A stretch of 64,000 bases of DNA, taken from assembly GCA_964652855.1 (NCBI GenBank), contig CAZZCJ010000001.1, positions 264,916 to 328,915 on the forward strand, written 5' to 3'. This document shows, one piece after another, positions 1 to 64,000 of the stretch. The stretch is from an uncultured Halomonas sp. Lineage in GTDB: Bacteria > Pseudomonadota > Gammaproteobacteria > Pseudomonadales > Halomonadaceae. The translations under genes were made by a program, and so were the position numbers. The number at the start of each line of letters is the position of its first letter. Positions within the stretch are counted from its first letter, which is position 1. The notes beneath the pieces were generated by a model. It was given only the letters and a program-made list of their open reading frames with translations, had not been told where the DNA came from and did no database searches.

Positions 1-1
1 G

Positions 2-868
2 CGCCTGCGCAGCCGCCTGGCCCGTATCCACACTGCGCGCTACCTGGCCTTTCTCGAAACCATCCATGCGCGCTGGTCCCGGCTTCCGGGGGCTTCCGGC
101 CCGGTGACCCCCAACGTGCATCCCTGTGGCGGTGGGCTCCTCTATCCCGAGCATCCGGTCGGCCAGGCCGGCTGGCACCTGCATGACATGGCATGCCCCA
201 TCGGCGCCGACAGCTTTCGCGGCATCCTGGCCAGCGCGGCCACGGCCCAGGCCGCGGCCGAAGCGCTGCTGGGCGGGCATGGAATCACCTATGCGCTGTG
301 CCGTCCGCCGGGGCACCACGCCGGCCCCGACCGGGCGGGCGGTTCCTGCTTCCTGAACAACTCGGCGTTGGCGGCCACGGTGCTACGCGAGCATTTCTCG
401 CGGGTGGCGATCCTCGACATCGGCCTGCACCATGGCAACGGCACGCAGGATATCTTCTATTATCGCGGCGATGTCTGGACCGGCTCGCTGCACGTCGACC
501 CGCGGGAGTCCTATCCCTACTTCTGGGGCGGGGCTAACGAGGAGGGCATGGGCGAAGGCCTGGGCGCCAACGTCAACCTGCCGCTGCCGTGCGGCAGCGG
601 CGCCGCCGCCTACTTCGACACGCTCGATGCGCTCTCGGCGCGAATGGCGGCCTTTCGTCCCGAGGCGGTGGTCGTGGCGCTGGGGCTGGATGCGCACCGC
701 GACGACCCGCTGGCCGGCATGACCCTGGACACAGACGATTTCCATGCCGTGGGGCGCCGCCTGGCAGCCCTGGGCCTGCCCCTGGTCCTGGTGCAGGAGG
801 GCGGCTACCCAAGCGAGAGCCTCGGGGCCACCCTGACTGCCCTACTGATGGGCCTGTTCGGCGAATGA
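2..868 (+). CDS. Histone deacetylase / acetylpolyamine amidohydrolase family protein (5' end outside window)
   Basis: The frame is open from nt 2 (RLRSRLARIHTARYLAFLE...), upstream of the listed Met at 104. Motifs RPPGHHA, DIGLHHGNGTQDIF and QEGGY are typical of the Zn-dependent deacetylase fold. Confidence 0.85.
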   Translation, partial: RLRSRLARIHTARYLAFLETIHARWSRLPGASGPVTPNVHPCGGGLLYPEHPVGQAGWHLHDMACPIGADSFRGILASAATAQAAAEALLGGHGITYALCRPPGHHAGPDRAGGSCFLNNSALAATVLREHFSRVAILDIGLHHGNGTQDIFYYRGDVWTGSLHVDPRESYPYFWGGANEEGMGEGLGANVNLPLPCGSGAAAYFDTLDALSARMAAFRPEAVVVALGLDAHRDDPLAGMTLDTDDFHAVGRRLAALGLPLVLVQEGGYPSESLGATLTALLMGLFGE

Positions 869-925
869 CCGACCTGGCCCGTGCACTGATGCTGTACCTT
901 CCCACTTGAACGCAGAGGAAAAGAG

Positions 926-1294
926 ATGTCGGTCAACTACTTCGAAAGCAACGCCCGCATGAGCCAGGTCGCCGTGCACAATGGTACCGTCTACCTGGCC
1001 GGCCAGGTGCCGAGCGACCCCAGTGCAGGCATGCGCGGCCAGACCGAGCAGGTGCTGGCTCGCATCGACGAACTGCTGGCCCAGGCCGGTACTTCCAAGG
1101 AGCACCTGATTTCGGCCCAGGTCTGGGTCACCGACATGGCCGAGTTCGACCAGATGAACCTGGCCTGGGAAGCCTGGGTGGTGCCGGGCCGGACACCGGT
1201 ACGTGCCGCGCTGGAGGCCAAGCTGGCCAAGCCGGAATGGAAAGTCGAGATCATGGTGATCGCGGCGCTTCCGCAGGCACCCACCTCGAACTGA
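926..1294 (+). CDS. RidA/YjgF family reactive-intermediate deaminase
   Basis: 122 aa. The N-terminus ...VHNGTVYLAGQVP..., the EQ..VL..ID.LL segment and the size are typical of RidA-family proteins. A GAGGAAAAGAG RBS lies upstream. Confidence 0.8.
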   Translation: MSVNYFESNARMSQVAVHNGTVYLAGQVPSDPSAGMRGQTEQVLARIDELLAQAGTSKEHLISAQVWVTDMAEFDQMNLAWEAWVVPGRTPVRAALEAKLAKPEWKVEIMVIAALPQAPTSN

Positions 1295-1427
1295 TCGGCG
1301 CATTTCGCTCACCACGCACGAACCGGTGCCGCCTGCCGGCGTGGCCCAGTCCGCGTAGCGGGCGTAGGGTCTCGCCTGGTCGGCGGCCTGGCGCAAGGCA
1401 AGCGATCGGAGCAGACGCGGGAGCGAC

Positions 1428-2432
1428 ATGATTCAAGCCTTACTCATCGGAGTGATGCAGGCGCTGGGCGTGCTGGCCATGGCATGGGGGGCGGCGGCAC
1501 TGTGGTTTCGCCTGCCGCTGTCGCAGCGCTGGCGCAAGGCGGCGGTGGCCGGCTGGCTGTTGCTGGCCCTGCTGCTGGTTGTGCTGAGCCTGCAGGGGGT
1601 GAGGTTGGCGCTGCTGGGCCAGGCGTTATTGGTGGCGGGCCTGTTGATCTGGTGGTTTCGCCTGCGCCCCACCCATGATCGCCCCTGGGCCGACGACGTG
1701 GTGCACCTGGCCACCGGCGAGGTCCGGCAAGGCGAGCTGATCCTGCCGTACGTGCGCGCCTTCCGCTGGCACACCCGGGACAAGGCCGACGTGGCCTGGG
1801 AGATGCGGCGCTACGAACTTGCCAAGCTCGACTCGGTCGACCTGATCGTGTCGAGCTGGGGGCGGCCTGGCGTGGCCCATGTCATGGTCTCGTTCGGCTT
1901 CGAGGGGGCCGACTTCGTGGTCTTCTCGGTGGAGGTACGGCGCCTGGGCGGGGAGCGGTTCTCGGAGATCGGCGGCTTCTTCCGCCAGTACGAGATCGCC
2001 ATCATCGCCGCCGACGAGCGTGATGCGGTGGGCCTGCGAACCCATGTGCGCGGGGAGCGAGTCTCGCTGTTCCGCCTGCGAATGCCGCGCAGTGCCATGC
2101 GCTCGCTGCTGCTGGCCTATGTCGAGGAGGCCAACGACCTGGCCGCTTCGCCACGTTTCTACAACACCCTGACCGCCAACTGCACCACGCTGATCTTTGC
2201 CATGGCACGGGGCATTGGCGCCCGCCTGCCGTTCGACTATCGGCTGCTGGTGACCGGCCGGCTCCCCGGGTATGTCTACAAGGTGGGTGGGCTGTGGCCC
2301 GGTTTCACGCTGGCCGAGTTGATGCGCCGCGGCCGGGTCGACGAGCGTGCCCGGCAGGCCGAGCGAGACGAGTGCTTCTCGCAGCGGATACGTCGCGGCG
2401 TGCCGGGATGGAACGACGACCGGCAAGCCTGA
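1428..2432 (+). CDS. DUF4105 (Lnb N-terminal domain-like) membrane protein
   Basis: Three N-terminal hydrophobic helices are followed by a domain with ...AHVMVSFGF..., FRLRM, and YNTLTANCTT near the C-terminus, as in DUF4105 proteins. Confidence 0.7.
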   Translation: MIQALLIGVMQALGVLAMAWGAAALWFRLPLSQRWRKAAVAGWLLLALLLVVLSLQGVRLALLGQALLVAGLLIWWFRLRPTHDRPWADDVVHLATGEVRQGELILPYVRAFRWHTRDKADVAWEMRRYELAKLDSVDLIVSSWGRPGVAHVMVSFGFEGADFVVFSVEVRRLGGERFSEIGGFFRQYEIAIIAADERDAVGLRTHVRGERVSLFRLRMPRSAMRSLLLAYVEEANDLAASPRFYNTLTANCTTLIFAMARGIGARLPFDYRLLVTGRLPGYVYKVGGLWPGFTLAELMRRGRVDERARQAERDECFSQRIRRGVPGWNDDRQA

Positions 2433-2467
2433 AGGCAGGCTGCTTGCCCTGGTGCGGAGCATGCCGC

Positions 2468-2500
2468 AAAGAAAACGCCACGCCGTGGCTCAGCGTGGCG
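2468..2500 (-). terminator. Rho-independent terminator on the minus strand, 188 nt downstream of the trmJ stop
   Basis: Minus-strand reading is CGCCACGC-TGAGCCACG-GCGTGGCG followed by TTTTCTTTG: an 8-bp GC stem plus a T-tract. Confidence 0.6.
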
Positions 2501-2687
2501 ATGACTCCCTAGGCATCGTCCTGATGCCCGACCGTCCCTGGCGAACTTCCCGTTCGCCTGCTTCCGTGTCCCATGATCGACAGTGTCCGTTGCCTTTCCC
2601 TCTCGGGATGGCGTCATGATTTCACCCTGCCGTGACAATGACGTGACGCCCCGATGGCGGCGAGATGAAGGTGACGCCCTTTACAGC

Positions 2688-3416
2688 CTAGTCGCCCGAG
2701 GCGGGCGCTTCCAGTGAGCTGAGCAGCCCGCGCAGCAGCGACAGCTCCTTGCGGCTGGGCTGCGCCCGGGCGAACAGCGCCTGCAGCTGCGCCTCGGTGC
2801 GGGCGTGGGGCTGGGTCAGGAAGCCGCTGCCGTGCATCACCCGGCTCAGGTGCGCCTGGAAATGCGCCAGCTGTTCTCGGGTGGGCGGCTGTTCCGGCGC
2901 CGGACGTGCTGGCATGTGGCCGGAACGCAGGCGCCACGCCTTGAATACCTCGTAGGCGAGCACCTGGACGGCCTGGGAGAGGTTGAGGATGCCATAGTCG
3001 GGGTTGGCCGGAATGCTGGCCTGGTGGCTGCAGAGCCGAATCTCCTCATTGGTCAGCCCCGAGCGCTCACGTCCGAACACCAGCGCCACGGGTGCCTCGG
3101 CGGCGTGCGCGACCAGCGCGGTGGCCATCTGCTCGGGTTCGTCGTAGTGGGGCAGCGGCAGGCTGCGCAGGCGGGCGCTGGCGCCGACCACCTGGACGCA
3201 GTCGGCGACGGCCTGCTCCAGCGAGTCGACCACGCGGGCGGTGTCGACCACGTCTTCCGCGCCCGCCGCCAGGCGCGATGCCTCGTCGTCGGGGAAGCGG
3301 CGCGGGTTGACCAGCACCAGGTCGGTCAGGCCCATGGTCTTCATGGCTCGCGCCGAGGCGCCAATGTTGCCGGGGTGGTAGATCTGGACGAGTACGATGC
3401 GAATGTTGGCGAGCAT
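2688..3416 (-). CDS. trmJ: tRNA (cytidine/uridine-2'-O)-methyltransferase TrmJ
   Basis: The N-terminus MLANIRIVLVQIYHPGNIGASARAMKTMGL matches the SpoU/TrmJ N-terminus as I recall it from E. coli TrmJ. The ATG at 3416 is preferred over the TTG at 3431. Confidence 0.85.
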   Translation of the reverse strand: MLANIRIVLVQIYHPGNIGASARAMKTMGLTDLVLVNPRRFPDDEASRLAAGAEDVVDTARVVDSLEQAVADCVQVVGASARLRSLPLPHYDEPEQMATALVAHAAEAPVALVFGRERSGLTNEEIRLCSHQASIPANPDYGILNLSQAVQVLAYEVFKAWRLRSGHMPARPAPEQPPTREQLAHFQAHLSRVMHGSGFLTQPHARTEAQLQALFARAQPSRKELSLLRGLLSSLEAPASGD

Positions 3417-3455
3417 GGAAGCGGCTGGCAAGTTGGAAAGAGGCGATGTTAGCGC

Positions 3456-3485
3456 AAAAACAAGCCCCGCACGATGGCGGGGCTT
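3456..3485 (-). terminator. groEL rho-independent terminator
   Basis: Minus-strand reading is AAGCCCCGC-CATCGT-GCGGGGCTT followed by GTTTTTGCG, about 40 nt after the groEL stop. Confidence 0.8.
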
Positions 3486-3525
3486 GCTCGGTCCTTCAGG
3501 CCGTAAGGCCTTGGGATGGGGCTGC

Positions 3526-5519
<1,994 letters not shown>

Positions 5520-5669
5520 TGCTCACGTTCTCCTGATGGTCTGTTATGCCATGATGAAGGCATGGCGGTTCACATCACCCTTCCAGCGGGCCGGAAGGTG
5601 GAGGCGAGGACGCCTTCCTTGTCAAAGACGCCGAGAGGTTCTCGGCATCGTAGCCTGGTGCTGACCGTG

Positions 5670-5697
5670 AAATGGGGCCGGGCAAGTTCCTTTCAAG
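5670..5697 (-). promoter_or_regulatory. Sigma32 (heat-shock) promoter of groES-groEL
   Basis: Minus-strand reading is CTTGAAA-N13-CCCCATTT, matching the sigma32 consensus CTTGAAA-N13/14-CCCCATNT, about 150 nt upstream of groES. Confidence 0.85.
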
Positions 5698-5743
5698 GGC
5701 CAGCGATAAAAAATTTTCACGGCCCGGCGCAGCCGCCGAACGC

Positions 5744-6250
5744 CTAGCGGCGCGGCTCGTCACGGCCGATGAAATCGCCTTCAAGGGGATCAGCCGGTTG
5801 GCCTTGCCGATTCTCGTCGTGAGCCTGTGGGCGCTCGCCGGTGGGTTCCCGCTCGGGTGCGGGGCGCGGCCCTTGGCGACGGCCCGCGGCGGCAACCAGC
5901 ACGCGAAGGTGGGCGCCGGCCAGCAACCTGCCCAGCGTGCGGCGGGCGCCGGGCACGATGCACGCCAGGCCGAGCAGGTCGGAAAGAAAGCCGGGGGCGA
6001 GCAGCAGGGCGCCACCGAAGATCAGCGCGGCTCCGGTCAGCAGTTCGCCGGAGGGCAGTTCGCCCTGGCTCATGCGTTGCTTGGCCCGGCTCAGCGCGGC
6101 CGTGCCCTGCCGGCGTATGAGGTGCAGCCCGACGAAACCGGTGGAGAGCAGCAGTGCCAGCGTGACCGGCAGGCCGATGTAGCTGCCGACGGTAAACAGG
6201 ACGACGAAGTCGAGCAGGGTAAACAGCGTGAAGAAAATCAGGATGGGCAT
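5744..6250 (-). CDS. fxsA: FxsA family inner-membrane protein
   Basis: The N-terminus MPILIFFTLFTLLDFVVLFTVGSYIGLPVTLALLL and the motifs GAALIFGGALLLAPGFLSD are typical of FxsA. Confidence 0.8.
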   Translation of the reverse strand: MPILIFFTLFTLLDFVVLFTVGSYIGLPVTLALLLSTGFVGLHLIRRQGTAALSRAKQRMSQGELPSGELLTGAALIFGGALLLAPGFLSDLLGLACIVPGARRTLGRLLAGAHLRVLVAAAGRRQGPRPAPEREPTGERPQAHDENRQGQPADPLEGDFIGRDEPRR

Positions 6251-6517
6251 GGCGACTCCGTCTGGGTAGCTTCCCGCTATGTGGGGGCGGCAGGGCTGAA
6301 ATCAAGCCCAGGCGAAGGCGGCTGGCAATGACGCCGGCCGGCGACTATGCTGCATTGCAAAAAAGGCGGCGTCGGAGCTCAAGTTATGGCATCTTGCCGC
6401 CGATTAACCCTGTGGCCGCAGCCGCGGGAATAAGCGACGTCCAGGGAAGGGCGCATGTCCGAGGCTTGGGGAACGGCCTACGGGCAGAGAACGTAACACC
6501 ACCTCTGGGGACAGTGA

Positions 6518-7279
6518 ATGAAAGTCGAAAAACGTGTAATCGCCATTACCGGTGGGGCCAGGGGCCTCGGCCTTGCCATGGCGCGCCGCCTCGGGCGCCA
6601 GGGCGCCGTCGTGGCCTTGCTGGATACCGATGCCGATGCAATGGACAAGGCGATAACTGCCCTACACAAGGAAAACGTTCGGGCCAGCGCCTTCCACGTC
6701 AACGTGGCGGACGAGGCCTCGGTGCAGCAGGCCTTCGGTGCGGTGGCGGCATCGCTGGGGCCGGTCAGCGGCCTCGTGAACAATGCCGGTATCCTGCGCG
6801 ATGCGCTGCTGGTGAAGGCGAAGGACGGCAAGGTCGAGAAGACCATGTCGCTGGCGCAGTGGCAGGCGGTCATCGACGTCAACCTCACCGGGGTATTCCT
6901 GTGCGGGCGTGAAGCCGCTGCCCAGATGATCGAGGCGGGGCACGACGGGGTGATCGTCAATATCTCCAGCATTTCCCGGGCCGGCAACATGGGGCAGAGC
7001 AACTATGCCGCGGCCAAGGCCGCCGTGGTCGCGCTGACCACCACCTGGGCCAAGGAGCTGGCACGCTACGGTATTCGCGTGGGGGCGGTGGCGCCAGGCT
7101 TCATCGAGACCGACATGACCGCCTCGATGCGCGACGACATGCTGGAGAAGCTGACCGCGGGTGTCCCGCTTCGGCGCCTTGGCGACCCGGACCACATCGC
7201 CCAGAGCGTGGCGTTCATCTTCGAGAACGATTACTACACCGGCCGCGTGATCGAGTGCGACGGCGGCCTGCGCCTGTAG
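6518..7279 (+). CDS. SDR family oxidoreductase (FabG-like)
   Basis: Carries TGGARGLG (TGxxxGxG), NNAG and YAAAKAA (YxxxK) motifs. 253 aa. Confidence 0.85.
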
Positions 7280-7376
7280 GTCGCTTCATGCCCCGGCGGA
7301 CCGAAGGCGTGGCAGGATCGGTTGTCACGGCCTTCTGTTCATGGCCCGTCGATAGGGGGCTGTTGAGACGACGCAT

Positions 7377-7404
7377 GGCGAGGCCGGCATATGCCGGCCT
7401 CGCC
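7377..7404. terminator. Perfect 14-bp palindrome between convergent SDR and comEA genes (bidirectional terminator-type hairpin)
   Basis: GGCGAGGCCGGCAT|ATGCCGGCCTCGCC. There is no clear T-tract on either side. Confidence 0.5.
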
Positions 7405-7422
7405 GTGTCGTAATTGCAGGCT

Positions 7423-7689
7423 TCAGAATGTGATCTGGTCCTTCAGCCGCTCGACGGTCGCCGGGCCTATTCCGCTGACTCGGGTCAGGTCGTCGGCGCT
7501 CTCGTAGTCACCGTTCGCTTCCCGGTCCTCGATGATCGCCTGGGCGCGGCTCGGGCCAATGCCCGGCAGCTCGGTCAGCAGCTCCGCATCGGCGGTATTC
7601 ACGTTGATCGGTGCTAACTCCTGCGCCATGGCCAGCGGTGCGACGCTCAGCATCAGGCCCAGCAAGGCGGCTCGCAAGAAACCCTTCAT
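7423..7689 (-). CDS. comEA: ComEA-family helix-hairpin-helix DNA-binding protein (secreted)
   Basis: Signal peptide MKGFLRAALLGLMLSVAPLAMA, then INVNTADAELLTELPGIGPSRAQAII and SGIGPATVERL HhH motifs. Confidence 0.85.
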   Translation of the reverse strand: MKGFLRAALLGLMLSVAPLAMAQELAPINVNTADAELLTELPGIGPSRAQAIIEDREANGDYESADDLTRVSGIGPATVERLKDQITF

Positions 7690-7880
7690 GGGTCTTCTCC
7701 TTTGTCGTTATCGATGCGGGACACCGGGCGGTGTCCCGATAAAACGCTAATGCAGAACACGCTGAACCAAGCAGAGTCCTGCGGCGACGGGAGACGTAAG
7801 CGTGGGCGCATTCCACGCGCTGAAGCGGTCCTGGCACGCTGTCAGCCAATCGAGCGCAAGCGAGTAAGCGCAGGCCGTGC

Positions 7881-8018
7881 AAGGGGAGGGCGAGCGACGG
7901 CGTGAAGCCAAGGAAAGGCAACACCAAGCTAAGGCAACGCCAAGCTGAGGCAACACCAAGAAACGCCAAGCAAGGGGATGCAAGGGCAAGGGCAAGGGCA
8001 GGAAAAGCACAGCAAGGG
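7881..8018. repeat. Degenerate purine-rich tandem repeat tract (AAGG/CAAGG motifs on + strand)
   Basis: Contains AAGGCAACACCAAGCT / AAGGCAACGCCAAGCT / GAGGCAACACCAAG, then CAAGGGGATG, CAAGGG x3, CAGGAAAAG and CAAGGG. It is intergenic between phhB and comEA. Confidence 0.7.
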
Positions 8019-8028
8019 CGGCGTCGGT

Positions 8029-8052
8029 GCCTGCCGGCGAGCGCCGGCAGGC
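8029..8052. other. 10-bp GC hairpin immediately after the phhB stop codon
   Basis: GCCTGCCGGC-GAGC-GCCGGCAGGC. There is no adjacent T-tract on either strand. Confidence 0.5.
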
Positions 8053-8060
8053 GTGGCCGG

Positions 8061-8402
8061 CTAGGTGTTCGCCACGGCGTCGGTGCGCGCCGCAAGGATG
8101 AAGTCGTTCTTGTGCAGCCCTTTCATCTCATGGGACCACCAGGTCACGGTGACCTTGCCCCACTCCGTCAGCAGGGCGGGATGGTGGCCCGCCTCCTCGG
8201 CAATTTCACCCACGCGGTTGGTGAAGGCCAGCGCCTGCTTGAAGTTGCGGAACGTGAACACGCGCTCGAGCTGCTTGATGCCGTCGCGCTCCTCTATGCT
8301 CCACTCTGGTAGGTCGCGCTTGAGGGTGTCGATCTCCTCCTCGCCGACATGGGGGGCGACCCAGCTGCACGCTTCGCACTGCTGTTCGGAAAGTTGGCTC
8401 AT
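8061..8402 (-). CDS. phhB: 4a-hydroxytetrahydrobiopterin (pterin-4a-carbinolamine) dehydratase
   Basis: 113 aa with the [19 protein letters not shown] motif, downstream of phhA. Confidence 0.9.
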
Positions 8403-8463
8403 GGTGTTTCCTCGTCAGGTTTTATGGGTGTTGGGCGGGGTCGTTCGATGTCGCTCGTTGTGT

Positions 8464-9294
8464 TCAAGCCTTGGCTGCCTTCGGCGCCGGTTCGAAGCGT
8501 GGCTCATGCAACCCCAGCTCCATGGCCCTGTGCACCATGGCCATGATGTCCTGCTGCGATAGGTCGTGCAGGGTCGAAAGATCGTCCAGCACGTAGTAGA
8601 GCGGCTGCAGGATGTCGATGCGATACGGGGTGCGCAGCGCCTCGATGGGGTCGAACGGCAGGTGCTCGGGCGTATCCGACAGCGAATGCAGGGTCTCCTT
8701 GGGCGAGGAGATGATGCCGCCACCATAGATGCGCCGACCGGCGGGGGTGTCCACCAGCCCGAACTCCACCGTCATCCAGTAGAGGCGTGCCAGGTAGACC
8801 CGCGCCTTGGGCTCCGCTTCGAGACCAAGGCGTCCATAGGTGGCGGTGAACTCGGCAAAGGAAGGATTGGTGAGCATGGGGCAGTGGCCGAAGATCTCGT
8901 GGAAGATGTCGGGTTCCTTGAGGTAATCCAGCTCCTCGGGGGTTCGGATGAAGGTGGCCACCGGAAAGCGCCGGTTGGCCAGCAGCTCGAAGAAGGTATT
9001 GAACGGAATGAGTGCGGGGACTTGCGCGGTCTGCCAGCCGGTACTGGCCTGGAGCACGCGGTCGATGTCGGCGAGCTGGGGAATTCTGTCTTCGGGCAGG
9101 GCGAGGCGCTTCAGGCCGTCGAGGTACTCCTGGCAAACGCGTCCCTCGAGCATGCCGAGCTGGCGCTGCATCAGGGTCTGCCAGGTGGCATTGTCCTGCT
9201 CCGGCCAGTCGATGAAGCCGTTGTCGTCGGGCAGGCGTGCACGGTAGCCGGTCTTGCTGGCGACATCGCTCAGATAGCGGTTGGATGACGTCAT
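8464..9294 (-). CDS. phhA: Phenylalanine 4-monooxygenase
   Basis: Carries PDIFHEIFGHCPMLTN (iron-binding His pair) and YWMTVEFGLV. The start is the ATG at 9294, preceded by GGAGA. The longer ORF to 9459 has an atypical N-terminus. Confidence 0.9.
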   Translation of the reverse strand: MTSSNRYLSDVASKTGYRARLPDDNGFIDWPEQDNATWQTLMQRQLGMLEGRVCQEYLDGLKRLALPEDRIPQLADIDRVLQASTGWQTAQVPALIPFNTFFELLANRRFPVATFIRTPEELDYLKEPDIFHEIFGHCPMLTNPSFAEFTATYGRLGLEAEPKARVYLARLYWMTVEFGLVDTPAGRRIYGGGIISSPKETLHSLSDTPEHLPFDPIEALRTPYRIDILQPLYYVLDDLSTLHDLSQQDIMAMVHRAMELGLHEPRFEPAPKAAKA

Positions 9295-9417
9295 GGAGTC
9301 TCCAGGTTGGCTGTCGTCGTTGTGATTGTGTTGGCGAGCCTTTGATCCGAGTGTAGAGGCGCTGGGGCGCGATATTTGGCCGGATCGAGGCGGGCGGAGG
9401 TGGCAGGACGCGTCGGG

Positions 9418-9435
9418 TGTAAAGAATTCGTGACG
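9418..9435. promoter_or_regulatory. Weak TyrR/PhhR-box-like site in the phhA-phhR intergenic region
   Basis: TGTAAAGAATTCGTGACG versus the consensus TGTAAA-N6-TTTACA (9 of 12). Confidence 0.4.
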
Positions 9436-9500
9436 ATTGATGGGGAAGGAGCGTCGCAAAGGGGGAACTCCCGGCTGGCTGCGGTTTGTCTCCCATGGGG

Positions 9501-9518
9501 TGTCACGTTACCTTTACA
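9501..9518. promoter_or_regulatory. TyrR/PhhR-box-like site in the phhA-phhR intergenic region
   Basis: TGTCACGTTACCTTTACA versus TGTAAA-N6-TTTACA (10 of 12), 48 nt upstream of the phhR ATG. Confidence 0.55.
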
Positions 9519-9565
9519 CCAGAGTCACGCCCACTTGACGACCTTTTCCCCCAGAGGCGCCCTCC

Positions 9566-11128
9566 ATGCGACTGAGGTTTCACTGCCAGAACCGTATCGG
9601 CATCCTGCGCGATATCGTCTCGCACTTCGTCGACTACGGCCTCAACGTGGCGCGCGGCGAGGTCGGGGGCGAGCACGGCAACGCCATCTATCTTCACATA
9701 CCCAACCTGCTCAATGCGCAGCTGGCCACGCTCAAGCCCGAGCTGGAGGCGGTGCCCGGCGTGTTCGGCGTGCGCCGCGTCAGCCTGATGCCCAGCGAGC
9801 GGCGCCACTTGGAGCTCGATGCGCTGCTGTCGTCGCTTTCGGACCCGGTCATGTCGATCGACATGGAAGGCCACATCGTGGCGGCCAACCGGGCCGCTGG
9901 CCAGTTGCTCGGGGTGCGTATCGACGAGGTGCCCGGGCTGTCGCTGAACCGGTACCTGCCCGACCTCGACCTGCCGGCGTTGATCCGGCGCAACAATGCG
10001 CGGGTCAACGGCCTGCGCATCAAGCTGCGCGACGCCACCTTCCTCGCCGATATCGCCCCGCTGCATCGCGAGCATCATGACGACGTGGGTTCCCTGGCCG
10101 GCGCCGTGGTGACCCTGCACAGTGCCGATCGCATCGGCGAACGCATCTACCAGGTACAGCGCCAGGAGCTGCGCGGCTTCGATGCGCTGTTCCAGGCCAG
10201 CCCCAGGCTTGCCGCGCTGATCCGCGAGGCGCGGCGAATGGCGCCCTTGGACGCACCGCTGCTGATCCATGGTGAAACCGGCACCGGCAAGGAGCTGCTG
10301 GCCCGGGCCTGTCACTTGGCCAGCGCTCGGGGCCAGGCGCCGTTCATGGCGCTGAACTGCGCAGGCCTGCCGGAATCGATGGCCGAGACGGAGCTGTTCG
10401 GCTACGCGCCGGGCGCCTTCGAAGGCGCCCGCCCGGAAGGCAAGCTGGGCCTGCTGGAGCTGACCGCAGGCGGCACCATCTTCCTCGACGAGGTGGGCGA
10501 GATGAGCCCGCGCCTGCAGGTCAAGCTGCTGCGCTTCCTGCAGGATGGCGGCTTTCGCCGGGTCGGTAGCGACGAGGAGACCTACCTCGACGTGCGCGTG
10601 ATCTGCGCCACCCAGCAGGACCTGCCCAGGCTTTGCGCCGAGGGACTTTTTCGCCACGATCTCTACCACCGGCTGAACGTGCTGTCGCTGACGGTGCCGC
10701 CGCTGCGCGACTGCCTCGACGGCATCGAGGCGATGGCGCTGCATTTCATCGACCGCGCCGCGCGCCAGATCGGCTGCCGCATGCCGTCGCTGTCGCCGGC
10801 GGCGCTGGCCAGGCTCTCCAGCTACCACTGGCCCGGTAACGTACGCCAGCTCGAGAACGTGCTGTTCCAGGCGGTGTCGCTGTGCGAAGGCGATGCCATC
10901 GAGCCGGGGCACCTGCGCCTGCCGGACGTGGGCGAGGCGCCGGGGCTTGCTGGCGTCGACCTGGACGGCTCGCTGGCCGACATCATGGGCGACGTGGAGC
11001 GGCGCATACTGGCCTCGCTCTACCCCAAGCACCCCTCCAGCCGCCAGCTGGCCAAGCGGCTCGGCGTATCGCACACCACCATTGCCAACAAGCTGCGCGG
11101 CTATGGTATAGGGCCCAGCGACGCCTAG
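9566..11128 (+). CDS. phhR: Sigma54-dependent transcriptional regulator PhhR/TyrR
   Basis: N-terminal ACT-like region (RLRFHCQNRIGILRDIV), a PAS-like segment, an AAA+ core (GETGTGKELLARACH, ETELFGY, GAFEGA) and a C-terminal HTH. It is divergent from phhAB. Confidence 0.9.
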   Translation: MRLRFHCQNRIGILRDIVSHFVDYGLNVARGEVGGEHGNAIYLHIPNLLNAQLATLKPELEAVPGVFGVRRVSLMPSERRHLELDALLSSLSDPVMSIDMEGHIVAANRAAGQLLGVRIDEVPGLSLNRYLPDLDLPALIRRNNARVNGLRIKLRDATFLADIAPLHREHHDDVGSLAGAVVTLHSADRIGERIYQVQRQELRGFDALFQASPRLAALIREARRMAPLDAPLLIHGETGTGKELLARACHLASARGQAPFMALNCAGLPESMAETELFGYAPGAFEGARPEGKLGLLELTAGGTIFLDEVGEMSPRLQVKLLRFLQDGGFRRVGSDEETYLDVRVICATQQDLPRLCAEGLFRHDLYHRLNVLSLTVPPLRDCLDGIEAMALHFIDRAARQIGCRMPSLSPAALARLSSYHWPGNVRQLENVLFQAVSLCEGDAIEPGHLRLPDVGEAPGLAGVDLDGSLADIMGDVERRILASLYPKHPSSRQLAKRLGVSHTTIANKLRGYGIGPSDA

Positions 11129-13104
11129 CCGACAGGCGCCAGCGAGCACCGGGCGGCGAGGTCGCGTACCTCGGCGTAGCGATAGGCTTCCAGCGCCCCG
11201 AAGCCCGCCAGGCGGCGTGCCTTGAGGCGGGTGAGCAGGGGGCCGGTCAGGCCGCACAGGAATCGTGCCAGCAGGTCGGGTGTGAGGGGAGTGGTCTGGC
11301 CTTCGGCATGCAGCTGCTGGACCAGTTCGCCCGCGAGCCGTTCGAGGGTCTCGCTCGCAAGGGGGTCGAGCGGTGCGGGGGCGGGTAGCCGCGCGACGTG
11401 ACCTAGGCAGGCCGAGCAGTGGCCGCAGTGCTCCGGCGCCCGGGTATCGCCGAACCATTCGGCCAGCCGACGGCTCAGGCAGACTGCGCTCTCGAACAGC
11501 GCCAGCATGGCATGCAGTCGCTCGATCTCGGCCCGTTCCTTGTCGCCGAAGTAGGCGTGGAGCTCGTTGGTCAGCGCAACGGGATCGAGGTCGGCGCGCA
11601 GCACGTCGTACACCTCGGTCATCTGCTTGCTCTCCAGCACCATCCAGCCCTGGGCGACGAAATAGTCCAGCGCGGTGATGACGCGTGCTCGCTCGACGTT
11701 GAGGCCGCGTTCGTCGCCCAGCCGCTCGAGCGCCGCGAAGTCGAGCGTGAACCAGGTGCGGGCGCGCGGCGAGGCGTCGAGGATCGCCTGGACGAAGGCG
11801 CCGCGTTCGCCTTCGAAGCGCGATGCCAAGACCTCGGGCGCGTCGTGCAGGCGGAAGCGGTACTCGGCGAAGTAGCTGTAGCGCGGCGCGATGATGCCGC
11901 GCAGCTCGAGCTGCACCAGCAGTGTCTTGAGCGGCAGCGGGCGGATGTCGCTGCGCTGCGAGAGCGAGTTGAGCACCAGCTCCCACTGTCGCCCGGTGCC
12001 GGCCGCCTCGATCAGCTCGTCGATCACCAGGCGAATGCCGTGGGGTTCCGGCGTGTCGCCGTAGACGAAGTTCTCCAGCACGTTGACGTGATCGCGACCG
12101 GCCAGCATCAGGCAGTCGGAGGGCTGGCCGTCGCGCCCGGCACGGCCGATCTCCTGGCTGTAGTTCTCCACCGACTTGGGCAGGTCGTAGTGCACCACGT
12201 TGCGGATGTCGGCCTTGTCGATGCCCATGCCGAAGGCAATGGTGGCGACGATGCAGGGCGTATGGCCGGCCATGAAGTCGCGCTGGATGCGCTCGCGAGT
12301 CTCGCCGTCGAGGCCGGCGTGGTAGGCGGTGGCGGCCAGGCCCGCCTTGCTCAGGTAGGCGGCCAGGCGCTCGGCGGTCTGCTGCAGGGTGACGTAGACG
12401 ATGGTGGGCTGGGGCGGCTCTACGCCGAGCCTGGGGCGCAGCCACTCCACCAGCCGGCGCGCACGCGCCGCGGCCGGCACCGGCGCCACGTCCAGGTTGA
12501 GGTTGGGGCGGTAGAAGCCGGTGGCGGTGACGTCGTCCTCGGCGATGTCGAAGCGCTCGCGCATGTCGGCGATCACGCGCGGCGTGGCCGTGGCGGTCAG
12601 CAGCAGCACCTGGGGGATGCCGAATTCATGGCGGTAGTGCGGCAGCTTGAGGTAGTCGGGGCGGAAGTTGTGGCCCCACTCCGAGATACAGTGGGCTTCG
12701 TCGACGACCAGTAGCGAGATCGGCACGCGCCTGATGAAGGCGCGAAAGCGCTCGTTCTTGAGCCGCTCCACCGAGATCATCAGGATGCGGATCTCGCCGC
12801 GCTTGACGCCCTCCATCACCGCGGCCGCTTCCTCACGGCTCTGGCCCGAGTCGATGCTGGCGGCGGCGATGCCGTGGCGGGCCAGGAAGGCGAGCTGATC
12901 CTGCATCAGCGCCAGCAGCGGCGAGATCACCAGGGTCAACTGGGGCAGGTGCAGCGCGGGCAGCTGGTAGCACAGCGACTTGCCCGAGCCGGTGGGGAAG
13001 ATCGCCGCCGCCGAACGCCCGGCGGTGATCGCCTCGATGACCGGGCGCTGGCCGGGGCGGAAGTCGTCATAGCCGAAGACCTGCTTCAACGTCTGCTCGA
13101 TCAT
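11125..13104 (-). CDS. RecQ-family ATP-dependent DNA helicase (non-canonical, about 660 aa)
   Basis: Motifs: FGYDDFRPGQ, FPTGSGKSLCYQLPA (motif I), VVDEAHCISEWGHNFRPDY (DEAH), GRAGRDG, and a late Cys cluster C..RRLAEWFGD...HCGHCSAC. The start is the ATG at 13104 (MIEQTLKQVFGYDDF). Confidence 0.85.
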   Translation of the reverse strand: MIEQTLKQVFGYDDFRPGQRPVIEAITAGRSAAAIFPTGSGKSLCYQLPALHLPQLTLVISPLLALMQDQLAFLARHGIAAASIDSGQSREEAAAVMEGVKRGEIRILMISVERLKNERFRAFIRRVPISLLVVDEAHCISEWGHNFRPDYLKLPHYRHEFGIPQVLLLTATATPRVIADMRERFDIAEDDVTATGFYRPNLNLDVAPVPAAARARRLVEWLRPRLGVEPPQPTIVYVTLQQTAERLAAYLSKAGLAATAYHAGLDGETRERIQRDFMAGHTPCIVATIAFGMGIDKADIRNVVHYDLPKSVENYSQEIGRAGRDGQPSDCLMLAGRDHVNVLENFVYGDTPEPHGIRLVIDELIEAAGTGRQWELVLNSLSQRSDIRPLPLKTLLVQLELRGIIAPRYSYFAEYRFRLHDAPEVLASRFEGERGAFVQAILDASPRARTWFTLDFAALERLGDERGLNVERARVITALDYFVAQGWMVLESKQMTEVYDVLRADLDPVALTNELHAYFGDKERAEIERLHAMLALFESAVCLSRRLAEWFGDTRAPEHCGHCSACLGHVARLPAPAPLDPLASETLERLAGELVQQLHAEGQTTPLTPDLLARFLCGLTGPLLTRLKARRLAGFGALEAYRYAEVRDLAARCSLAPVG

Positions 13105-13229
13105 AGGGGCACTCCCTGCTCGGTGGTTGGCGAAGCGTTGGGCGGAGGCCGTGGCCACCACCGGGCGAACAGTCTCGCACATCGACGTGGCGACGGCTGT
13201 CCGCTCCCGCCTGCAGCGGTCGTAGGCGA

Positions 13230-13258
13230 TTGGTGCCCCTGGCCCGGGTGGGTAGAAT
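13230..13258 (+). promoter_or_regulatory. Candidate sigma70 promoter of the SMC/Toprim operon
   Basis: TTGGTG-N17-TAGAAT, with the -10 hexamer 41 nt upstream of the ATG at 13299. The -35 element is weak. Confidence 0.35.
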
Positions 13259-13298
13259 GGCCGCCTGCGATCAAGCGCTAACCGACCAAGGACGCGGC

Positions 13299-16200
13299 AT
13301 GGCTCACCTGCTACGCATCGTGATGATTCACGGCCATCTGGAAGGGGTGGTCGAACTCAGTGTGGACGGGCACACCAACATCTGCGGCACCAACGCCTCG
13401 GGCAAGACGACCCTGCAGCGGCTGGTGCCGGTGTTCTACGGCGAACTGCCCAACCGGGTGGTGCCCAGGACCCGGCTCAAGTTCGACGCCTTCTACCTGC
13501 CGCACCGCAACAGCTACCTGGTCTACGAGTACCGCCGCGAAGAGGGCGACACCTGCCAGGTGGTGCTGACCCGCAAGAGCGAAGGCGGCGTGGAGTACCG
13601 CTTCGTCGCCGCGCCCTATCGCCCGGAAGACTACCTGGTGCAGAGCGAAGCCGGCGTCACCGCCCTGGACTACGCCCAGTGGTTCAGCGGGCTGCGCCGC
13701 GAGGGGATCGCCACCTCGCCCAAGCTGGGCGCCACCTCCGAATACCGGGCGGTGATCCAGAACGACTTCACCCAGCACGGCCCCCAGGGGCCCAGTGGCC
13801 GCAGCGAGCTTATGCGCCTGCGCCAGATCGCCGCCCGCTTCAGCCTGGTGCGCGGCGGGCAGCGGATTCGCCACATGGAGAAGCTAGTCTCGGCGGTGCA
13901 CGCCAAGGAGGGCAAGATGGACACCCTCAAGACCATGCTGGCGGCGATCTTCGAGGAGGACGGCGTCGAGCTGCCGGTGACCCGCATTCGCAACACCAAG
14001 GCCCGCGAGTGGATCGCCCGCATGCGCCAGTCGATGCGCCTGGAGCCGCTGCAGCGCGCCCTGGAGGGCCTCGAGCGCCTCGACCGGGAGACCGCCGATC
14101 TCGAGGCGGCGCTGTGGCAGCTGCGGCCCCAGCTCGAGGCCGACCGCCATCGCGCCGAGCGCGCCGGCGCCGATCTCGAGGCGCAGCTGAACGCGCGCCA
14201 GCGCGACTTCCAGGCCCGCGAGCAGGCCCACGAGGAAGCCCGCGGCAACCTCAATGCGCGCCTCAGCGAACTCGACAGCGTGCTGGACCAGACCCGCCGC
14301 GACCTCGACGACCTGCAGCGCCGCTTCGAAGCCTTCGAGGAGGCCGACATGCCGGGGCTGGAGCGCGACCTCGCCGCCTTGCCCCAGTGGCGTGAACAGC
14401 AGCAGCAGATGCGCGAGCATCTCGAGCAGCTGCAGCAGGCGGCCCAGGAGAGCAAGGCGCGGCTCGATGCGCGGCTGGTGGAGCTCGGCGACCTGCAGGC
14501 GCGCCACGGCGAAGAGATCCAGGCCTTGATCGATGCGCTGGGCGAGGAGAAGGAGCGCAGCCGCGAAGCCCAGGGCGAAGAGGAGCGGCGCCTGGATGCC
14601 GACTACCAGGCCCGCCGCGATGCCCTGGCCGAGGACTACCGGGGGCGCCTGGAGCAGGGAACCGCCGCCCTGTTGGAGCTCAAGGCCCGGCTCGCCCACG
14701 GCGCCCCCACGGCGGAGGAGGTTCGCGAAGCCGAGCAGGCCCAGGCCCGGGTGGACCAGGCGCAGAACGAGCAGCGCGCCGCGGCCGCCGCGGTGGAGAG
14801 CGTGCGCAGCGAGCACGACGCCTGCCGGCAGGCCCGCGAGCTCGCCGAGCGCGAACTCGAACGGGGGCGAGCGCAGCGCTCCCGGGCCCAGGCACGGCTC
14901 GATGGCCTGCTGGCCCAGCGCGACCCCGCCCAGGGCAGCCTGCGCCACTTCCTGCGCCACCACCGCCCGGGCTGGGAGCAGCGCCTGGGCAAGGTGATCG
15001 ACCCCGCGCTGCTCGAGCGCCGCGACCTCGCCCCGCAGCTCGACCCGCAGGGCAGCGACGACCTGTTCGGGCTGATGCTGGACCTGGCCGCCATCGCGCT
15101 GCCCGACCACGCCCGGGACGAGGCCACCCTGCTGGCCGAGATCGACGCCGCCGAGCAGGCCCTGGCCCAGGCCCAGGAGGCCGAAAAGTGTGCCGAGAAG
15201 GCGCTCAAGGCTTCTCATGCCAAGGTGCAGGAAGCCACCACCCGCCTCGAGCATGCCCGCAGCAGCGGACGTCGCGCCGCCGAGGAGGTGGACTATGCGC
15301 TGCAGGCCCGCAGCCAGTGCCAGCAGCGCCATGCCGCCGCCCTCAAGGCGCGCGAGGCCGCCTGCCGCCAGGCGCTGGTGGAGCGCGAGGCCCTGCAGCA
15401 GGCGCTGCGGGACGAACGGCGCCAGGCCCTGGAGGCGCTGGCCGCTACCCACCGCGCCCAGCGCCTGGAGCTCACCGCCGACTTCCAGGGGCGGCTGGCC
15501 GGTTTCGATGGGCAGATCGCCCAGCACCGCCGCCAGCTGGTTGAATACAAGGAGGAGACCCGCCGCCAGCGCGAGGAGCTGCAGGCCGCCTATGACCGCG
15601 AGCTGGCCGAGCAGGGGGTGGATACCGTCAGCCTCAACCAGACCCGCACGCGGCTCAAGGCGCTGGATGCGCGCATCCGCCAGACCGAGGCGCGCCGCGA
15701 GGAGCTAGACGAGTACGCCCGTTTCATGCGGGTGGCCTGGGGCGAGCGCAAGCCGAGCCTGGTGGCGCAGGAGGCGGAGCTTGCCCGCGACCACCAGGCC
15801 GCCGAGCGCGAACGCCAGGCGCTCGACCAGCAGTTCCAGGCCGCCCGGCGCGAGCACCAGTCGGCGGTCGCCGAGCTCAAGGCGCGGCGCGGCGTGGAGC
15901 AGCAGCGGCTCGAGGCCCTGGCGCCGCTGCTGGCCAAGCTCGAGGCACTGGCCTTGTCGCCGGACCCGACGCCCCGCGGCGAGGCGCCCGGGGATGGCGA
16001 GGAGCGTATCGAGCGGGCGCGCCAGGCGCTGGCCGACCACGCCCGCACCCTCGAGGCGCTGCGCCGCGGCTGCGAGAAGGTCGAAGCCGACCTGGTCAAG
16101 GGCGCCAGCGCCGACTTCCAGGAGACCCTGGACGCCGAACGCGCCCGGCTCGACGACCCGAGCCCGCGTCGCCTGCTGGCCGTGCTGGCCGGCATGCTGA

Positions 16201-16976
16201 CGCTGCTGGAAGGCCAGCAGCAGCAGCTGCTGCAGGAGGGGCGCAACCTTTCCGACGACCTCGACAAGTTCTTCACGGTGTTCCGCGACCTCAACCGGCG
16301 CATCAACGCCCAGAGCCGGCGCCTCTCCGATGAGGTGGCCGACGACCTCACGCTGGAGGGGATCGGTCGCGCCGAGGTGAAGATCCAGTCGACCATCGAC
16401 GAGCTGGGCTTCTGGGAGCCGCTCAAGCGTTTCGCCCAGCGCTACCGCGAGTGGCGCGACTCCGGCCAGCCGCTGCCCGGCGACGACTACCTCGACGCCA
16501 TGGCCGACGTGGTGGAGCTGTTGCGCAGCGACCAGCAGTACAGCTTCGAGAGCCTGCTGCGCCTGGAGCTGCACCTCAACGAGGGCGGCACCGACCTGGT
16601 GATCAGGAACGACCGCCAGCTCCTGGAGTCCTCCAGCCACGGCATGGCCTACCTGATCCTGTGCAAGTTCCTGCTCGCCTTCACCCGGCTGCTGCGCGGC
16701 GAGGCCCAGGTGGACATCCACTGGCCCATCGACGAGATAGGCACCCTGGCCTACCACAACGTGGAGAAGCTGTTCGACGCCTGCGACAACAACCGTATCC
16801 ATATCGTCGGCGCCTTCCCCAACCCCGAGTCGGACGTGCTGCTGCTGTTCCGCAATCGCTACCTGATCGATCGCGACGAGGCCGACCCCACCAAGCGGCG
16901 GCTCAAGCGGATCGAGCCGCGCCTGAGCCGCCTGGCCCAGCGGCTGCAGGCCCGCGCAGAGGAGACAGTCGCATGA
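13299..16976 (+). CDS. SMC/MukB-like ABC ATPase, 1225 aa (DUF3584-like; JetC/MksB analogue)
   Basis: Walker A is GTNASGKTT (nt 13386-13412). Two very long A/E/R/Q/L-rich predicted coiled-coil arms flank a non-coil segment at the gene midpoint (about nt 14930-15120). The C-terminal head has SSSHG followed about 30 aa later by IHWPIDEIGTL (Walker B-like). An AAGGA RBS lies 6 nt upstream of the ATG at 13299. Confidence 0.8.
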   Translation: MAHLLRIVMIHGHLEGVVELSVDGHTNICGTNASGKTTLQRLVPVFYGELPNRVVPRTRLKFDAFYLPHRNSYLVYEYRREEGDTCQVVLTRKSEGGVEYRFVAAPYRPEDYLVQSEAGVTALDYAQWFSGLRREGIATSPKLGATSEYRAVIQNDFTQHGPQGPSGRSELMRLRQIAARFSLVRGGQRIRHMEKLVSAVHAKEGKMDTLKTMLAAIFEEDGVELPVTRIRNTKAREWIARMRQSMRLEPLQRALEGLERLDRETADLEAALWQLRPQLEADRHRAERAGADLEAQLNARQRDFQAREQAHEEARGNLNARLSELDSVLDQTRRDLDDLQRRFEAFEEADMPGLERDLAALPQWREQQQQMREHLEQLQQAAQESKARLDARLVELGDLQARHGEEIQALIDALGEEKERSREAQGEEERRLDADYQARRDALAEDYRGRLEQGTAALLELKARLAHGAPTAEEVREAEQAQARVDQAQNEQRAAAAAVESVRSEHDACRQARELAERELERGRAQRSRAQARLDGLLAQRDPAQGSLRHFLRHHRPGWEQRLGKVIDPALLERRDLAPQLDPQGSDDLFGLMLDLAAIALPDHARDEATLLAEIDAAEQALAQAQEAEKCAEKALKASHAKVQEATTRLEHARSSGRRAAEEVDYALQARSQCQQRHAAALKAREAACRQALVEREALQQALRDERRQALEALAATHRAQRLELTADFQGRLAGFDGQIAQHRRQLVEYKEETRRQREELQAAYDRELAEQGVDTVSLNQTRTRLKALDARIRQTEARREELDEYARFMRVAWGERKPSLVAQEAELARDHQAAERERQALDQQFQAARREHQSAVAELKARRGVEQQRLEALAPLLAKLEALALSPDPTPRGEAPGDGEERIERARQALADHARTLEALRRGCEKVEADLVKGASADFQETLDAERARLDDPSPRRLLAVLAGMLTLLEGQQQQLLQEGRNLSDDLDKFFTVFRDLNRRINAQSRRLSDEVADDLTLEGIGRAEVKIQSTIDELGFWEPLKRFAQRYREWRDSGQPLPGDDYLDAMADVVELLRSDQQYSFESLLRLELHLNEGGTDLVIRNDRQLLESSSHGMAYLILCKFLLAFTRLLRGEAQVDIHWPIDEIGTLAYHNVEKLFDACDNNRIHIVGAFPNPESDVLLLFRNRYLIDRDEADPTKRRLKRIEPRLSRLAQRLQARAEETVA

Positions 16977-17659
16977 GGAACGACCCGATGACCGAGTCCG
17001 CGCTGGACGAACAGCCCTTGCAGGGCCGCGCCATGGACGCCATGGGGCCTCTGCTCGAACGCCTGCTGGCCGGCGAGTTCATCTGTGCGGTAAGCGACGA
17101 GAATGCCTTTCGTCGCCTGCAGGACGAGGCCGTTCGCGAGCAGATCGACGGCTACCTGCGTCCGCTCAACCGCCGCCTCGCCGCCAATGACGAAGGTAGC
17201 GTCTACTTCCTGGCCTGGCGGCGGCTCGACGACGCCGCCCGCGAGCAGCTCTCGCGCCAGCTCGGCGACACCGTGGCCAGCCTGATGCCGCTGCTGGAGT
17301 GGCTGCAGCTGGTGCAGGAGGCGCTGGGCCGCGACGGCCTCGCCGCCCCCGGCGACGTGCTCAAGCCCGCCGACTTCAGCTCGCGCTGCGAGGATCACCA
17401 GGGCCTGCGCGAGCGCCTGGAGCGGCTGGCCACCGCCCCCTTCTTCGGCTCCCAGAGCGACCAGCTCGACGCCCAGCTCAAGCAGGTGTTCAAGCGCCTG
17501 AAGGAGCACGGCTACCTGCAGCAGCCCCACGCCGACCGCCAGTACTACGTGGTCACCGGCAAGATCGACTACCTGATCGACCTGGTGCGCTTCATCCGCG
17601 ACGAGGAGAACCTGCCCGTGGACGACCAGGCGCCGGCGGAGCAGGAGCGCCTGCTGTGA
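16973..17659 (+). CDS. Small acidic subunit, 228 aa (MksE/JetB/MukE-like, assignment tentative)
   Basis: The ATG overlaps the upstream stop (ATGA), with a GAGGAGA RBS. The segment LLERLLAGEFICAVSDENAFRRLQDE...IDGYLRPLNRRLAANDEGSVYFLAWRR resembles the DUF4194/MksE pattern as I remember it. Confidence 0.55.
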   Translation: MRNDPMTESALDEQPLQGRAMDAMGPLLERLLAGEFICAVSDENAFRRLQDEAVREQIDGYLRPLNRRLAANDEGSVYFLAWRRLDDAAREQLSRQLGDTVASLMPLLEWLQLVQEALGRDGLAAPGDVLKPADFSSRCEDHQGLRERLERLATAPFFGSQSDQLDAQLKQVFKRLKEHGYLQQPHADRQYYVVTGKIDYLIDLVRFIRDEENLPVDDQAPAEQERLL

Positions 17660-18894
17660 GCGGCACCGATCCCCGCGCCCTGGAGAGCCGCCTGGTCACG
17701 ACCGGCGTGGAGCGCCTGGCGCTGCTGGGCAAGCACGCCGAGGCGTTGATGGCCGGCTACGCCCGCGACGAGGTGCCGCTGGAAGGGTTGAGTACCACCG
17801 CGCTGAATAGGCTGTTGGCCGCACGCATCCTGTGGCGTCCCGACGAGCAGAGCGGGGTGAAGCTCGCGCCCAAGGTGCGCGAGCTGATCGCCGAGATGCT
17901 GGCCGACGAGACCCGCCGCCACGTCAACGCCGACGTGGCAGAGACCCTGGAGCGGGTGCGCAGCCTGGTGCAGAGCTACCGCGAGGCGCGGGACGCCGGC
18001 GACTACTGGCGCCAGGAGCAGCAGCTGCTGCGCCTGCGCCAGGAAGTGGACGACCTCAACGGTCGCTTCGCCGATGCCATCGACAGCCTGTGGCGGCGTC
18101 TCAACGGCGACTTCGGCTTCGTCAGCCGGCTCAGCGACAAGATCCGCGAGAACGAGCGCGCGCAGAAGCAGATCGTGCGCCTGCTCGACGGCCTGGCGCT
18201 GATCGACTTCGATGAGTTCATCGCGCTGGTGGGCGGCGACGGCGCCCTGCGCAAGCTGCTGGTCAGCCAGCTCCAGCACCAGCTGACCCACCACTTCACC
18301 AGCCTGCGCGAAGTGCAGCGGCGCATGATCGAGCTGATGGCACGCTTTCGCCAGCAGCAGTCCCGCAGCCGCCTGGTGGCCGGCATGGTGGGCTTCCTGC
18401 GCGAGCACCCGGGCTTCGTGCCGGGCAACTATGCGCTGCGCAGCGAAGTGCCGGCGCTGGTCAACCGCGCCGCGCCGCGGGTCGCCGCCGGGTCGGCGGC
18501 GCTGGACCGCGACGCCGACGCCCGCACGCTGGCCGAGCTGCTGCACCGCCTGCCCAGGCCCACCCAGCGGCCCGCGCCGGTCGCGGCCGCCGCGGCCGCC
18601 GAGCGCTACGAAGAGAGCCGGGTGGCAGCCCGGCAGCAGGCGCTCAAGGAGGATGTCGAGCGCTTCTACCTGGCGGTGGTGGACCGCGGCGGCGAGCCCG
18701 TCAGCGCGCTTGACTACCTGCAGCAGGCCGAGCGCGAATGGGGCGCTGAGATCTGGCTGTTCGAGGTCATCGCCGAGTACCAGGGCCTGCCACGCAGCGA
18801 GCAGAGCGCCTTTCGCCTGCGCCAGGAAGAGACCCAGGCCAGTCCCTTCAACCAGCTGCGGCTGATCCACGACGTGGTGCTGCAGCTCGCCTGA
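17656..18894 (+). CDS. 412-aa subunit (possible kleisin-like MksF/JetA analogue, assignment tentative)
   Basis: The GTG start overlaps the upstream stop (GTGA), preceded by GGAGCAGGAG. It looks helical and Arg/Leu-rich. I recognise no enzymatic motif. The role is inferred from position and size only. Confidence 0.45.
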   Translation: MSGTDPRALESRLVTTGVERLALLGKHAEALMAGYARDEVPLEGLSTTALNRLLAARILWRPDEQSGVKLAPKVRELIAEMLADETRRHVNADVAETLERVRSLVQSYREARDAGDYWRQEQQLLRLRQEVDDLNGRFADAIDSLWRRLNGDFGFVSRLSDKIRENERAQKQIVRLLDGLALIDFDEFIALVGGDGALRKLLVSQLQHQLTHHFTSLREVQRRMIELMARFRQQQSRSRLVAGMVGFLREHPGFVPGNYALRSEVPALVNRAAPRVAAGSAALDRDADARTLAELLHRLPRPTQRPAPVAAAAAAERYEESRVAARQQALKEDVERFYLAVVDRGGEPVSALDYLQQAEREWGAEIWLFEVIAEYQGLPRSEQSAFRLRQEETQASPFNQLRLIHDVVLQLA

Positions 18895-18903
18895 GGAGGT
18901 CCC

Positions 18904-19788
18904 ATGCATCTCGCCTCGAGTGCCCGCCGGCTGCTGCGCGACGTCGCCCAGCGGCTGCGTAGCGAACCTGTGGTGCAGAAGTCGCGGGGGAAGGCCCTCG
19001 ACGAGCTGCTGGCCTGGCTCGACGAGTGGCATATCGAGCCGGGGGCGCGCCTCAGCCACGGCGGGCTGCACATCGACCGCGCCCTGCTGGCGCAGATCGA
19101 GGATGCCCTGGCGCTCTCCGGCGACGCCCCGCTGGCCGTCGACCTGGCCGGCCTGAGCAGCGCCGAGCAGGCTCGCCACGGAAACCGCGAGGACAAGGGC
19201 AAGCGGGAGAAGCCGCGCAGGCACCGAGTGCTGGTCAACTTGCCCGACGCGGCGCCGCGGCCAGGCGTTTCCCCAGCGGCGCGGGACGTGCTCGACCTGG
19301 ACCGGCGCCGGCTCGATCTCGCTGCCTTCGATGTGCTCGTGCAGGTCGAGAACCTCGATAGTTTCTATGCGCTGCCTGCCGTGGTGCCGGCGCTGGCCGG
19401 CTGGGCGCGGCCGCTGTGCATCTACCGTGGCGACAAGCACTACGGGGGCGGCTTTGCCGAGCTGGCCAGAGACTGGAACGCCACCGGCAGGGTGCACCTC
19501 TACCTGGGCGACTTCGATGCCAAGGGGGTGGGCATCGCCATCTCGTCGGGCGCGACCCACCTGCTGCTGCCGCCGCTGGCGTGGCTGGCCCAGCGCGCCA
19601 ACGCCGAGCACCTGCCGCCGAAGCAGCAGGAGTACCAGCAGGCCCTGGCCCGGCACCTCGCTGAATTGCCGGCAGGGCACCCGCTGGCCGGCTACCTTGA
19701 AATCCTGCTCCTCGATCAGCGCGGCCTGCGCCAGCAGTGGTTCGGCAGCGAGCTGGCCGGGGTGCCGCTCGGCCAGGGGCCGGGCTGA
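18904..19788 (+). CDS. Toprim-domain protein, 294 aa (JetD/MksG-like nuclease subunit, short form)
   Basis: A GAGGAGG RBS precedes it. The C-terminal half has VLVQVENLDSF (conserved Glu, codon 19348-19350), ...IYRGD..., and LYLGDFDAKGVGIA (DxD, nt 19510-19518), the Toprim E...DxD arrangement seen in JetD/DUF2220 proteins. Confidence 0.65.
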   Translation: MHLASSARRLLRDVAQRLRSEPVVQKSRGKALDELLAWLDEWHIEPGARLSHGGLHIDRALLAQIEDALALSGDAPLAVDLAGLSSAEQARHGNREDKGKREKPRRHRVLVNLPDAAPRPGVSPAARDVLDLDRRRLDLAAFDVLVQVENLDSFYALPAVVPALAGWARPLCIYRGDKHYGGGFAELARDWNATGRVHLYLGDFDAKGVGIAISSGATHLLLPPLAWLAQRANAEHLPPKQQEYQQALARHLAELPAGHPLAGYLEILLLDQRGLRQQWFGSELAGVPLGQGPG

Positions 19789-19794
19789 CCCACC

Positions 19795-19828
19795 AACCCA
19801 CTCAGCCAGAAAACCCACTCAGCCAGAA
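19795..19828. repeat. Perfect tandem duplication of a 17-bp unit
   Basis: AACCCACTCAGCCAGAA occurs twice back to back, between the Toprim gene stop (19788) and the next ATG (19838). Confidence 0.9.
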
Positions 19829-19837
19829 GGTATTGCC

Positions 19838-20143
19838 ATGCATGTGATCATCGACCTTTGCGTGATTCCCCTCGGCGTCGGCGTGTCGGTCTCGCCGCAG
19901 GTCGCGGCCTGCCAGCGGGTGATCGAGGCGTCGGGCCTCACCCACCAGATGCACGCCTACGGAACCAACATCGAGGGGCCATGGGACGAAGTGATGGCGG
20001 TGGTCAAGCGCTGCCACGAGGAGGTGCACGCCATGGGTGCACCGCGCATCACCACCACCATCAAGCTGGGCACGCGCACCGACCGCGAGCAGTCCATGGC
20101 CGACAAGGTGGAGAGCGTCGAAACCAAGCTGCACAAGGCTTGA
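19838..20143 (+). CDS. MTH1187/YkoF-like (UPF0045) thiamine-binding family protein
   Basis: 101 aa: MHVIIDLCVIPLGVGVSVSPQVAACQRVIE...HAYGTNIEGPWDEVM...APRITTTIKLGTRTD. Confidence 0.8.
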   Translation: MHVIIDLCVIPLGVGVSVSPQVAACQRVIEASGLTHQMHAYGTNIEGPWDEVMAVVKRCHEEVHAMGAPRITTTIKLGTRTDREQSMADKVESVETKLHKA

Positions 20144-20209
20144 GCCGTTGATACTCACCGTTCAAGTCACCGCGTTTTTCAGCTTTGAAAGTGCTGGGAG
20201 AGGCGACGT

Positions 20210-21145
20210 CTAAAGACGCGATAGCGGCGTGAGCCAGGCGTCGCCCAGGCGCAGCAGGTGGTCGGTGAGGGCGTCGAGCACCTTGCCCCCCTGGCGCCAG
20301 TAGTGCCAGTAGAGCGGCACGTCAATGACATGGCCGGGCGAGAGGTCGACCAGCCTGCCCTCGGCCAGGTGCGGGCCGGCGTCGATCTCCTGCAGGCGGC
20401 CTTCGCTCAGCTCGCGCTGGGCCTGGCGCTCCGGCACCATGCCGTAGCCGAGTCCGGCCAGGGCCAGGCCGACGAAACCCTCTGACGACGGGCAGAGGTG
20501 GTGGGGAAAGGGCGGCTCCACTCCATGCAGGGCCAGGTAGCGATGCTGCAGGCGGTCGTCGGGGCCGAACACGATGGCCGGCGCCCTGCGCAGTGCCTCG
20601 GCCGTCACGCCGTTGGCGAAATGGTGTGCCACGAAGGTGGGACTGGCCAGGGCGCGATAGCGCATGCTGCCCAGCGGATGGCTGCGCGCCCCCTGCACAG
20701 GCGTGGGCGAGTCGCAGATGCAGCCGGCCACGTCGCCGTCGCGCATGCGCTTGAGCGCCACTTCCTGATCCTCGACGACCAGATCGAATAGCACTGGATG
20801 TTGCTTGCAGAAGCGCCCAATGGCCTCCGGCCACCAGGTGGCCAGGCTGTCGGCGTTGATCGCCAGGCGCAGTCGCTGCTCGCCGCTGCCGAGCGCCGGG
20901 ACTTCCCCCAGCAGGTCGCTTTCCAGCAGCCGCACCTGCTGGGCATGGTTGAGCAGCCGCCGACCCAGCGGCGTGGGGGCGAGCCGTGGGCTGCGCACCA
21001 GCACCGGCTGGCCCAGGCGCGCCTCGAGCAGTTTGACGCGCTGTGACACCGCCGACTGGGTCAGCCCCAGATGGCGGGCGCCACGCTCGAAACCGCCATG
21101 GTCGAGCACCGCCATCAGGGCTTCGAGCAGCTTGTAATCGAGCAT
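20210..21145 (-). CDS. argP: LysR-family transcriptional regulator ArgP (IciA)
   Basis: The N-terminal HTH is MLDYKLLEALMAVLDHGGFERGARHLGLTQSAVSQRVKLLE. It is divergent from an ArgO/LysE exporter gene. Confidence 0.85.
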   Translation of the reverse strand: MLDYKLLEALMAVLDHGGFERGARHLGLTQSAVSQRVKLLEARLGQPVLVRSPRLAPTPLGRRLLNHAQQVRLLESDLLGEVPALGSGEQRLRLAINADSLATWWPEAIGRFCKQHPVLFDLVVEDQEVALKRMRDGDVAGCICDSPTPVQGARSHPLGSMRYRALASPTFVAHHFANGVTAEALRRAPAIVFGPDDRLQHRYLALHGVEPPFPHHLCPSSEGFVGLALAGLGYGMVPERQAQRELSEGRLQEIDAGPHLAEGRLVDLSPGHVIDVPLYWHYWRQGGKVLDALTDHLLRLGDAWLTPLSRL

Positions 21146-21251
21146 AAGTCTTGCTTATCCCCCAGTTGATTTATTCATTTCTCTTATGAATTTGGCGAGC
21201 TTAGCCTTGGCGGCACGAGTCGTCCAATCAATCGTCGAGGAGAAAGACGCC

Positions 21252-21860
21252 ATGTGGCTGTCGTGGCTTAACGGGCTGTTGATCTGCGCCGGGCTGATCG
21301 TGGCCATCGGTGCCCAGAACGCCTTCGTGTTGCAGCAGAGCCTGCGTCGTCAGCACGCCTGGCTGGTGGCGGGCATCTGTGCGCTATGCGACTGGCTGCT
21401 GGTGGGCATCGGCGTGCTGGGGTTGGGCGTGCTGATCGCCCAGCAGGAAGCACTGATGGAGGCGGCGCGCTGGGCCGGCGCTTCCTTCCTGGCCTGGCAG
21501 GCGTGGCTTGCGCTGCGGCGGGCCCTGGTCGGTCAGGCGCTGGCGGCAGGAGGCGGCAGTGTGCAGTCCTGGCGGGCTGCGCTGGCGGCAACCCTGGCCG
21601 TGACCTTGCTCAATCCGCAGGTCTATCTGGAAACGGTGGTCCTGCTCGGCGCCATCGGTGCGGTGCAGTCAAGCCCGCTGGGCTTCTTCATCGGTGCGGC
21701 CATGGCCTCGTTCGGCTGGTTCTTCGGCCTGGCGGCAGCAGCGGGCTGGCTGGCGCCCCGGTTGGCCAGTGTGCGGGTCTGGCGGGTGATCGACCTGCTG
21801 ATCGGTGCCATCCTGGCTTGGGTGGCGTGGCGCCTGGCCAGCGGTGCCATGCTGCCGTGA
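21252..21860 (+). CDS. argO: LysE/ArgO family basic amino-acid exporter
   Basis: Begins MWLSWLNGLLICAGLIVAIGAQNAFVLQQSL... and has six hydrophobic segments. The ATG at 21252 has a GAGGAG RBS and is preferred over 21186. Confidence 0.8.
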   Translation: MWLSWLNGLLICAGLIVAIGAQNAFVLQQSLRRQHAWLVAGICALCDWLLVGIGVLGLGVLIAQQEALMEAARWAGASFLAWQAWLALRRALVGQALAAGGGSVQSWRAALAATLAVTLLNPQVYLETVVLLGAIGAVQSSPLGFFIGAAMASFGWFFGLAAAAGWLAPRLASVRVWRVIDLLIGAILAWVAWRLASGAMLP

Positions 21861-21880
21861 TGGGGGCGCTAGCGGCTTGC

Positions 21881-21898
21881 CGTAACGTTTTTCTTACG
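21881..21898. promoter_or_regulatory. TyrR/PhhR-box-like palindrome upstream of hpd (copy 1)
   Basis: CGTAACGTTTTTCTTACG has a GTAA-N8-TTAC core. It could alternatively act as a hairpin after argO. Confidence 0.4.
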
Positions 21899-21952
21899 GC
21901 GTGTCACGCTGGCGCACCGCCCGCAGGGCCGCCGTATCGCCCACGGCGAGGG

Positions 21953-21970
21953 CGTCAAGTTTTCCTTACG
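21953..21970. promoter_or_regulatory. TyrR/PhhR-box-like site upstream of hpd (copy 2)
   Basis: CGTCAAGTTTTCCTTACG is near-identical to copy 1, with starts 72 bp apart. Confidence 0.4.
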
Positions 21971-22148
21971 CATAGCCGTTGGCCTGGGCCTTCCGGCGGG
22001 CCCTATTGCCGGGTGTGCGGCATTTCGACGGGGGAGGGGGCGCAGTAAGCTGCTATCAGGTGTCGGCCCGCTGATGTGCCGAACGTAACCTGACGCAGCG
22101 ACTGTACTCACTGCGCATACATAACAACGCTAAACCCCTGGAGGAACC

Positions 22149-23249
22149 ATGAACGCACCCGCCAAGACCGTCTCCCCGATCACCCGAGACAACCCCATCG
22201 GCACCAACGGCTTCGAGTTCGTCGAGTACAGCGCCCCCACCGCCGAGGGCATCGAGGCGCTGCGTGCGCTGTTCACCCGCATGGGTTTCACCGAAACCCG
22301 CAAGCACCGCTCCAAGCAGGTGTTCCTGTTCCAGCAGGAGAACGTCAACTTCGTGCTCAACGCCGAGCCCGACAGCCACGCCGCCGAGTTCGCCCGCGTG
22401 CACGGTCCCTCTGCCTGTGCGATGGCCTGGAAGGTGGCCGACGCCCGGCAAGCCTTCGAATACGCCCTGGCCCACGGCGCCGAGGCGGTGGAGAATCCGG
22501 TCGGCCCCGGCGAGGTGGGTATCCCGGCGGTGCGCGGCATCGGCGGCTCGCTGCTCTACTTCGTCGACCACAAGGTCGACAGCCAGGGGCGCAGCATCTA
22601 CGACATCGACTTCGAACCGATTGCCGGCCGTTCGCCCAACGACAACAGCGTCGGCCTCAGGGTGCTCGACCACCTGACCCACAACGTCGACCGCGGCCAG
22701 ATGGATGTCTGGGCCGATTTCTACACCGAGATCGCCAACTTCCGCGAGAACCGCTACTTCGACATCAAGGGCAAGAAGACCGGCCTGCACTCCCGCGCCA
22801 TGACCGCGCCGTGCGGCAAGATGCACATCCCGATCAACGAGTCGGCCGACGATACCTCGCAGATCGCCGAGTTCCTGCGCGAGTACAATGGCGAGGGCAT
22901 CCAGCACCTGGCCATGGCGACCGACGACATCTACGCCACCGTGCGCGCCCTGCGCGACAACGGCGTGACCTTCCTGACCACCCCGGACACCTACTACGAG
23001 AAGGTCGATGCCCGCGTGCCCAACCACGAGGAGAACGTCGAGGACCTGCGCGAGCTGAGCCTGCTGATCGACGGCGGCCCGGACGAAGGCGTGCTGCTGC
23101 AGATCTTCACCGAAACGGTGATCGGCCCGATCTTCTTCGAGATCATCCAGCGCAAGGGCAACGACGGTTTCGGCGAGGGCAACTTCAAGGCCCTGTTCGA
23201 ATCCATCGAAGAGGACCAGATTCGCCGCGGCGTGCTCAAGGACGACTGA
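22149..23249 (+). CDS. hpd: 4-hydroxyphenylpyruvate dioxygenase
   Basis: 366 aa: NPIGTNGFEFVEYSAP..., GIQHLAMATDDIY, LLQIFTE...IFFEIIQRKG..GFGEGNFKALFESIE. Confidence 0.95.
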   Translation: MNAPAKTVSPITRDNPIGTNGFEFVEYSAPTAEGIEALRALFTRMGFTETRKHRSKQVFLFQQENVNFVLNAEPDSHAAEFARVHGPSACAMAWKVADARQAFEYALAHGAEAVENPVGPGEVGIPAVRGIGGSLLYFVDHKVDSQGRSIYDIDFEPIAGRSPNDNSVGLRVLDHLTHNVDRGQMDVWADFYTEIANFRENRYFDIKGKKTGLHSRAMTAPCGKMHIPINESADDTSQIAEFLREYNGEGIQHLAMATDDIYATVRALRDNGVTFLTTPDTYYEKVDARVPNHEENVEDLRELSLLIDGGPDEGVLLQIFTETVIGPIFFEIIQRKGNDGFGEGNFKALFESIEEDQIRRGVLKDD

Positions 23250-23256
23250 CCCCAAG

Positions 23257-23287
23257 GCGGCTCCCGGGTACGACGGGAGCCGCTTTT
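23257..23287 (+). terminator. hpd rho-independent terminator
   Basis: GCGGCTCCCG-GGTACGA-CGGGAGCCGC followed by TTTTCATT. Confidence 0.8.
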
Positions 23288-23411
23288 CATTCTGGGCGGC
23301 AGAATGAAATCCTGAACACCTGACCTGATACAAGAAATTGGCGTTGCATGCTCGGCATTGGGCCGGGCATATTGCTGCGTCGATTCAGAACAACGACTCC
23401 CCGGGTGACTG

Positions 23412-24872
23412 ATGACTACCGAGCAACAACCCCGTGTCCAGTGGCTAGGCCGCTGGGGCTTCGTGCTGGCGGCGACCGGCTCCGCCGTCGGCCTGGGCAA
23501 TATCTGGAAGTTCCCCTACATGACCGGAGAGCACGGCGGCGGCGCCTTCGTGCTGGTCTACCTGGCCTGCATCCTGGCGGTGGGCGTGCCGGTGATGATG
23601 ACCGAGATCGCCTTCGGCCGGCGCGGGCGGGGCAGCCCCATCGACGCGGTGCGTCGGGTGGTGAGCGAATCCGGGCGCTCCTCGGCCTGGTCGCTGCTGG
23701 GCTGGATGGCGATGCTGGCCGGCTTCATGATCCTGTCGTTCTACGTGGTGGTGGCCGGCTGGTCGTTCTCCTACCTGTGGAAGATGGTGACCGGCGGCCT
23801 GGCGGGAAGCGGCGTCGACGACATGGTGGCGATCTTCGTCGCCAACAACGAGAATCCGCTCAATCTCGGTTTCTGGAGCACTCTTGTGACCCTTGCCACC
23901 ATGCTGATCGTCGGCAAGGGGGTGCAGGGCGGCATCGAGCGCAGCGTGAGCTGGATGATGCCGGGCATGGTGGTCATGCTGCTGATCCTGATCGGCTACG
24001 GAGTGTTCTCGGGCGGCTTCGGCGAAGCCTGGCGCTTCCTATTCTCGTTCAATGCGGGCAGCCTGTCGAGCGAGGGCATGCTGGCGGCGCTGGGGCACGC
24101 CTTCTTCACCCTGTCGCTGGCCTCCGGCGCCATCCTCACCTACGGCAGCTACCTGCCGGCGCGGGCCTCCATCGCCCGTACCACCTTCACCGTGGCGGCT
24201 GCCGATACCTTGGTGGCGCTGATGGCGGGGCTGGCGATCTTCCCCATCATCTTCGCCAACGGCATGAGCCCGGAGGGCGGCCCTGGGCTGCTGTTCATGA
24301 GCCTGCCGCTGGCGTTCCAGGCCATGCCGCTGGGCACGCTGTTCGGCATCCTGTTCTTCGTGATGCTCTCCATGGCGGCGCTGACCTCGTCGATCTCCAT
24401 GGTCGAGGCCACGGTCTCCTGGCTGGTCGACAACAAGGGCATCACGCGGCGTACCGCGGCCTGGGGCACCGGGATCGTGCTGTGGTCGATCAGCACCCTG
24501 GCGATGCTGTCGTTCAACCTGGGGGCCGACTGGACCCTGGCGGGACGCCACTTCTTCGACTGGCTCGACTACCTGACCTCGCGCTGGATGATGCCGCTGG
24601 GCGGCCTGGGCATGGCGCTGCTGGCCGGCTTCGTGCTCAAGAGCGAGAGCTTCCGCGAGGAGCTGGGCCTGGCGCCGCACTGGCACGCCCTGTGGCTGTT
24701 CATGGTGCGCTACGTCAGCCCGCTGGGCATCCTGGTGATCTTCGTCGATGCGCTGGGGATCGCCCGCGTCGAGTTCGGCATGCACTGGCCGTGGCTGCTG
24801 GCCGCGCTGGCGCTGGTCACGCTGGTGGGCGAAGCGGCAAGCCCCAGGCTGCGGCGCACTCTGGCCGGCTGA
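23412..24872 (+). CDS. Sodium-dependent transporter, NSS (SNF) family
   Basis: GSAVGLGNIWKFPYMTGEHGGGAFV is the NSS signature. There are about 11-12 hydrophobic segments. Confidence 0.9.
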   Translation: MTTEQQPRVQWLGRWGFVLAATGSAVGLGNIWKFPYMTGEHGGGAFVLVYLACILAVGVPVMMTEIAFGRRGRGSPIDAVRRVVSESGRSSAWSLLGWMAMLAGFMILSFYVVVAGWSFSYLWKMVTGGLAGSGVDDMVAIFVANNENPLNLGFWSTLVTLATMLIVGKGVQGGIERSVSWMMPGMVVMLLILIGYGVFSGGFGEAWRFLFSFNAGSLSSEGMLAALGHAFFTLSLASGAILTYGSYLPARASIARTTFTVAAADTLVALMAGLAIFPIIFANGMSPEGGPGLLFMSLPLAFQAMPLGTLFGILFFVMLSMAALTSSISMVEATVSWLVDNKGITRRTAAWGTGIVLWSISTLAMLSFNLGADWTLAGRHFFDWLDYLTSRWMMPLGGLGMALLAGFVLKSESFREELGLAPHWHALWLFMVRYVSPLGILVIFVDALGIARVEFGMHWPWLLAALALVTLVGEAASPRLRRTLAG

Positions 24873-24956
24873 AGGCAGGCTTGCCCCGCCGGGGCAAGCC
24901 GCCTCGTGTCGAACCGGTGGTCATGCGACAATGACGGCTCTGTACGCTCCGAGCGC

Positions 24957-26672
24957 ATGACCATGCCTTCCCCCCGCAGCGAATCCATTGCCGAGCTCCA
25001 GCGCCTGCGTCGCGGTCGTCCGCGGCGCGGCTGGCTCATGCGCAGCTTCCGCCTGCAGGTGATGCTGCTGGTTGGCGTGCTGCTGGCCGGCATGCTGCTG
25101 GCGCAGGGGGCCTACCTCAACCATCGCAAGGCCGAGATCATCAGCCAGCAGATGGGGGAAAGGGCGCTGGCCGTGGCGCTCAGCGTGGCGAACATCCCCG
25201 AGCTGGTCGCCGCCTTCGACGACCCCGATCCCAGCGCCACCATCCAGCCCATCGCCGAACGCATTCGCCGCGAAACCGGGGCGCGCTACGTGGTGGTGGG
25301 CAACACCGAGAGCCTGCGCTACTCCCACCCCTTGCCGGACCGCCTGGGCTTGCCGATGGTGGGCGGTGACAACGACCGGGCGCTGCTGCACGGCGAATCC
25401 TATATCTCCGAGGCGACCGGTTCGCTGGGCGAGGCGATGCGCGGCAAGACGCCGGTCTTCGATGTCGAGGGCAACATCATCGGCATCGTCTCGGTGGGCT
25501 TCATGCTCGACCGCGTGGCGCTGGATGTCGGCGAGCACACCAGCCTCGGCTGGTGGCTGGTGGCGCTGATGATCCTGCTGGGCTTCGCCGGTGCCTACGG
25601 CCTGTCGCGCCACCTGAAGAAGGTGATCCTCGGGCTCGAGCCCTACGAGATCGCGCGCCTGGCCATGGAGAAGGAGGCCATCCTGCAGTCGATCCACGAG
25701 GGCATCCTGGCCATCAACCGCGACGGCCAGATCACCCTGGTCAACCAGCAGGCGCGGCGCTTCCTGCGGCTGCCCCCGGCCGAGCAGGTGCTGGGCCAGC
25801 CGATCCAGGAGGTGGTGCCCAATTCGCGGCTGCTGGAGGTGCTGGAGAGCGGCGAGCGGCAGTTCGACCAGGAGATGTGGCTCGGCGACCATCCGGTGGT
25901 GGTCAACCGGGTGCCGGTTCGCGGCAGCGGGGAGATCGAGGGGGCGGTGGCGACCTTCCGCAGCCGTCGCGAGATCGTCGACCTCTCCAACGCGCTGAGT
26001 GCCGCCAGCCGCGACGTGGACACCCTGCGCGCCCAGGCGCATGAATACTCCAACAAGCTCTACACCATTTCGGGCCTGCTCCAGCTCGATCGCGTTTCGG
26101 ATGCCCTGGCGCTGATCCATCACGAGACCCAGCGCCAGCAGGCGCAGATGAACTTCCTGATGAAGCAGGTGGGCGACCCGGTGATCAGCGGCACGCTGCT
26201 CGGCAAGCTGACCCGGGCCAGCGAGCTGGGCGTGACGCTGGAGATCGACGAGCAGAGCTCCCTGGCCGCACCCCTCACGGTGACGGGCCAGGAGGTGGTG
26301 ATGACCGTCATCGGCAACCTGCTGGACAACGCCTGCCACGCCGCGCTGCAGCCGGGGCACGGCCAGCCCAGGGTGCGGCTGTTCTTCACCGACCTTGGCG
26401 AGCAGCTGCTGATCGAGGTCGAGGACAATGGCCCCGGGGTGCCGCCGGAGCACGTCGAGAGGATCTTCGAGGAGGGTTTCTCCACCAAGCCGGGCAAGCA
26501 CCGCGGTATCGGCCTGGCCCTGGTGGCGCAGCTGTGTCGCGACCACGGCGGCGCCATCACCCTGGAGGAGAGCGAGCTGGGCGGTGCCTGCTTCACCGTG
26601 GTGCTCGACCGTTCGCTGTGCAGGACGCCCTGTGCTGCGACGCCCGCCCAGCCGATGCCGCGCCTGAACTAA
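24957..26672 (+). CDS. Sensor histidine kinase, DcuS/CitA family
   Basis: Two TM segments flank a periplasmic Cache/PDC-like domain, then a PAS segment, the phospho-acceptor box AQAHEYSNKLYTISGLLQL, and an HATPase domain (DNGPGVP, GIGLALV). The start is uncertain (24957, 24963 or 25038). Confidence 0.85.
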   Translation: MTMPSPRSESIAELQRLRRGRPRRGWLMRSFRLQVMLLVGVLLAGMLLAQGAYLNHRKAEIISQQMGERALAVALSVANIPELVAAFDDPDPSATIQPIAERIRRETGARYVVVGNTESLRYSHPLPDRLGLPMVGGDNDRALLHGESYISEATGSLGEAMRGKTPVFDVEGNIIGIVSVGFMLDRVALDVGEHTSLGWWLVALMILLGFAGAYGLSRHLKKVILGLEPYEIARLAMEKEAILQSIHEGILAINRDGQITLVNQQARRFLRLPPAEQVLGQPIQEVVPNSRLLEVLESGERQFDQEMWLGDHPVVVNRVPVRGSGEIEGAVATFRSRREIVDLSNALSAASRDVDTLRAQAHEYSNKLYTISGLLQLDRVSDALALIHHETQRQQAQMNFLMKQVGDPVISGTLLGKLTRASELGVTLEIDEQSSLAAPLTVTGQEVVMTVIGNLLDNACHAALQPGHGQPRVRLFFTDLGEQLLIEVEDNGPGVPPEHVERIFEEGFSTKPGKHRGIGLALVAQLCRDHGGAITLEESELGGACFTVVLDRSLCRTPCAATPAQPMPRLN

Positions 26673-26705
26673 CAAGCACAACGACGCCGCCACAGGGGAG
26701 ACGCG

Positions 26706-27452
26706 ATGACACCCACCGACAGCCCGCACGCCTGTTACGGCATCCTCATCGTCGAGGATGACTTTCGCATTGCCGACATTCACCGTGCCTTCATCGAGCA
26801 GAGCGACGGGTTTCGCGTGGTGGGGATCGCTGCCAACGGCACCGAGGCGCGCCAGCTCATGGCCCGCCACGGCGACGAGGTGCAGCTTGTCTTGCTCGAC
26901 GCCTACCTGCCCGATGTCGAGGGGCTGGAGCTGCTGTGGCAGCTGCGCCGCGACTACCTGCATGCCGACATCGTGATGGTCACCGCGGCGCGGGAGGTGG
27001 ATACCATCTCCGAGGCGCTGCGCGGCGGCGTCTTCGACTACCTGATCAAGCCGGCGGAAGCCTCGCGCATGGCGCAGATGCTGGCACGCTTTCGCCGCGA
27101 GCGGGCGGCCCTGGCGGGGCGCAGCGAGATGAGCCAGGAAGAACTCGACCGGGCGCTGGCCAGGCTGCGCCCGGAGCATGGCGCCACGGCGGGGGCGCGA
27201 AGCCTGCCCAAGGGGATCGACCGGCTGACGCTGAGGGCCGTGGTCGCGGCCCTGGAGGCGGCGCGCGAGCCGCTGGCCGCGATGCAGGTGGCGCGCGTCA
27301 TGGGCGCGAGCCGCTCCACGGCGCGCCGCTACCTTGAATTCCTGGTCTCGGTTCAGGTGGTCAGCGCTGAACTGGGCTACGGTGATGTGGGAAGACCGGA
27401 ACGCCGCTATCGGCTGACCGGCGATGTGACGGCCTGGTGCGACGAGGGTTGA
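26706..27452 (+). CDS. Response regulator, CitB/DcuR family
   Basis: A receiver domain (ILIVEDDFRIADIH..., LLDAYLPD) with a C-terminal HTH. It lies directly downstream of the kinase. Confidence 0.85.
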   Translation: MTPTDSPHACYGILIVEDDFRIADIHRAFIEQSDGFRVVGIAANGTEARQLMARHGDEVQLVLLDAYLPDVEGLELLWQLRRDYLHADIVMVTAAREVDTISEALRGGVFDYLIKPAEASRMAQMLARFRRERAALAGRSEMSQEELDRALARLRPEHGATAGARSLPKGIDRLTLRAVVAALEAAREPLAAMQVARVMGASRSTARRYLEFLVSVQVVSAELGYGDVGRPERRYRLTGDVTAWCDEG

Positions 27453-27616
27453 AGCTGTCCGTGAGCACAATGCACAAAATGCCCATAACGAACAATTTAT
27501 CGTTTATGGTCAAAAGCTTGTCGTCTCCTGTGGGCATCTTCTAACGTTCACGGCGTATGCGGGCAGAGACCCGCCGTCACCACAGCACAACAACACGACA
27601 GTTCCAGGAGTACGCC

Positions 27617-28618
27617 ATGACTGCCAAGCCAGCCCTTACCCGTTTCAGCGCCCTCGTCCTTCCGCTCGCTGCGGTGGCCGGCATGAGCACCGCCGCTCAC
27701 GCCGACGAGTGGACCCCGACCCGCAATATCGAGTTCATCGCCCCGGCCAACCCGGGCGGCGGCTGGGACACCCTGGTGCGTACCACCTCGCGCGTGATCC
27801 AGGAAGAGGGCCTGGCCGAGCGCAGCTTCGGCGCCATCAACGTGCCGGGCGGCGGCGGTGCGGTGGCCTGGGCGCAGATCGCCCGTGACCGCGGCAACCC
27901 GCACAAGCTGTTCGCCACCAGCCCGCCGATCATCCTGGTGCCGCTGGCGGGCGCTTCGCGCTTCGACCACAACGACTTCACGCCCATCGCCCGCCTGATC
28001 ACCGACTACTCCATCGTGCTGGTGCGGGAGGATTCCGACTACGGCGACCTGAACGAGCTGTTCGACGCCATGCGCGAGAATCCGCAGCTGAGCGTGGGCG
28101 GTGGCAGTGCGCCGGGCTCCATGGACCATATCTCCATGGCCGGCCTGGCGGCGGCGGCGGGCCTCGATGCCTCCAGCGTCAACTACATCCCCTTCTCCGG
28201 CGGCGGCGAGGCCATGACCAGCCTGATGGGCGGCCACGTGGCGGCGGTGATCACCGGGGCAGGCGAAGCCTCCGGCCAGCTGGGCGAGGGCAGCCAGCTG
28301 CGCGCCCTGGGGGTCTCCGCACCCGAGCGCATGGGCGGCAACCTGGAGCAGGTGCCGACCTACCAGGAGCAGGGCATCGACTACACCTTCGACATCTGGC
28401 GCGGCGTGATGGGCACCCCGGAGATGCCGGCCGAGGCGGTCGCGTACTACGAGGAGCTGTTCGCGCAGATGCTCGAGACCGACGGCTGGCAGCAGGCGCG
28501 CGATCAGCTGGGCTGGATCGATGCCTACCAGGACAGCGAAGCCTTCGGCGCCTTCCTGGACGAGCAGCAAGAGATGTTCAGCACCATCCTCGGCGACCTC
28601 GGCCTGCTGGGCCAGTAA
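27617..28618 (+). CDS. tctC: Tripartite tricarboxylate transporter substrate-binding protein
   Basis: Signal peptide, then NIEFIAPANPGGGWDT, typical of Bug/TctC proteins. The start at 27617 is preferred over 27557. Confidence 0.85.
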   Translation: MTAKPALTRFSALVLPLAAVAGMSTAAHADEWTPTRNIEFIAPANPGGGWDTLVRTTSRVIQEEGLAERSFGAINVPGGGGAVAWAQIARDRGNPHKLFATSPPIILVPLAGASRFDHNDFTPIARLITDYSIVLVREDSDYGDLNELFDAMRENPQLSVGGGSAPGSMDHISMAGLAAAAGLDASSVNYIPFSGGGEAMTSLMGGHVAAVITGAGEASGQLGEGSQLRALGVSAPERMGGNLEQVPTYQEQGIDYTFDIWRGVMGTPEMPAEAVAYYEELFAQMLETDGWQQARDQLGWIDAYQDSEAFGAFLDEQQEMFSTILGDLGLLGQ

Positions 28619-28729
28619 ACCGACACCAGAGTTCCGCTCGGGCCCGGGCCTCGCCATGCGAGGTTCGGGCGTTCTCGAACGCGACACTTGGGTGACGCCC
28701 GCACGGCGGTCGCCCGGGGCAGACTTCCC

Positions 28730-29212
28730 ATGACACGAATCAACTCCAACCAGGTCATCGCGGTGATCCTGGCGCTGCTGGCGGCAGGCTACCTGGCCAT
28801 GGCGTGGCAGATACCCTCCTTTCCGCTGCCGCGCCCCATCGATTCCGATCTCTTTCCCAAGGTGCTGGGCTTCACCCTGCTGGGCCTCTCGGTGCTGCTG
28901 TTCTTCGAAAAGCCCACGGCCAAGGACGTGCCCCAGACGCCCGATGTCGATGCGCAGCAAGAACCCCTGCTGCTGCGGCCGTGGTCGCGCGTGGTGGTGA
29001 CCGCCATTGCCCTGGCCGCCTATGCATTGCTGCTGGTGCCGGTGGGCTTCGTGCTGACCTCCGTGGCGCTGGTGTTCGGCCTCGCGGCCTACTACGGCTA
29101 CCGCCGTCACGGCATCAACCTGGCCACGTCGCTTGGCGTGGTGCTGGTGCTGTACCTGACCATGACGCGCGTCATGGGCGTCTATCTACCTACCGGCGTG
29201 CTGCCGATCTGA
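28730..29212 (+). CDS. tctB: Tripartite tricarboxylate transporter small membrane subunit
   Basis: About 160 aa with four hydrophobic segments, between tctC and tctA. Confidence 0.75.
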   Translation: MTRINSNQVIAVILALLAAGYLAMAWQIPSFPLPRPIDSDLFPKVLGFTLLGLSVLLFFEKPTAKDVPQTPDVDAQQEPLLLRPWSRVVVTAIALAAYALLLVPVGFVLTSVALVFGLAAYYGYRRHGINLATSLGVVLVLYLTMTRVMGVYLPTGVLPI

Positions 29213-29231
29213 CTGGCCGGAGGAAACGCCC

Positions 29232-30728
29232 ATGGAAGCCTTCAATAACCTGATGTACGGCTTCAGCATTGCGCTGGAACCGATCAACATGTTCTACGTC
29301 TTCGCCGGTGTCTTTGCCGGCACGATCATCGGCATGCTGCCAGGCCTGGGACCGATCAGCGCGCTGGCGCTGATGATCCCGCTGACCTTCGGCATGGACC
29401 CCTCGTCGGGCCTGATCCTGATGGCGGGGGTCTACTACGGTGCGATCTTCGGCGGGTCGACCTCGTCGATCCTGCTGAATGCGCCCGGCGTGGCCGGCAC
29501 GGTGGCCACCTCCTTCGACGGCTATCCGATGGCCAAGCAGGGCATGGCCGGCAAGGCGCTGGCCATTGCCGCCTATGCCTCCTTCATCGGTGGCACGGTA
29601 TCGATCATCTTCCTGATGATGGTGGCACCCTTGCTTGGCCGGGTGGCGGTGAGCTTCGGCCCGGCGGAGTACTTCGCGCTGATGGTGCTGGGCCTTACCG
29701 CGGTGGTCAGCCTGTCCGACAAGTCGCTGGTCAAGGGGCTGATCGCCGCGGTGGTCGGGGTCATGATCTCGATCATGGGCATCGACCTGCAGACCGGTAC
29801 CGAGCGCTTCACCTTCGGCTCCGTGCACCTGCTCGACGGCATCGAGTTCCTGGTGGTGGCGCTGGGCATCTTCGCACTGACCGAGGTGTTCTTCATGCTG
29901 CTGCGCGGTGGCGGCGGCAAGGAGCAGCCGCGCAACGCCATCGGTTCGCTGAAGCTTAGCCGGCAGGAGGTGCGCGAGATTGCGCCGCCGATCGCGCGCA
30001 GCTCGGTGCTGGGCTTCTTCACCGGGGTGCTGCCCGGGGCGGGGGCCACCATCGGCTCGTTCCTCGGCTACAGCATGGAGAAGCGCCTGGCCAAGGATGG
30101 GGATACCTTCGGCAAGGGCAACATCAAGGGGGTGGCGGCGCCCGAAGCGGCCAACAACGCCGCCTGTACCGGCTCCTTCGTGCCGCTGCTGACCCTGGGG
30201 GTGCCCGGCTCCGGCTCCACCGCGGTGCTGCTGGGTGCGCTGCTGGTCATGGGGGTGTCGCCCGGCCCGGCGATGCTGGTGGATCGCCCGGAGGTGTTCT
30301 GGGGCGTGGTGGCCAGCATGTATCTCGGCAACATCTTCCTGCTGGTGCTCAACCTGCCGCTGATTCCCCTGATCGCCAAGGTGCTCGACATGCCGCGGCC
30401 GCTGCTGCTGTCGTTGATCCTGATCTTCTGCATGCTGGGCGTCTACGGCATGAGCTTCAGCGTCTTCGACCTGCTGCTGCTGCTCGGCTTCGGCCTGCTG
30501 GGGCTCGGCATGCGTCTGTTCGGCTTCCCCGCCGCGCCGCTGATCCTGGCGCTGATCCTCGGCGACATCATGGAGGAGTCCATGCGCCGCGCGCTGCAGA
30601 TCTCCGGCGGCGACTGGATGACCTTCCTCGACAAGCCGATCTCGCGCTGGCTGTTGATCATCGCGGTGGCCTCGCTGCTGTTGCCCATGGCCAAGCGCTT
30701 CCTGCTGCGCAGGAAGCTGGCCCGCTGA
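29232..30728 (+). CDS. tctA: Tripartite tricarboxylate transporter large permease
   Basis: 498 aa and polytopic: MLPGLGPISALALMIPLTFGM..., GAPEAANNAA. Confidence 0.9.
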   Translation: MEAFNNLMYGFSIALEPINMFYVFAGVFAGTIIGMLPGLGPISALALMIPLTFGMDPSSGLILMAGVYYGAIFGGSTSSILLNAPGVAGTVATSFDGYPMAKQGMAGKALAIAAYASFIGGTVSIIFLMMVAPLLGRVAVSFGPAEYFALMVLGLTAVVSLSDKSLVKGLIAAVVGVMISIMGIDLQTGTERFTFGSVHLLDGIEFLVVALGIFALTEVFFMLLRGGGGKEQPRNAIGSLKLSRQEVREIAPPIARSSVLGFFTGVLPGAGATIGSFLGYSMEKRLAKDGDTFGKGNIKGVAAPEAANNAACTGSFVPLLTLGVPGSGSTAVLLGALLVMGVSPGPAMLVDRPEVFWGVVASMYLGNIFLLVLNLPLIPLIAKVLDMPRPLLLSLILIFCMLGVYGMSFSVFDLLLLLGFGLLGLGMRLFGFPAAPLILALILGDIMEESMRRALQISGGDWMTFLDKPISRWLLIIAVASLLLPMAKRFLLRRKLAR

Positions 30729-30767
30729 GCCGAACTGTCGGCTGGTGAATGTCGCCTTGCGAGACAC

Positions 30768-30800
30768 GGAGGGAGCCCCACGGGGCTCCCTCCGCTTTTT
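30768..30800 (+). terminator. tctA rho-independent terminator
   Basis: GGAGGGAGCCCC-AC-GGGGCTCCCTCC followed by GCTTTTT. Confidence 0.85.
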
Positions 30801-30874
30801 AGGCGACAGGGACAGGCCGCGGGCTATGAGCATCGGCGTTTAGGCCGAAGGGGTCGGCGGCTTCCCGCCAGGGG

Positions 30875-30891
30875 TGCACGCTGCTGGTGCA
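30875..30891. promoter_or_regulatory. NtrC-type enhancer site upstream of urtA
   Basis: TGCACGCTGCTGGTGCA versus the consensus TGCACC-N5-GGTGCA. Confidence 0.5.
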
Positions 30892-30939
30892 AGGTACGGG
30901 TGCGCAGGCTTTCGCCTGCACCGCCTGGGTTCCCCTGGC

Positions 30940-30956
30940 TGCACGCCCTTGGTGCG
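30940..30956. promoter_or_regulatory. Second NtrC-type site upstream of urtA
   Basis: TGCACGCCCTTGGTGCG. Confidence 0.45.
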
Positions 30957-31031
30957 TCGCGGTTGTTAGTTCTCTTGGGTGTCGCTCCCAGGCTTTTGTT
31001 ATTAAAGCGAAATTCTCCTTGGTGCAGGGGT

Positions 31032-31047
31032 TGGCGCAAGGGTTGCA
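31032..31047 (+). promoter_or_regulatory. Sigma54 (-24/-12) promoter of urtABCDE
   Basis: TGGCGCAAGGGTTGCA versus TGGCAC-N5-TTGCA (one mismatch), about 88 nt upstream of the urtA ATG. Confidence 0.65.
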
Positions 31048-31134
31048 AAGCCTTGTCGGTTAGCCAGCACTGCCAGTGGGCAGTGCTCGTTTCCCCACAA
31101 CAAGCCCTTCCGAAGAAGGCGACAGGAGAACCAC

Positions 31135-32481
31135 ATGAACGCTTCCCGTCACTCCAAGGCTTTCCCGCTTCGCCCCATGGCCGCGGCGCTGCTCGCCGCC
31201 GGCCTGCTGGGGGTAGGCAGCCACGCACTGGCCGACAATCATCCGATCAAGGTAGGCATTCTCCATTCGCTTTCCGGCACCATGGCCATCAGCGAATCGA
31301 CCCTGAAGGACACCGTGGAGATGCTGATCGCCCAGCAGAACGAGCAGGGCGGCCTGCTCGGGCGTCAGCTCGAGGCGGTGGTGGTCGACCCGGCCTCCAA
31401 CTGGCCGCTGTTCGCCGAGCGGGCGCGTGAATTGCTCGAACAGCACCAGGTGGACGTGGTCTTCGGCAACTGGACCTCGGTATCGCGCAAGGCGGTGCTG
31501 CCGGTGTTCGAGGAGCTCAACGGGCTGCTGTTCTATCCCGTGCAGTACGAGGGCGAGGAGTCCTCCGAGAACGTCTTCTATACCGGGGCGGCCCCCAACC
31601 AGCAGGCGATACCCGCCGTGGACTACCTGATCAACGAGATGGGCATCGAGCGCTTCGCGCTGCTCGGCACCGACTACGTCTATCCGCGCACCACCAACCG
31701 CATCCTCGAGGCCTACCTCAAGGAAGAGCACGGCGTGGCGGATGACGACATCATGATCAACTACACCCCCTTCGGCCACAGCGACTGGCAGAACATCGTC
31801 GCCGAGGTGCGCCGCTTCGGCAGCGAGGGCAAGCCCACCGCGGTGGTCTCGACCATCAACGGCGACGCCAACGTGCCGTTCTACCGCGAGCTCGGCAACC
31901 AGGGCGTGGACGCCGGCGACATCCCGGTCATTGCCTTCTCGGTGGGCGAGCAGGAGTTGACCGGTGTCGACACCGCCCCGCTGGTTGGCCACCTGGCCGC
32001 CTGGAACTACTTCATGAGCGTGGACACCGACGCCAACTACGACTTCATCGACGCCTGGATCGCGTGGACCGGCGACGAAGAGGCGGTGACCAACGACCCG
32101 ATGGAGGCGCATTACATCGGCTTCAACATGTGGGCCGAGGCGGTACGCAAGGCCGGCACGACCGACCCCGACGCCATCAAGGACGCCATCATCGGCGTGG
32201 TGGTGCCCAACCTCTCCGGCAGCTATGCGGCAATGATGCCCAACCACCACATCACCAAGCCGGTGCTGATCGGCGAAATCCAGGACAACGGCCAGTTCGA
32301 CATCGTGTGGCAGACGCCCTCCACGGTGGTCGGCGATGCCTGGTCCGACTACCTGCCCGGTTCGCGCGACCTGATGGCCGACTGGCAGGCGCCGATGCGC
32401 TGCGGCAACTTCAACGTTTCCACCGGTCGCTGCGGCGGCAGCACGGCGGCCGAGGAAGCCGAAGCGGCACTCGCCGAGTAA
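31135..32481 (+). CDS. urtA: Urea ABC transporter substrate-binding protein
   Basis: Signal peptide, then IKVGILHSLSGTMAISE and the overall UrtA pattern. 448 aa. Confidence 0.9.
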   Translation: MNASRHSKAFPLRPMAAALLAAGLLGVGSHALADNHPIKVGILHSLSGTMAISESTLKDTVEMLIAQQNEQGGLLGRQLEAVVVDPASNWPLFAERARELLEQHQVDVVFGNWTSVSRKAVLPVFEELNGLLFYPVQYEGEESSENVFYTGAAPNQQAIPAVDYLINEMGIERFALLGTDYVYPRTTNRILEAYLKEEHGVADDDIMINYTPFGHSDWQNIVAEVRRFGSEGKPTAVVSTINGDANVPFYRELGNQGVDAGDIPVIAFSVGEQELTGVDTAPLVGHLAAWNYFMSVDTDANYDFIDAWIAWTGDEEAVTNDPMEAHYIGFNMWAEAVRKAGTTDPDAIKDAIIGVVVPNLSGSYAAMMPNHHITKPVLIGEIQDNGQFDIVWQTPSTVVGDAWSDYLPGSRDLMADWQAPMRCGNFNVSTGRCGGSTAAEEAEAALAE

Positions 32482-32552
32482 GCCGTACCCAGCCCCCCGC
32501 TGCCTTGGCGGCGGGGGAGCACGCCTTCTCTACCGATTCGAGGAACGCTGCG

Positions 32553-34256
32553 ATGAGATACCCCCCCATGCCCGGGCCGGCGACGGCAGGGGCCAGGGCC
32601 GGCTGCGCAGGTGCCAGGGAGGAACGTGACGCCAAGCCTCGGGCTTTCTGGCGGATGCGGATCGCGCTGGCGCTTGTGCTGGTGCTTGGTGTCATCTTGA
32701 CGACTCCCGCCACGGCGCAGGAGGCCGCGCCGGCCGACGATGCCGCCGCCATGACGCTGCTCGAGGCGCTGGATGTTACCTCCTTTCCCGCCAAGGGCGA
32801 GGCCATCGAGGCCATCGTGCACAGCGACGATCCCCGTGCCCGCGACTGGCTGCAGGCGCTGCTCGACGGGCGCCTGCAGCGGGCCGGCGACGGCCGCTTT
32901 GTGGTGGTGCTGGACAATAGCGGCCGCGATTGGCCGGTACAGGATGCGCTGAGCGGCGAGCCGCTGGGCCAGATGTCGCGCCGCGACCTGGACCGCATCG
33001 GCATCAACAACGCGCTGCGCAACCAGCTGCGCAGCGCCATTGCCGTGGTCGACCTGTATGCCGCCGACGTGGGGTTGCGGCGTGCTTCCGCCGAGCGCCT
33101 GCTGGGTGAGGTCGACGAGGACCTGGCCGAGCCGGTGCGCGAGGTGATCGCGCAGGAGGAGGACAGCCGCGTGGAGCGGCGGCTGCGCCAGGCGCTGGCG
33201 ATCTACCGCCTGGAGCAGGGCGAAGCGGATGCCGTGGCGGAGCTGGAAGGCAGCCTGCATCCGCGCGTGCGGGTGGCGCTCAATCGCGCCGCGGCGAGCG
33301 ACGATCCGGCGGTGGCCGAGCAGGCCAGGAGCGCACTCAACGGCATCGAGCAGATGCTCAAGGTGAACCGCGCCGCCGAAACGCTCTATTTCGGCCTGTC
33401 GCTGGGTTCGGTGCTGGTGCTGGCGGCGATCGGCCTGGCCATCACCTTCGGCGTGATGGGCGTGATCAACATGGCCCACGGCGAGCTGATCATGCTCGGC
33501 GCCTACACCACCTGGATGATGCAGCAGCTGCTGCCCGGCCAGCCGGGGCTGGCGCTGGTCCTGGCCATTCCCGCCGGTTTCATGGTGGCGGCATTGGCGG
33601 GCATCGCCATCGAGCGCGGCGTGATCCAGTTCCTCAAGGGGCGGCCGCTGGAAACCCTGCTGGCCACCTTCGGCATCAGCCTGATCCTGCAGCAGCTGGT
33701 GCGTACCGCCATCTCGCCGCTCAACCGCACGGTGATCACGCCTGAGTGGATGAGTGGTTCGATCGCCGTCAACGATGCGCTGTCACTCACGCTCAACCGC
33801 ATGTACGTGCTTGGCTTCGCCCTGGTGGTCTTCGCCGCGCTGATGCTGATCATGCGCCGCACCCGGCTCGGCCTGGAGGTGCGGGCGGTGACCCAGAACC
33901 GCGCCATGGCGCGCTCCATGGGCATTCGCGCCACGCGAGTCGACATCATGACCTTCGCCCTGGGTTCCGGAGTGGCGGGCCTGGCCGGCGTGGCGCTCAG
34001 CCAGCTGACCAACGTGGGCCCCAACCTGGGCCAGAACTACATCATCGACTCATTCATGGTGGTGGTGTTCGGCGGGGTGGGCAACCTGTGGGGCACGCTG
34101 GTGGCGGGTCTCTCGCTCGGCGTGATCAACCAGGTGCTGGAACCCTGGGCCGGCGCCGTGATGGCCAAGATCATCGTGCTCGTCTTCATCATCCTGTTCA
34201 TTCAAAAACGCCCCCGCGGACTCTTCCCGCAGAAGGGCCGGGCGGCGGAGGGCTGA
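32553..34256 (+). CDS. urtB: Urea ABC transporter permease UrtB with long N-terminal periplasmic extension
   Basis: The C-terminal part has LivH-like permease motifs (GVINMAHGELIMLGAYT). The N-terminal extension of about 250 aa follows a signal/anchor at MRIALALVLVLGV. The start is 32553 (GAGGAA RBS) or 32655. Confidence 0.85.
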   Translation: MRYPPMPGPATAGARAGCAGAREERDAKPRAFWRMRIALALVLVLGVILTTPATAQEAAPADDAAAMTLLEALDVTSFPAKGEAIEAIVHSDDPRARDWLQALLDGRLQRAGDGRFVVVLDNSGRDWPVQDALSGEPLGQMSRRDLDRIGINNALRNQLRSAIAVVDLYAADVGLRRASAERLLGEVDEDLAEPVREVIAQEEDSRVERRLRQALAIYRLEQGEADAVAELEGSLHPRVRVALNRAAASDDPAVAEQARSALNGIEQMLKVNRAAETLYFGLSLGSVLVLAAIGLAITFGVMGVINMAHGELIMLGAYTTWMMQQLLPGQPGLALVLAIPAGFMVAALAGIAIERGVIQFLKGRPLETLLATFGISLILQQLVRTAISPLNRTVITPEWMSGSIAVNDALSLTLNRMYVLGFALVVFAALMLIMRRTRLGLEVRAVTQNRAMARSMGIRATRVDIMTFALGSGVAGLAGVALSQLTNVGPNLGQNYIIDSFMVVVFGGVGNLWGTLVAGLSLGVINQVLEPWAGAVMAKIIVLVFIILFIQKRPRGLFPQKGRAAEG

Positions 34257-34259
34257 TCC

Positions 34260-35402
34260 ATGCAAGCAGAACGATTCTGGCTGCTGCGCCCGTTCGGCGA
34301 GCGCTCGACGCTGATTTTCCTCGGCGTGCTGCTGGCGGCGATGACCCTGGTCACGCTGCTGCACGTGGCGCTGCCGCCGGGGCATCCGCTCTACGTGAAT
34401 GCGTATACCGTCAACCTGTTCGGCAAGTACCTGAGCTACGCCCTGCTGGCGGTGGCGGTGGACCTGGTGTGGGGCTACCTCGGTATCCTCAGCCTGGGCC
34501 ACGGCGCCTTCTTCGCCCTGGGCGGCTACGCCATGGGCATGTACCTGATGCGCCAGATCGGCGATCGCGGGGTCTACGGCCATCCGGTGCTGCCCGACTT
34601 CATGGTGTTCCTCAACTGGGACAGCCTGCCGTGGTACTGGTACGGCTTCGACATGGCCTGGTTCGCCTTCCTGATGGTGCTTTTGGTACCGGGGGCGCTG
34701 GCGCTGGTGTTCGGCTTCCTGGCGTTCCGCTCGCGGGTCACCGGCGTCTACCTGTCGATCATCACCCAGGCGCTCACCTTCGCCCTGATGCTGGCCTTCT
34801 TCCGCAACGAGATGGGCTTCGGCGGCAACAACGGGTTGACCGACTTCCGCGAGATACTGGGCTTCAACCTGCGCAGCAGCGATACCCGGCTGGGGCTGTT
34901 CCTGGCCACCGGCGTGGCCCTGGCGCTGGGCTACGTGCTGTGCCGGGCGATCGTGACCAGCAAGCTGGGGCGGGTGTGCGTGGCGACTCGCGACGCCGAG
35001 GCGCGCACGCGTTTCCTCGGCTATCGGGTCGAGCGTTTCCAGCTCTTCGTGTTCGTGGTCTCGGCCATGCTGGCGGGGCTGGCCGGGGCGCTCTACGTGC
35101 CCCAGGTGGGCATCATCAACCCCAGTGAGTTCTCGCCGCTGTTCTCCATCGAGATCGTGCTGTGGGTGGCGCTGGGCGGTCGTGCGACGCTCTACGGGGC
35201 GGTGATAGGCGCGATACTGGTCAACTACGCCAAGACGGTGTTCACCGGGGCGATGCCGGACGCCTGGCTGTTCGCCCTGGGCGGACTGTTCGTGCTGGTC
35301 ACGGTGTTCCTGCCCAGGGGCGTGGCCGGGCTGCTGGCGCTCAGGCTGCGCCGTCGCCGAGGCGACGGCGCTTTACCCGCAGGCAAGGAGGCGACGGCAT
35401 GA
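34260..35402 (+). CDS. urtC: Urea ABC transporter permease UrtC
   Basis: 380 aa LivM-like permease: GILSLGHGAFFALGGYAMGMY. Confidence 0.9.
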   Translation: MQAERFWLLRPFGERSTLIFLGVLLAAMTLVTLLHVALPPGHPLYVNAYTVNLFGKYLSYALLAVAVDLVWGYLGILSLGHGAFFALGGYAMGMYLMRQIGDRGVYGHPVLPDFMVFLNWDSLPWYWYGFDMAWFAFLMVLLVPGALALVFGFLAFRSRVTGVYLSIITQALTFALMLAFFRNEMGFGGNNGLTDFREILGFNLRSSDTRLGLFLATGVALALGYVLCRAIVTSKLGRVCVATRDAEARTRFLGYRVERFQLFVFVVSAMLAGLAGALYVPQVGIINPSEFSPLFSIEIVLWVALGGRATLYGAVIGAILVNYAKTVFTGAMPDAWLFALGGLFVLVTVFLPRGVAGLLALRLRRRRGDGALPAGKEATA

Positions 35403-36238
35403 GCATTCTGCGTTCCCTGGCCGACCGCGACCGGGTGTTCGATTTCCTGGTGCCGGCGGCCTCCCCGGTCGACGTGCGACACGGGCCGATCCTCTACCTG
35501 GAGGACGTGACGGTCAGCTTCGACGGCTTCAAGGCGATCAACGACCTCAACCTGACCATCGACGATGGCGAGCTGCGGTGCATCATCGGGCCCAACGGCG
35601 CCGGCAAGACCACCATGATGGACATCATCACTGGCAAGACCCGGCCGGACAGCGGCTCGGTGTGGTTCGGCAGCCGCCACGACCTGCTGACCATGAACGA
35701 GCCGGAGATCGCCAGCCTGGGTATCGGGCGCAAGTTCCAGAAGCCCACGGTGTTCGAGGCGCTCAGTGTGTTCGAGAACCTGGAGCTGGCGATGGCCGCC
35801 GACAAGCGCATCCTGCCCACGCTGACGGCGCGCATGAGCGGCGAGATACGCGACCGCATCGACGAGGTGCTGGCGACCATCGGGCTGTTGGCGCTGCGGG
35901 AGCGCCAGGCGGGAATTCTCTCCCACGGCCAGAAGCAGTGGCTGGAGATCGGCATGCTGCTGATGCAGCGTCCGCGCCTGCTGCTGGTGGACGAGCCGGT
36001 GGCCGGCATGACCGAACAGGAGATGGAACGCACCGCCGAGCTGCTCACCGGCCTTGCCGGCAAGCAGTCGGTGGTGGTGGTGGAGCACGACATGGGATTC
36101 GTGCGCTCGATCGCGCGCAAGGTGACCGTGCTGCACCAGGGCAGCGTGCTGGCGGAGGGCAGCATGGACCAGGTCGCCAGCGACCCGCGGGTGGTCGAGG
36201 TCTACTTGGGTGCCGAAGCAGATGAGGAGGCGGCCTGA
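35399..36238 (+). CDS. urtD: Urea ABC transporter ATP-binding protein UrtD
   Basis: ILYLEDVTVSFDGFKAINDLNL and GPNGAGKTT. The ATGA overlaps the urtC stop. Confidence 0.9.
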   Translation: MSILRSLADRDRVFDFLVPAASPVDVRHGPILYLEDVTVSFDGFKAINDLNLTIDDGELRCIIGPNGAGKTTMMDIITGKTRPDSGSVWFGSRHDLLTMNEPEIASLGIGRKFQKPTVFEALSVFENLELAMAADKRILPTLTARMSGEIRDRIDEVLATIGLLALRERQAGILSHGQKQWLEIGMLLMQRPRLLLVDEPVAGMTEQEMERTAELLTGLAGKQSVVVVEHDMGFVRSIARKVTVLHQGSVLAEGSMDQVASDPRVVEVYLGAEADEEAA

Positions 36239-36936
36239 TGCTCGCGATCGACAAGCTCAACCAGTACTACGGCGAGAGCCATACCCTGTGGGCTCTCGAC
36301 CTGGCCGTGCCGGCGGGCCAGTGCACCTGCGTGATGGGCCGCAACGGCGTGGGCAAGACCACCCTGATGAAGGCCGTGATGGGCGAGGTAAAAGTCTCTT
36401 CCGGCAGCATTCGCTATGCCGACGACGTCGAACTCACCAAGCGCAGGATAGAGGACCGCTCGCGCCTGGGCATCGGCTACGTCCCCCAGGGGCGGCAGAT
36501 CTTTCCGCTGCTCACGGTGGAGGAGAACCTGCGAACCGGCCTGGCGGCACGGGGCGATGGGCGTCGCACCCTTCCGGAGCGTATCTATGAGCTCTTCCCG
36601 GTGCTCAAGGAGATGAAGCATCGTCGCGGCGGGGATCTCTCCGGCGGCCAGCAGCAGCAGCTGGCCATCGGCCGCGCGCTGGTGATCGAGCCGCGACTGC
36701 TGATCCTCGACGAGCCGGGCGAGGGCATCCAGCCCAATATCGTGACACTGATCGGCGAGGTGATTCGCAAGCTGATCGAGGAGGACGGGCTCACCGTGCT
36801 GCTGGTGGAGCAGAAGCTGCCCTTTGCGCGCAAGTATGCCGACCGCTTCGTGATCATGGACCGCGGTAGGCCGGTGGCCAGGGGCGATATCGGCGAGCTC
36901 ACCGATGGCCTGATCAAGCAGCACCTGACGGTGTAG
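36238..36936 (+). CDS. urtE: Urea ABC transporter ATP-binding protein UrtE
   Basis: LNQYYGESHTLW, GRNGVGKTT and LSGGQQQQLAIGRAL. TGATG overlaps the urtD stop. Confidence 0.9.
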   Translation: MLAIDKLNQYYGESHTLWALDLAVPAGQCTCVMGRNGVGKTTLMKAVMGEVKVSSGSIRYADDVELTKRRIEDRSRLGIGYVPQGRQIFPLLTVEENLRTGLAARGDGRRTLPERIYELFPVLKEMKHRRGGDLSGGQQQQLAIGRALVIEPRLLILDEPGEGIQPNIVTLIGEVIRKLIEEDGLTVLLVEQKLPFARKYADRFVIMDRGRPVARGDIGELTDGLIKQHLTV

Positions 36937-36961
36937 CACCGCAGGGAACCCCCTGCGGTGC
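36936..36961. terminator. 11-bp hairpin between convergent urtE and the NTF2-like gene
   Basis: GCACCGCAGGG-AACC-CCCTGCGGTGC. There is no T-tract. Confidence 0.5.
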
Positions 36962-36982
36962 CGGCGCGTTGTTGGCGGTAGG

Positions 36983-37546
36983 TCAGTCGCCGTAGGGGAG
37001 CGAGGAGTGGTGCAGCACGATGCGCAGCGCGCCCTCGTCGTCCAGGTGGTAGCCCCAGGTCTTGTCGACGGTGGTGGTATTGCCGTCGGCATCGAGGATG
37101 GAGACGGTGCCCATGGTCATGGCGACGTCGCCGCTGATGAAGATGGCGGCATTGTCGATCTCGACCTCCTGCCAGCCCTTCAGGGCGAAGCCGCTGTCGG
37201 CGGGAAAGTCCTCGTCGTGGCCGACGAAGTAGGCGAGCGCGCCCTCGGGGGTGGTGCGGAAGGTCTGGGGGGCTTCGGCCAGGGTGGGCTTGAACAGTAC
37301 CGGCCCCATCGCGTAGCCGTAGGCGCTGTCGATGATGTCGCGTGCAAGCGCGGTGGCGGCGTCGATGCCTTCTGCCTCGTAGGTGCTGGAGATGGCGACC
37401 AGGGCCTCGCCCCAGGCCTGCTGCGCGGCGAGCACCTGTTCTTCGGTGATGTCGCCACCCATGTGCGTGACCGGAGCGGCACTGGCTAGCGCGCTCATGC
37501 CCAGGCCAAGGCCCAGGGCGGCTGCTGCAATCGTCGTCTTGAACAT
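36983..37546 (-). CDS. Secreted NTF2/SnoaL-like fold protein (family uncertain)
   Basis: Signal peptide MFKTTIAAAALGLGLGMSALASA. The mature part (QVLAAQQAWGEALVAIS..., ...IFISGDVAMTMG...) resembles DUF4440/SnoaL-like proteins. No motif-level certainty. Confidence 0.5.
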   Translation of the reverse strand: MFKTTIAAAALGLGLGMSALASAAPVTHMGGDITEEQVLAAQQAWGEALVAISSTYEAEGIDAATALARDIIDSAYGYAMGPVLFKPTLAEAPQTFRTTPEGALAYFVGHDEDFPADSGFALKGWQEVEIDNAAIFISGDVAMTMGTVSILDADGNTTTVDKTWGYHLDDEGALRIVLHHSSLPYGD

Positions 37547-37745
37547 ACGAGATCTCCCTTGTCAGTCAGGTAAACGATTCATTAGAAAATGCGCTGTCAC
37601 TCTAGCGCAGCCGTGCCGCACTGCCACGCTGGCCGGGAGCGCTTCCATCGTTTTTCCCCTAATTCGGCTGCCCTGGCGTTGCCCTGCTCGACCTGTTCGC
37701 TGCCTCGGTGCTGATGCACCGATGTGGCTCGCCTGGCTGTGCCGC

Positions 37746-37762
37746 TGCACCAGGATGATGCA
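37746..37762. promoter_or_regulatory. NtrC-type site upstream of ureD
   Basis: TGCACCAGGATGATGCA versus TGCACC-N5-GGTGCA (one mismatch). Confidence 0.45.
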
Positions 37763-37870
37763 AAGCGGTGCTGGCGGGCGCACCCTGATGAGGCGTACCG
37801 CCGGCGAAGTTGCAGCTTTAATGAGTACAACCTCTTGAATGACATGGATTAATCGAGAGTGGCAAGGCGG

Positions 37871-37886
37871 TGGTACGCCCCTTGCT
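37871..37886 (+). promoter_or_regulatory. Sigma54 (-24/-12) promoter of the urease operon
   Basis: TGGTACGCCCCTTGCT versus TGGCAC-N5-TTGC(A/T) (one mismatch), 36 nt upstream of the ureD ATG at 37922. Confidence 0.55.
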
Positions 37887-37921
37887 ATGACAGGGCAGAC
37901 ACGCTGGACCACGAGCTGCCC

Positions 37922-38815
37922 ATGACCGCTTTCGAGACTTCCCTGAATGCCAAGGAGCCGACGACCTCCGGCCATCGCTTCGATGGTGGTCGCCGCTGGG
38001 CGGCGTCGCTCGCGCTTGGCTTTGGCATTCGCGATGGGGCCACGCGCATGGTGCGGGCTCGCCACCAGGGCCCGCTGCGGGTGCAGCGGCCTTTCTATCC
38101 GGAGGGCCCCACGGGCGCCTGCCATGCCTACCTGCTGCATCCGCCCGGCGGGCTGGTCAGCGGCGACGCGCTCGACGTGTCGGTGCAGGTTGAGCCCGGT
38201 GCCCATGTGCTGGTCACCACGCCGGCCGCCAACAAGCTCTACCGTGCCGACAGCCACGGCGTGGCCTGGGCCCAGCACACCCATCTGACGGTAGCCCCGG
38301 GCGGCGTGCTCGAGTGGCTGCCCCAGGAGACCATCGCCTTCGATGGCTCTCGCGGGGAACAGGCGACGCGGATCGATCTCGCTGGCGATGCCCGCTGCCT
38401 GGGCTGGGAGGTGCTGGCGCTGGGCCGTCCGGCGAGCCGACTGCCGTTCGTTTCCGGCCGAATCGAGCAGCGCTTTGGCCTGTACCGGGACGACGGGCCG
38501 CTGTGGCTGGAGCGCCAGCCGCTCGACCCGCTGCATCCGCGCTTCAACGGTCGCTGGGGGCAGGGTGGAGCCAGCGTGCAGGCCACGCTGTGGGCGGTGG
38601 GGCTGGACGACGAGCCCGGCGCCATCGAAGCGCTGCGAGAGGCCATGCCGGCCAGCCCGCGCTGGGCCGTGACCGTGCGCCACGGCGTGCTGCTGCTGCG
38701 CTACCTCGGCCATGAGCGCAACGAGGCCTGGGCGATCTGCCGTCAGGCCTGGGCGTGCCTCAGGCCCCTGCTCATCGGCGAGCCCGCTCATCCGCCCCGC
38801 ATCTGGTTTACCTGA
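37922..38815 (+). CDS. ureD: Urease accessory protein UreD
   Basis: LRVQRPFYPEG...CHAYLLHPPGGLVSGD is typical of UreD/UreH. The start at 37922 is chosen because the sigma54 element lies inside the longer ORF. Confidence 0.85.
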   Translation: MTAFETSLNAKEPTTSGHRFDGGRRWAASLALGFGIRDGATRMVRARHQGPLRVQRPFYPEGPTGACHAYLLHPPGGLVSGDALDVSVQVEPGAHVLVTTPAANKLYRADSHGVAWAQHTHLTVAPGGVLEWLPQETIAFDGSRGEQATRIDLAGDARCLGWEVLALGRPASRLPFVSGRIEQRFGLYRDDGPLWLERQPLDPLHPRFNGRWGQGGASVQATLWAVGLDDEPGAIEALREAMPASPRWAVTVRHGVLLLRYLGHERNEAWAICRQAWACLRPLLIGEPAHPPRIWFT

Positions 38816-38833
38816 CGCTTCCAGGAGATTCGC

Positions 38834-39136
38834 ATGGAACTGACCCCGAGAGACAAGGACAAGCTGCTGCTGTTCTCGGCCGCCCAACTGGCCGAGCGGC
38901 GCCGCGCCCGTGGCCTCAAGCTCAACTATCCCGAAGCTGTGGCGCTGATCAGCTTCGAGATCATGGAAGGGGCCCGTGATGGGCGCAGCGTGGCCGAGCT
39001 GATGAGCTACGGCCGCGAGATCCTCACGCGCGGCGATGTGATGGAGGGCGTGGCCGAGATGGTCGACGAGGTGCAGGTCGAGGCGACCTTCCCAGACGGC
39101 ACGAAGCTAGTCACCGTCCACACGCCGATTGTGTGA
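38834..39136 (+). CDS. ureA: Urease subunit gamma
   Basis: [39 protein letters not shown]..., 100 aa. Confidence 0.97.
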
Positions 39137-39142
39137 AGTGGT

Positions 39143-39219
39143 AAGGCGTGAGGGGGGAGGCGTGAGGAAGAGGTGTTGCTCCTCACTCCTCTCTCCTCAC
39201 CCCTCGCCCCTCACCCCTT
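39143..39219 (+). repeat. Long imperfect inverted repeat (GTGAGG / CCTCAC arms) in the ureA-ureB spacer
   Basis: The left arm is AAGGCGTGAGGGGGGAGGCGTGAGGAAGAGG. The reverse complement of the right arm is AAGGGGTGAGGGGCGAGGGGTGAGGAGAGAGG... This predicts an imperfect stem of roughly 30 bp within the operon. Confidence 0.7.
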
Positions 39220-39239
39220 GCGCGACGAAGGAGCACTTC

Positions 39240-39556
39240 ATGATTCCAGGACAGTACCAGTTGCAGAACGGAGAGATCGAGCTCTGCGCCGGGCGCGAGC
39301 GGATCTCCGTCGAGGTCGCCAATACCGGTGACCGGCCGATCCAGGTCGGCTCCCACTATCACTTTGCCGAGACCAACCCGGCACTGGTGTTCGATCGCAC
39401 CAAGGCGCGGGGCTTTCGCCTGGACGTGGCGGCGGGCACGGCGATTCGCTTCGAGCCGGGCCAGACCCGCGAGGTCACGCTGATCCCCTTCGCCGGCACG
39501 CGCCATATCTACGGTTTTCGCGGCGAGGTGATGGGATCGCTGGAGGGAGGTGAGGC

Positions 39557-39560
<4 letters not shown>
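39240..39560 (+). CDS. ureB: Urease subunit beta
   Basis: [20 protein letters not shown]...[26 protein letters not shown] precedes it. Confidence 0.95.
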
Positions 39561-41266
<1,706 letters not shown>

Positions 41267-41427
41267 GTCATGGGATACGACGCGCAAGGCAAGCGGCGCC
41301 GGGGGTAGGCCGGAGCGAGGGTCTTTTGCCATGGATGGCAAAAGTAGCTTACAGGGAAGTATTTACAGCGCCCTCGCGGAGGCCTGCCGCCGGATCAGCC
41401 GCGGACAACTTCACCGAGGCAATAGCC

Positions 41428-42015
41428 ATGCTGAAACTGATCGAACGCCTTGGCCCCATCGAGGGGCGCCAGGCAAGCGACACCCTGACGCTGCCCTATG
41501 AGCTGCGCATCCGCGGGCGGCTCAAGGCGACAAGTGACGCCGGGCGCGAGCTGCGCCTGTTCCTCGACCGTGGCCCGGTGCTGCGCGACGGCGAGGGCCT
41601 GCGTGCCGAGGGCGGCGAGATCGTGCAGGTCAAGGCCGCCGCCGAACCGGTGGTCACGGCGCGCGTGGCTGCCGGCTTACCGCTCGCCCGGCTCGCCTAT
41701 CACCTGGGTAACCGGCACGTGCAGCTGGCGCTGGGGGAGGATGAGCAAGGCGGCTACGTGCGCTTCCCGCCGGATCATGTGCTGGAGGAGCTGGCCGAGC
41801 TGCTGGGAGCTCATCTGGAACGGCACGCGGCTCCCTTCGACCCCGAGCCGGGCGCCTACAACCAGCTCGGCCATGGACACGGCCATGGACACGGCCATGT
41901 CCACGATCATAACCACGACCACGACCACGACCACGCCCACGCCCACGCCCACGACCACAACCACAGCCATGACCACAGCCATCAGCACGCCCATGGGCAC
42001 CCCCATGCCCACTGA
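41428..42015 (+). CDS. ureE: Urease accessory protein UreE with extended alternating His tail
   Basis: MLKLIERLG...LAYHLGNRHV... The C-terminal 48 aa are almost entirely H-x dipeptides ([47 protein letters not shown]). Confidence 0.9.
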   Translation: MLKLIERLGPIEGRQASDTLTLPYELRIRGRLKATSDAGRELRLFLDRGPVLRDGEGLRAEGGEIVQVKAAAEPVVTARVAAGLPLARLAYHLGNRHVQLALGEDEQGGYVRFPPDHVLEELAELLGAHLERHAAPFDPEPGAYNQLGHGHGHGHGHVHDHNHDHDHDHAHAHAHDHNHSHDHSHQHAHGHPHAH

Positions 42016-42724
42016 GGCGGCCGCACCGGAGATGCCGCAAGGCGACGACCTGGCGCTGCTGGGGCTGCTGCAACTCGTCAGCCCGGCGCTGCCGATCGGC
42101 GCCTTCGCCTTCTCCCAGGGGCTCGAGAGCGCCTTCGAGCTGGGCTGGGTGCGCGACGAGACGAGCCTCGGCGAGTGGCTGGAAGGGGTGCTCGACGACG
42201 GCCTGACCCGCTGCGAATTGCCCGCCCTGGCTCGCCTGTGGCAAGCCTGGGCGGCAGGCGACGGCGAGGCGATAGCCCAATGGGACCGCTGGCTCGCCGC
42301 CAACCGCGAGACCGCCGAGCTGGCCGCCGAGGACTCACGCCTGGGCGCGTCGCTTGCCCGTCTGCTGGGCAGCCTGGAGCTGCTGCCTGCCGAGGTGTCG
42401 AGTGAGTCGCCCGTGCTGCCGGCTGGGGCGGGCTACGTGACCGTCTTTGCCTGGGCCGCCCAGGTGCGCGGGGTGGCGCCACGCCAGGCCCTGCTCGGCT
42501 TCGCCTGGGCCTGGCTGGAGAACCAGCTGGCGGTAGCCTGCAAGGCGCTGCCGCTGGGGCATACCGCCGCACAGCGCCTGGTCGAGCGGCTGCGTCCGGC
42601 GCTGGTGGCCGCCGTGGACAAAGCGCTCGCGCTCGGGGACGACGAACTCGGCCCGGCGCTGCCCGGCCTGGCATTGGCCAGCGCGCTGCACGAAACCCAG
42701 TATTCGCGACTATTCCGCAGCTAG
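42005..42724 (+). CDS. ureF: Urease accessory protein UreF
   Basis: [24 protein letters not shown] is typical of UreF. The start lies inside the ureE His-tail region, and the exact start is uncertain (41993, 42005 or later). Confidence 0.85.
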
Positions 42725-42743
42725 TGACAATCAGGAGAACGAC

Positions 42744-43376
42744 ATGACACATTGTCTACGCATCGGCGTCGGCGGCCCGGTGGGCTCCGGCAAGACGGCC
42801 CTGCTCAAGCAGCTCTGCCTGGCGCTGCGCGACCACTACGACATCGCCGTGGTCACCAACGATATCTACACCCGCGAGGATGCCGACTTCCTGCTGCGCC
42901 ACGAGGCGCTGGCGGCCGATCGCATCCTCGGCGTGGAGACCGGCGGCTGCCCGCATACGGCGATCCGCGAGGATGCCTCGATGAACCTGGCCGCCATCGA
43001 CGAGCTGCAGGAGCGTCATCCGAATCTCGAACTGGTGCTGGTGGAGTCGGGCGGCGACAACCTCTCGGCCACCTTCAGCCCCGAGCTTTCCGACCTGACG
43101 CTCTACGTGATCGATGTCTCGGCCGGCGACAAGATCCCACGCAAGGGCGGGCCGGGCATCACCAAGTCGGATCTGCTGATCATCAACAAGATCGATATCG
43201 CCGAGCAGGTCCACGCCTCGCTGGAGGTGATGGAGCGCGACTCCAGGAAGATGCGCGGCGAGCGTCCGTTCGTCTTCACCAACCTCTACGACGGCGTGGG
43301 GCTCGAGGAGATTATCCGCTTCATCCTCGATCGCGGCATGCTGCCGGAGCGCCGGCCCCAGCTGGCCACTGCCTGA
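42744..43376 (+). CDS. ureG: Urease accessory GTPase UreG
   Basis: [17 protein letters not shown] and NKIDIA motifs. 210 aa. Confidence 0.97.
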
Positions 43377-43417
43377 AGACAACCCCTAGCACCCCCATCG
43401 GCAAGGAGATCGCCACC

Positions 43418-44020
43418 ATGACTACGCTTCGTTCCGCTTCTTTGCGCCAGGCCCTGCTGATAATGCCGGCGCTGCTGCTCACTGCCGGGCTGGCCGCAGC
43501 CCATCCGGGCCACGACCATGCCCACGGCGCTGGCTTCGCCGCCGGCCTGGCGCACCCGCTGCTGGGGTTCGACCACCTGCTGGCGATGCTGGCCGTGGGG
43601 CTCTGGAGCCTGCGCCAGAGCCGCGCTTTCAGTATCAGTGCACCCTTGCTCGCCGCCGTCGGCATGCTGCTGGGGGCAGGGCTAGCCTGGGGCGGCTTCG
43701 CGCTGCCAGGCGTGGAATTCGGCATCGCCATGTCGGTGCTGCTGGCGGGGGTGCTGGTCGCTGCGCTGGTCAAAGTGCCAGCGGGAATCGGCGCCGGCGT
43801 GGTGGTGCTGTTCATGCTCTTCCACGGCCATGCCCACGGCAGCGAGATGCCCCATGGCGCCTCGACGCTGGCCTACCTGGCCGGCTTCACCCTGGCGACC
43901 CTGGTCATCACCTACATGGGCCGCACGGCGGGTGCCTTCTTGATGGCGCGCGAGCATCGCCTCCTGCGGGCGCTGGGCCTGCTGATTGCCGCGGCCGGCG
44001 CGCTGTTCGCGTTGGGCTGA
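43418..44020 (+). CDS. ureJ: HupE/UreJ family nickel/cobalt transporter
   Basis: Signal peptide, then HPGHDHAHG, GFDHLLAML and HGHAHG. An AAGGAG RBS precedes it. Confidence 0.85.
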   Translation: MTTLRSASLRQALLIMPALLLTAGLAAAHPGHDHAHGAGFAAGLAHPLLGFDHLLAMLAVGLWSLRQSRAFSISAPLLAAVGMLLGAGLAWGGFALPGVEFGIAMSVLLAGVLVAALVKVPAGIGAGVVVLFMLFHGHAHGSEMPHGASTLAYLAGFTLATLVITYMGRTAGAFLMAREHRLLRALGLLIAAAGALFALG

Positions 44021-44132
44021 TACTCGGTCGTCAGCGCCGCCTTGGGCTCATGCCGGGGGCGGCGCTATATCGAAAAGTTGACATGGAAGGCCCAGACGCG
44101 CAGTTTGAAAAGAAAATAGCTAGGAGAGGCGT

Positions 44133-44357
44133 ATGGATACGCTTTGGTTGGCGATCAAGATCGTCATCACGCTGCTGGTTGTGATTCTTTTCGTGCAGAA
44201 CATCGTGCTGGTCGAAGTGCGTTTTTTGACATGGAGTGCCCGCGTTCCGCTGGCGCTTCTGCTGCTGGGTATCTACCTGTTCGGCATGCTGAGCGGCAAG
44301 TCGCTGTTCCACCTGCTGGGCCGCCTGCGCAAGGATTGCCAGCGTTCTACGAGGTGA
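44133..44357 (+). CDS. LapA-domain (DUF1049) small membrane protein
   Basis: 74 aa, with LFVQNIVLVEVRFLTWSARVPLALLLLGIYLFGMLSG matching the LapA_dom pattern. An AGGAGAGG RBS precedes it. Confidence 0.7.
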   Translation: MDTLWLAIKIVITLLVVILFVQNIVLVEVRFLTWSARVPLALLLLGIYLFGMLSGKSLFHLLGRLRKDCQRSTR

Positions 44358-46051
44358 GTCCGGTGGTGAGTCGACTATCTGCCGTTGCTCTGCATCGCCT
44401 TGCCTCGCTGTTTGCCTTCATGCTCCTGATCGTTCTTGCGCTACAGGCAGGAAGGGCTCAGCAAGCCCTGCTAGTCACCCATGAAGCGGTCGATGAAGGC
44501 CTCTCGCTGATCACGGCCATCCAGGATCTCCAAGTCACCCTGCTCGAGGTGGAAACTGGCGAGCGGGGTTTCGTCATTACTGGTCGCAGTGACTATCTGG
44601 TGCCCTACCTGAGCGCTCGGCAGCGACTCGACGCCGAGCGAAGTTTGCTACTCGAACGGCTGGAAGCGAAACAGCGCTTAACCAATGATCGTTTATCCCT
44701 GCTTGCGGCATTGATCGAGCGACGGGTGAGTATTGCCGAGAACAATATTGCCGTGCGTGAGAGCGACGGGTTGGAAGCTGCCGCTTTACGGCTCCTGGCT
44801 GCCGGAGGGCGTCAGACCATGGCGCAAATTCTCGGCATCCTCGACCCAATCAAACATGACGAGCGTAAGCAGCTGGCCGTTCAGAGTGCGCGTGCCGCTG
44901 AGCAGGCCGCTCGGGCAAGGACCGTGGGAATCATCGGGATCGTGTTCGTGGTGCTGCTCTTTTTGGCCGCCTATGGTGCCCTGAATCGGGTGCTTTTCAT
45001 TCGACGCCAGCTGCTCGAACGTGCCGAGCATCGCGAGGCAAGGCTCCATGCTCTTCTCCACGCCATGCCGGATGACCTCTATGTGATCGATCATGAAAGG
45101 CGTGTCCTGCGACTGGTGGGGGATATGCCAGCTTCGGAAGCCTTTGTGCGGGTATTGCACGAGCGCCTGGACAGCAGCGGCTCAGAAGAGCTATTGCATA
45201 GCTTCGTCTGGCATGACCCTTATGATGCCGAGTTTGAAGTACGCATGCTGCCTACCTGGGACGATGAGCATCTCGTCATTGTTCGCAACATCACTCAGCG
45301 TCGAGAGATGGAGCGCATGAAGGCAGAATTCATCGCTACCGTCAGCCATGAGCTGCGCACCCCACTCACGGCGGTGAAAGGCGCATTGAGCATGCTGCAG
45401 CAGGGATACGCCGGAGAATTGACCGACGATGCTAGGCTGCTTGTACAAATGGCTAATAAGAATGGTCAGCGTTTGGTGCGTTTGATTGATGACATCCTCG
45501 ATATCGAGAAGCTCGAAGCAGGTCAGCTGCAGGTTCACTTGCAGCAGGTTGATCTGCTGGGGCTAGTTGAACAGGCGTTGGTCGATAACACGCCGTATGC
45601 CGAGAGCTTTGGCGTCAAGCTGCAGCATGAATTTGTCGAAACCCAAGCTGAGCTCGAGCTTGATCCGCATCGTTTTGCCCAGGTGATTGCCAATCTGATT
45701 TCCAATGCCTGCAAGCACTCTCCGGCGGGTGCCACCGTGACCGTTATCGTCAGGTTGGTGACACATGCGGGGGCAGACTGGTGGGAGGTGGCCGTATGTG
45801 ACAGCGGCGATGGAATTCCGCTGGAGTTTCAACCTAGCGTGTTCGAGCGTTTCTCCCAGGCGGATAGTACAGATCGCAGACGCATCGGCGGTACTGGACT
45901 CGGCTTGGCGATCACTCGAGGCCTGGTTCATGCCATGGGCGGCGAGATCGGATTTACCTCGGTGCCCATGGCCGGTACGGAGTTCCATGTGCGCTTTCCA
46001 GCCTTGCACAAGGACCGCCGACACACGAATCAAGCTAAGGAATCGAGATGA
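44354..46051 (+). CDS. CHASE3-domain sensor histidine kinase
   Basis: The GTG start overlaps the upstream stop (GTGA). A TM anchor is followed by a CHASE3-like LEVETGERGFVITGRSDYLVPY, HisKA (FIATVSHELRTPLTAV) and HATPase (DSGDGIP, GTGLGLAI) domains. Confidence 0.85.
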   Translation: MSPVVSRLSAVALHRLASLFAFMLLIVLALQAGRAQQALLVTHEAVDEGLSLITAIQDLQVTLLEVETGERGFVITGRSDYLVPYLSARQRLDAERSLLLERLEAKQRLTNDRLSLLAALIERRVSIAENNIAVRESDGLEAAALRLLAAGGRQTMAQILGILDPIKHDERKQLAVQSARAAEQAARARTVGIIGIVFVVLLFLAAYGALNRVLFIRRQLLERAEHREARLHALLHAMPDDLYVIDHERRVLRLVGDMPASEAFVRVLHERLDSSGSEELLHSFVWHDPYDAEFEVRMLPTWDDEHLVIVRNITQRREMERMKAEFIATVSHELRTPLTAVKGALSMLQQGYAGELTDDARLLVQMANKNGQRLVRLIDDILDIEKLEAGQLQVHLQQVDLLGLVEQALVDNTPYAESFGVKLQHEFVETQAELELDPHRFAQVIANLISNACKHSPAGATVTVIVRLVTHAGADWWEVAVCDSGDGIPLEFQPSVFERFSQADSTDRRRIGGTGLGLAITRGLVHAMGGEIGFTSVPMAGTEFHVRFPALHKDRRHTNQAKESR

Positions 46052-46440
46052 TGACCACGTGCGATGACAAACCCCGAATCCTGCTGGCGGAGGACGAGGA
46101 GGATGTTGCCTTCCTGATTCGCTTTCTGCTCGAGCGGCAGGGATTCGTGGTGGAGCACGTGCCAGATGGCCGGCGTGCGATCGAGCTTCTCACCGACACT
46201 CCCCCGGTTGACTTGGTGCTGCTCGACATCATGCTTCCCTACCATGATGGCATTGATGTACTGGAGCGCCTGCGCCAACTCCCGGCCTGGCAGGACGTGC
46301 CCGTCGTCATGCTCACTGCCAAAGCGCGTGAGACCGACGTGGTACGGGCCCTGGAGCTCGGTGCCGATGATTACGTGACCAAGCCGTTCCAGCCGGAGGA
46401 GCTGCTGGCTCGGCTGCGTCGTTTCATGAGGAGGCGTTGA
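46048..46440 (+). CDS. Stand-alone receiver-domain response regulator
   Basis: 130 aa: ILLAEDEEDVAFLI, DLVLLDIMLP and TAKA.. The ATGA overlaps the kinase stop. There is no output domain. Confidence 0.9.
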   Translation: MMTTCDDKPRILLAEDEEDVAFLIRFLLERQGFVVEHVPDGRRAIELLTDTPPVDLVLLDIMLPYHDGIDVLERLRQLPAWQDVPVVMLTAKARETDVVRALELGADDYVTKPFQPEELLARLRRFMRRR

Positions 46441-47228
46441 TGCAAGTTAGAGTTGATGCTCTATCTGCTGTCGTGGGGGGGCTGGTCGGAGCGCTGCTGC
46501 TGGTGTCGACGCTCTCCAGCGCTGCGCAGGCTCAGGAGCGGCGCACCGAAGTGGAAGCTTCGCTGCGCTACGATGCGCTGGACAGCGGTTTCGACGACTG
46601 GCTGACCCAGCGGCTCGACGTGCTGTCGACCCAGCGGGGCGAACCGACCTGGTATGGCGCCCTGCACGGGGAACGTCGCTATGGCACCTGGGATGAAGCA
46701 TTGCTGGCGGGGGCCGCTGTGCCCCTGGGCGAGGCCTGGGTCGTGCAGCCCGAGGTGGGGCGCACGTTTTCAGCCGATTTTCTTGCCCGATGGCATGCCG
46801 ATCTACGCGTTCAGCGCGTGCTGGGGGGGGGCTACGTGGGCAGTGCCAGCCTGCGGCGCACCCGCTACGCGAGTTCCCAGGTCGACAGGCTGGCCCTAGG
46901 CATGGAGCGCTACTGGGGCAACTGGCGCGGTGCCTACGCCCTCAATGTCAGCGATGCGGATGTGGCCGGCACTACGGTAGGGCATGCGGTTGCGCTGGAC
47001 TACTACTACGGCGAGCGCAGTTCGGTGGGGGTGCGCGGTGCGCTGGGTCGCGAGGAAGAGGGGCTGCCCGGTGGCGAGGTGGCGACCACGGACGTGGCCT
47101 CCGGGGCGCTGCTTGGTCGCCACTGGTTCGAAGAGAATTGGGCGCTGAGCTGGGAGCTCGGTGCGATCCGACAGGGCGATCTCTACGACCGCTATGGTGT
47201 TCAGCTGGGTGTGAGATATGCCTTCTGA
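46440..47228 (+). CDS. YaiO-family outer-membrane beta-barrel protein
   Basis: Signal peptide ending AAQA, an alternating beta-strand pattern, a C-terminal ...GVRYAF (aromatic terminus), and motifs recalled from YaiO-family proteins. Confidence 0.7.
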   Translation: MQVRVDALSAVVGGLVGALLLVSTLSSAAQAQERRTEVEASLRYDALDSGFDDWLTQRLDVLSTQRGEPTWYGALHGERRYGTWDEALLAGAAVPLGEAWVVQPEVGRTFSADFLARWHADLRVQRVLGGGYVGSASLRRTRYASSQVDRLALGMERYWGNWRGAYALNVSDADVAGTTVGHAVALDYYYGERSSVGVRGALGREEEGLPGGEVATTDVASGALLGRHWFEENWALSWELGAIRQGDLYDRYGVQLGVRYAF

Positions 47229-48354
47229 GTTGGCCGCACTGCAGCAATTGCTCTACCAGGCAGTTCAAGTCTTGACCACACTGCCCGAGGATCCGGTGCT
47301 GCGTTTTGCCGTCTACAGCGCCATGGCGCTGGCCGCATTGACCCTTGCGGTCATGCTGCAGGTGCTGGTGCTGGTGCTGACCGAGCTGGCCAGCCGGCGC
47401 GAGCGTCGCCGCCAGGCATTCACTGCGCAGTGGCGGCCGTGTCTCGCTGCATGGAGCACGGCGCATGGCGATGCGCTGCCCTGGCCGCCACGCGGCAAGC
47501 AGCAGGAGATCTGGTTCATGCTGCTATGGCTGCGGCTGCGACGCCAGGTCCGGGGGCCGTCGCAACAGCGCCTCAATGCTCTTTTTGAAGGCATCGGCAT
47601 GAGCAGTCGCGTGGTGCGGCTGCTGCGTGGGCGTGGCGTCCATCGGCGGTTGCTCTCGTTAAGCTGTCTGCAATACTTGGCGGATTCACGCTACTGGTCG
47701 GAGGTGTCGCCCCTGGTGGACGACAGCAACTCAGTGGTGGCGCTGTCCGCGGCCCAGACCTTGGTGGCGATGGACTCTGACCGCGCCATGCAGCGCGTAA
47801 TCCCGCTGGTACAGTTGCGGCGCGACTGGGCCTTGCCACGGCTTGAGGCGCTGTGTCGTCAGGCGGGTCCGGCATCAGTCAGCGGCCCTCTGCTATCGCA
47901 ACTCGTCGAAGGAGAAGATCCACCGCTACGTCTGGCACCGCTGTTGGTCTGGGCGGATCCTAATCGTGTGGCCCCCTGGGCCATTCGCCTGCTTGCCGAG
48001 GGCTTCAGTGCACAGGAAGGAAGGGAGGTTTTGCTCTGTGTCGCCTTGAGCTGTCTGGGGAAGCGCCGTGATCCACGTGACAGGGTACTACTCCTGCGCT
48101 GGTTGGAGGCCAGTTCCCCTCAGGTCCGCTTGGCGGCCGTCCAGGCGCTGCGTCGCCAAGCGGGGCCTGATGAGGTGTCTTTTCTACTAGAGCGGTTGGC
48201 CGACGCCAGCTGGTGGGTGCGCCAGGCGGCCGCCGATGCCCTGGTCGAGCTGCCTAGCATGGCTGACGCCGACATTGAGACCTGGCAGCAAGCAGTAACG
48301 GATCGCTATGGGCAGGATGCCCTGAGGCGAGCCATTGCCGAGCGGCGTCGTTGA
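47218..48354 (+). CDS. Membrane-anchored HEAT-repeat protein
   Basis: An N-terminal hydrophobic anchor (AVYSAMALAALTLAVMLQVLVLVL) is followed by repeated helical units, including SSPQVRLAAVQALRR and DASWWVRQAAADALVEL (HEAT/PBS-lyase-like). It overlaps the yaiO-like gene by 11 nt. Confidence 0.7.
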   Translation: MPSELAALQQLLYQAVQVLTTLPEDPVLRFAVYSAMALAALTLAVMLQVLVLVLTELASRRERRRQAFTAQWRPCLAAWSTAHGDALPWPPRGKQQEIWFMLLWLRLRRQVRGPSQQRLNALFEGIGMSSRVVRLLRGRGVHRRLLSLSCLQYLADSRYWSEVSPLVDDSNSVVALSAAQTLVAMDSDRAMQRVIPLVQLRRDWALPRLEALCRQAGPASVSGPLLSQLVEGEDPPLRLAPLLVWADPNRVAPWAIRLLAEGFSAQEGREVLLCVALSCLGKRRDPRDRVLLLRWLEASSPQVRLAAVQALRRQAGPDEVSFLLERLADASWWVRQAAADALVELPSMADADIETWQQAVTDRYGQDALRRAIAERRR

Positions 48355-48363
48355 GGAGAGCGG

Positions 48364-49764
48364 ATGGGCATCGATTGGGTGTGGTGGGGGCAGGTCGGTT
48401 TCATCGGCTATTTCATATTGCTCAACGGCGGTTATTTGGCGCTCAACCTGCTCTCGATGGTGAGCCTGCGGCGCTACATGCGCCAGCGCGCCGAACTGGG
48501 GGAGCTGGCGCCCTATCTAGGGCTCGAGCCTGCCGTGTCGATACTGGTGCCTGCCTACAACGAGGCAGCCACCATACGTACATCGCTTCTCTCGATGCTG
48601 CAGCTGCAGTACCCCGAGTTCGAGCTCGTGGTGGTCAACGATGGTTCCAAGGATGAGACCCTGGCGGTGCTGATCGAGGCCTTCGAGCTCGAGCCGCATC
48701 CCGAGCCGCTGCGACGCAGCGTGCCGCATCAGGAGATTCGGGGTATCTATCGCTCGCGGCGTTACCCCAACCTGAAGGTGATCGACAAGGCCAACGGCGG
48801 CAAGGCCGATGCGCTCAATGCCGGGATCAATGCCGCCCGCCACGAACTGTTCTGCGCCGTGGATGCGGACTCCATCCTGCAGCGCGACAGCCTGCTGCGC
48901 GTGGTGCAGCCGTTCCTCGAGGACGAGCGCACCGTGGCCGCGGGCGGGACGGTACGCATCGCCAACGGCTCGACGGTCCGCGGCGGCTTTCTGCTCGAGG
49001 CGGGCATCCCGGATAGCCTGCTGGCACGCTTCCAGGTTGTCGAGTACCTCAGGGCGTTCCTGTTCGGCAGACTGGGCTGGTCGCCGCTAAATGCGGTGCT
49101 GATCATCTCCGGTGCCTTCGGCCTGTTCGACCGTGAGCGCGTCGCCGAGGTTGGCGGCTACAGCACCACCACGGTGGGGGAGGACATGGAGCTGGTGGTA
49201 CGCCTGCATCGCTACCACCGCGAGCGCAAGATTCCCTATCGCATTCGCTACCTGCCCGACCCCATCTGCTGGACCGAGGCCCCCGAGGATATGGGAACTT
49301 TGGGGCGTCAGCGCAGCCGCTGGCAGCGCGGCCTGGCGGAAAGCCTGAGCCGTCATGCGCGGCTGGCGTTTGGCCGGCGAGGCGGGGCCCCGGGGCGCCT
49401 GGCGTGGCCCTTTATGGCGCTGTTCGAGTGGCTGGGGCCGCTGGTCGAACTGGCCGGCTACGCCTTCATGTTCGGCGGATTCGCCATGGGGATCATCTCG
49501 CCAGTGGCCCTCACCGTGTTCCTGTTGGTGGCCATCGGCATGGGCATCCTGCTATCGGTCAACGGCTTGCTGCTAGAAACCCTGTCGTTTCGTGTCTACC
49601 AGCGCCGCCGGGACATGCTGCGGCTGTTTCTCGTCGCCGTGCTGGAGAACTTCGGTTATCGCCAGCTCAACACCCTTTGGCGCTGCCGCGGCCTGTGGCA
49701 GTGGTTTGCACGGCGCAAGCATCAGTGGGGGGTGATGAAGCGCAGCGGCCAATGGGGGCAGTAA
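48364..49764 (+). CDS. Processive family-2 glycosyltransferase (PgaC/IcaA/YaiP-like synthase)
   Basis: VSILVPAYNE, VVNDGSKDET, GKADALNAG, VDADS, GEDMEL and QRSRWQRG (QxxRW), with N- and C-terminal TM segments. A GAGGAGAG RBS precedes it. Confidence 0.85.
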   Translation: MGIDWVWWGQVGFIGYFILLNGGYLALNLLSMVSLRRYMRQRAELGELAPYLGLEPAVSILVPAYNEAATIRTSLLSMLQLQYPEFELVVVNDGSKDETLAVLIEAFELEPHPEPLRRSVPHQEIRGIYRSRRYPNLKVIDKANGGKADALNAGINAARHELFCAVDADSILQRDSLLRVVQPFLEDERTVAAGGTVRIANGSTVRGGFLLEAGIPDSLLARFQVVEYLRAFLFGRLGWSPLNAVLIISGAFGLFDRERVAEVGGYSTTTVGEDMELVVRLHRYHRERKIPYRIRYLPDPICWTEAPEDMGTLGRQRSRWQRGLAESLSRHARLAFGRRGGAPGRLAWPFMALFEWLGPLVELAGYAFMFGGFAMGIISPVALTVFLLVAIGMGILLSVNGLLLETLSFRVYQRRRDMLRLFLVAVLENFGYRQLNTLWRCRGLWQWFARRKHQWGVMKRSGQWGQ

Positions 49765-49768
49765 GTTG

Positions 49769-50680
49769 TTAGTCCACCCGCGATACCGGCTGGCGTCGAG
49801 GGTCGACATACCATGGCAGGCCGCGCCTGGCGTTGTGCTCCAGTTCGGCGATTACCTGGGCACCCAGCAGCAGGATGACGGCACCGATTTCCAGCGTGAG
49901 AAGCACCACGATCAAGGTGGCCAGCGAGCCATAGACGACGTTCACGAACGACAGGTTGGCAAAATAGAACACCAGCAGCAGGCGCACCCCCTCCCACAGC
50001 AGTGCCGCCACAAAGCCCCCCACCACGGCGCGCCGGAGGGCAATCCTGACCACCGGTAGCACCTTGTAGATGGCGCTGAACAGCAGGAACACGCCGATGA
50101 AGCTGAACAGGTTGAGCAGGGGGTCGGAGAGGCCGGCGAAGGGCATGCTGCGGCCAACGAAGGCCAGCCACAGCGCATCGATGGCAGCCGCCAGCGTGGC
50201 CAGCAGCGTCAATGCCAGCAGCCCCGCGCCCAGCACCAGCATGAACAGGTAGGGCAGCAGCACCGACACCCACAGGCTGCGCTTCTGTGGCACTTCCGGT
50301 GCATGGAAGATGATGGCCAGCGCATCCTCCAGCATGCGAAACACGAAGGAGCTGAATATCAGCAGTACGACGATGCCGAACAGCCCGATCATGTCCCGGG
50401 AGTCGAGCAGGGCGCGCACCGCATCGAGCAGGACTTCGGCATGCGTAGGAGCCAGGTGCTGCACCTGCACGCCGATCACTTCGAGCAGCAGCGCCTCGTT
50501 GAACACCTGGGTCAACAGCACGGTCAGCAGGGCGAACAGCGGAACGATGGAGAGCAGGATGTTGTAGCCGACACCACCGGCCAGCAGTAGCCCCCGGTTG
50601 CGCAGGAAGGCTGCCAGCACGCGCCAGAGAAAGCGCGCCACATGCGGCATGAGGACGAGCAACGCGCTGATTCGGGGCAT
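49769..50680 (-). CDS. YihY/BrkB family membrane protein
   Basis: LLLAGGVGYNILLSIVPLFALL and six hydrophobic segments. The start at 50680 (MPRISALL...) is preferred over 50761. Confidence 0.8.
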   Translation of the reverse strand: MPRISALLVLMPHVARFLWRVLAAFLRNRGLLLAGGVGYNILLSIVPLFALLTVLLTQVFNEALLLEVIGVQVQHLAPTHAEVLLDAVRALLDSRDMIGLFGIVVLLIFSSFVFRMLEDALAIIFHAPEVPQKRSLWVSVLLPYLFMLVLGAGLLALTLLATLAAAIDALWLAFVGRSMPFAGLSDPLLNLFSFIGVFLLFSAIYKVLPVVRIALRRAVVGGFVAALLWEGVRLLLVFYFANLSFVNVVYGSLATLIVVLLTLEIGAVILLLGAQVIAELEHNARRGLPWYVDPRRQPVSRVD

Positions 50681-50899
50681 GCGGACGGTAACTCCCTGGA
50701 TGCGTTTCGGCCCATGTCTGAACCCGTGTATGAACTCACGCTCGAACCCGTTCCTGGACAAGGTATTACCGAACCCGATGGCTCACAAGCGAGCCGCTTC
50801 GCTGGCTGGATGCTGAAGGTTCGCTACACTGGTGGCTGACGGCAGGCGTGGCGCTGTGCCATGTCGGCCCCCGTTCATCCGGACAGCAAGGAGAGCTGT

Positions 50900-50974
50900 A
50901 TGCGCAATATCATCTATATCATTGGCCTGATCGTCGTGGTGCTGTTCATCCTGTCGATGCTTGGCCTGCGCTGA
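50900..50974 (+). CDS. Candidate 24-aa hydrophobic micro-protein
   Basis: ATG preceded by AAGGAGA (5-nt spacer). The peptide is MRNIIYIIGLIVVVLFILSMLGLR. It is below the ORF-track size cutoff. Confidence 0.4.
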   Translation: MRNIIYIIGLIVVVLFILSMLGLR

Positions 50975-51056
50975 CACGGAGCGACACTGCCCTACCCGGA
51001 TCTCATGGCCGGTGCGGTACCCCCGCCCGGCCATGCTTCTTTTTGGGCAGGCACGC

Positions 51057-52112
51057 TCAGGGCGGCTGCGTGTCGCCCTGCAGCAGAATGGCAACGACAC
51101 GATGCAACTGCTCCTGTGAAAAACGTCGACCCATGGCGCCGGGATGCGGGTCGGCAGTGAAGACCACGGTTAAAGCCCGGGAGGGAATCACGTAGAGCCC
51201 CTGGCCGCCAAAACCCCTTCCATAGTAGACGGGCGTATCCGCCAGGGTGGTGATGAACCAGCCATACCCGTAGCGGTCCCCCGTCCAGCGAGAGGTGCCG
51301 CGAGGCTGCCAGGAAGCCTCCACCCACCCCTCGGGCAGCACCCGCCTAGAGCCGATCATTCCGTCGTGCCGATAAAGCTCGCCCAGGGCGATCAAGGCGT
51401 GGGCCGAGAGCTCCATGTCGTTGCCACCGAAATAGATGCCCTGTGGATCGCGGGGCCAGGGCGGAATGGTGATGCCGAGTGGCTCGCCCAGCAGTCGCCT
51501 GGCCAGGGCCAGGGTGCTTTCGCCGCTGGCCTGGGTCAGCGCCGCCGAAAGGATATGGCTGCTGCCCGTCGAGTAGAGCATCTCGCCGCCGGGCCGATCG
51601 ACGAAGGGCCGTGTCAGGGCATTGGCCACCCAGTTCCGGCTTGCCACCCAGGCCCCGTAGTTGCCTCCCGAGGTGCGTTCCAGCCCGGCCTGGAGCGACA
51701 GCAGGTGGCCCACGGTGATCTCTTCGACCCGAGGGTCGATGTCATCTGGAACCAGGGGGCCCAGCAGCTCGACGATGGGCTGGTCGACGCCCGAAATCAG
51801 CCCGTCCGCGATGGCGGCCCCGGTCAGTGCGGCCAGGACGGTCTTGGACAGTGACTTGATGTTGACGGGCTGGGTGGCGGGTGGGCCGTTGAAGGTCTGC
51901 TCCAGCACGATATCGCCGTGCTCGGCCACGACCAGGGTGCGCAAGCGGTCGATCTGCTCCGCGGCTTGGGCCGTGTGGGCCAGGGCCTGCTGGCTCAGGC
52001 GCTCGGATGCGTTCGCAGTGCCGGCGAGTGCGGCGAGCCCCAGGAGCAGCAGGGTCGTGAGGGCCCGAGACAAAATGATACGGCGCGACGCCGTTGCGCT
52101 CGAGCTCGACAT
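51057..52112 (-). CDS. Serine hydrolase (beta-lactamase/transpeptidase-like fold), secreted
   Basis: Signal peptide, the SLSKT (SxxK) motif, and overall class-C beta-lactamase-family appearance. Confidence 0.8.
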   Translation of the reverse strand: MSSSSATASRRIILSRALTTLLLLGLAALAGTANASERLSQQALAHTAQAAEQIDRLRTLVVAEHGDIVLEQTFNGPPATQPVNIKSLSKTVLAALTGAAIADGLISGVDQPIVELLGPLVPDDIDPRVEEITVGHLLSLQAGLERTSGGNYGAWVASRNWVANALTRPFVDRPGGEMLYSTGSSHILSAALTQASGESTLALARRLLGEPLGITIPPWPRDPQGIYFGGNDMELSAHALIALGELYRHDGMIGSRRVLPEGWVEASWQPRGTSRWTGDRYGYGWFITTLADTPVYYGRGFGGQGLYVIPSRALTVVFTADPHPGAMGRRFSQEQLHRVVAILLQGDTQPP

Positions 52113-52234
52113 GGTGCGTCCTCCCTGTCACATCCGGTCACGAAGCCTTGTGCCGGTCGCCTTGCAGATACCCGGTCCCTACTGCCATCTTGTGCCGGAA
52201 GACGCATTCTGACAACAGATCTAACGGGGCTGCC

Positions 52235-52831
52235 ATGGGTCATCATCTCCGCTTCCTCCTACCGCTAGCACCGGTGCTGCTGCTGGTGGGCTGTGCCGGA
52301 CGCGTATCCCCGCCTCCCGTGCACACCCTCGATGCGCCCGTCGAGATCCACCTGTTGGACCATGGTCGTCATGCGAGCCTGGTCATGCCGCATCAAGAAG
52401 GAGGGATGGCCCGCTACAGCTACGGCGAATGGCAGTGGTACGTCGAGGGAAGGCAAGGCGTGTGGCGCGGCGTCTCCGCCATGCTTTGGCCGACCCCCAG
52501 TGGCATCGGGCGCGCCCTGCATGACGAGATCGACTCGCCCTACCCGCATCTCGACAGGCTTGCACCGGAGGGCGTCGAGGCGATCTATTCGCTGCAGGCC
52601 GATGCCGAGCTTGTCGTGGCTCTGCAACAGTACCTGGATGCGCACTTCGCGCAGGCGAGCATGGCGCCTGTCTTCAGCGAGGAGTACGGCCTCTATTTCG
52701 TGCCTTACCCCAGGGACTACTCCGCGCTTCACCAGTCCAACCTGGTGGTCGCCCAATGGCTGCGCCAGCTGGATTTCGAGGTGCGGGGGTCTCCCTGGCT
52801 CTCCAACTGGCGCATCGATGCCGCACCCTGA
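52235..52831 (+). CDS. Lipoprotein of unknown function (possibly DUF2459 / 'urease-region' conserved hypothetical family)
   Basis: A lipobox LLLVGC follows MGHHLRFLLPLAPV. HGRHASLVMP and YSYGEWQWY resemble DUF2459 as I recall it. The family assignment is tentative. Confidence 0.55.
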   Translation: MGHHLRFLLPLAPVLLLVGCAGRVSPPPVHTLDAPVEIHLLDHGRHASLVMPHQEGGMARYSYGEWQWYVEGRQGVWRGVSAMLWPTPSGIGRALHDEIDSPYPHLDRLAPEGVEAIYSLQADAELVVALQQYLDAHFAQASMAPVFSEEYGLYFVPYPRDYSALHQSNLVVAQWLRQLDFEVRGSPWLSNWRIDAAP

Positions 52832-52969
52832 CCGGCGTGCGCTCCCGGCCTGAGGCGCCTTGCCGCAGCTTTCGCCCGGCCGGTTCGCTATGTATGCTGA
52901 CTGTGAACACAACAGCGCTTCCGCCCGTGCGCGGTAAGCTCATATCGACCAGCAAGAGGGACTTGCCCA

Positions 52970-54091
52970 ATGTCGGAGACAACCGAGAGCCCACTCTACA
53001 AGGACAGGCGTGTCATGGGCGTGGTGGCCGTGGCGATTCTTGCCATTCTATGGGCGATCTTTGCCCATAACAGTGCCAGCAACCAGCGTGAGCGCAGTGC
53101 CGTTCTCGAAGAGCAACTGGCCGCCGTCCAGGCAGAGCAGCGTCGCCTGGTGGCGGAGCTGAGCGAGCGAGACCAGGCAGGCGAGGATATTGCCGCGCTG
53201 CAGGCTCGCCTCGACGAGCTCGAGCAGCAGCGCCAGGCGGCGGAAGGCACGATGCGCGAAGAGCAGGAGGCCGCACGCGCCGAGGTCGAGCAGCTGCAGG
53301 CCGAGGCGCAGCAGGCCCGTCAGCAGCTCGAGGAGCTGCAGGGTCAGCGCGGTGAGCTCGATGCCGAGGTGGAGTCGCGTCAGGCCGAGATCTCCGAGAT
53401 GGAGCAGGCGGTGGCACAGCTGCGTAGCGACTATGACACGGTCGACCAAGCGCGCAACGACGCCCAGACCGCTCGCCAGGATGCCGAAGATGCGCGCCAG
53501 GAAGCGGAAGCCGCTCGCCAGGCCGTTGAGGAAGAGCGCCAGCAGGCCGAGGCCGCCCGCCGTGAGGCAGAAGAGCAGCGTGAGCAGGTCGAGTCCAGCC
53601 TGCAGGAGCTGCGCCAGGAGACCGAGGCGGCCCAGCAGCGTTTCGACACGCTGAGCGAGGCGCTCAATGAGCGTGAGCAGACCTTGCAGGCGCTGGAGAA
53701 CGACATCGAGGCCCTGGAAGCCTGGCGCACCGAGGTCGAGCGCGAGGTGGGCAACGTGCGGGACGAGCGCAGCGCCGCCATGAGCGAGCTGGAGGAGACC
53801 CGCCAGGAGCAGGAGTCGCTGGCCGGCGAGGTCGAGGCGGGGCGTAGCCAGCTCGAGGAGCTGGAAGGCCAGGTCGAGCGTCGCCAGCAGCAGCTGCAGC
53901 AGCTCGAGGCTCAGCTGGCGCAGTGGCGTGAAGCGCTGGCTGAACTGGAACTGCCGGCCCAGCAAAACCTGCGTCAGGGCCAGCAGCAGCAGGGCCAGGA
54001 GCAGCAGGGCCAGGAGCAGCAGGGCCAGCAGCAGGGCCAGGAGCAGCAGGGCCAGGAGCAGGAAGCCGAGCCCGCCGCAGAGCGCAGCTGA
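52970..54091 (+). CDS. Membrane-anchored coiled-coil protein with C-terminal QGQEQ repeats
   Basis: An N-terminal TM (VMGVVAVAILAILWAIFA) is followed by about 300 aa of E/Q/A/R-rich heptad-like sequence and a low-complexity tail. Confidence 0.75.
   Translation: MSETTESPLYKDRRVMGVVAVAILAILWAIFAHNSASNQRERSAVLEEQLAAVQAEQRRLVAELSERDQAGEDIAALQARLDELEQQRQAAEGTMREEQEAARAEVEQLQAEAQQARQQLEELQGQRGELDAEVESRQAEISEMEQAVAQLRSDYDTVDQARNDAQTARQDAEDARQEAEAARQAVEEERQQAEAARREAEEQREQVESSLQELRQETEAAQQRFDTLSEALNEREQTLQALENDIEALEAWRTEVEREVGNVRDERSAAMSELEETRQEQESLAGEVEAGRSQLEELEGQVERRQQQLQQLEAQLAQWREALAELELPAQQNLRQGQQQQGQEQQGQEQQGQQQGQEQQGQEQEAEPAAERS
53975..54063 (+). repeat. In-frame 15-nt tandem repeat (CAGGGCCAGGAGCAG, Q-G-Q-E-Q) inside the coiled-coil gene
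   Basis: About six consecutive, slightly variant units are visible in the DNA. Confidence 0.85.
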
Positions 54092-54253
54092 TCGCGCACC
54101 AAGCGATGCGGCGGGCTTCGGCTTGCCGCATTGTCGTTTCTGGCTTCCGCCAACGGCCACTCGTCGTGAAGCCAGGCGCGTTATACTGACGCGAGTGCAA
54201 GCGCTTCTGCGCATGCAAGGCACTCTGCCAACGTAGCAAACGAGGAGTCAGTC

Positions 54254-55060
54254 GTGATCGAAGGGGTCAAGCATATCGTGGCCGTGGCATCCGGCAAGGG
54301 CGGTGTCGGCAAGTCCACCGTCACCGTGAACCTGGCGCTGGCCATGGTCGCCGAGGGCTACCGCGTCGGCATCCTGGATGCCGATATCCATGGTCCCAGC
54401 CAGGCCCAGATGCTCGGCGTCCCGGAAGGGGTCCGCCCGCAGCAGGCCGGCGAGAACAAGTTTCGGCCGCTGGTGGCGCACGGTGTGCAAGCCATGTCGA
54501 TGGCCTTCATGGTCGATACCCGTGAGCCCATGGTGTGGCGCGGCCCGATGGTGGCGGGGGCCTTCCAGCAGCTGTTGACGCAGACCGCCTGGGAAAACCT
54601 CGATGTGCTGTTCATCGACATGCCGCCGGGCACCGGCGATATCCAGCTGACCCTGGCGCAGAAGGTGCCGGTGGATGGCGCGGTCATCGTGACCACGCCC
54701 CAGGACATCGCGCTGCTCGATGCGCGCAAGGGCATCGAGATGTTTCGCAAGGTGAACGTGCCGGTGCTGGGCGTGGTGGAGAACATGAGCCTGCACGTCT
54801 GCTCCAGCTGCGGTCACGCCGAGCCGATCTTCGGCGAGGGGGGCGGCGAGCGCATCGCTGGCGAATACGAGACCCGGGTGCTCGGGAGGCTACCGCTGGC
54901 ACTGTCGGTCCGTGAGCAGGCGGATAGCGGCCGGCCCACCGTGATCGCCGAGCCCGAGGGCGAGGTCACTGCAATCTTCCGCGACATGGCGCGACAGGTC
55001 GCCGAGGCGCTTGGTGGCCAGTCGCCGAACGAGGGGCCCAGCATTTCGTTCAGCGATTGA
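54254..55060 (+). CDS. apbC: Fe-S cluster carrier ATPase ApbC/Mrp
   Basis: VASGKGGVGKST (deviant Walker A), the CSSCGH motif, and a GTG start. Confidence 0.9.
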   Translation: MIEGVKHIVAVASGKGGVGKSTVTVNLALAMVAEGYRVGILDADIHGPSQAQMLGVPEGVRPQQAGENKFRPLVAHGVQAMSMAFMVDTREPMVWRGPMVAGAFQQLLTQTAWENLDVLFIDMPPGTGDIQLTLAQKVPVDGAVIVTTPQDIALLDARKGIEMFRKVNVPVLGVVENMSLHVCSSCGHAEPIFGEGGGERIAGEYETRVLGRLPLALSVREQADSGRPTVIAEPEGEVTAIFRDMARQVAEALGGQSPNEGPSISFSD

Positions 55061-55156
55061 TGCGCAGGCGCGTTGGCCGCGGGCCGTGACGCCCGCCTGC
55101 GGGGCCGCTATCATAGCGGCCCCATTCATGATTCGGCACACATTTCAGGACGTCCC

Positions 55157-55723
55157 ATGAGCATCAAGCCCGACAGTTGGATCCGCCGCATGGCCGAGCG
55201 GGAAGGCATGATCGAACCCTTCGAAGCCGACCAGGTGCGTTACGTCAACGACCAGCGGGTGATCTCCTACGGCACGTCCAGCTACGGTTACGATGTTCGC
55301 TGTGCCGATGAATTCAAGGTATTCACCAATATCCACTCGGCGGTGGTCGACCCCAAGAACTTCGACGAGAAAAGCTTCGTCGATATCAAGGGCGATGTCT
55401 GCATCATCCCGCCCAACTCCTTCGCCCTGGCGCGCACCGTGGAGTATTTTCGCATTCCGCGCAGCGTGCTCACCATCTGCCTGGGCAAATCGACCTACGC
55501 TCGCTGCGGCATCATCGTCAACGTGACGCCGCTGGAGCCGGAGTGGGAAGGGCACGTGACCCTCGAGTTCTCCAACACCACCAACCTGCCGGCCAAGATC
55601 TACGCCAACGAGGGCGTGGCGCAGATGCTGTTCCTGGAGTCGGACGAGGTGTGCGAGGTTTCCTACAAGGACCGCGGCGGCAAGTACATGGGGCAGCGTG
55701 GGGTGACGCTGCCCCGCACCTGA
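55157..55723 (+). CDS. dcd: dCTP deaminase
   Basis: [23 protein letters not shown]...SSYGYDVR...[25 protein letters not shown]. Confidence 0.95.
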
Positions 55724-55727
55724 GGCC

Positions 55728-56456
55728 TTATTCCTCGTCCAGTTCCTCGGCGGCATCGGCGTGCGACAGGCGCAGGCCCTGGGGCGGCAGCGGGGTGCCG
55801 TCGAGCAGCGCGGCCTCGCCCTCCAGCCGCAGGCGGCCCTCCAGGAACCACTTCACGGCGATGGGATAGATCAGGTGCTCGCGGGCGAGCACCTTCTCCT
55901 TGAGGCTGGCTTCGGTCTCGCCTTCGCTCACGTTCACTACGGCCTGGATGGCCACCGGGCCGCCGTCGAGCTCTTCGGTGACGAAGTGCACGCTGCAGCC
56001 GTGCTCGGTCACGCCGTCGGCCAGCGCCTTGGCATGGGTGTTGAGGCCACGGTAGGCGGGCAGCAGGGAGGGGTGGATGTTGAGCATGCGCCCCTGGAAG
56101 CGCTGCACGAAGCGTGAGCTGAGGATGCGCATGAAGCCGGCCAGCACCACCAGGTCGGGTTCATGGCGCTCGATCACCTTGATCAGGGCGCCATCGTAGG
56201 CTTCGCGATTCTCGTACTCGCCGTGGGGCAGTACCACGGCATCGATGCCGGCATCGCGGGCGCGCTGCAGCCCGTAGGCATCGGTCACGTTGGAAATCAC
56301 CGCGACGATCTCGCCGCCCAGGCGGTCGTGGGTCTGCTCGTCGATCAGTGCCTGAAGGTTGCTGCCGCTGCCGGAGATCAGCACCACCACCCGACGCGGC
56401 CCGGTGGGCTCGGGCGTCAGGTCGTTGAGGGTGTCGCTGGCATAGGTGTCGCTCAT
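55728..56456 (-). CDS. purN: Phosphoribosylglycinamide formyltransferase
   Basis: [17 protein letters not shown] and NIHPSLLP motifs. The ATGA overlaps the purM stop. Confidence 0.95.
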
Positions 56457-57529
56457 GCCCCAAGGTTCTCCAGCAGCACCGCTTCCTCACCTTCGCCGCG
56501 GGCGACGATCTCGCCGATGCGGAAGACCGACTCGCCCTGGGCCTGCAGGTGGGCGCGTGCCTGGTCGGCCTTGTCAGCGGGCACCACCACGACCATGCCG
56601 ATGCCGCAGTTGAGCACGCGATACATTTCCTGCTCCGCGACATTGCCCTGCTGCTGGAGCCAGTCGAACAGCGCGGGGCGGGTCCAGCGCTTCACGTCGA
56701 TGCGGGCGGCCAGGGTATCCGGCAGTACGCGCGGCACGTTCTCCAGCAGGCCGCCGCCGGTGATGTGCGACAGGGCGTGAACCGGCACGCCGCTCTCCTT
56801 GATCAGCGACAGCAGCGGCTTGACGTAGATGCGGGTGGGAGCAAGTAGGGCGTCGCCCAGCGGCTGGCCGTCGATGGCGGTATCCAGCGAAGCACCGCTG
56901 ACCTCGAGGATCTTGCGGATCAGCGAATAGCCATTGGAGTGCGCGCCGCTGGAGGCGATGCCCAGCAAGACGTCGCCCTCGCCGACCTTGCTGCCGTCGA
57001 GGATCTCGGCCTTCTCCACCACGCCGACGCAGAAACCGGCCAGGTCGTAGTCGCTGCCTTCGTACATGCCCGGCATCTCGGCCGTTTCCCCGCCCACCAG
57101 GGCGCAGCCCGCGCGCTCACAGCCTTCGCCAATGCCGGCGACAACGTCGGCGGCAATGTCCACGTCCAGCTTGCCCGTGGCATAGTAGTCAAGGAAGAAC
57201 AGCGGCTCGGCGCCGGCCACTACCAGGTCGTTGACGCACATGGCGACCAGGTCGATGCCGATGGTGTCATGGCGCCCCAGGTCCATGGCCAGGCGCAGCT
57301 TGGTACCCACGCCGTCGGTGCCCGAGACCAGGACGGGCTCGCGATAGCCGGAAGGCAGCTGGCACAGGGCGCCGAAGCCGCCCAGGCCGCCCATCACCTC
57401 GGGGCGCAGGGTGCGCCTGGCGACACCCTTGATGCGGTCGACCAGGGCGTTGCCGGCATCGATGTCGACGCCGGCATCCTTGTAGCTCAGCGATGCCTTG
57501 GTGCTGTCGGGAGAGGAGGAATCGGTCAT
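56453..57529 (-). CDS. purM: Phosphoribosylformylglycinamidine cyclo-ligase
   Basis: [13 protein letters not shown] and [10 protein letters not shown]. The start at 57529 (MTDSSSP...) is chosen, as the upstream part of the long ORF is non-homologous. Confidence 0.95.
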
Positions 57530-57688
57530 GGCCTGTCCTGTACTGAGAAACGCATTTATTGGCTCGTTGGCTGGCGCGATGACCAGGGTGCCCAGGGGGC
57601 CGACGAGCTGTGGGCAAGTTCGGGCCGGAATTGTAGCATCACGGCGCACGGCTCGCATCGCCGTGCATATCGAACACAGGGAGGGGTG

Positions 57689-58765
57689 ATGCGTAGAGAA
57701 TGGTGGGTGCTGATCGGTGCGGTGGCCCTGGTGTGGCTGCTGTTCCAGTTGGAAACGATGCTGATGCCGTTCATTGCCGGCTTGATCCTGGCCTACCTGG
57801 CCGACCCGCTGGCCAACCGGTTCCAGCGCTGGGGAATGTCGCGGACCCTGGCCGTCAGCCTGGTGTTCCTGGTGCTCACGCTGATGCTGGTAGTGGCGCT
57901 GCTGCTGCTCATTCCTCTGGCCATCCAGCAGGCGCGCCAGTTCGGCCAGGTGATCCCCGGCATCTTCGAATGGGTCGAAACGACACTGGCACCGCAGATT
58001 CGCGGCTGGACCGGGCTGGACGTGGCCGGCGACCTCGACAACGTGCAGGAAACGCTGGGCCAGCACTGGCAGGACGCAGGCGGCTACCTGGCGCAGTTCC
58101 TCGGCCAGATCGGGCGCTCCGGTGCGGCGTTCCTGGCCTGGGTCACCTATTTCGCCCTGATCCCGGTGGTGACGTTCTACCTGCTGCTCGACTGGGAGCG
58201 GCTGCTGATCAACCTGCGTTCCTTGGTGCCGCGTCGGCTGGAGCCCGACGCCGTGCGCCTATCCCAGCGCTGCGATGAAGTCCTCTCGGCCTTCCTGCGC
58301 GGGCAGTTGCTGGTCATGCTGACGCTGGGGGCGATCTACGCCCTCGGCCTCACCGCCATGGGGCTTCGCTTTGGCCTGTTGATCGGCATGCTGGCGGGGC
58401 TGGCCAGCATCGTGCCCTTCCTCGGCTTCATTGTCGGGATCAGCGTGGCGCTGATCGTGGCCTTCTTCCAATTCGGCAGCTGGCTGGCATTGCTTGGCGT
58501 GGTGGCCGTGTTTGCCATCGGGCAAACCATCGAGAGCGTGGTCCTGCAGCCTAAGCTGCTCGGGGATCGCATCGGCCTGCATCCGGTGGCGGTCATCTTC
58601 GCCGTGCTGGCCGGGGGCAACCTGTTCGGCTTCACCGGCGTACTGCTGGCGCTGCCGGCTGCCGCCGTGATCATGGTACTCTTGCGCGAACTGAAGGATC
58701 GCTACAAGCAGAGCACGCTCTACGATGCCAGCAAGCGACCGGGTTGTGACGAGGATTCCGCATGA
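57689..58765 (+). CDS. AI-2E family transporter (PerM-like)
   Basis: 358 aa and polytopic. A GGGAGG RBS precedes the ATG at 57689. The C-terminal [28 protein letters not shown] pattern is typical of the family. Confidence 0.85.
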
Positions 58766-59463
58766 GTCGAGCGCCGGCGCAGCTGCCCCTGGGGGTCGGG
58801 CTGCGTGACGATGCCACCTTCGACAGCTTTCTGCCGGCGGCCAACGCCAGCCTGGTGGAACGTCTCTCGCGCCAGTGGGAAGCCGACGGCGAACCCTTCC
58901 TCTACCTGTGGGGTGCGCCCGGCAGTGGACGCAGCCACCTGCTGCAGGCCGCCTGCCATGCGGCTTCGGATCGCGACAAGCGGGCCCTTTACCTGCCCCT
59001 GCGTGACCTGGGGCACTTCCCTCCGCTGATGCTGGAAGATGCCGAACGGCTCGACCTGGTGGCAATCGACGACATCGACAGCGTGATGGGGCGGCGGCGC
59101 TGGGAGGAGGGGCTGTTCCATGCCTTCAACCGGCTGCGCGATGCCGGCAAGCGACTGGTGGTGTCGGCCGACGCCGCACCGCGACAGCTGCCGGTGACGC
59201 TACCTGACCTGGCCTCGCGGCTGACCTGGGGGGTGACCTTCCATCTGCAGCGGCTCGACGACGGCGAGCGCCTCCAGGCCCTTCAGCTGCGCGCCCGGGT
59301 CCGGGGCATGCAGTTGACCGACGAGGTGGCGCGCTACATCCTGCATCGCGGCTCACGTCGTCTCGATGAGCTGTTCGAGGCGCTGGCCGAGCTAGACCGA
59401 GCGTCGCTCTCCGCCCAGCGCAAGCTGACGATTCCCTTCGTCAAGCAGGCGCTGGGCTGGTAG
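58762..59463 (+). CDS. hda: DnaA regulatory inactivator Hda
   Basis: QLPLGVGLRDDATFDSF and LYLWGAPGSGRSHLLQA. 233 aa. It overlaps the upstream stop. Confidence 0.9.
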   Translation: MSRAPAQLPLGVGLRDDATFDSFLPAANASLVERLSRQWEADGEPFLYLWGAPGSGRSHLLQAACHAASDRDKRALYLPLRDLGHFPPLMLEDAERLDLVAIDDIDSVMGRRRWEEGLFHAFNRLRDAGKRLVVSADAAPRQLPVTLPDLASRLTWGVTFHLQRLDDGERLQALQLRARVRGMQLTDEVARYILHRGSRRLDELFEALAELDRASLSAQRKLTIPFVKQALGW

Positions 59464-59467
59464 CGCC

Positions 59468-60019
59468 TTACCGGCTGAGGTTGACCTCGAGGCGCTGGCC
59501 GTTGCGCAGCGAGACCTGGCGCAAGATCACCTGGCGCTGGCCGTTGGCCGGGTTGACCATGCTGCCCGATACGTAGAATTCCCCCGGTGGCAGGCCCTGC
59601 AGCGAAAAGTGGCCGCTGCCGTCGGTGCGCGCATTGTGGGTGTAGGCCTGCGCACGCGGGTCGGCGCGCTCCACGGCGCGCCCTGCCAGGGCGTGTTCGG
59701 CGGCCTCGGCCGAATAGGTGGTGACGGGAGCCACCGATATCGTCTCGTTGCCGCCAGGCGTGCCGTTGAGGCTGAGCCGCCCGCTGAGCGAAGCGGTGCC
59801 CGACTGGGGTAGTGCGGCGTATTCCGCTGCGGGAAAGGCGACCTGCCGAGCCACCCGGCCCGGCTCGGGCGCCGGTGCGCGCGCCGAAGGATCGACCTGC
59901 GGTGTATCCGGTTCGCTGATATCGATGACTTCGATCCGCTCGGGGGGCGGACCCGGCTCGATCATTTGACAACCGGCAAGCGTCAGGCCCAGCAGGGCCG
60001 GAATGATCCAGGCTTTCAT
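59468..60019 (-). CDS. Lipoprotein with carboxypeptidase-regulatory-like (Ig-like) domain
   Basis: Lipobox LTLAGC. The C-terminal half has GHFSLQGLPPGEFYVSG, typical of CarboxypepD_reg-like domains. Confidence 0.6.
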   Translation of the reverse strand: MKAWIIPALLGLTLAGCQMIEPGPPPERIEVIDISEPDTPQVDPSARAPAPEPGRVARQVAFPAAEYAALPQSGTASLSGRLSLNGTPGGNETISVAPVTTYSAEAAEHALAGRAVERADPRAQAYTHNARTDGSGHFSLQGLPPGEFYVSGSMVNPANGQRQVILRQVSLRNGQRLEVNLSR

Positions 60020-60096
60020 GTCTTGCGTCCTTATGGCTTTGCCCGTGCCGCTACGAGAATAAACGATGAACGCGTCACGGCGACACCCCGGGGCCT

Positions 60097-60138
60097 GAAA
60101 AGCGCAGCCCCCGGCGAGCAGGGCTCGCCGGGGGCTGC
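60097..60138 (-). terminator. Phasin gene rho-independent terminator
   Basis: A 16-bp stem GCAGCCCCCGGCGAGC / GCTCGCCGGGGGCTGC, followed by TTTT on the minus strand. Confidence 0.8.
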
Positions 60139-60169
60139 TGTGTGAAGCGGAGGCCGTAAGGCCATCGGC

Positions 60170-60544
60170 TCACTTGGCCGGGGAAGCGGTCTGCGCCTGC
60201 TTCAGGTTGCTTTCCGCCAGCTTCTGGCTCTGCTGGAAGAAATCCTGGTTCAGGGCAACGACTTTCTCGGCATCGCCCTTGAAGCGCTCGCCAAGATCCT
60301 TGGCGACCTGCTGCTGACCTTCCAGGTAGCTGCGCAGGCCGGCGGCATCCTGGATGTTCAGCAGGCCACGCAGTTGGGCCAGGCTGGCGTCGGCATAGGC
60401 CTTGGTGGCTTCGTACTGGGCGTTGACCAGCTTTTCGGTGTAATCGACCGACAGCGAGGCATAGGCACGGGCCGGCCCGGTGAAGAGGGAGTCGAGCTGC
60501 TTGGTATCGAAGCTGAAGGCGTTGAAGTTGAAAGCGTTGCTCAT
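60170..60544 (-). CDS. phaP: Phasin family (PHA granule-associated) protein
   Basis: 124 aa, helical: FDTKQLDSLFTGPARAYASLSVDYTEKLVNAQ... is typical of phasins. Confidence 0.75.
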   Translation of the reverse strand: MSNAFNFNAFSFDTKQLDSLFTGPARAYASLSVDYTEKLVNAQYEATKAYADASLAQLRGLLNIQDAAGLRSYLEGQQQVAKDLGERFKGDAEKVVALNQDFFQQSQKLAESNLKQAQTASPAK

Positions 60545-60684
60545 GGCGGAAATCTCCGTGGTCTCTAGCGTGCTGAGCGGTGATTCCGCTCCCTTGTTGG
60601 CAACCTATCAAAGCCATTGCTGCGCTGCAACAATTTTTTCGTGTCGATCTGTGGCACGGATTTCTTGCGGCCATGAGCCTGCCT

Positions 60685-61668
60685 TCAGGCCATGATTTCG
60701 ATGCGATTGCGCCCGTTGCGCTTGGCCTGGAACATCAGCTGGTCGGCGCGACGAATCAGGTCGTCGACGAACTTGTCGCCTGGCCGCAGGGAGGCGATGC
60801 CGATACTGATGGTTAGCCCGCTGGATCGGCGCAGGGTGTTGCGCAGCCGCTCGGCTATCTCGCGCGCGCCGTCGGCCTGTGTCTCGGGCATGAGAATCAG
60901 GAATTCATCGCCGCCGTAGCGTCCGACCAGGTCGCTCTCGCGCACGCTGGTGCGGATCGAGCGCGAGACATCGCTCAGCGCCTGGTCGCCGGCCGGGTGG
61001 CCCCGCTCGTCGTTGATTCCCTTGAAGTTGTCGATGTCGAGCATCATCAGGCACAGCGAGAGGTTGTACCGGTAGGCGCGGCGGAGCTCGACCTCGGCCA
61101 GTTCCATGAAATGCCGGCGATTGAAGGTGTCGGTGAGGTGGTCGTGCGTGGCCAGGTGCTTCAGCTTCTGGTTGGCCGCCATCAGCTCGGCGGTGCGTTC
61201 GATCACGCGGCGCTCCAGCGCTTCGTCTTCCCTGAGGCTGGCCTGCGTGGCTTCCTTGGAGATACCGAACAGGTGGGTGACCTGGCCCGACGAGCCGGTG
61301 AGCGGGATCAGTAGCGTCTGCCACAGCCCTTGGCGCTGGCTCCCATCCGGGTCCAGGCTTTCGCCTTCTTCTTCATAGCGCAACGGGGCCCGCGTCTCGA
61401 CGCAGCGGGTGAAATAGGCGGTGATTCGGCTGCAGGTCGGGGTCGGAAGCACTTTCTCGATGCGTTCGCCGATGCAGGCGGCATCGTCGCGCAGCGTGGC
61501 CAGGCGAGTCGGGTTCACGGCTTCGACGATATACTCGTCGGGTCCTTCCACCCGTACGATGAACATATGCTCGGGGCAGTATTCCCAAAGGCTGCGCAGC
61601 AGCATCATGCCGGCGTTGGCATTGATCCTGTCCAGAAAGTGAGACGCCATCAAGGATGACGTAATCAT
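60685..61668 (-). CDS. PAS-domain diguanylate cyclase (GGDEF)
   Basis: The RYGGDEFLILM active site and an RxxD-like I-site context. A GGAGGG RBS precedes the ATG at 61668. Confidence 0.9.
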   Translation of the reverse strand: MITSSLMASHFLDRINANAGMMLLRSLWEYCPEHMFIVRVEGPDEYIVEAVNPTRLATLRDDAACIGERIEKVLPTPTCSRITAYFTRCVETRAPLRYEEEGESLDPDGSQRQGLWQTLLIPLTGSSGQVTHLFGISKEATQASLREDEALERRVIERTAELMAANQKLKHLATHDHLTDTFNRRHFMELAEVELRRAYRYNLSLCLMMLDIDNFKGINDERGHPAGDQALSDVSRSIRTSVRESDLVGRYGGDEFLILMPETQADGAREIAERLRNTLRRSSGLTISIGIASLRPGDKFVDDLIRRADQLMFQAKRNGRNRIEIMA

Positions 61669-61939
61669 CTGATATCCCTCCGTAAGTCCTTTTATACGAC
61701 AAGCTCCGTTCGCCCAGCCCTGCCTGGCCTGCTTGCTCTTCATTTATTGTATCGCGACGCAGCATAACCTTAGTTTGGCGAAGGTCTTGCTGCAGCATGG
61801 TTTTTTTCATTCGGTTCCTGGTTGGTTACAAAGCCTGCGCGCCTTTTCGGCATGGCGCATCTCAGCCGGCGGGATGGAGGTGCTTTTCTATACTCAGGAC
61901 AGTCACTAAGTGAAATGAAGCGGAAACGGCGGACCATGC

Positions 61940-62689
61940 ATGAACGGGCAGTCACGGGATTTTTCCTCCGCCAGCTGCAGCTCCTGCTTCCTCAGCGCCT
62001 TGTGCCTCGCACAAGGGCTGACGCACCAGGAATCGGCGCAGCTGGATGCGATCGTTCCTGCGCCACTCCGGCTAGAGAGGGGGCAGGTGCTGGTGCGCCA
62101 GAACGATTCGTTCACCAGCCTCTTCGCCGTGCGTTCCGGCAGCCTCAAGCAGGTGACCGTCACGGACTGCACGGAAATGCTGGTCACGGCCCTGTGCCTG
62201 CCCGGTGACATGGTCGGATTCGACGCCATAGGGACCGAGCGCATCGCGGGTGACGTGGTGGCGCTGGAAACCACTACGCTCTGCGAGTTCCCCTTCGCCG
62301 AGCTGGATGCCTTGTGCAGTCGCATCCCCGCGCTGCGCAGGCGCCTGATGGCCAACCTCAGCCAGGCCATGCATGAAGAGCGCCAGCGGCTGCATCTGCT
62401 GCTGAGCAAGAAGGCCGAGGTGCGCTTGGCCTGCTTCCTGCTGGCCGTCTCCGAGCGCTTTCGCCAGCGCGGCTACTCGTCGCGGCATTTCCGCCTCCCC
62501 ATCTCCCGTGGCGAAATGGGCAACTACCTGGGCCTGACCCATGAAACCGTCGGCCGCACGCTGACGGCGCTCCAGGCCAGCCGGTTGCTCAGCGTGCGCG
62601 GGCGTGACTATCACCTGCTGGACCTCGAGCGGCTGGCGCAGCTGGCGGAATCCACCGGGCGGCGCCAGCGTCGTTCCGATGGTTCTTAG
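61940..62689 (+). CDS. fnr: FNR/ANR-type Crp-family oxygen-sensing regulator
   Basis: An N-terminal Cys cluster CSSCFLSALC (C-x2-C-x5-C), a cNMP-like barrel, and a C-terminal HTH (EMGNYLGLTHETVGRTL). Confidence 0.9.
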   Translation: MNGQSRDFSSASCSSCFLSALCLAQGLTHQESAQLDAIVPAPLRLERGQVLVRQNDSFTSLFAVRSGSLKQVTVTDCTEMLVTALCLPGDMVGFDAIGTERIAGDVVALETTTLCEFPFAELDALCSRIPALRRRLMANLSQAMHEERQRLHLLLSKKAEVRLACFLLAVSERFRQRGYSSRHFRLPISRGEMGNYLGLTHETVGRTLTALQASRLLSVRGRDYHLLDLERLAQLAESTGRRQRRSDGS

Positions 62690-63183
62690 CCGGCGTTGCG
62701 GCGCAGGGCGACGCCGTTGCGCTGCTCGATGAACTCGAGCATCACGCGCGCTTCGCTCTCTTTCTGCTGTGCGATGAGCAGGAACGGGCGATGCAGCTCA
62801 GGCGTGGCATTGGTGTCGCTGAGCCATTGAAAGAAGTGGTGCGTCTCGATGGCTGCGCCGAGCGCCTGCTGCAGCACCTGCTCGCCCATGATCTCGTCGA
62901 CGATGAAGGCGTGGCGGTGCGTCATGGCAAAGCTGCCCGAATCGCGTGCCTTCTCTTCCACGCAGGCGCCCAACGCCATGTCGTGGGCAACGTCGCACAG
63001 TGCCTTCAGGCGCTGCTCGCACTGGTTGCCCAGTGACGCCATAAGCTGGCTGGCTTGGGGCATCGCCGGCAGGAAGCTGAGGGAGAGGCGGCGATAGCGT
63101 TGCAGTTCGCCGGTTTCATGGGAGTGGGCGAGGGTGAGCTGTTCCTGGGGCAGGAGCGTGAGTGCGAGGGTCGTAGGTATCAT
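62686..63183 (-). CDS. Hypothetical protein, 165 aa
   Basis: Clean ORF with normal composition. I recognise no family. Its stop overlaps the fnr stop (TTAG). Confidence 0.55.
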   Translation of the reverse strand: MIPTTLALTLLPQEQLTLAHSHETGELQRYRRLSLSFLPAMPQASQLMASLGNQCEQRLKALCDVAHDMALGACVEEKARDSGSFAMTHRHAFIVDEIMGEQVLQQALGAAIETHHFFQWLSDTNATPELHRPFLLIAQQKESEARVMLEFIEQRNGVALRRNAG

Positions 63184-63339
63184 GACAAGGTCCGCTGTCG
63201 TTGTTCTGGCCGTCCGGCCTTCATTGTGTACCCGCCGCCTCTGGTGGCGCCGGGCGAAGGCATAGTAAGCAACTCGCTGCGCTGCGCGCGACGATAATTG
63301 TCAATTCCCCGGCTGATACCAACCTATCGAATGGCAAAC

Positions 63340-63353
63340 TTGATATTGATCAA
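63340..63353. promoter_or_regulatory. Perfect FNR/ANR box
   Basis: TTGATATTGATCAA equals the consensus TTGAT-N4-ATCAA. It is centred about 114 nt upstream of the fumC ATG and about 163 nt upstream of the divergent orphan gene. Confidence 0.7.
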
Positions 63354-63460
63354 ACTGTGTGCTGCGCGTGCCTGTCGCCCGAGTGCGAGTGGGGAGGGCT
63401 TGCAAGGCTCGGGGCGAGCCACCATGGTGAAAGGCAACGAGTGGCAGACGAGGGAACGAC

Positions 63461-64000
63461 ATGAGCGACTTTCGTAGCGAACGCGACAGCATGGGCGAGC
63501 TGCGCGTGCCCGCCCAGGCACTCTACGGCGCCCAGACGCAGCGGGCGGTGGAGAACTTCCCGGTCTCGGGGCAGCCCATGCCGACGGCGTTCATCCACGC
63601 CATCGCGCGCATCAAGCTGGCTGCGGCCAGGGTCAACCAGGCGCTTGGCCTGCTCGATGACGAGCGTGCCGCGGCCATCACGCAGGCTGCCCAGGCCATC
63701 ATCGACGGCAGGCATGATGACCAGTTCCCGGTGGACGTTTTCCAGACCGGATCAGGCACCTCCAGCAATATGAACGTCAATGAAGTGGTGGCCCACCTGG
63801 CCAGCCGCGAGGGGCTCGCCGTCGGCCCCAACGATCACGTCAACATGGGGCAGTCGAGCAATGATGTCATCCCGACCGCCATCCACCTGTCCGCGGCGCT
63901 GGAAGTCTCCCACCGGTTGCGCCCGGCGCTGGTGCAACTGCGGGCCACCATCGACGAGCGCGCCGTGGAGCTCGACCACGTGGTGAAGACCGGGCGCACC
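63461..64000 (+). CDS. fumC: Class II fumarate hydratase (3' end outside window)
   Basis: [46 protein letters not shown] and [11 protein letters not shown] motifs of the fumarase/aspartase family. It is open to the window end. Confidence 0.8.

Follow-up and report, generated by a model that had tools for sequence, protein, structure and literature searches.

Wadjet systems are classified by operon organization and domain composition (Doron et al. 2018, via PMC10586767 and bioRxiv 2025.03.10.642339), and as of 2025 only types I–III have been named. In these systems (JetABCD of Escherichia coli GF4-3 and Pseudomonas aeruginosa PA14, MksBEFG of Corynebacterium glutamicum, and EptABCD of Mycobacterium smegmatis), the genes follow the order jetA-jetB-jetC-jetD, for a kleisin, a KITE subunit, an SMC ATPase, and a nuclease. 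The nuclease is a Toprim protein related to topoisomerase VI-A that has an E/DxD metal site and lacks the CAP-domain tyrosine, and MksG has been superposed on Topo VI-A (Weiss et al. 2023). These systems restrict small circular plasmids, an activity for which all four subunits are required. MukBEF of E. coli and MksBEF of P. aeruginosa are nuclease-less chromosome organizers, which reviews have proposed to descend from domesticated Wadjet systems in a transition locked in when the nuclease was lost.

A further arrangement was catalogued by Bürmann et al. (2025, Cell; PMC7617805, Data S1), in which 11 ‘BEFG’ operons and one ‘BEF’ operon (clusters 1–12) form a single clade of the Wadjet/Mks group (support, 100%). 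Listed members include operons from Acinetobacter indicus plasmid pB18-1 (CP044456.1, 100873–107379) and Psychrobacter arcticus 273-4, and the list holds no Halomonas operon of this type. The clade has neither a name nor a biochemical study. Separately, Price et al. (bioRxiv 10.1101/072470) found that three Shewanella species specifically depend on a DUF3584 gene and two neighboring, co-fit hypothetical genes for motility and for resistance to cisplatin.

Within a 64,000-nucleotide stretch of an uncultured Halomonas sp. genome (the window; GCA_964652855.1, contig CAZZCJ010000001.1, 264,916–328,915), a four-gene co-directional operon on the chromosome (13299–19788, + strand) is a new member of this catalogued but uncharacterized and unnamed kind of system. 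The first-pass annotation had offered the locus as an undescribed DNA-surveillance system, a claim that gives way to the catalogued gene order and to the Shewanella phenotypes of a DUF3584 gene and its two neighbors.

Operon organization and genomic setting

All four open reading frames are intact and, as the first-pass annotation had stated, tightly packed. Gene 1 (13299..16976, 1225 aa) overlaps gene 2 (16973..17659, 228 aa) through a shared ATG/TGA (gcATGAgg), and gene 2 overlaps gene 3 (17656..18894, 412 aa) through a shared GTG/TGA (ctGTGAgc), such that gene 3 starts with GTG. Gene 4 (18904..19788, 294 aa) follows after the stop codon of gene 3 and a 9-nt spacer (18892..18903); this junction reads TGAGGAGGTCCCATG, and the ribosome-binding site of gene 4, GAGGAGG, spans the stop codon. 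The ATG at 13299 was taken as the start of gene 1, in preference to an in-frame TTG at 13230, because the Shewanella orthologue aligns with it residue 1 to residue 1.

Upstream of gene 1, a 116-bp intergenic region (13183..13298, + strand) is common to the operon and a divergent RecQ-like gene. The promoter of the operon likely lies here. The region holds a TTGGTG-17 nt-TAGAAT element, and an AAGGA ribosome-binding site stands 8 nt ahead of the gene 1 ATG; a consensus promoter scan at a stricter threshold returned no site in this region. SOS control was rejected, as no CTGT-N8-ACAG LexA box was seen by eye in the same 116 bp, and a functional link to the RecQ-like helicase was rejected as the adjacency is kept in only 4 of 80 related loci. 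Flanking genes encode a sigma-54 activator, the RecQ-family helicase, LysR, LysE, and HPPD, and no mobile-element or defence genes were found among the flanks. Third-position G+C (GC3) of the four genes (0.90–0.93) compares with 0.84–0.94 in the flanking genes, and overall G+C likewise matches, in keeping with the host-like composition noted from the first reading.

Predicted subunits

Gene 1 encodes an mksB/jetC-like SMC ATPase that matches Pfam DUF3584 over its full length (E = 2.7e-229). The N-terminal head carries a Walker A motif (G30-x4-G-K36-T-T), and the C-terminal head carries a signature-like S1112-S-x-G1115, a Walker B (D1145-E1146), and a MukB-like ‘A-x-P’ (‘GAFP’) where the H-loop would stand; this head aligns with MukB across Walker B and the ‘AAP’ motif. 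Between the heads, stretches rich in E, K, R, Q, A, and L (~250–550 and ~600–950) correspond to two coiled-coil arms, separated by a Pro/Gly-rich dip (~551–600) that represents a hinge-like segment. Both the SMC-like build and the DUF3584-type head had been proposed in the first-pass annotation, and motifs, composition, and the Pfam match agree with them. The DUF3584 model does not match canonical type II JetC or E. coli MukB and, unlike those proteins, gene 1 does not match PF13558/PF13555 in the Pfam scan. Identity is 34% (576 bits) to Sama_0592 of Shewanella amazonensis and 23–27% (196–279 bits) to plasmid BEFG MksB proteins, including that of A. indicus. A single-sequence search of the PDB (phmmer) with all four operon proteins gave no credible relative.

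Gene 2 encodes an acidic protein (pI 4.74) that belongs, through its match to Pfam MksE (PF21980; E = 1.9e-8; 35.3 bits, cutoff 27; profile positions 6–160 of 163), to the MukE/MksE/JetB family of KITE subunits; E. coli MukE also matches this model (E = 6.8e-51), and identity to Sama_0593 is 44%. The earlier description of an acidic MksE/JetB-like protein was thereby upheld; the match to the DUF4194 model (24.4 bits) falls under the cutoff (32.7).

Gene 3 occupies the mksF/jetA position and had no Pfam, NCBIfam, or PDB match in the sequence-family search. Its AlphaFold2 model (pLDDT 77) consists of an N-terminal winged helix, a helical bundle (72–250), a low-confidence linker (~255–316), and a C-terminal winged helix (317–411), a predicted layout that fits a MukF-like nWHD-bundle-linker-cWHD kleisin. 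MukF chains rank top in the Foldseek list (9gm7_C, 1t98_A, 9gm9_D, 3rpu_A), at E-values that are not significant (0.04–0.1). The gene 3 family profile matches the A. indicus protein assigned as MksF by Bürmann et al. (E = 1.2e-48), and identity to Sama_0594 is 35%. Among gene 3 relatives (n = 24, then n = 57) there was no match to Pfam DUF3375 or MukF, nor to DUF2397 in the set of 57, and a profile search of 1.84 billion representatives recovered only 318 clusters, all ~400–420 aa, with no bridge to canonical kleisins. Family profiles of gene 3 and of gene 4 found no credible relative in the PDB (hmmsearch), and a PA28 match in the PDB sequence searches (E = 0.005) was dismissed as a helical-bundle coincidence. 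Alignment of both families (hhalign) to MukF, type II JetA, and type II JetD returned probabilities <1%, values that are uninformative and no argument against homology, as each template was one sequence. Some UniRef entries of gene 3 relatives are labeled DUF3375 despite Pfam scans without that domain, and the family carries the wrong name ‘phosphoenolpyruvate carboxylase’ in public databases.

Gene 4 is predicted to encode an mksG/jetD-like nuclease. It matches Pfam DUF7281 (E = 2e-12; 47.5 bits, cutoff 27); the other Pfam signals, JetD_C (E = 0.033; 14 bits, cutoff 22) and DUF2399, are both sub-threshold. A small N-terminal alpha/beta domain (1–95) and a linker precede a Toprim domain with the motifs E149-N-L-D and G-D203-F-D205, in which E149, D203, and D205 are invariant in 28 homologues, so that the E...DxD core described in the first-pass annotation stands. 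For the AlphaFold2 model (pLDDT 85), the best Foldseek match in the PDB is topoisomerase VI-A (1d3y_A; E = 8e-4; probability 1.0), over an alignment of ~310 columns with a global TM-score of only 0.36; no JetD or MksG chain is among the top 50. Unlike Topo VI-A/Spo11, gene 4 has no invariant tyrosine in its N-terminal 120 residues (28 homologues) and has no B-subunit partner. From motifs and model, gene 4 most probably encodes a small endonuclease that is metal-dependent, akin to topoisomerase VI-A/Spo11, and intact at its E...DxD site.

Relationship to described SMC systems

A tblastn match of gene 1 falls on the listed A. indicus pB18-1 locus, and all four proteins are homologous to that operon (B at 196 bits and E at 53 bits; F, by the family profile; G, through the common DUF7281 model, which A. 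indicus MksG matches at E = 7.8e-31 along with an above-cutoff DUF2399). Catalogued BEFG operons share the B-E-F-G order, similar sizes (~1240, 210, 415, and 287 aa), and the Pfam pattern, in which B belongs to DUF3584, G to DUF7281, and F to no family; in the similar plasmid operons of EbN1 and VT8, the E proteins match Pfam MksE, as gene 2 does. By homology and gene order, the Halomonas operon goes with the BEFG clade of the Wadjet/Mks group, either inside it or as a sister lineage. The operon also falls within the broad gene-size and order limits of Bürmann et al. (consecutive, co-directional genes for an MksB that exceeds 890 aa and bears Walker motifs, an MksE of 150–800 aa, and an MksF of 400–1200 aa, with a flanking MksG optional), having proteins of 1225, 228, 412, and 294 aa with Walker A K36 and Walker B D1145-E1146. 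It differs from the catalogued operons in its ATPase (23–27% identity), in its G family, whose profile barely finds the plasmid G proteins, and in its setting, as it lies on the chromosome and has become fixed throughout a bacterial family.

The same four roles are filled in Wadjet types I–III, and the parts list given in the first-pass annotation (SMC-like ATPase, MksE-type KITE, kleisin-like protein, Toprim nuclease) was supported. Several features separate the Halomonas operon from those types. The ATPase gene is first here and third there, the order being SMC, KITE, kleisin-like, nuclease; the ATPase is of the DUF3584 type; and the kleisin-like protein has no match to DUF3375, DUF2397, or MukF. 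The nuclease has 294 aa compared to ~400–444 aa in types I–III (~100–150 aa below C. glutamicum MksG or type II JetD; a difference of about 100 aa from typical JetD had been recognized in the first-pass annotation). Type II JetD combines DUF3323 with DUF2399, and MksG combines DUF3322 with DUF2220, whereas no DUF3322/DUF3323-type N-terminal domain was detected by Pfam in gene 4, which lacks the pairing typical of types I–III (N-terminal DUF3322/DUF3323 with C-terminal DUF2220/DUF2399/JetD_C); docking may therefore differ. Profile searches proposed in the first-pass annotation succeeded for DUF3584, MksE, and DUF7281 but gave no family for gene 3 and only sub-threshold JetD_C, DUF2399, and DUF4194. 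The defence-system search that it also proposed did not detect a type I–III system, with marginal best matches in PADLOC-DB v2 (JetC1, E = 6.5e-5 over 42 residues; JetB1, E = 2.6e-3; JetD1, E = 6.7e-4) and no JetA match.

MukBEF is defined by MukB N-terminal and hinge domains, MukF domains, the order mukF-mukE-mukB, and the absence of a nuclease. E. coli MukFEB shows those domains, whereas the Halomonas operon has no Pfam MukB, MukB_hinge, or MukF match, runs B-E-F, and adds a nuclease gene; the likeness lies in the MksE match of gene 2 and MukE and in the MukF chains that top the gene 3 fold list. A sister relationship to MukBEF was rejected, as MukB groups with FEBG systems and not with the BEFG clade in the published tree.

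The closest characterized relative is Sama_0592–0594 of S. amazonensis SB2B, with the same B-E-F order, the same overlapping junctions, and 34, 44, and 35% identity to the Halomonas B, E, and F proteins. There, the 8 kb around the genes hold no gene 4 homologue, and the upstream position is taken by a DUF3581 gene; DUF3581 was rejected as a fifth component, being absent from the window and from the 80 loci. What was reported in Shewanella is sensitivity to cisplatin together with impaired motility, and not a restriction of plasmids.

Distribution and conservation

In a survey of the four families, as the first-pass annotation had suggested, 80 related loci from Halomonadaceae and Ectothiorhodospira were compared, and 78 of them kept the ATPase-first order B-E-F-G, a recurrence from which it follows that the arrangement is not due to chance. 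The operon occurs in at least 78 species-level genomes of these groups and is fixed across a bacterial family, unlike the patchy distribution of typical defence systems. Upstream genes are common to 31 loci, indicating vertical inheritance, and the flanks inspected hold housekeeping functions with synteny at the genus level. Median identity of G (50%) is below that of B, E, and F (66–78%), and this faster divergence fits an effector under conflict.

Related BEF cores occur with a nuclease in Halomonadaceae, Marinospirillum, and Rheinheimera, and without one in S. amazonensis. Like-ordered operons on plasmids adjoin a DNA methyltransferase gene or a RES-domain gene, layouts that fit a conflict role, and a complete BEFG operon was found on one 40-kb plasmid, which would be hard to explain if every small circle were a target for cutting. 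Matches on IncHI2 plasmids of Enterobacteriaceae proved to be IS-flanked 229-aa ATPase fragments and were rejected as operons.

Predicted function

From sequence, structure models, and analogy, the operon probably encodes a BEFG-type SMC complex of the Wadjet/Mks group with a docked nuclease directed at extrachromosomal circular DNA. If the complex is built like MukBEF and JetABC, the gene 1 ATPase would form a dimer through the hinge, and the gene 3 kleisin would bridge the ATPase heads and bear a gene 2 KITE dimer. Homology suggests that the resulting ring of B, E, and F would load onto DNA and travel by ATP-driven loop extrusion. Gene 4 would most likely dock on the BEF core and hold back from cutting DNA until a specific state is signaled by the core, which for Wadjet type I is that a small circular DNA has been fully extruded. 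The favored task of the nuclease would be restriction or copy-number control of extrachromosomal circles, and the BEF core probably acts on the host chromosome as well, as the nuclease-less Shewanella orthologue evidently does. Set against this explanation are the marginal PADLOC matches, the lack of a sequence-level link from gene 3 to DUF3375, DUF2397, or MukF, the family-wide retention in housekeeping contexts, and the chromosomal or DNA-damage phenotype of the nuclease-less orthologue.

These last two observations bear on a rival reading, possible though rather unlikely, of a domesticated condensin for chromosome maintenance or DNA-damage tolerance, in which gene 4 would process stalled, cross-linked, or entangled DNA and have no part in plasmid immunity. 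The need for Sama_0592–0594 in cisplatin resistance and motility, with no nuclease gene within 8 kb, is in line with it, as are the retention in at least 78 species-level genomes, the housekeeping character of the inspected flanks, the vertical inheritance of the 31 loci with the same upstream genes, and the strong conservation of B, E, and F. However, the Shewanella phenotype arises without a nuclease and is uninformative as to the role of gene 4, whose divergence far outpaces that of B, E, and F. Further, plasmid-borne sister operons have methyltransferase and toxin genes as neighbors, the RecQ-like neighbor is kept in only 4 of 80 loci, and inspection by eye revealed no LexA box upstream.

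Unlikely, but of broader consequence, is a Wadjet-derived system part-way to domestication, in which BEF would work on the host chromosome and aid tolerance of DNA damage, like the nuclease-less Shewanella orthologue, and a still active nuclease would act on chromosomal DNA (damaged, cross-linked, or entangled) and not on plasmids. If true, SMC-nuclease pairs would have a new role in the cell, and the operon would be a living intermediate of the proposed transition from Wadjet to MukBEF/MksBEF.

Far less probable is the absence of any SMC-kleisin ring, with an unrelated ABC-ATPase and Toprim defence pair (of the PARIS, Gabija/OLD, or Lamassu type) accompanied by two accessory proteins. The operon does combine an ATPase with a Toprim protein, gene 3 could be assigned to no sequence family, and a faint PADLOC match to LmuB (E = 0.16) was recorded; but gene 2 clears the Pfam MksE threshold, the 1225-aa ATPase has two long coiled-coil arms, a hinge-like center, and MukB-like C-terminal motifs, the gene 3 model places winged helices on either side of a helical bundle, like MukF, and each of the four proteins has a homologue in an operon that an MksB phylogeny puts within the Wadjet group. 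A decaying Wadjet-like remnant without present function, to which the poor recovery by canonical Wadjet models and the cut-down ATPase fragments on IncHI2 plasmids might point, is hardly credible given four intact, translationally coupled open reading frames with host-like codon usage and invariant catalytic residues retained across 78 loci.

Closely related BEF cores with and without a nuclease, along with a recorded chromosomal phenotype for the nuclease-less form, offer a natural comparison for the domestication proposed in reviews. Halomonas species serve as industrial chassis, and if the operon limits plasmids, its deletion could improve plasmid maintenance in such strains. There are also gains for annotation: the BEFG clade is missed by current defence-system HMMs, the misnomer carried by the kleisin-like family can be corrected, and a Toprim domain of the MksG/JetD type can be recognized in Pfam DUF7281.

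Operon structure and genomic context

The operon (13299–19788) consists of four plus-strand ORFs, predicted to encode an SMC-like ATPase (gene 1, B; 13299–16976, 1225 aa), an MksE-type KITE protein (gene 2, E; 16973–17659, 228 aa), a kleisin-like protein (gene 3, F; 17656–18894, 412 aa) and a Toprim nuclease (gene 4, G; 18904–19788, 294 aa). The sequence read at the junctions gave an ATGA overlap between genes 1 and 2, a GTGA overlap between genes 2 and 3, and, between genes 3 and 4, a 9-nt gap with GAGGAGG before it. The ORFs and junctions were re-read and agree with the first-pass annotation, as do its claims of host-like composition (GC3 of 0.90–0.93 in genes 1–4, the level of the adjoining genes) and of flanks without mobile-element genes; neither mobile-element nor defence genes were found there. 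The flank genes encode a sigma-54 activator, a RecQ-family helicase, a small thiamine-binding-family protein, LysR, LysE and HPPD. The helicase gene (11125–13182, minus strand, 685 aa; domains DEAD, Helicase_C and RecQ_Zn_bind) and gene 1 point away from each other on either side of a 116-bp spacer. The helicase gene is convergent with the sigma-54 activator (9566–11128; 4-bp stop-stop overlap), and adjoins the operon in just 4 of 80 related loci. The thiamine-binding-family ORF (Thiamine_BP, PF01910; 19838–20143, plus strand, 101 aa) starts 50 bp 3' of gene 4 and has a GC3 of 0.65 compared to ~0.9 in every neighbour, an odd composition for this genome. Elsewhere in the window, G+C falls to 0.575 at 44000–46000, where a CHASE3 histidine kinase, a response regulator and a YaiO-type barrel protein are encoded, and to 0.609 at 60000–62000.

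Subunit assignments

Gene 1 matched Pfam DUF3584 over its full length (E = 2.7e-229), and an alignment with three distant relatives showed conservation of Walker A K36, an SS-x-G signature-like motif, Walker B D1145-E1146 and an ‘A-x-P’ motif, the last two of which line up with ‘LDEA...IIAAP’ in E. coli MukB. By composition, two coiled-coil-like arms flank a Pro/Gly-rich middle (~551–600). Gene 2 is acidic (pI 4.74) and scored above the Pfam MksE threshold (35.3 bits; threshold, 27), a model that E. coli MukE also matches.

Gene 3 had no sequence matches in Pfam, NCBIfam, PADLOC-Wadjet or the PDB. Its AlphaFold2 model (pLDDT 77) begins and ends with a winged helix, and between the two lie a long helical bundle and then a disordered linker. 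This predicted domain layout is the same as that of MukF, and MukF chains were the top four Foldseek matches and six of the top 12, with non-significant E-values. An exhaustive profile search returned a compact family of 318 clusters, and the cluster of one family representative includes S. amazonensis SB2B ABL98802.1. In NCBI/UniProt, family proteins go under the name ‘phosphoenolpyruvate carboxylase’ in several Shewanella and in one Halomonas species, which looks like a propagated mis-annotation; the members so named and their relatives include ABL98802.1 and an H. aquatica protein. Other members are labelled DUF3375, yet did not match that Pfam model here.

Gene 4 matched Pfam DUF7281 (E = 2e-12), and the only other Pfam signals among 28 homologues were JetD_C and DUF2399, both sub-threshold. 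The E149-N-L-D and G-D203-F-D205 motifs were invariant in these 28 homologues, and no invariant tyrosine occurred in their N-terminal 120 residues. The best fold match to the gene 4 model (pLDDT 85) was topoisomerase VI-A (1d3y_A, E = 8e-4), the structure on which MksG was superposed by Weiss et al. 2023; no JetD or MksG chains were among the top 50 fold matches. Overall, the assignments support a Wadjet-group complex, in which a Topo VI-A-like Toprim endonuclease accompanies an SMC-kleisin-KITE ring.

Distribution and inheritance

A scan with the gene 4 alignment against one genome per GTDB species identified 115 relatives, from which 80 loci were kept, all from the Halomonadaceae or Ectothiorhodospira save two short MAG contigs labelled otherwise. 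The B-E-F-G order was found in 78 of the 80, and the other two contigs were too short for a call. Carriers of the operon include Halomonas elongata and H. campaniensis. Median identity to the window was 66% for B, 77.5% for E, 75% for F and 50% for G; by this sequence measure the nuclease is the fastest-evolving of the four. While flanks vary by genus, upstream genes are common to 31 Vreelandella-type loci, indicating stable vertical inheritance within lineages. The ATPases of Ectothiorhodospira spp. are closer to the window (76–78% identity) than those of Vreelandella (~66%), which lies within the Halomonadaceae, indicating one inter-order transfer; the sequence comparison points to the operon having passed as a whole from one order of haloalkaliphiles to another. 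B-E-F-G with DUF7281 also occurs in Marinospirillum and Rheinheimera. In the Halomonas MAG Kmv22, a 3.2-kb, 58% G+C segment (locus ~6800–10000) with a lipoprotein-like and a cation-antiporter-like ORF separates the kleisin-like and nuclease genes, either a true operon-splitting insertion or a MAG assembly error.

Relationship to catalogued Wadjet-group operons

Bürmann et al. 2025 (PMC7617805) collected Wadjet-group operons by iterative profile searching filtered on operon context, listing 11 ‘BEFG’ and one ‘BEF’ operon (Data S1) with gene sizes that match the window's; these 12 form a single clade (100% support) in their MksB tree. Gene 1 matched the listed Acinetobacter indicus pB18-1 locus (tblastn against plasmids), and the same four genes occur in the same order on pB18-1, Aromatoleum EbN1 plasmid 1 and Marinobacter VT8 pMAQU02. 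The window and plasmid proteins are homologous for B (196–279 bits) and E (53–103 bits), a gene 3 family profile made without plasmid sequences scored the A. indicus F at 1.2e-48, and the G proteins are linked through the shared DUF7281 model, with the A. indicus G also above the DUF2399 cutoff. Homology of all four proteins and an order shared with a listed operon place the ATPase-first architecture among those already catalogued. The parts list read in the first pass, and its differences from types I–III, stand, but the description of the system as undescribed does not. Only Wadjet types I–III were recognised as of 2025, and the BEFG architecture is unnamed and uncharacterised; the Halomonas operon is a new, divergent member of this catalogued yet uncharacterised Wadjet/Mks clade. 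The table lacks both a Halomonas BEFG operon and the DUF3584 operon of S. amazonensis (the sole Shewanella row is FEBG, from another strain), so this sub-lineage escaped the catalogue's search.

The S. amazonensis SB2B locus encodes DUF3581, DUF3584 (1226 aa), a 221-aa and a 406-aa protein, then an unrelated symporter, in agreement with Sama_0592–0594 (the DUF3584 gene and its two neighbours) of Price et al. (bioRxiv 10.1101/072470). DUF7281 genes are absent within 8 kb of the locus. The Shewanella proteins (B, 34%; E, 44%; F, 35% identity) are closer to the window than are the plasmid BEFG proteins. DUF3584 is reported to matter specifically for motility and for resistance to cisplatin in three Shewanella species; it was co-fit with both neighbours (Price et al., bioRxiv 10.1101/072470). 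The DUF3581 gene (locus 2722–3423) precedes the DUF3584 gene by 236 bp, and neither the window nor the 80 Halomonadaceae-type loci have an equivalent.

Proposed function

By analogy with Wadjet type I and MukBEF, the BEF core would extrude DNA loops and its state would switch on the nuclease. The fast divergence of the nuclease supports a role for it in conflict, as do sister operons that lie on plasmids beside methyltransferase and toxin genes. The system is probably a Wadjet-like SMC-nuclease with plasmid DNA as its favoured target. Fixation across the family, housekeeping surroundings and the Shewanella phenotype argue for a chromosomal role of the core; a mainly chromosomal or repair role that takes in the nuclease as well is the less likely reading. 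The operon is of interest mainly because orthologues exist both with and without the nuclease, a pairing that could put to the test the proposal that chromosome organisers are domesticated Wadjet systems.

The circular Acinetobacter sp. ACNIH1 plasmid pACI-b25a (40,249 bp) carries a complete B-E-F-G with IS elements and a recombinase gene on its flanks, which cautions against assuming Wadjet-I-like cutting of every small circle; if the system acts like Wadjet type I, how would this 40-kb plasmid escape its own cutting? An N-terminal piece of a DUF3584-type ATPase (229 aa; 35% identity to gene 1) occurs on an Enterobacter cloacae IncHI2A plasmid and ~13 similar plasmids; on these clinical IncHI2-type plasmids it is conserved, between IS630 elements and amid methionine-sulfoxide-reductase genes.
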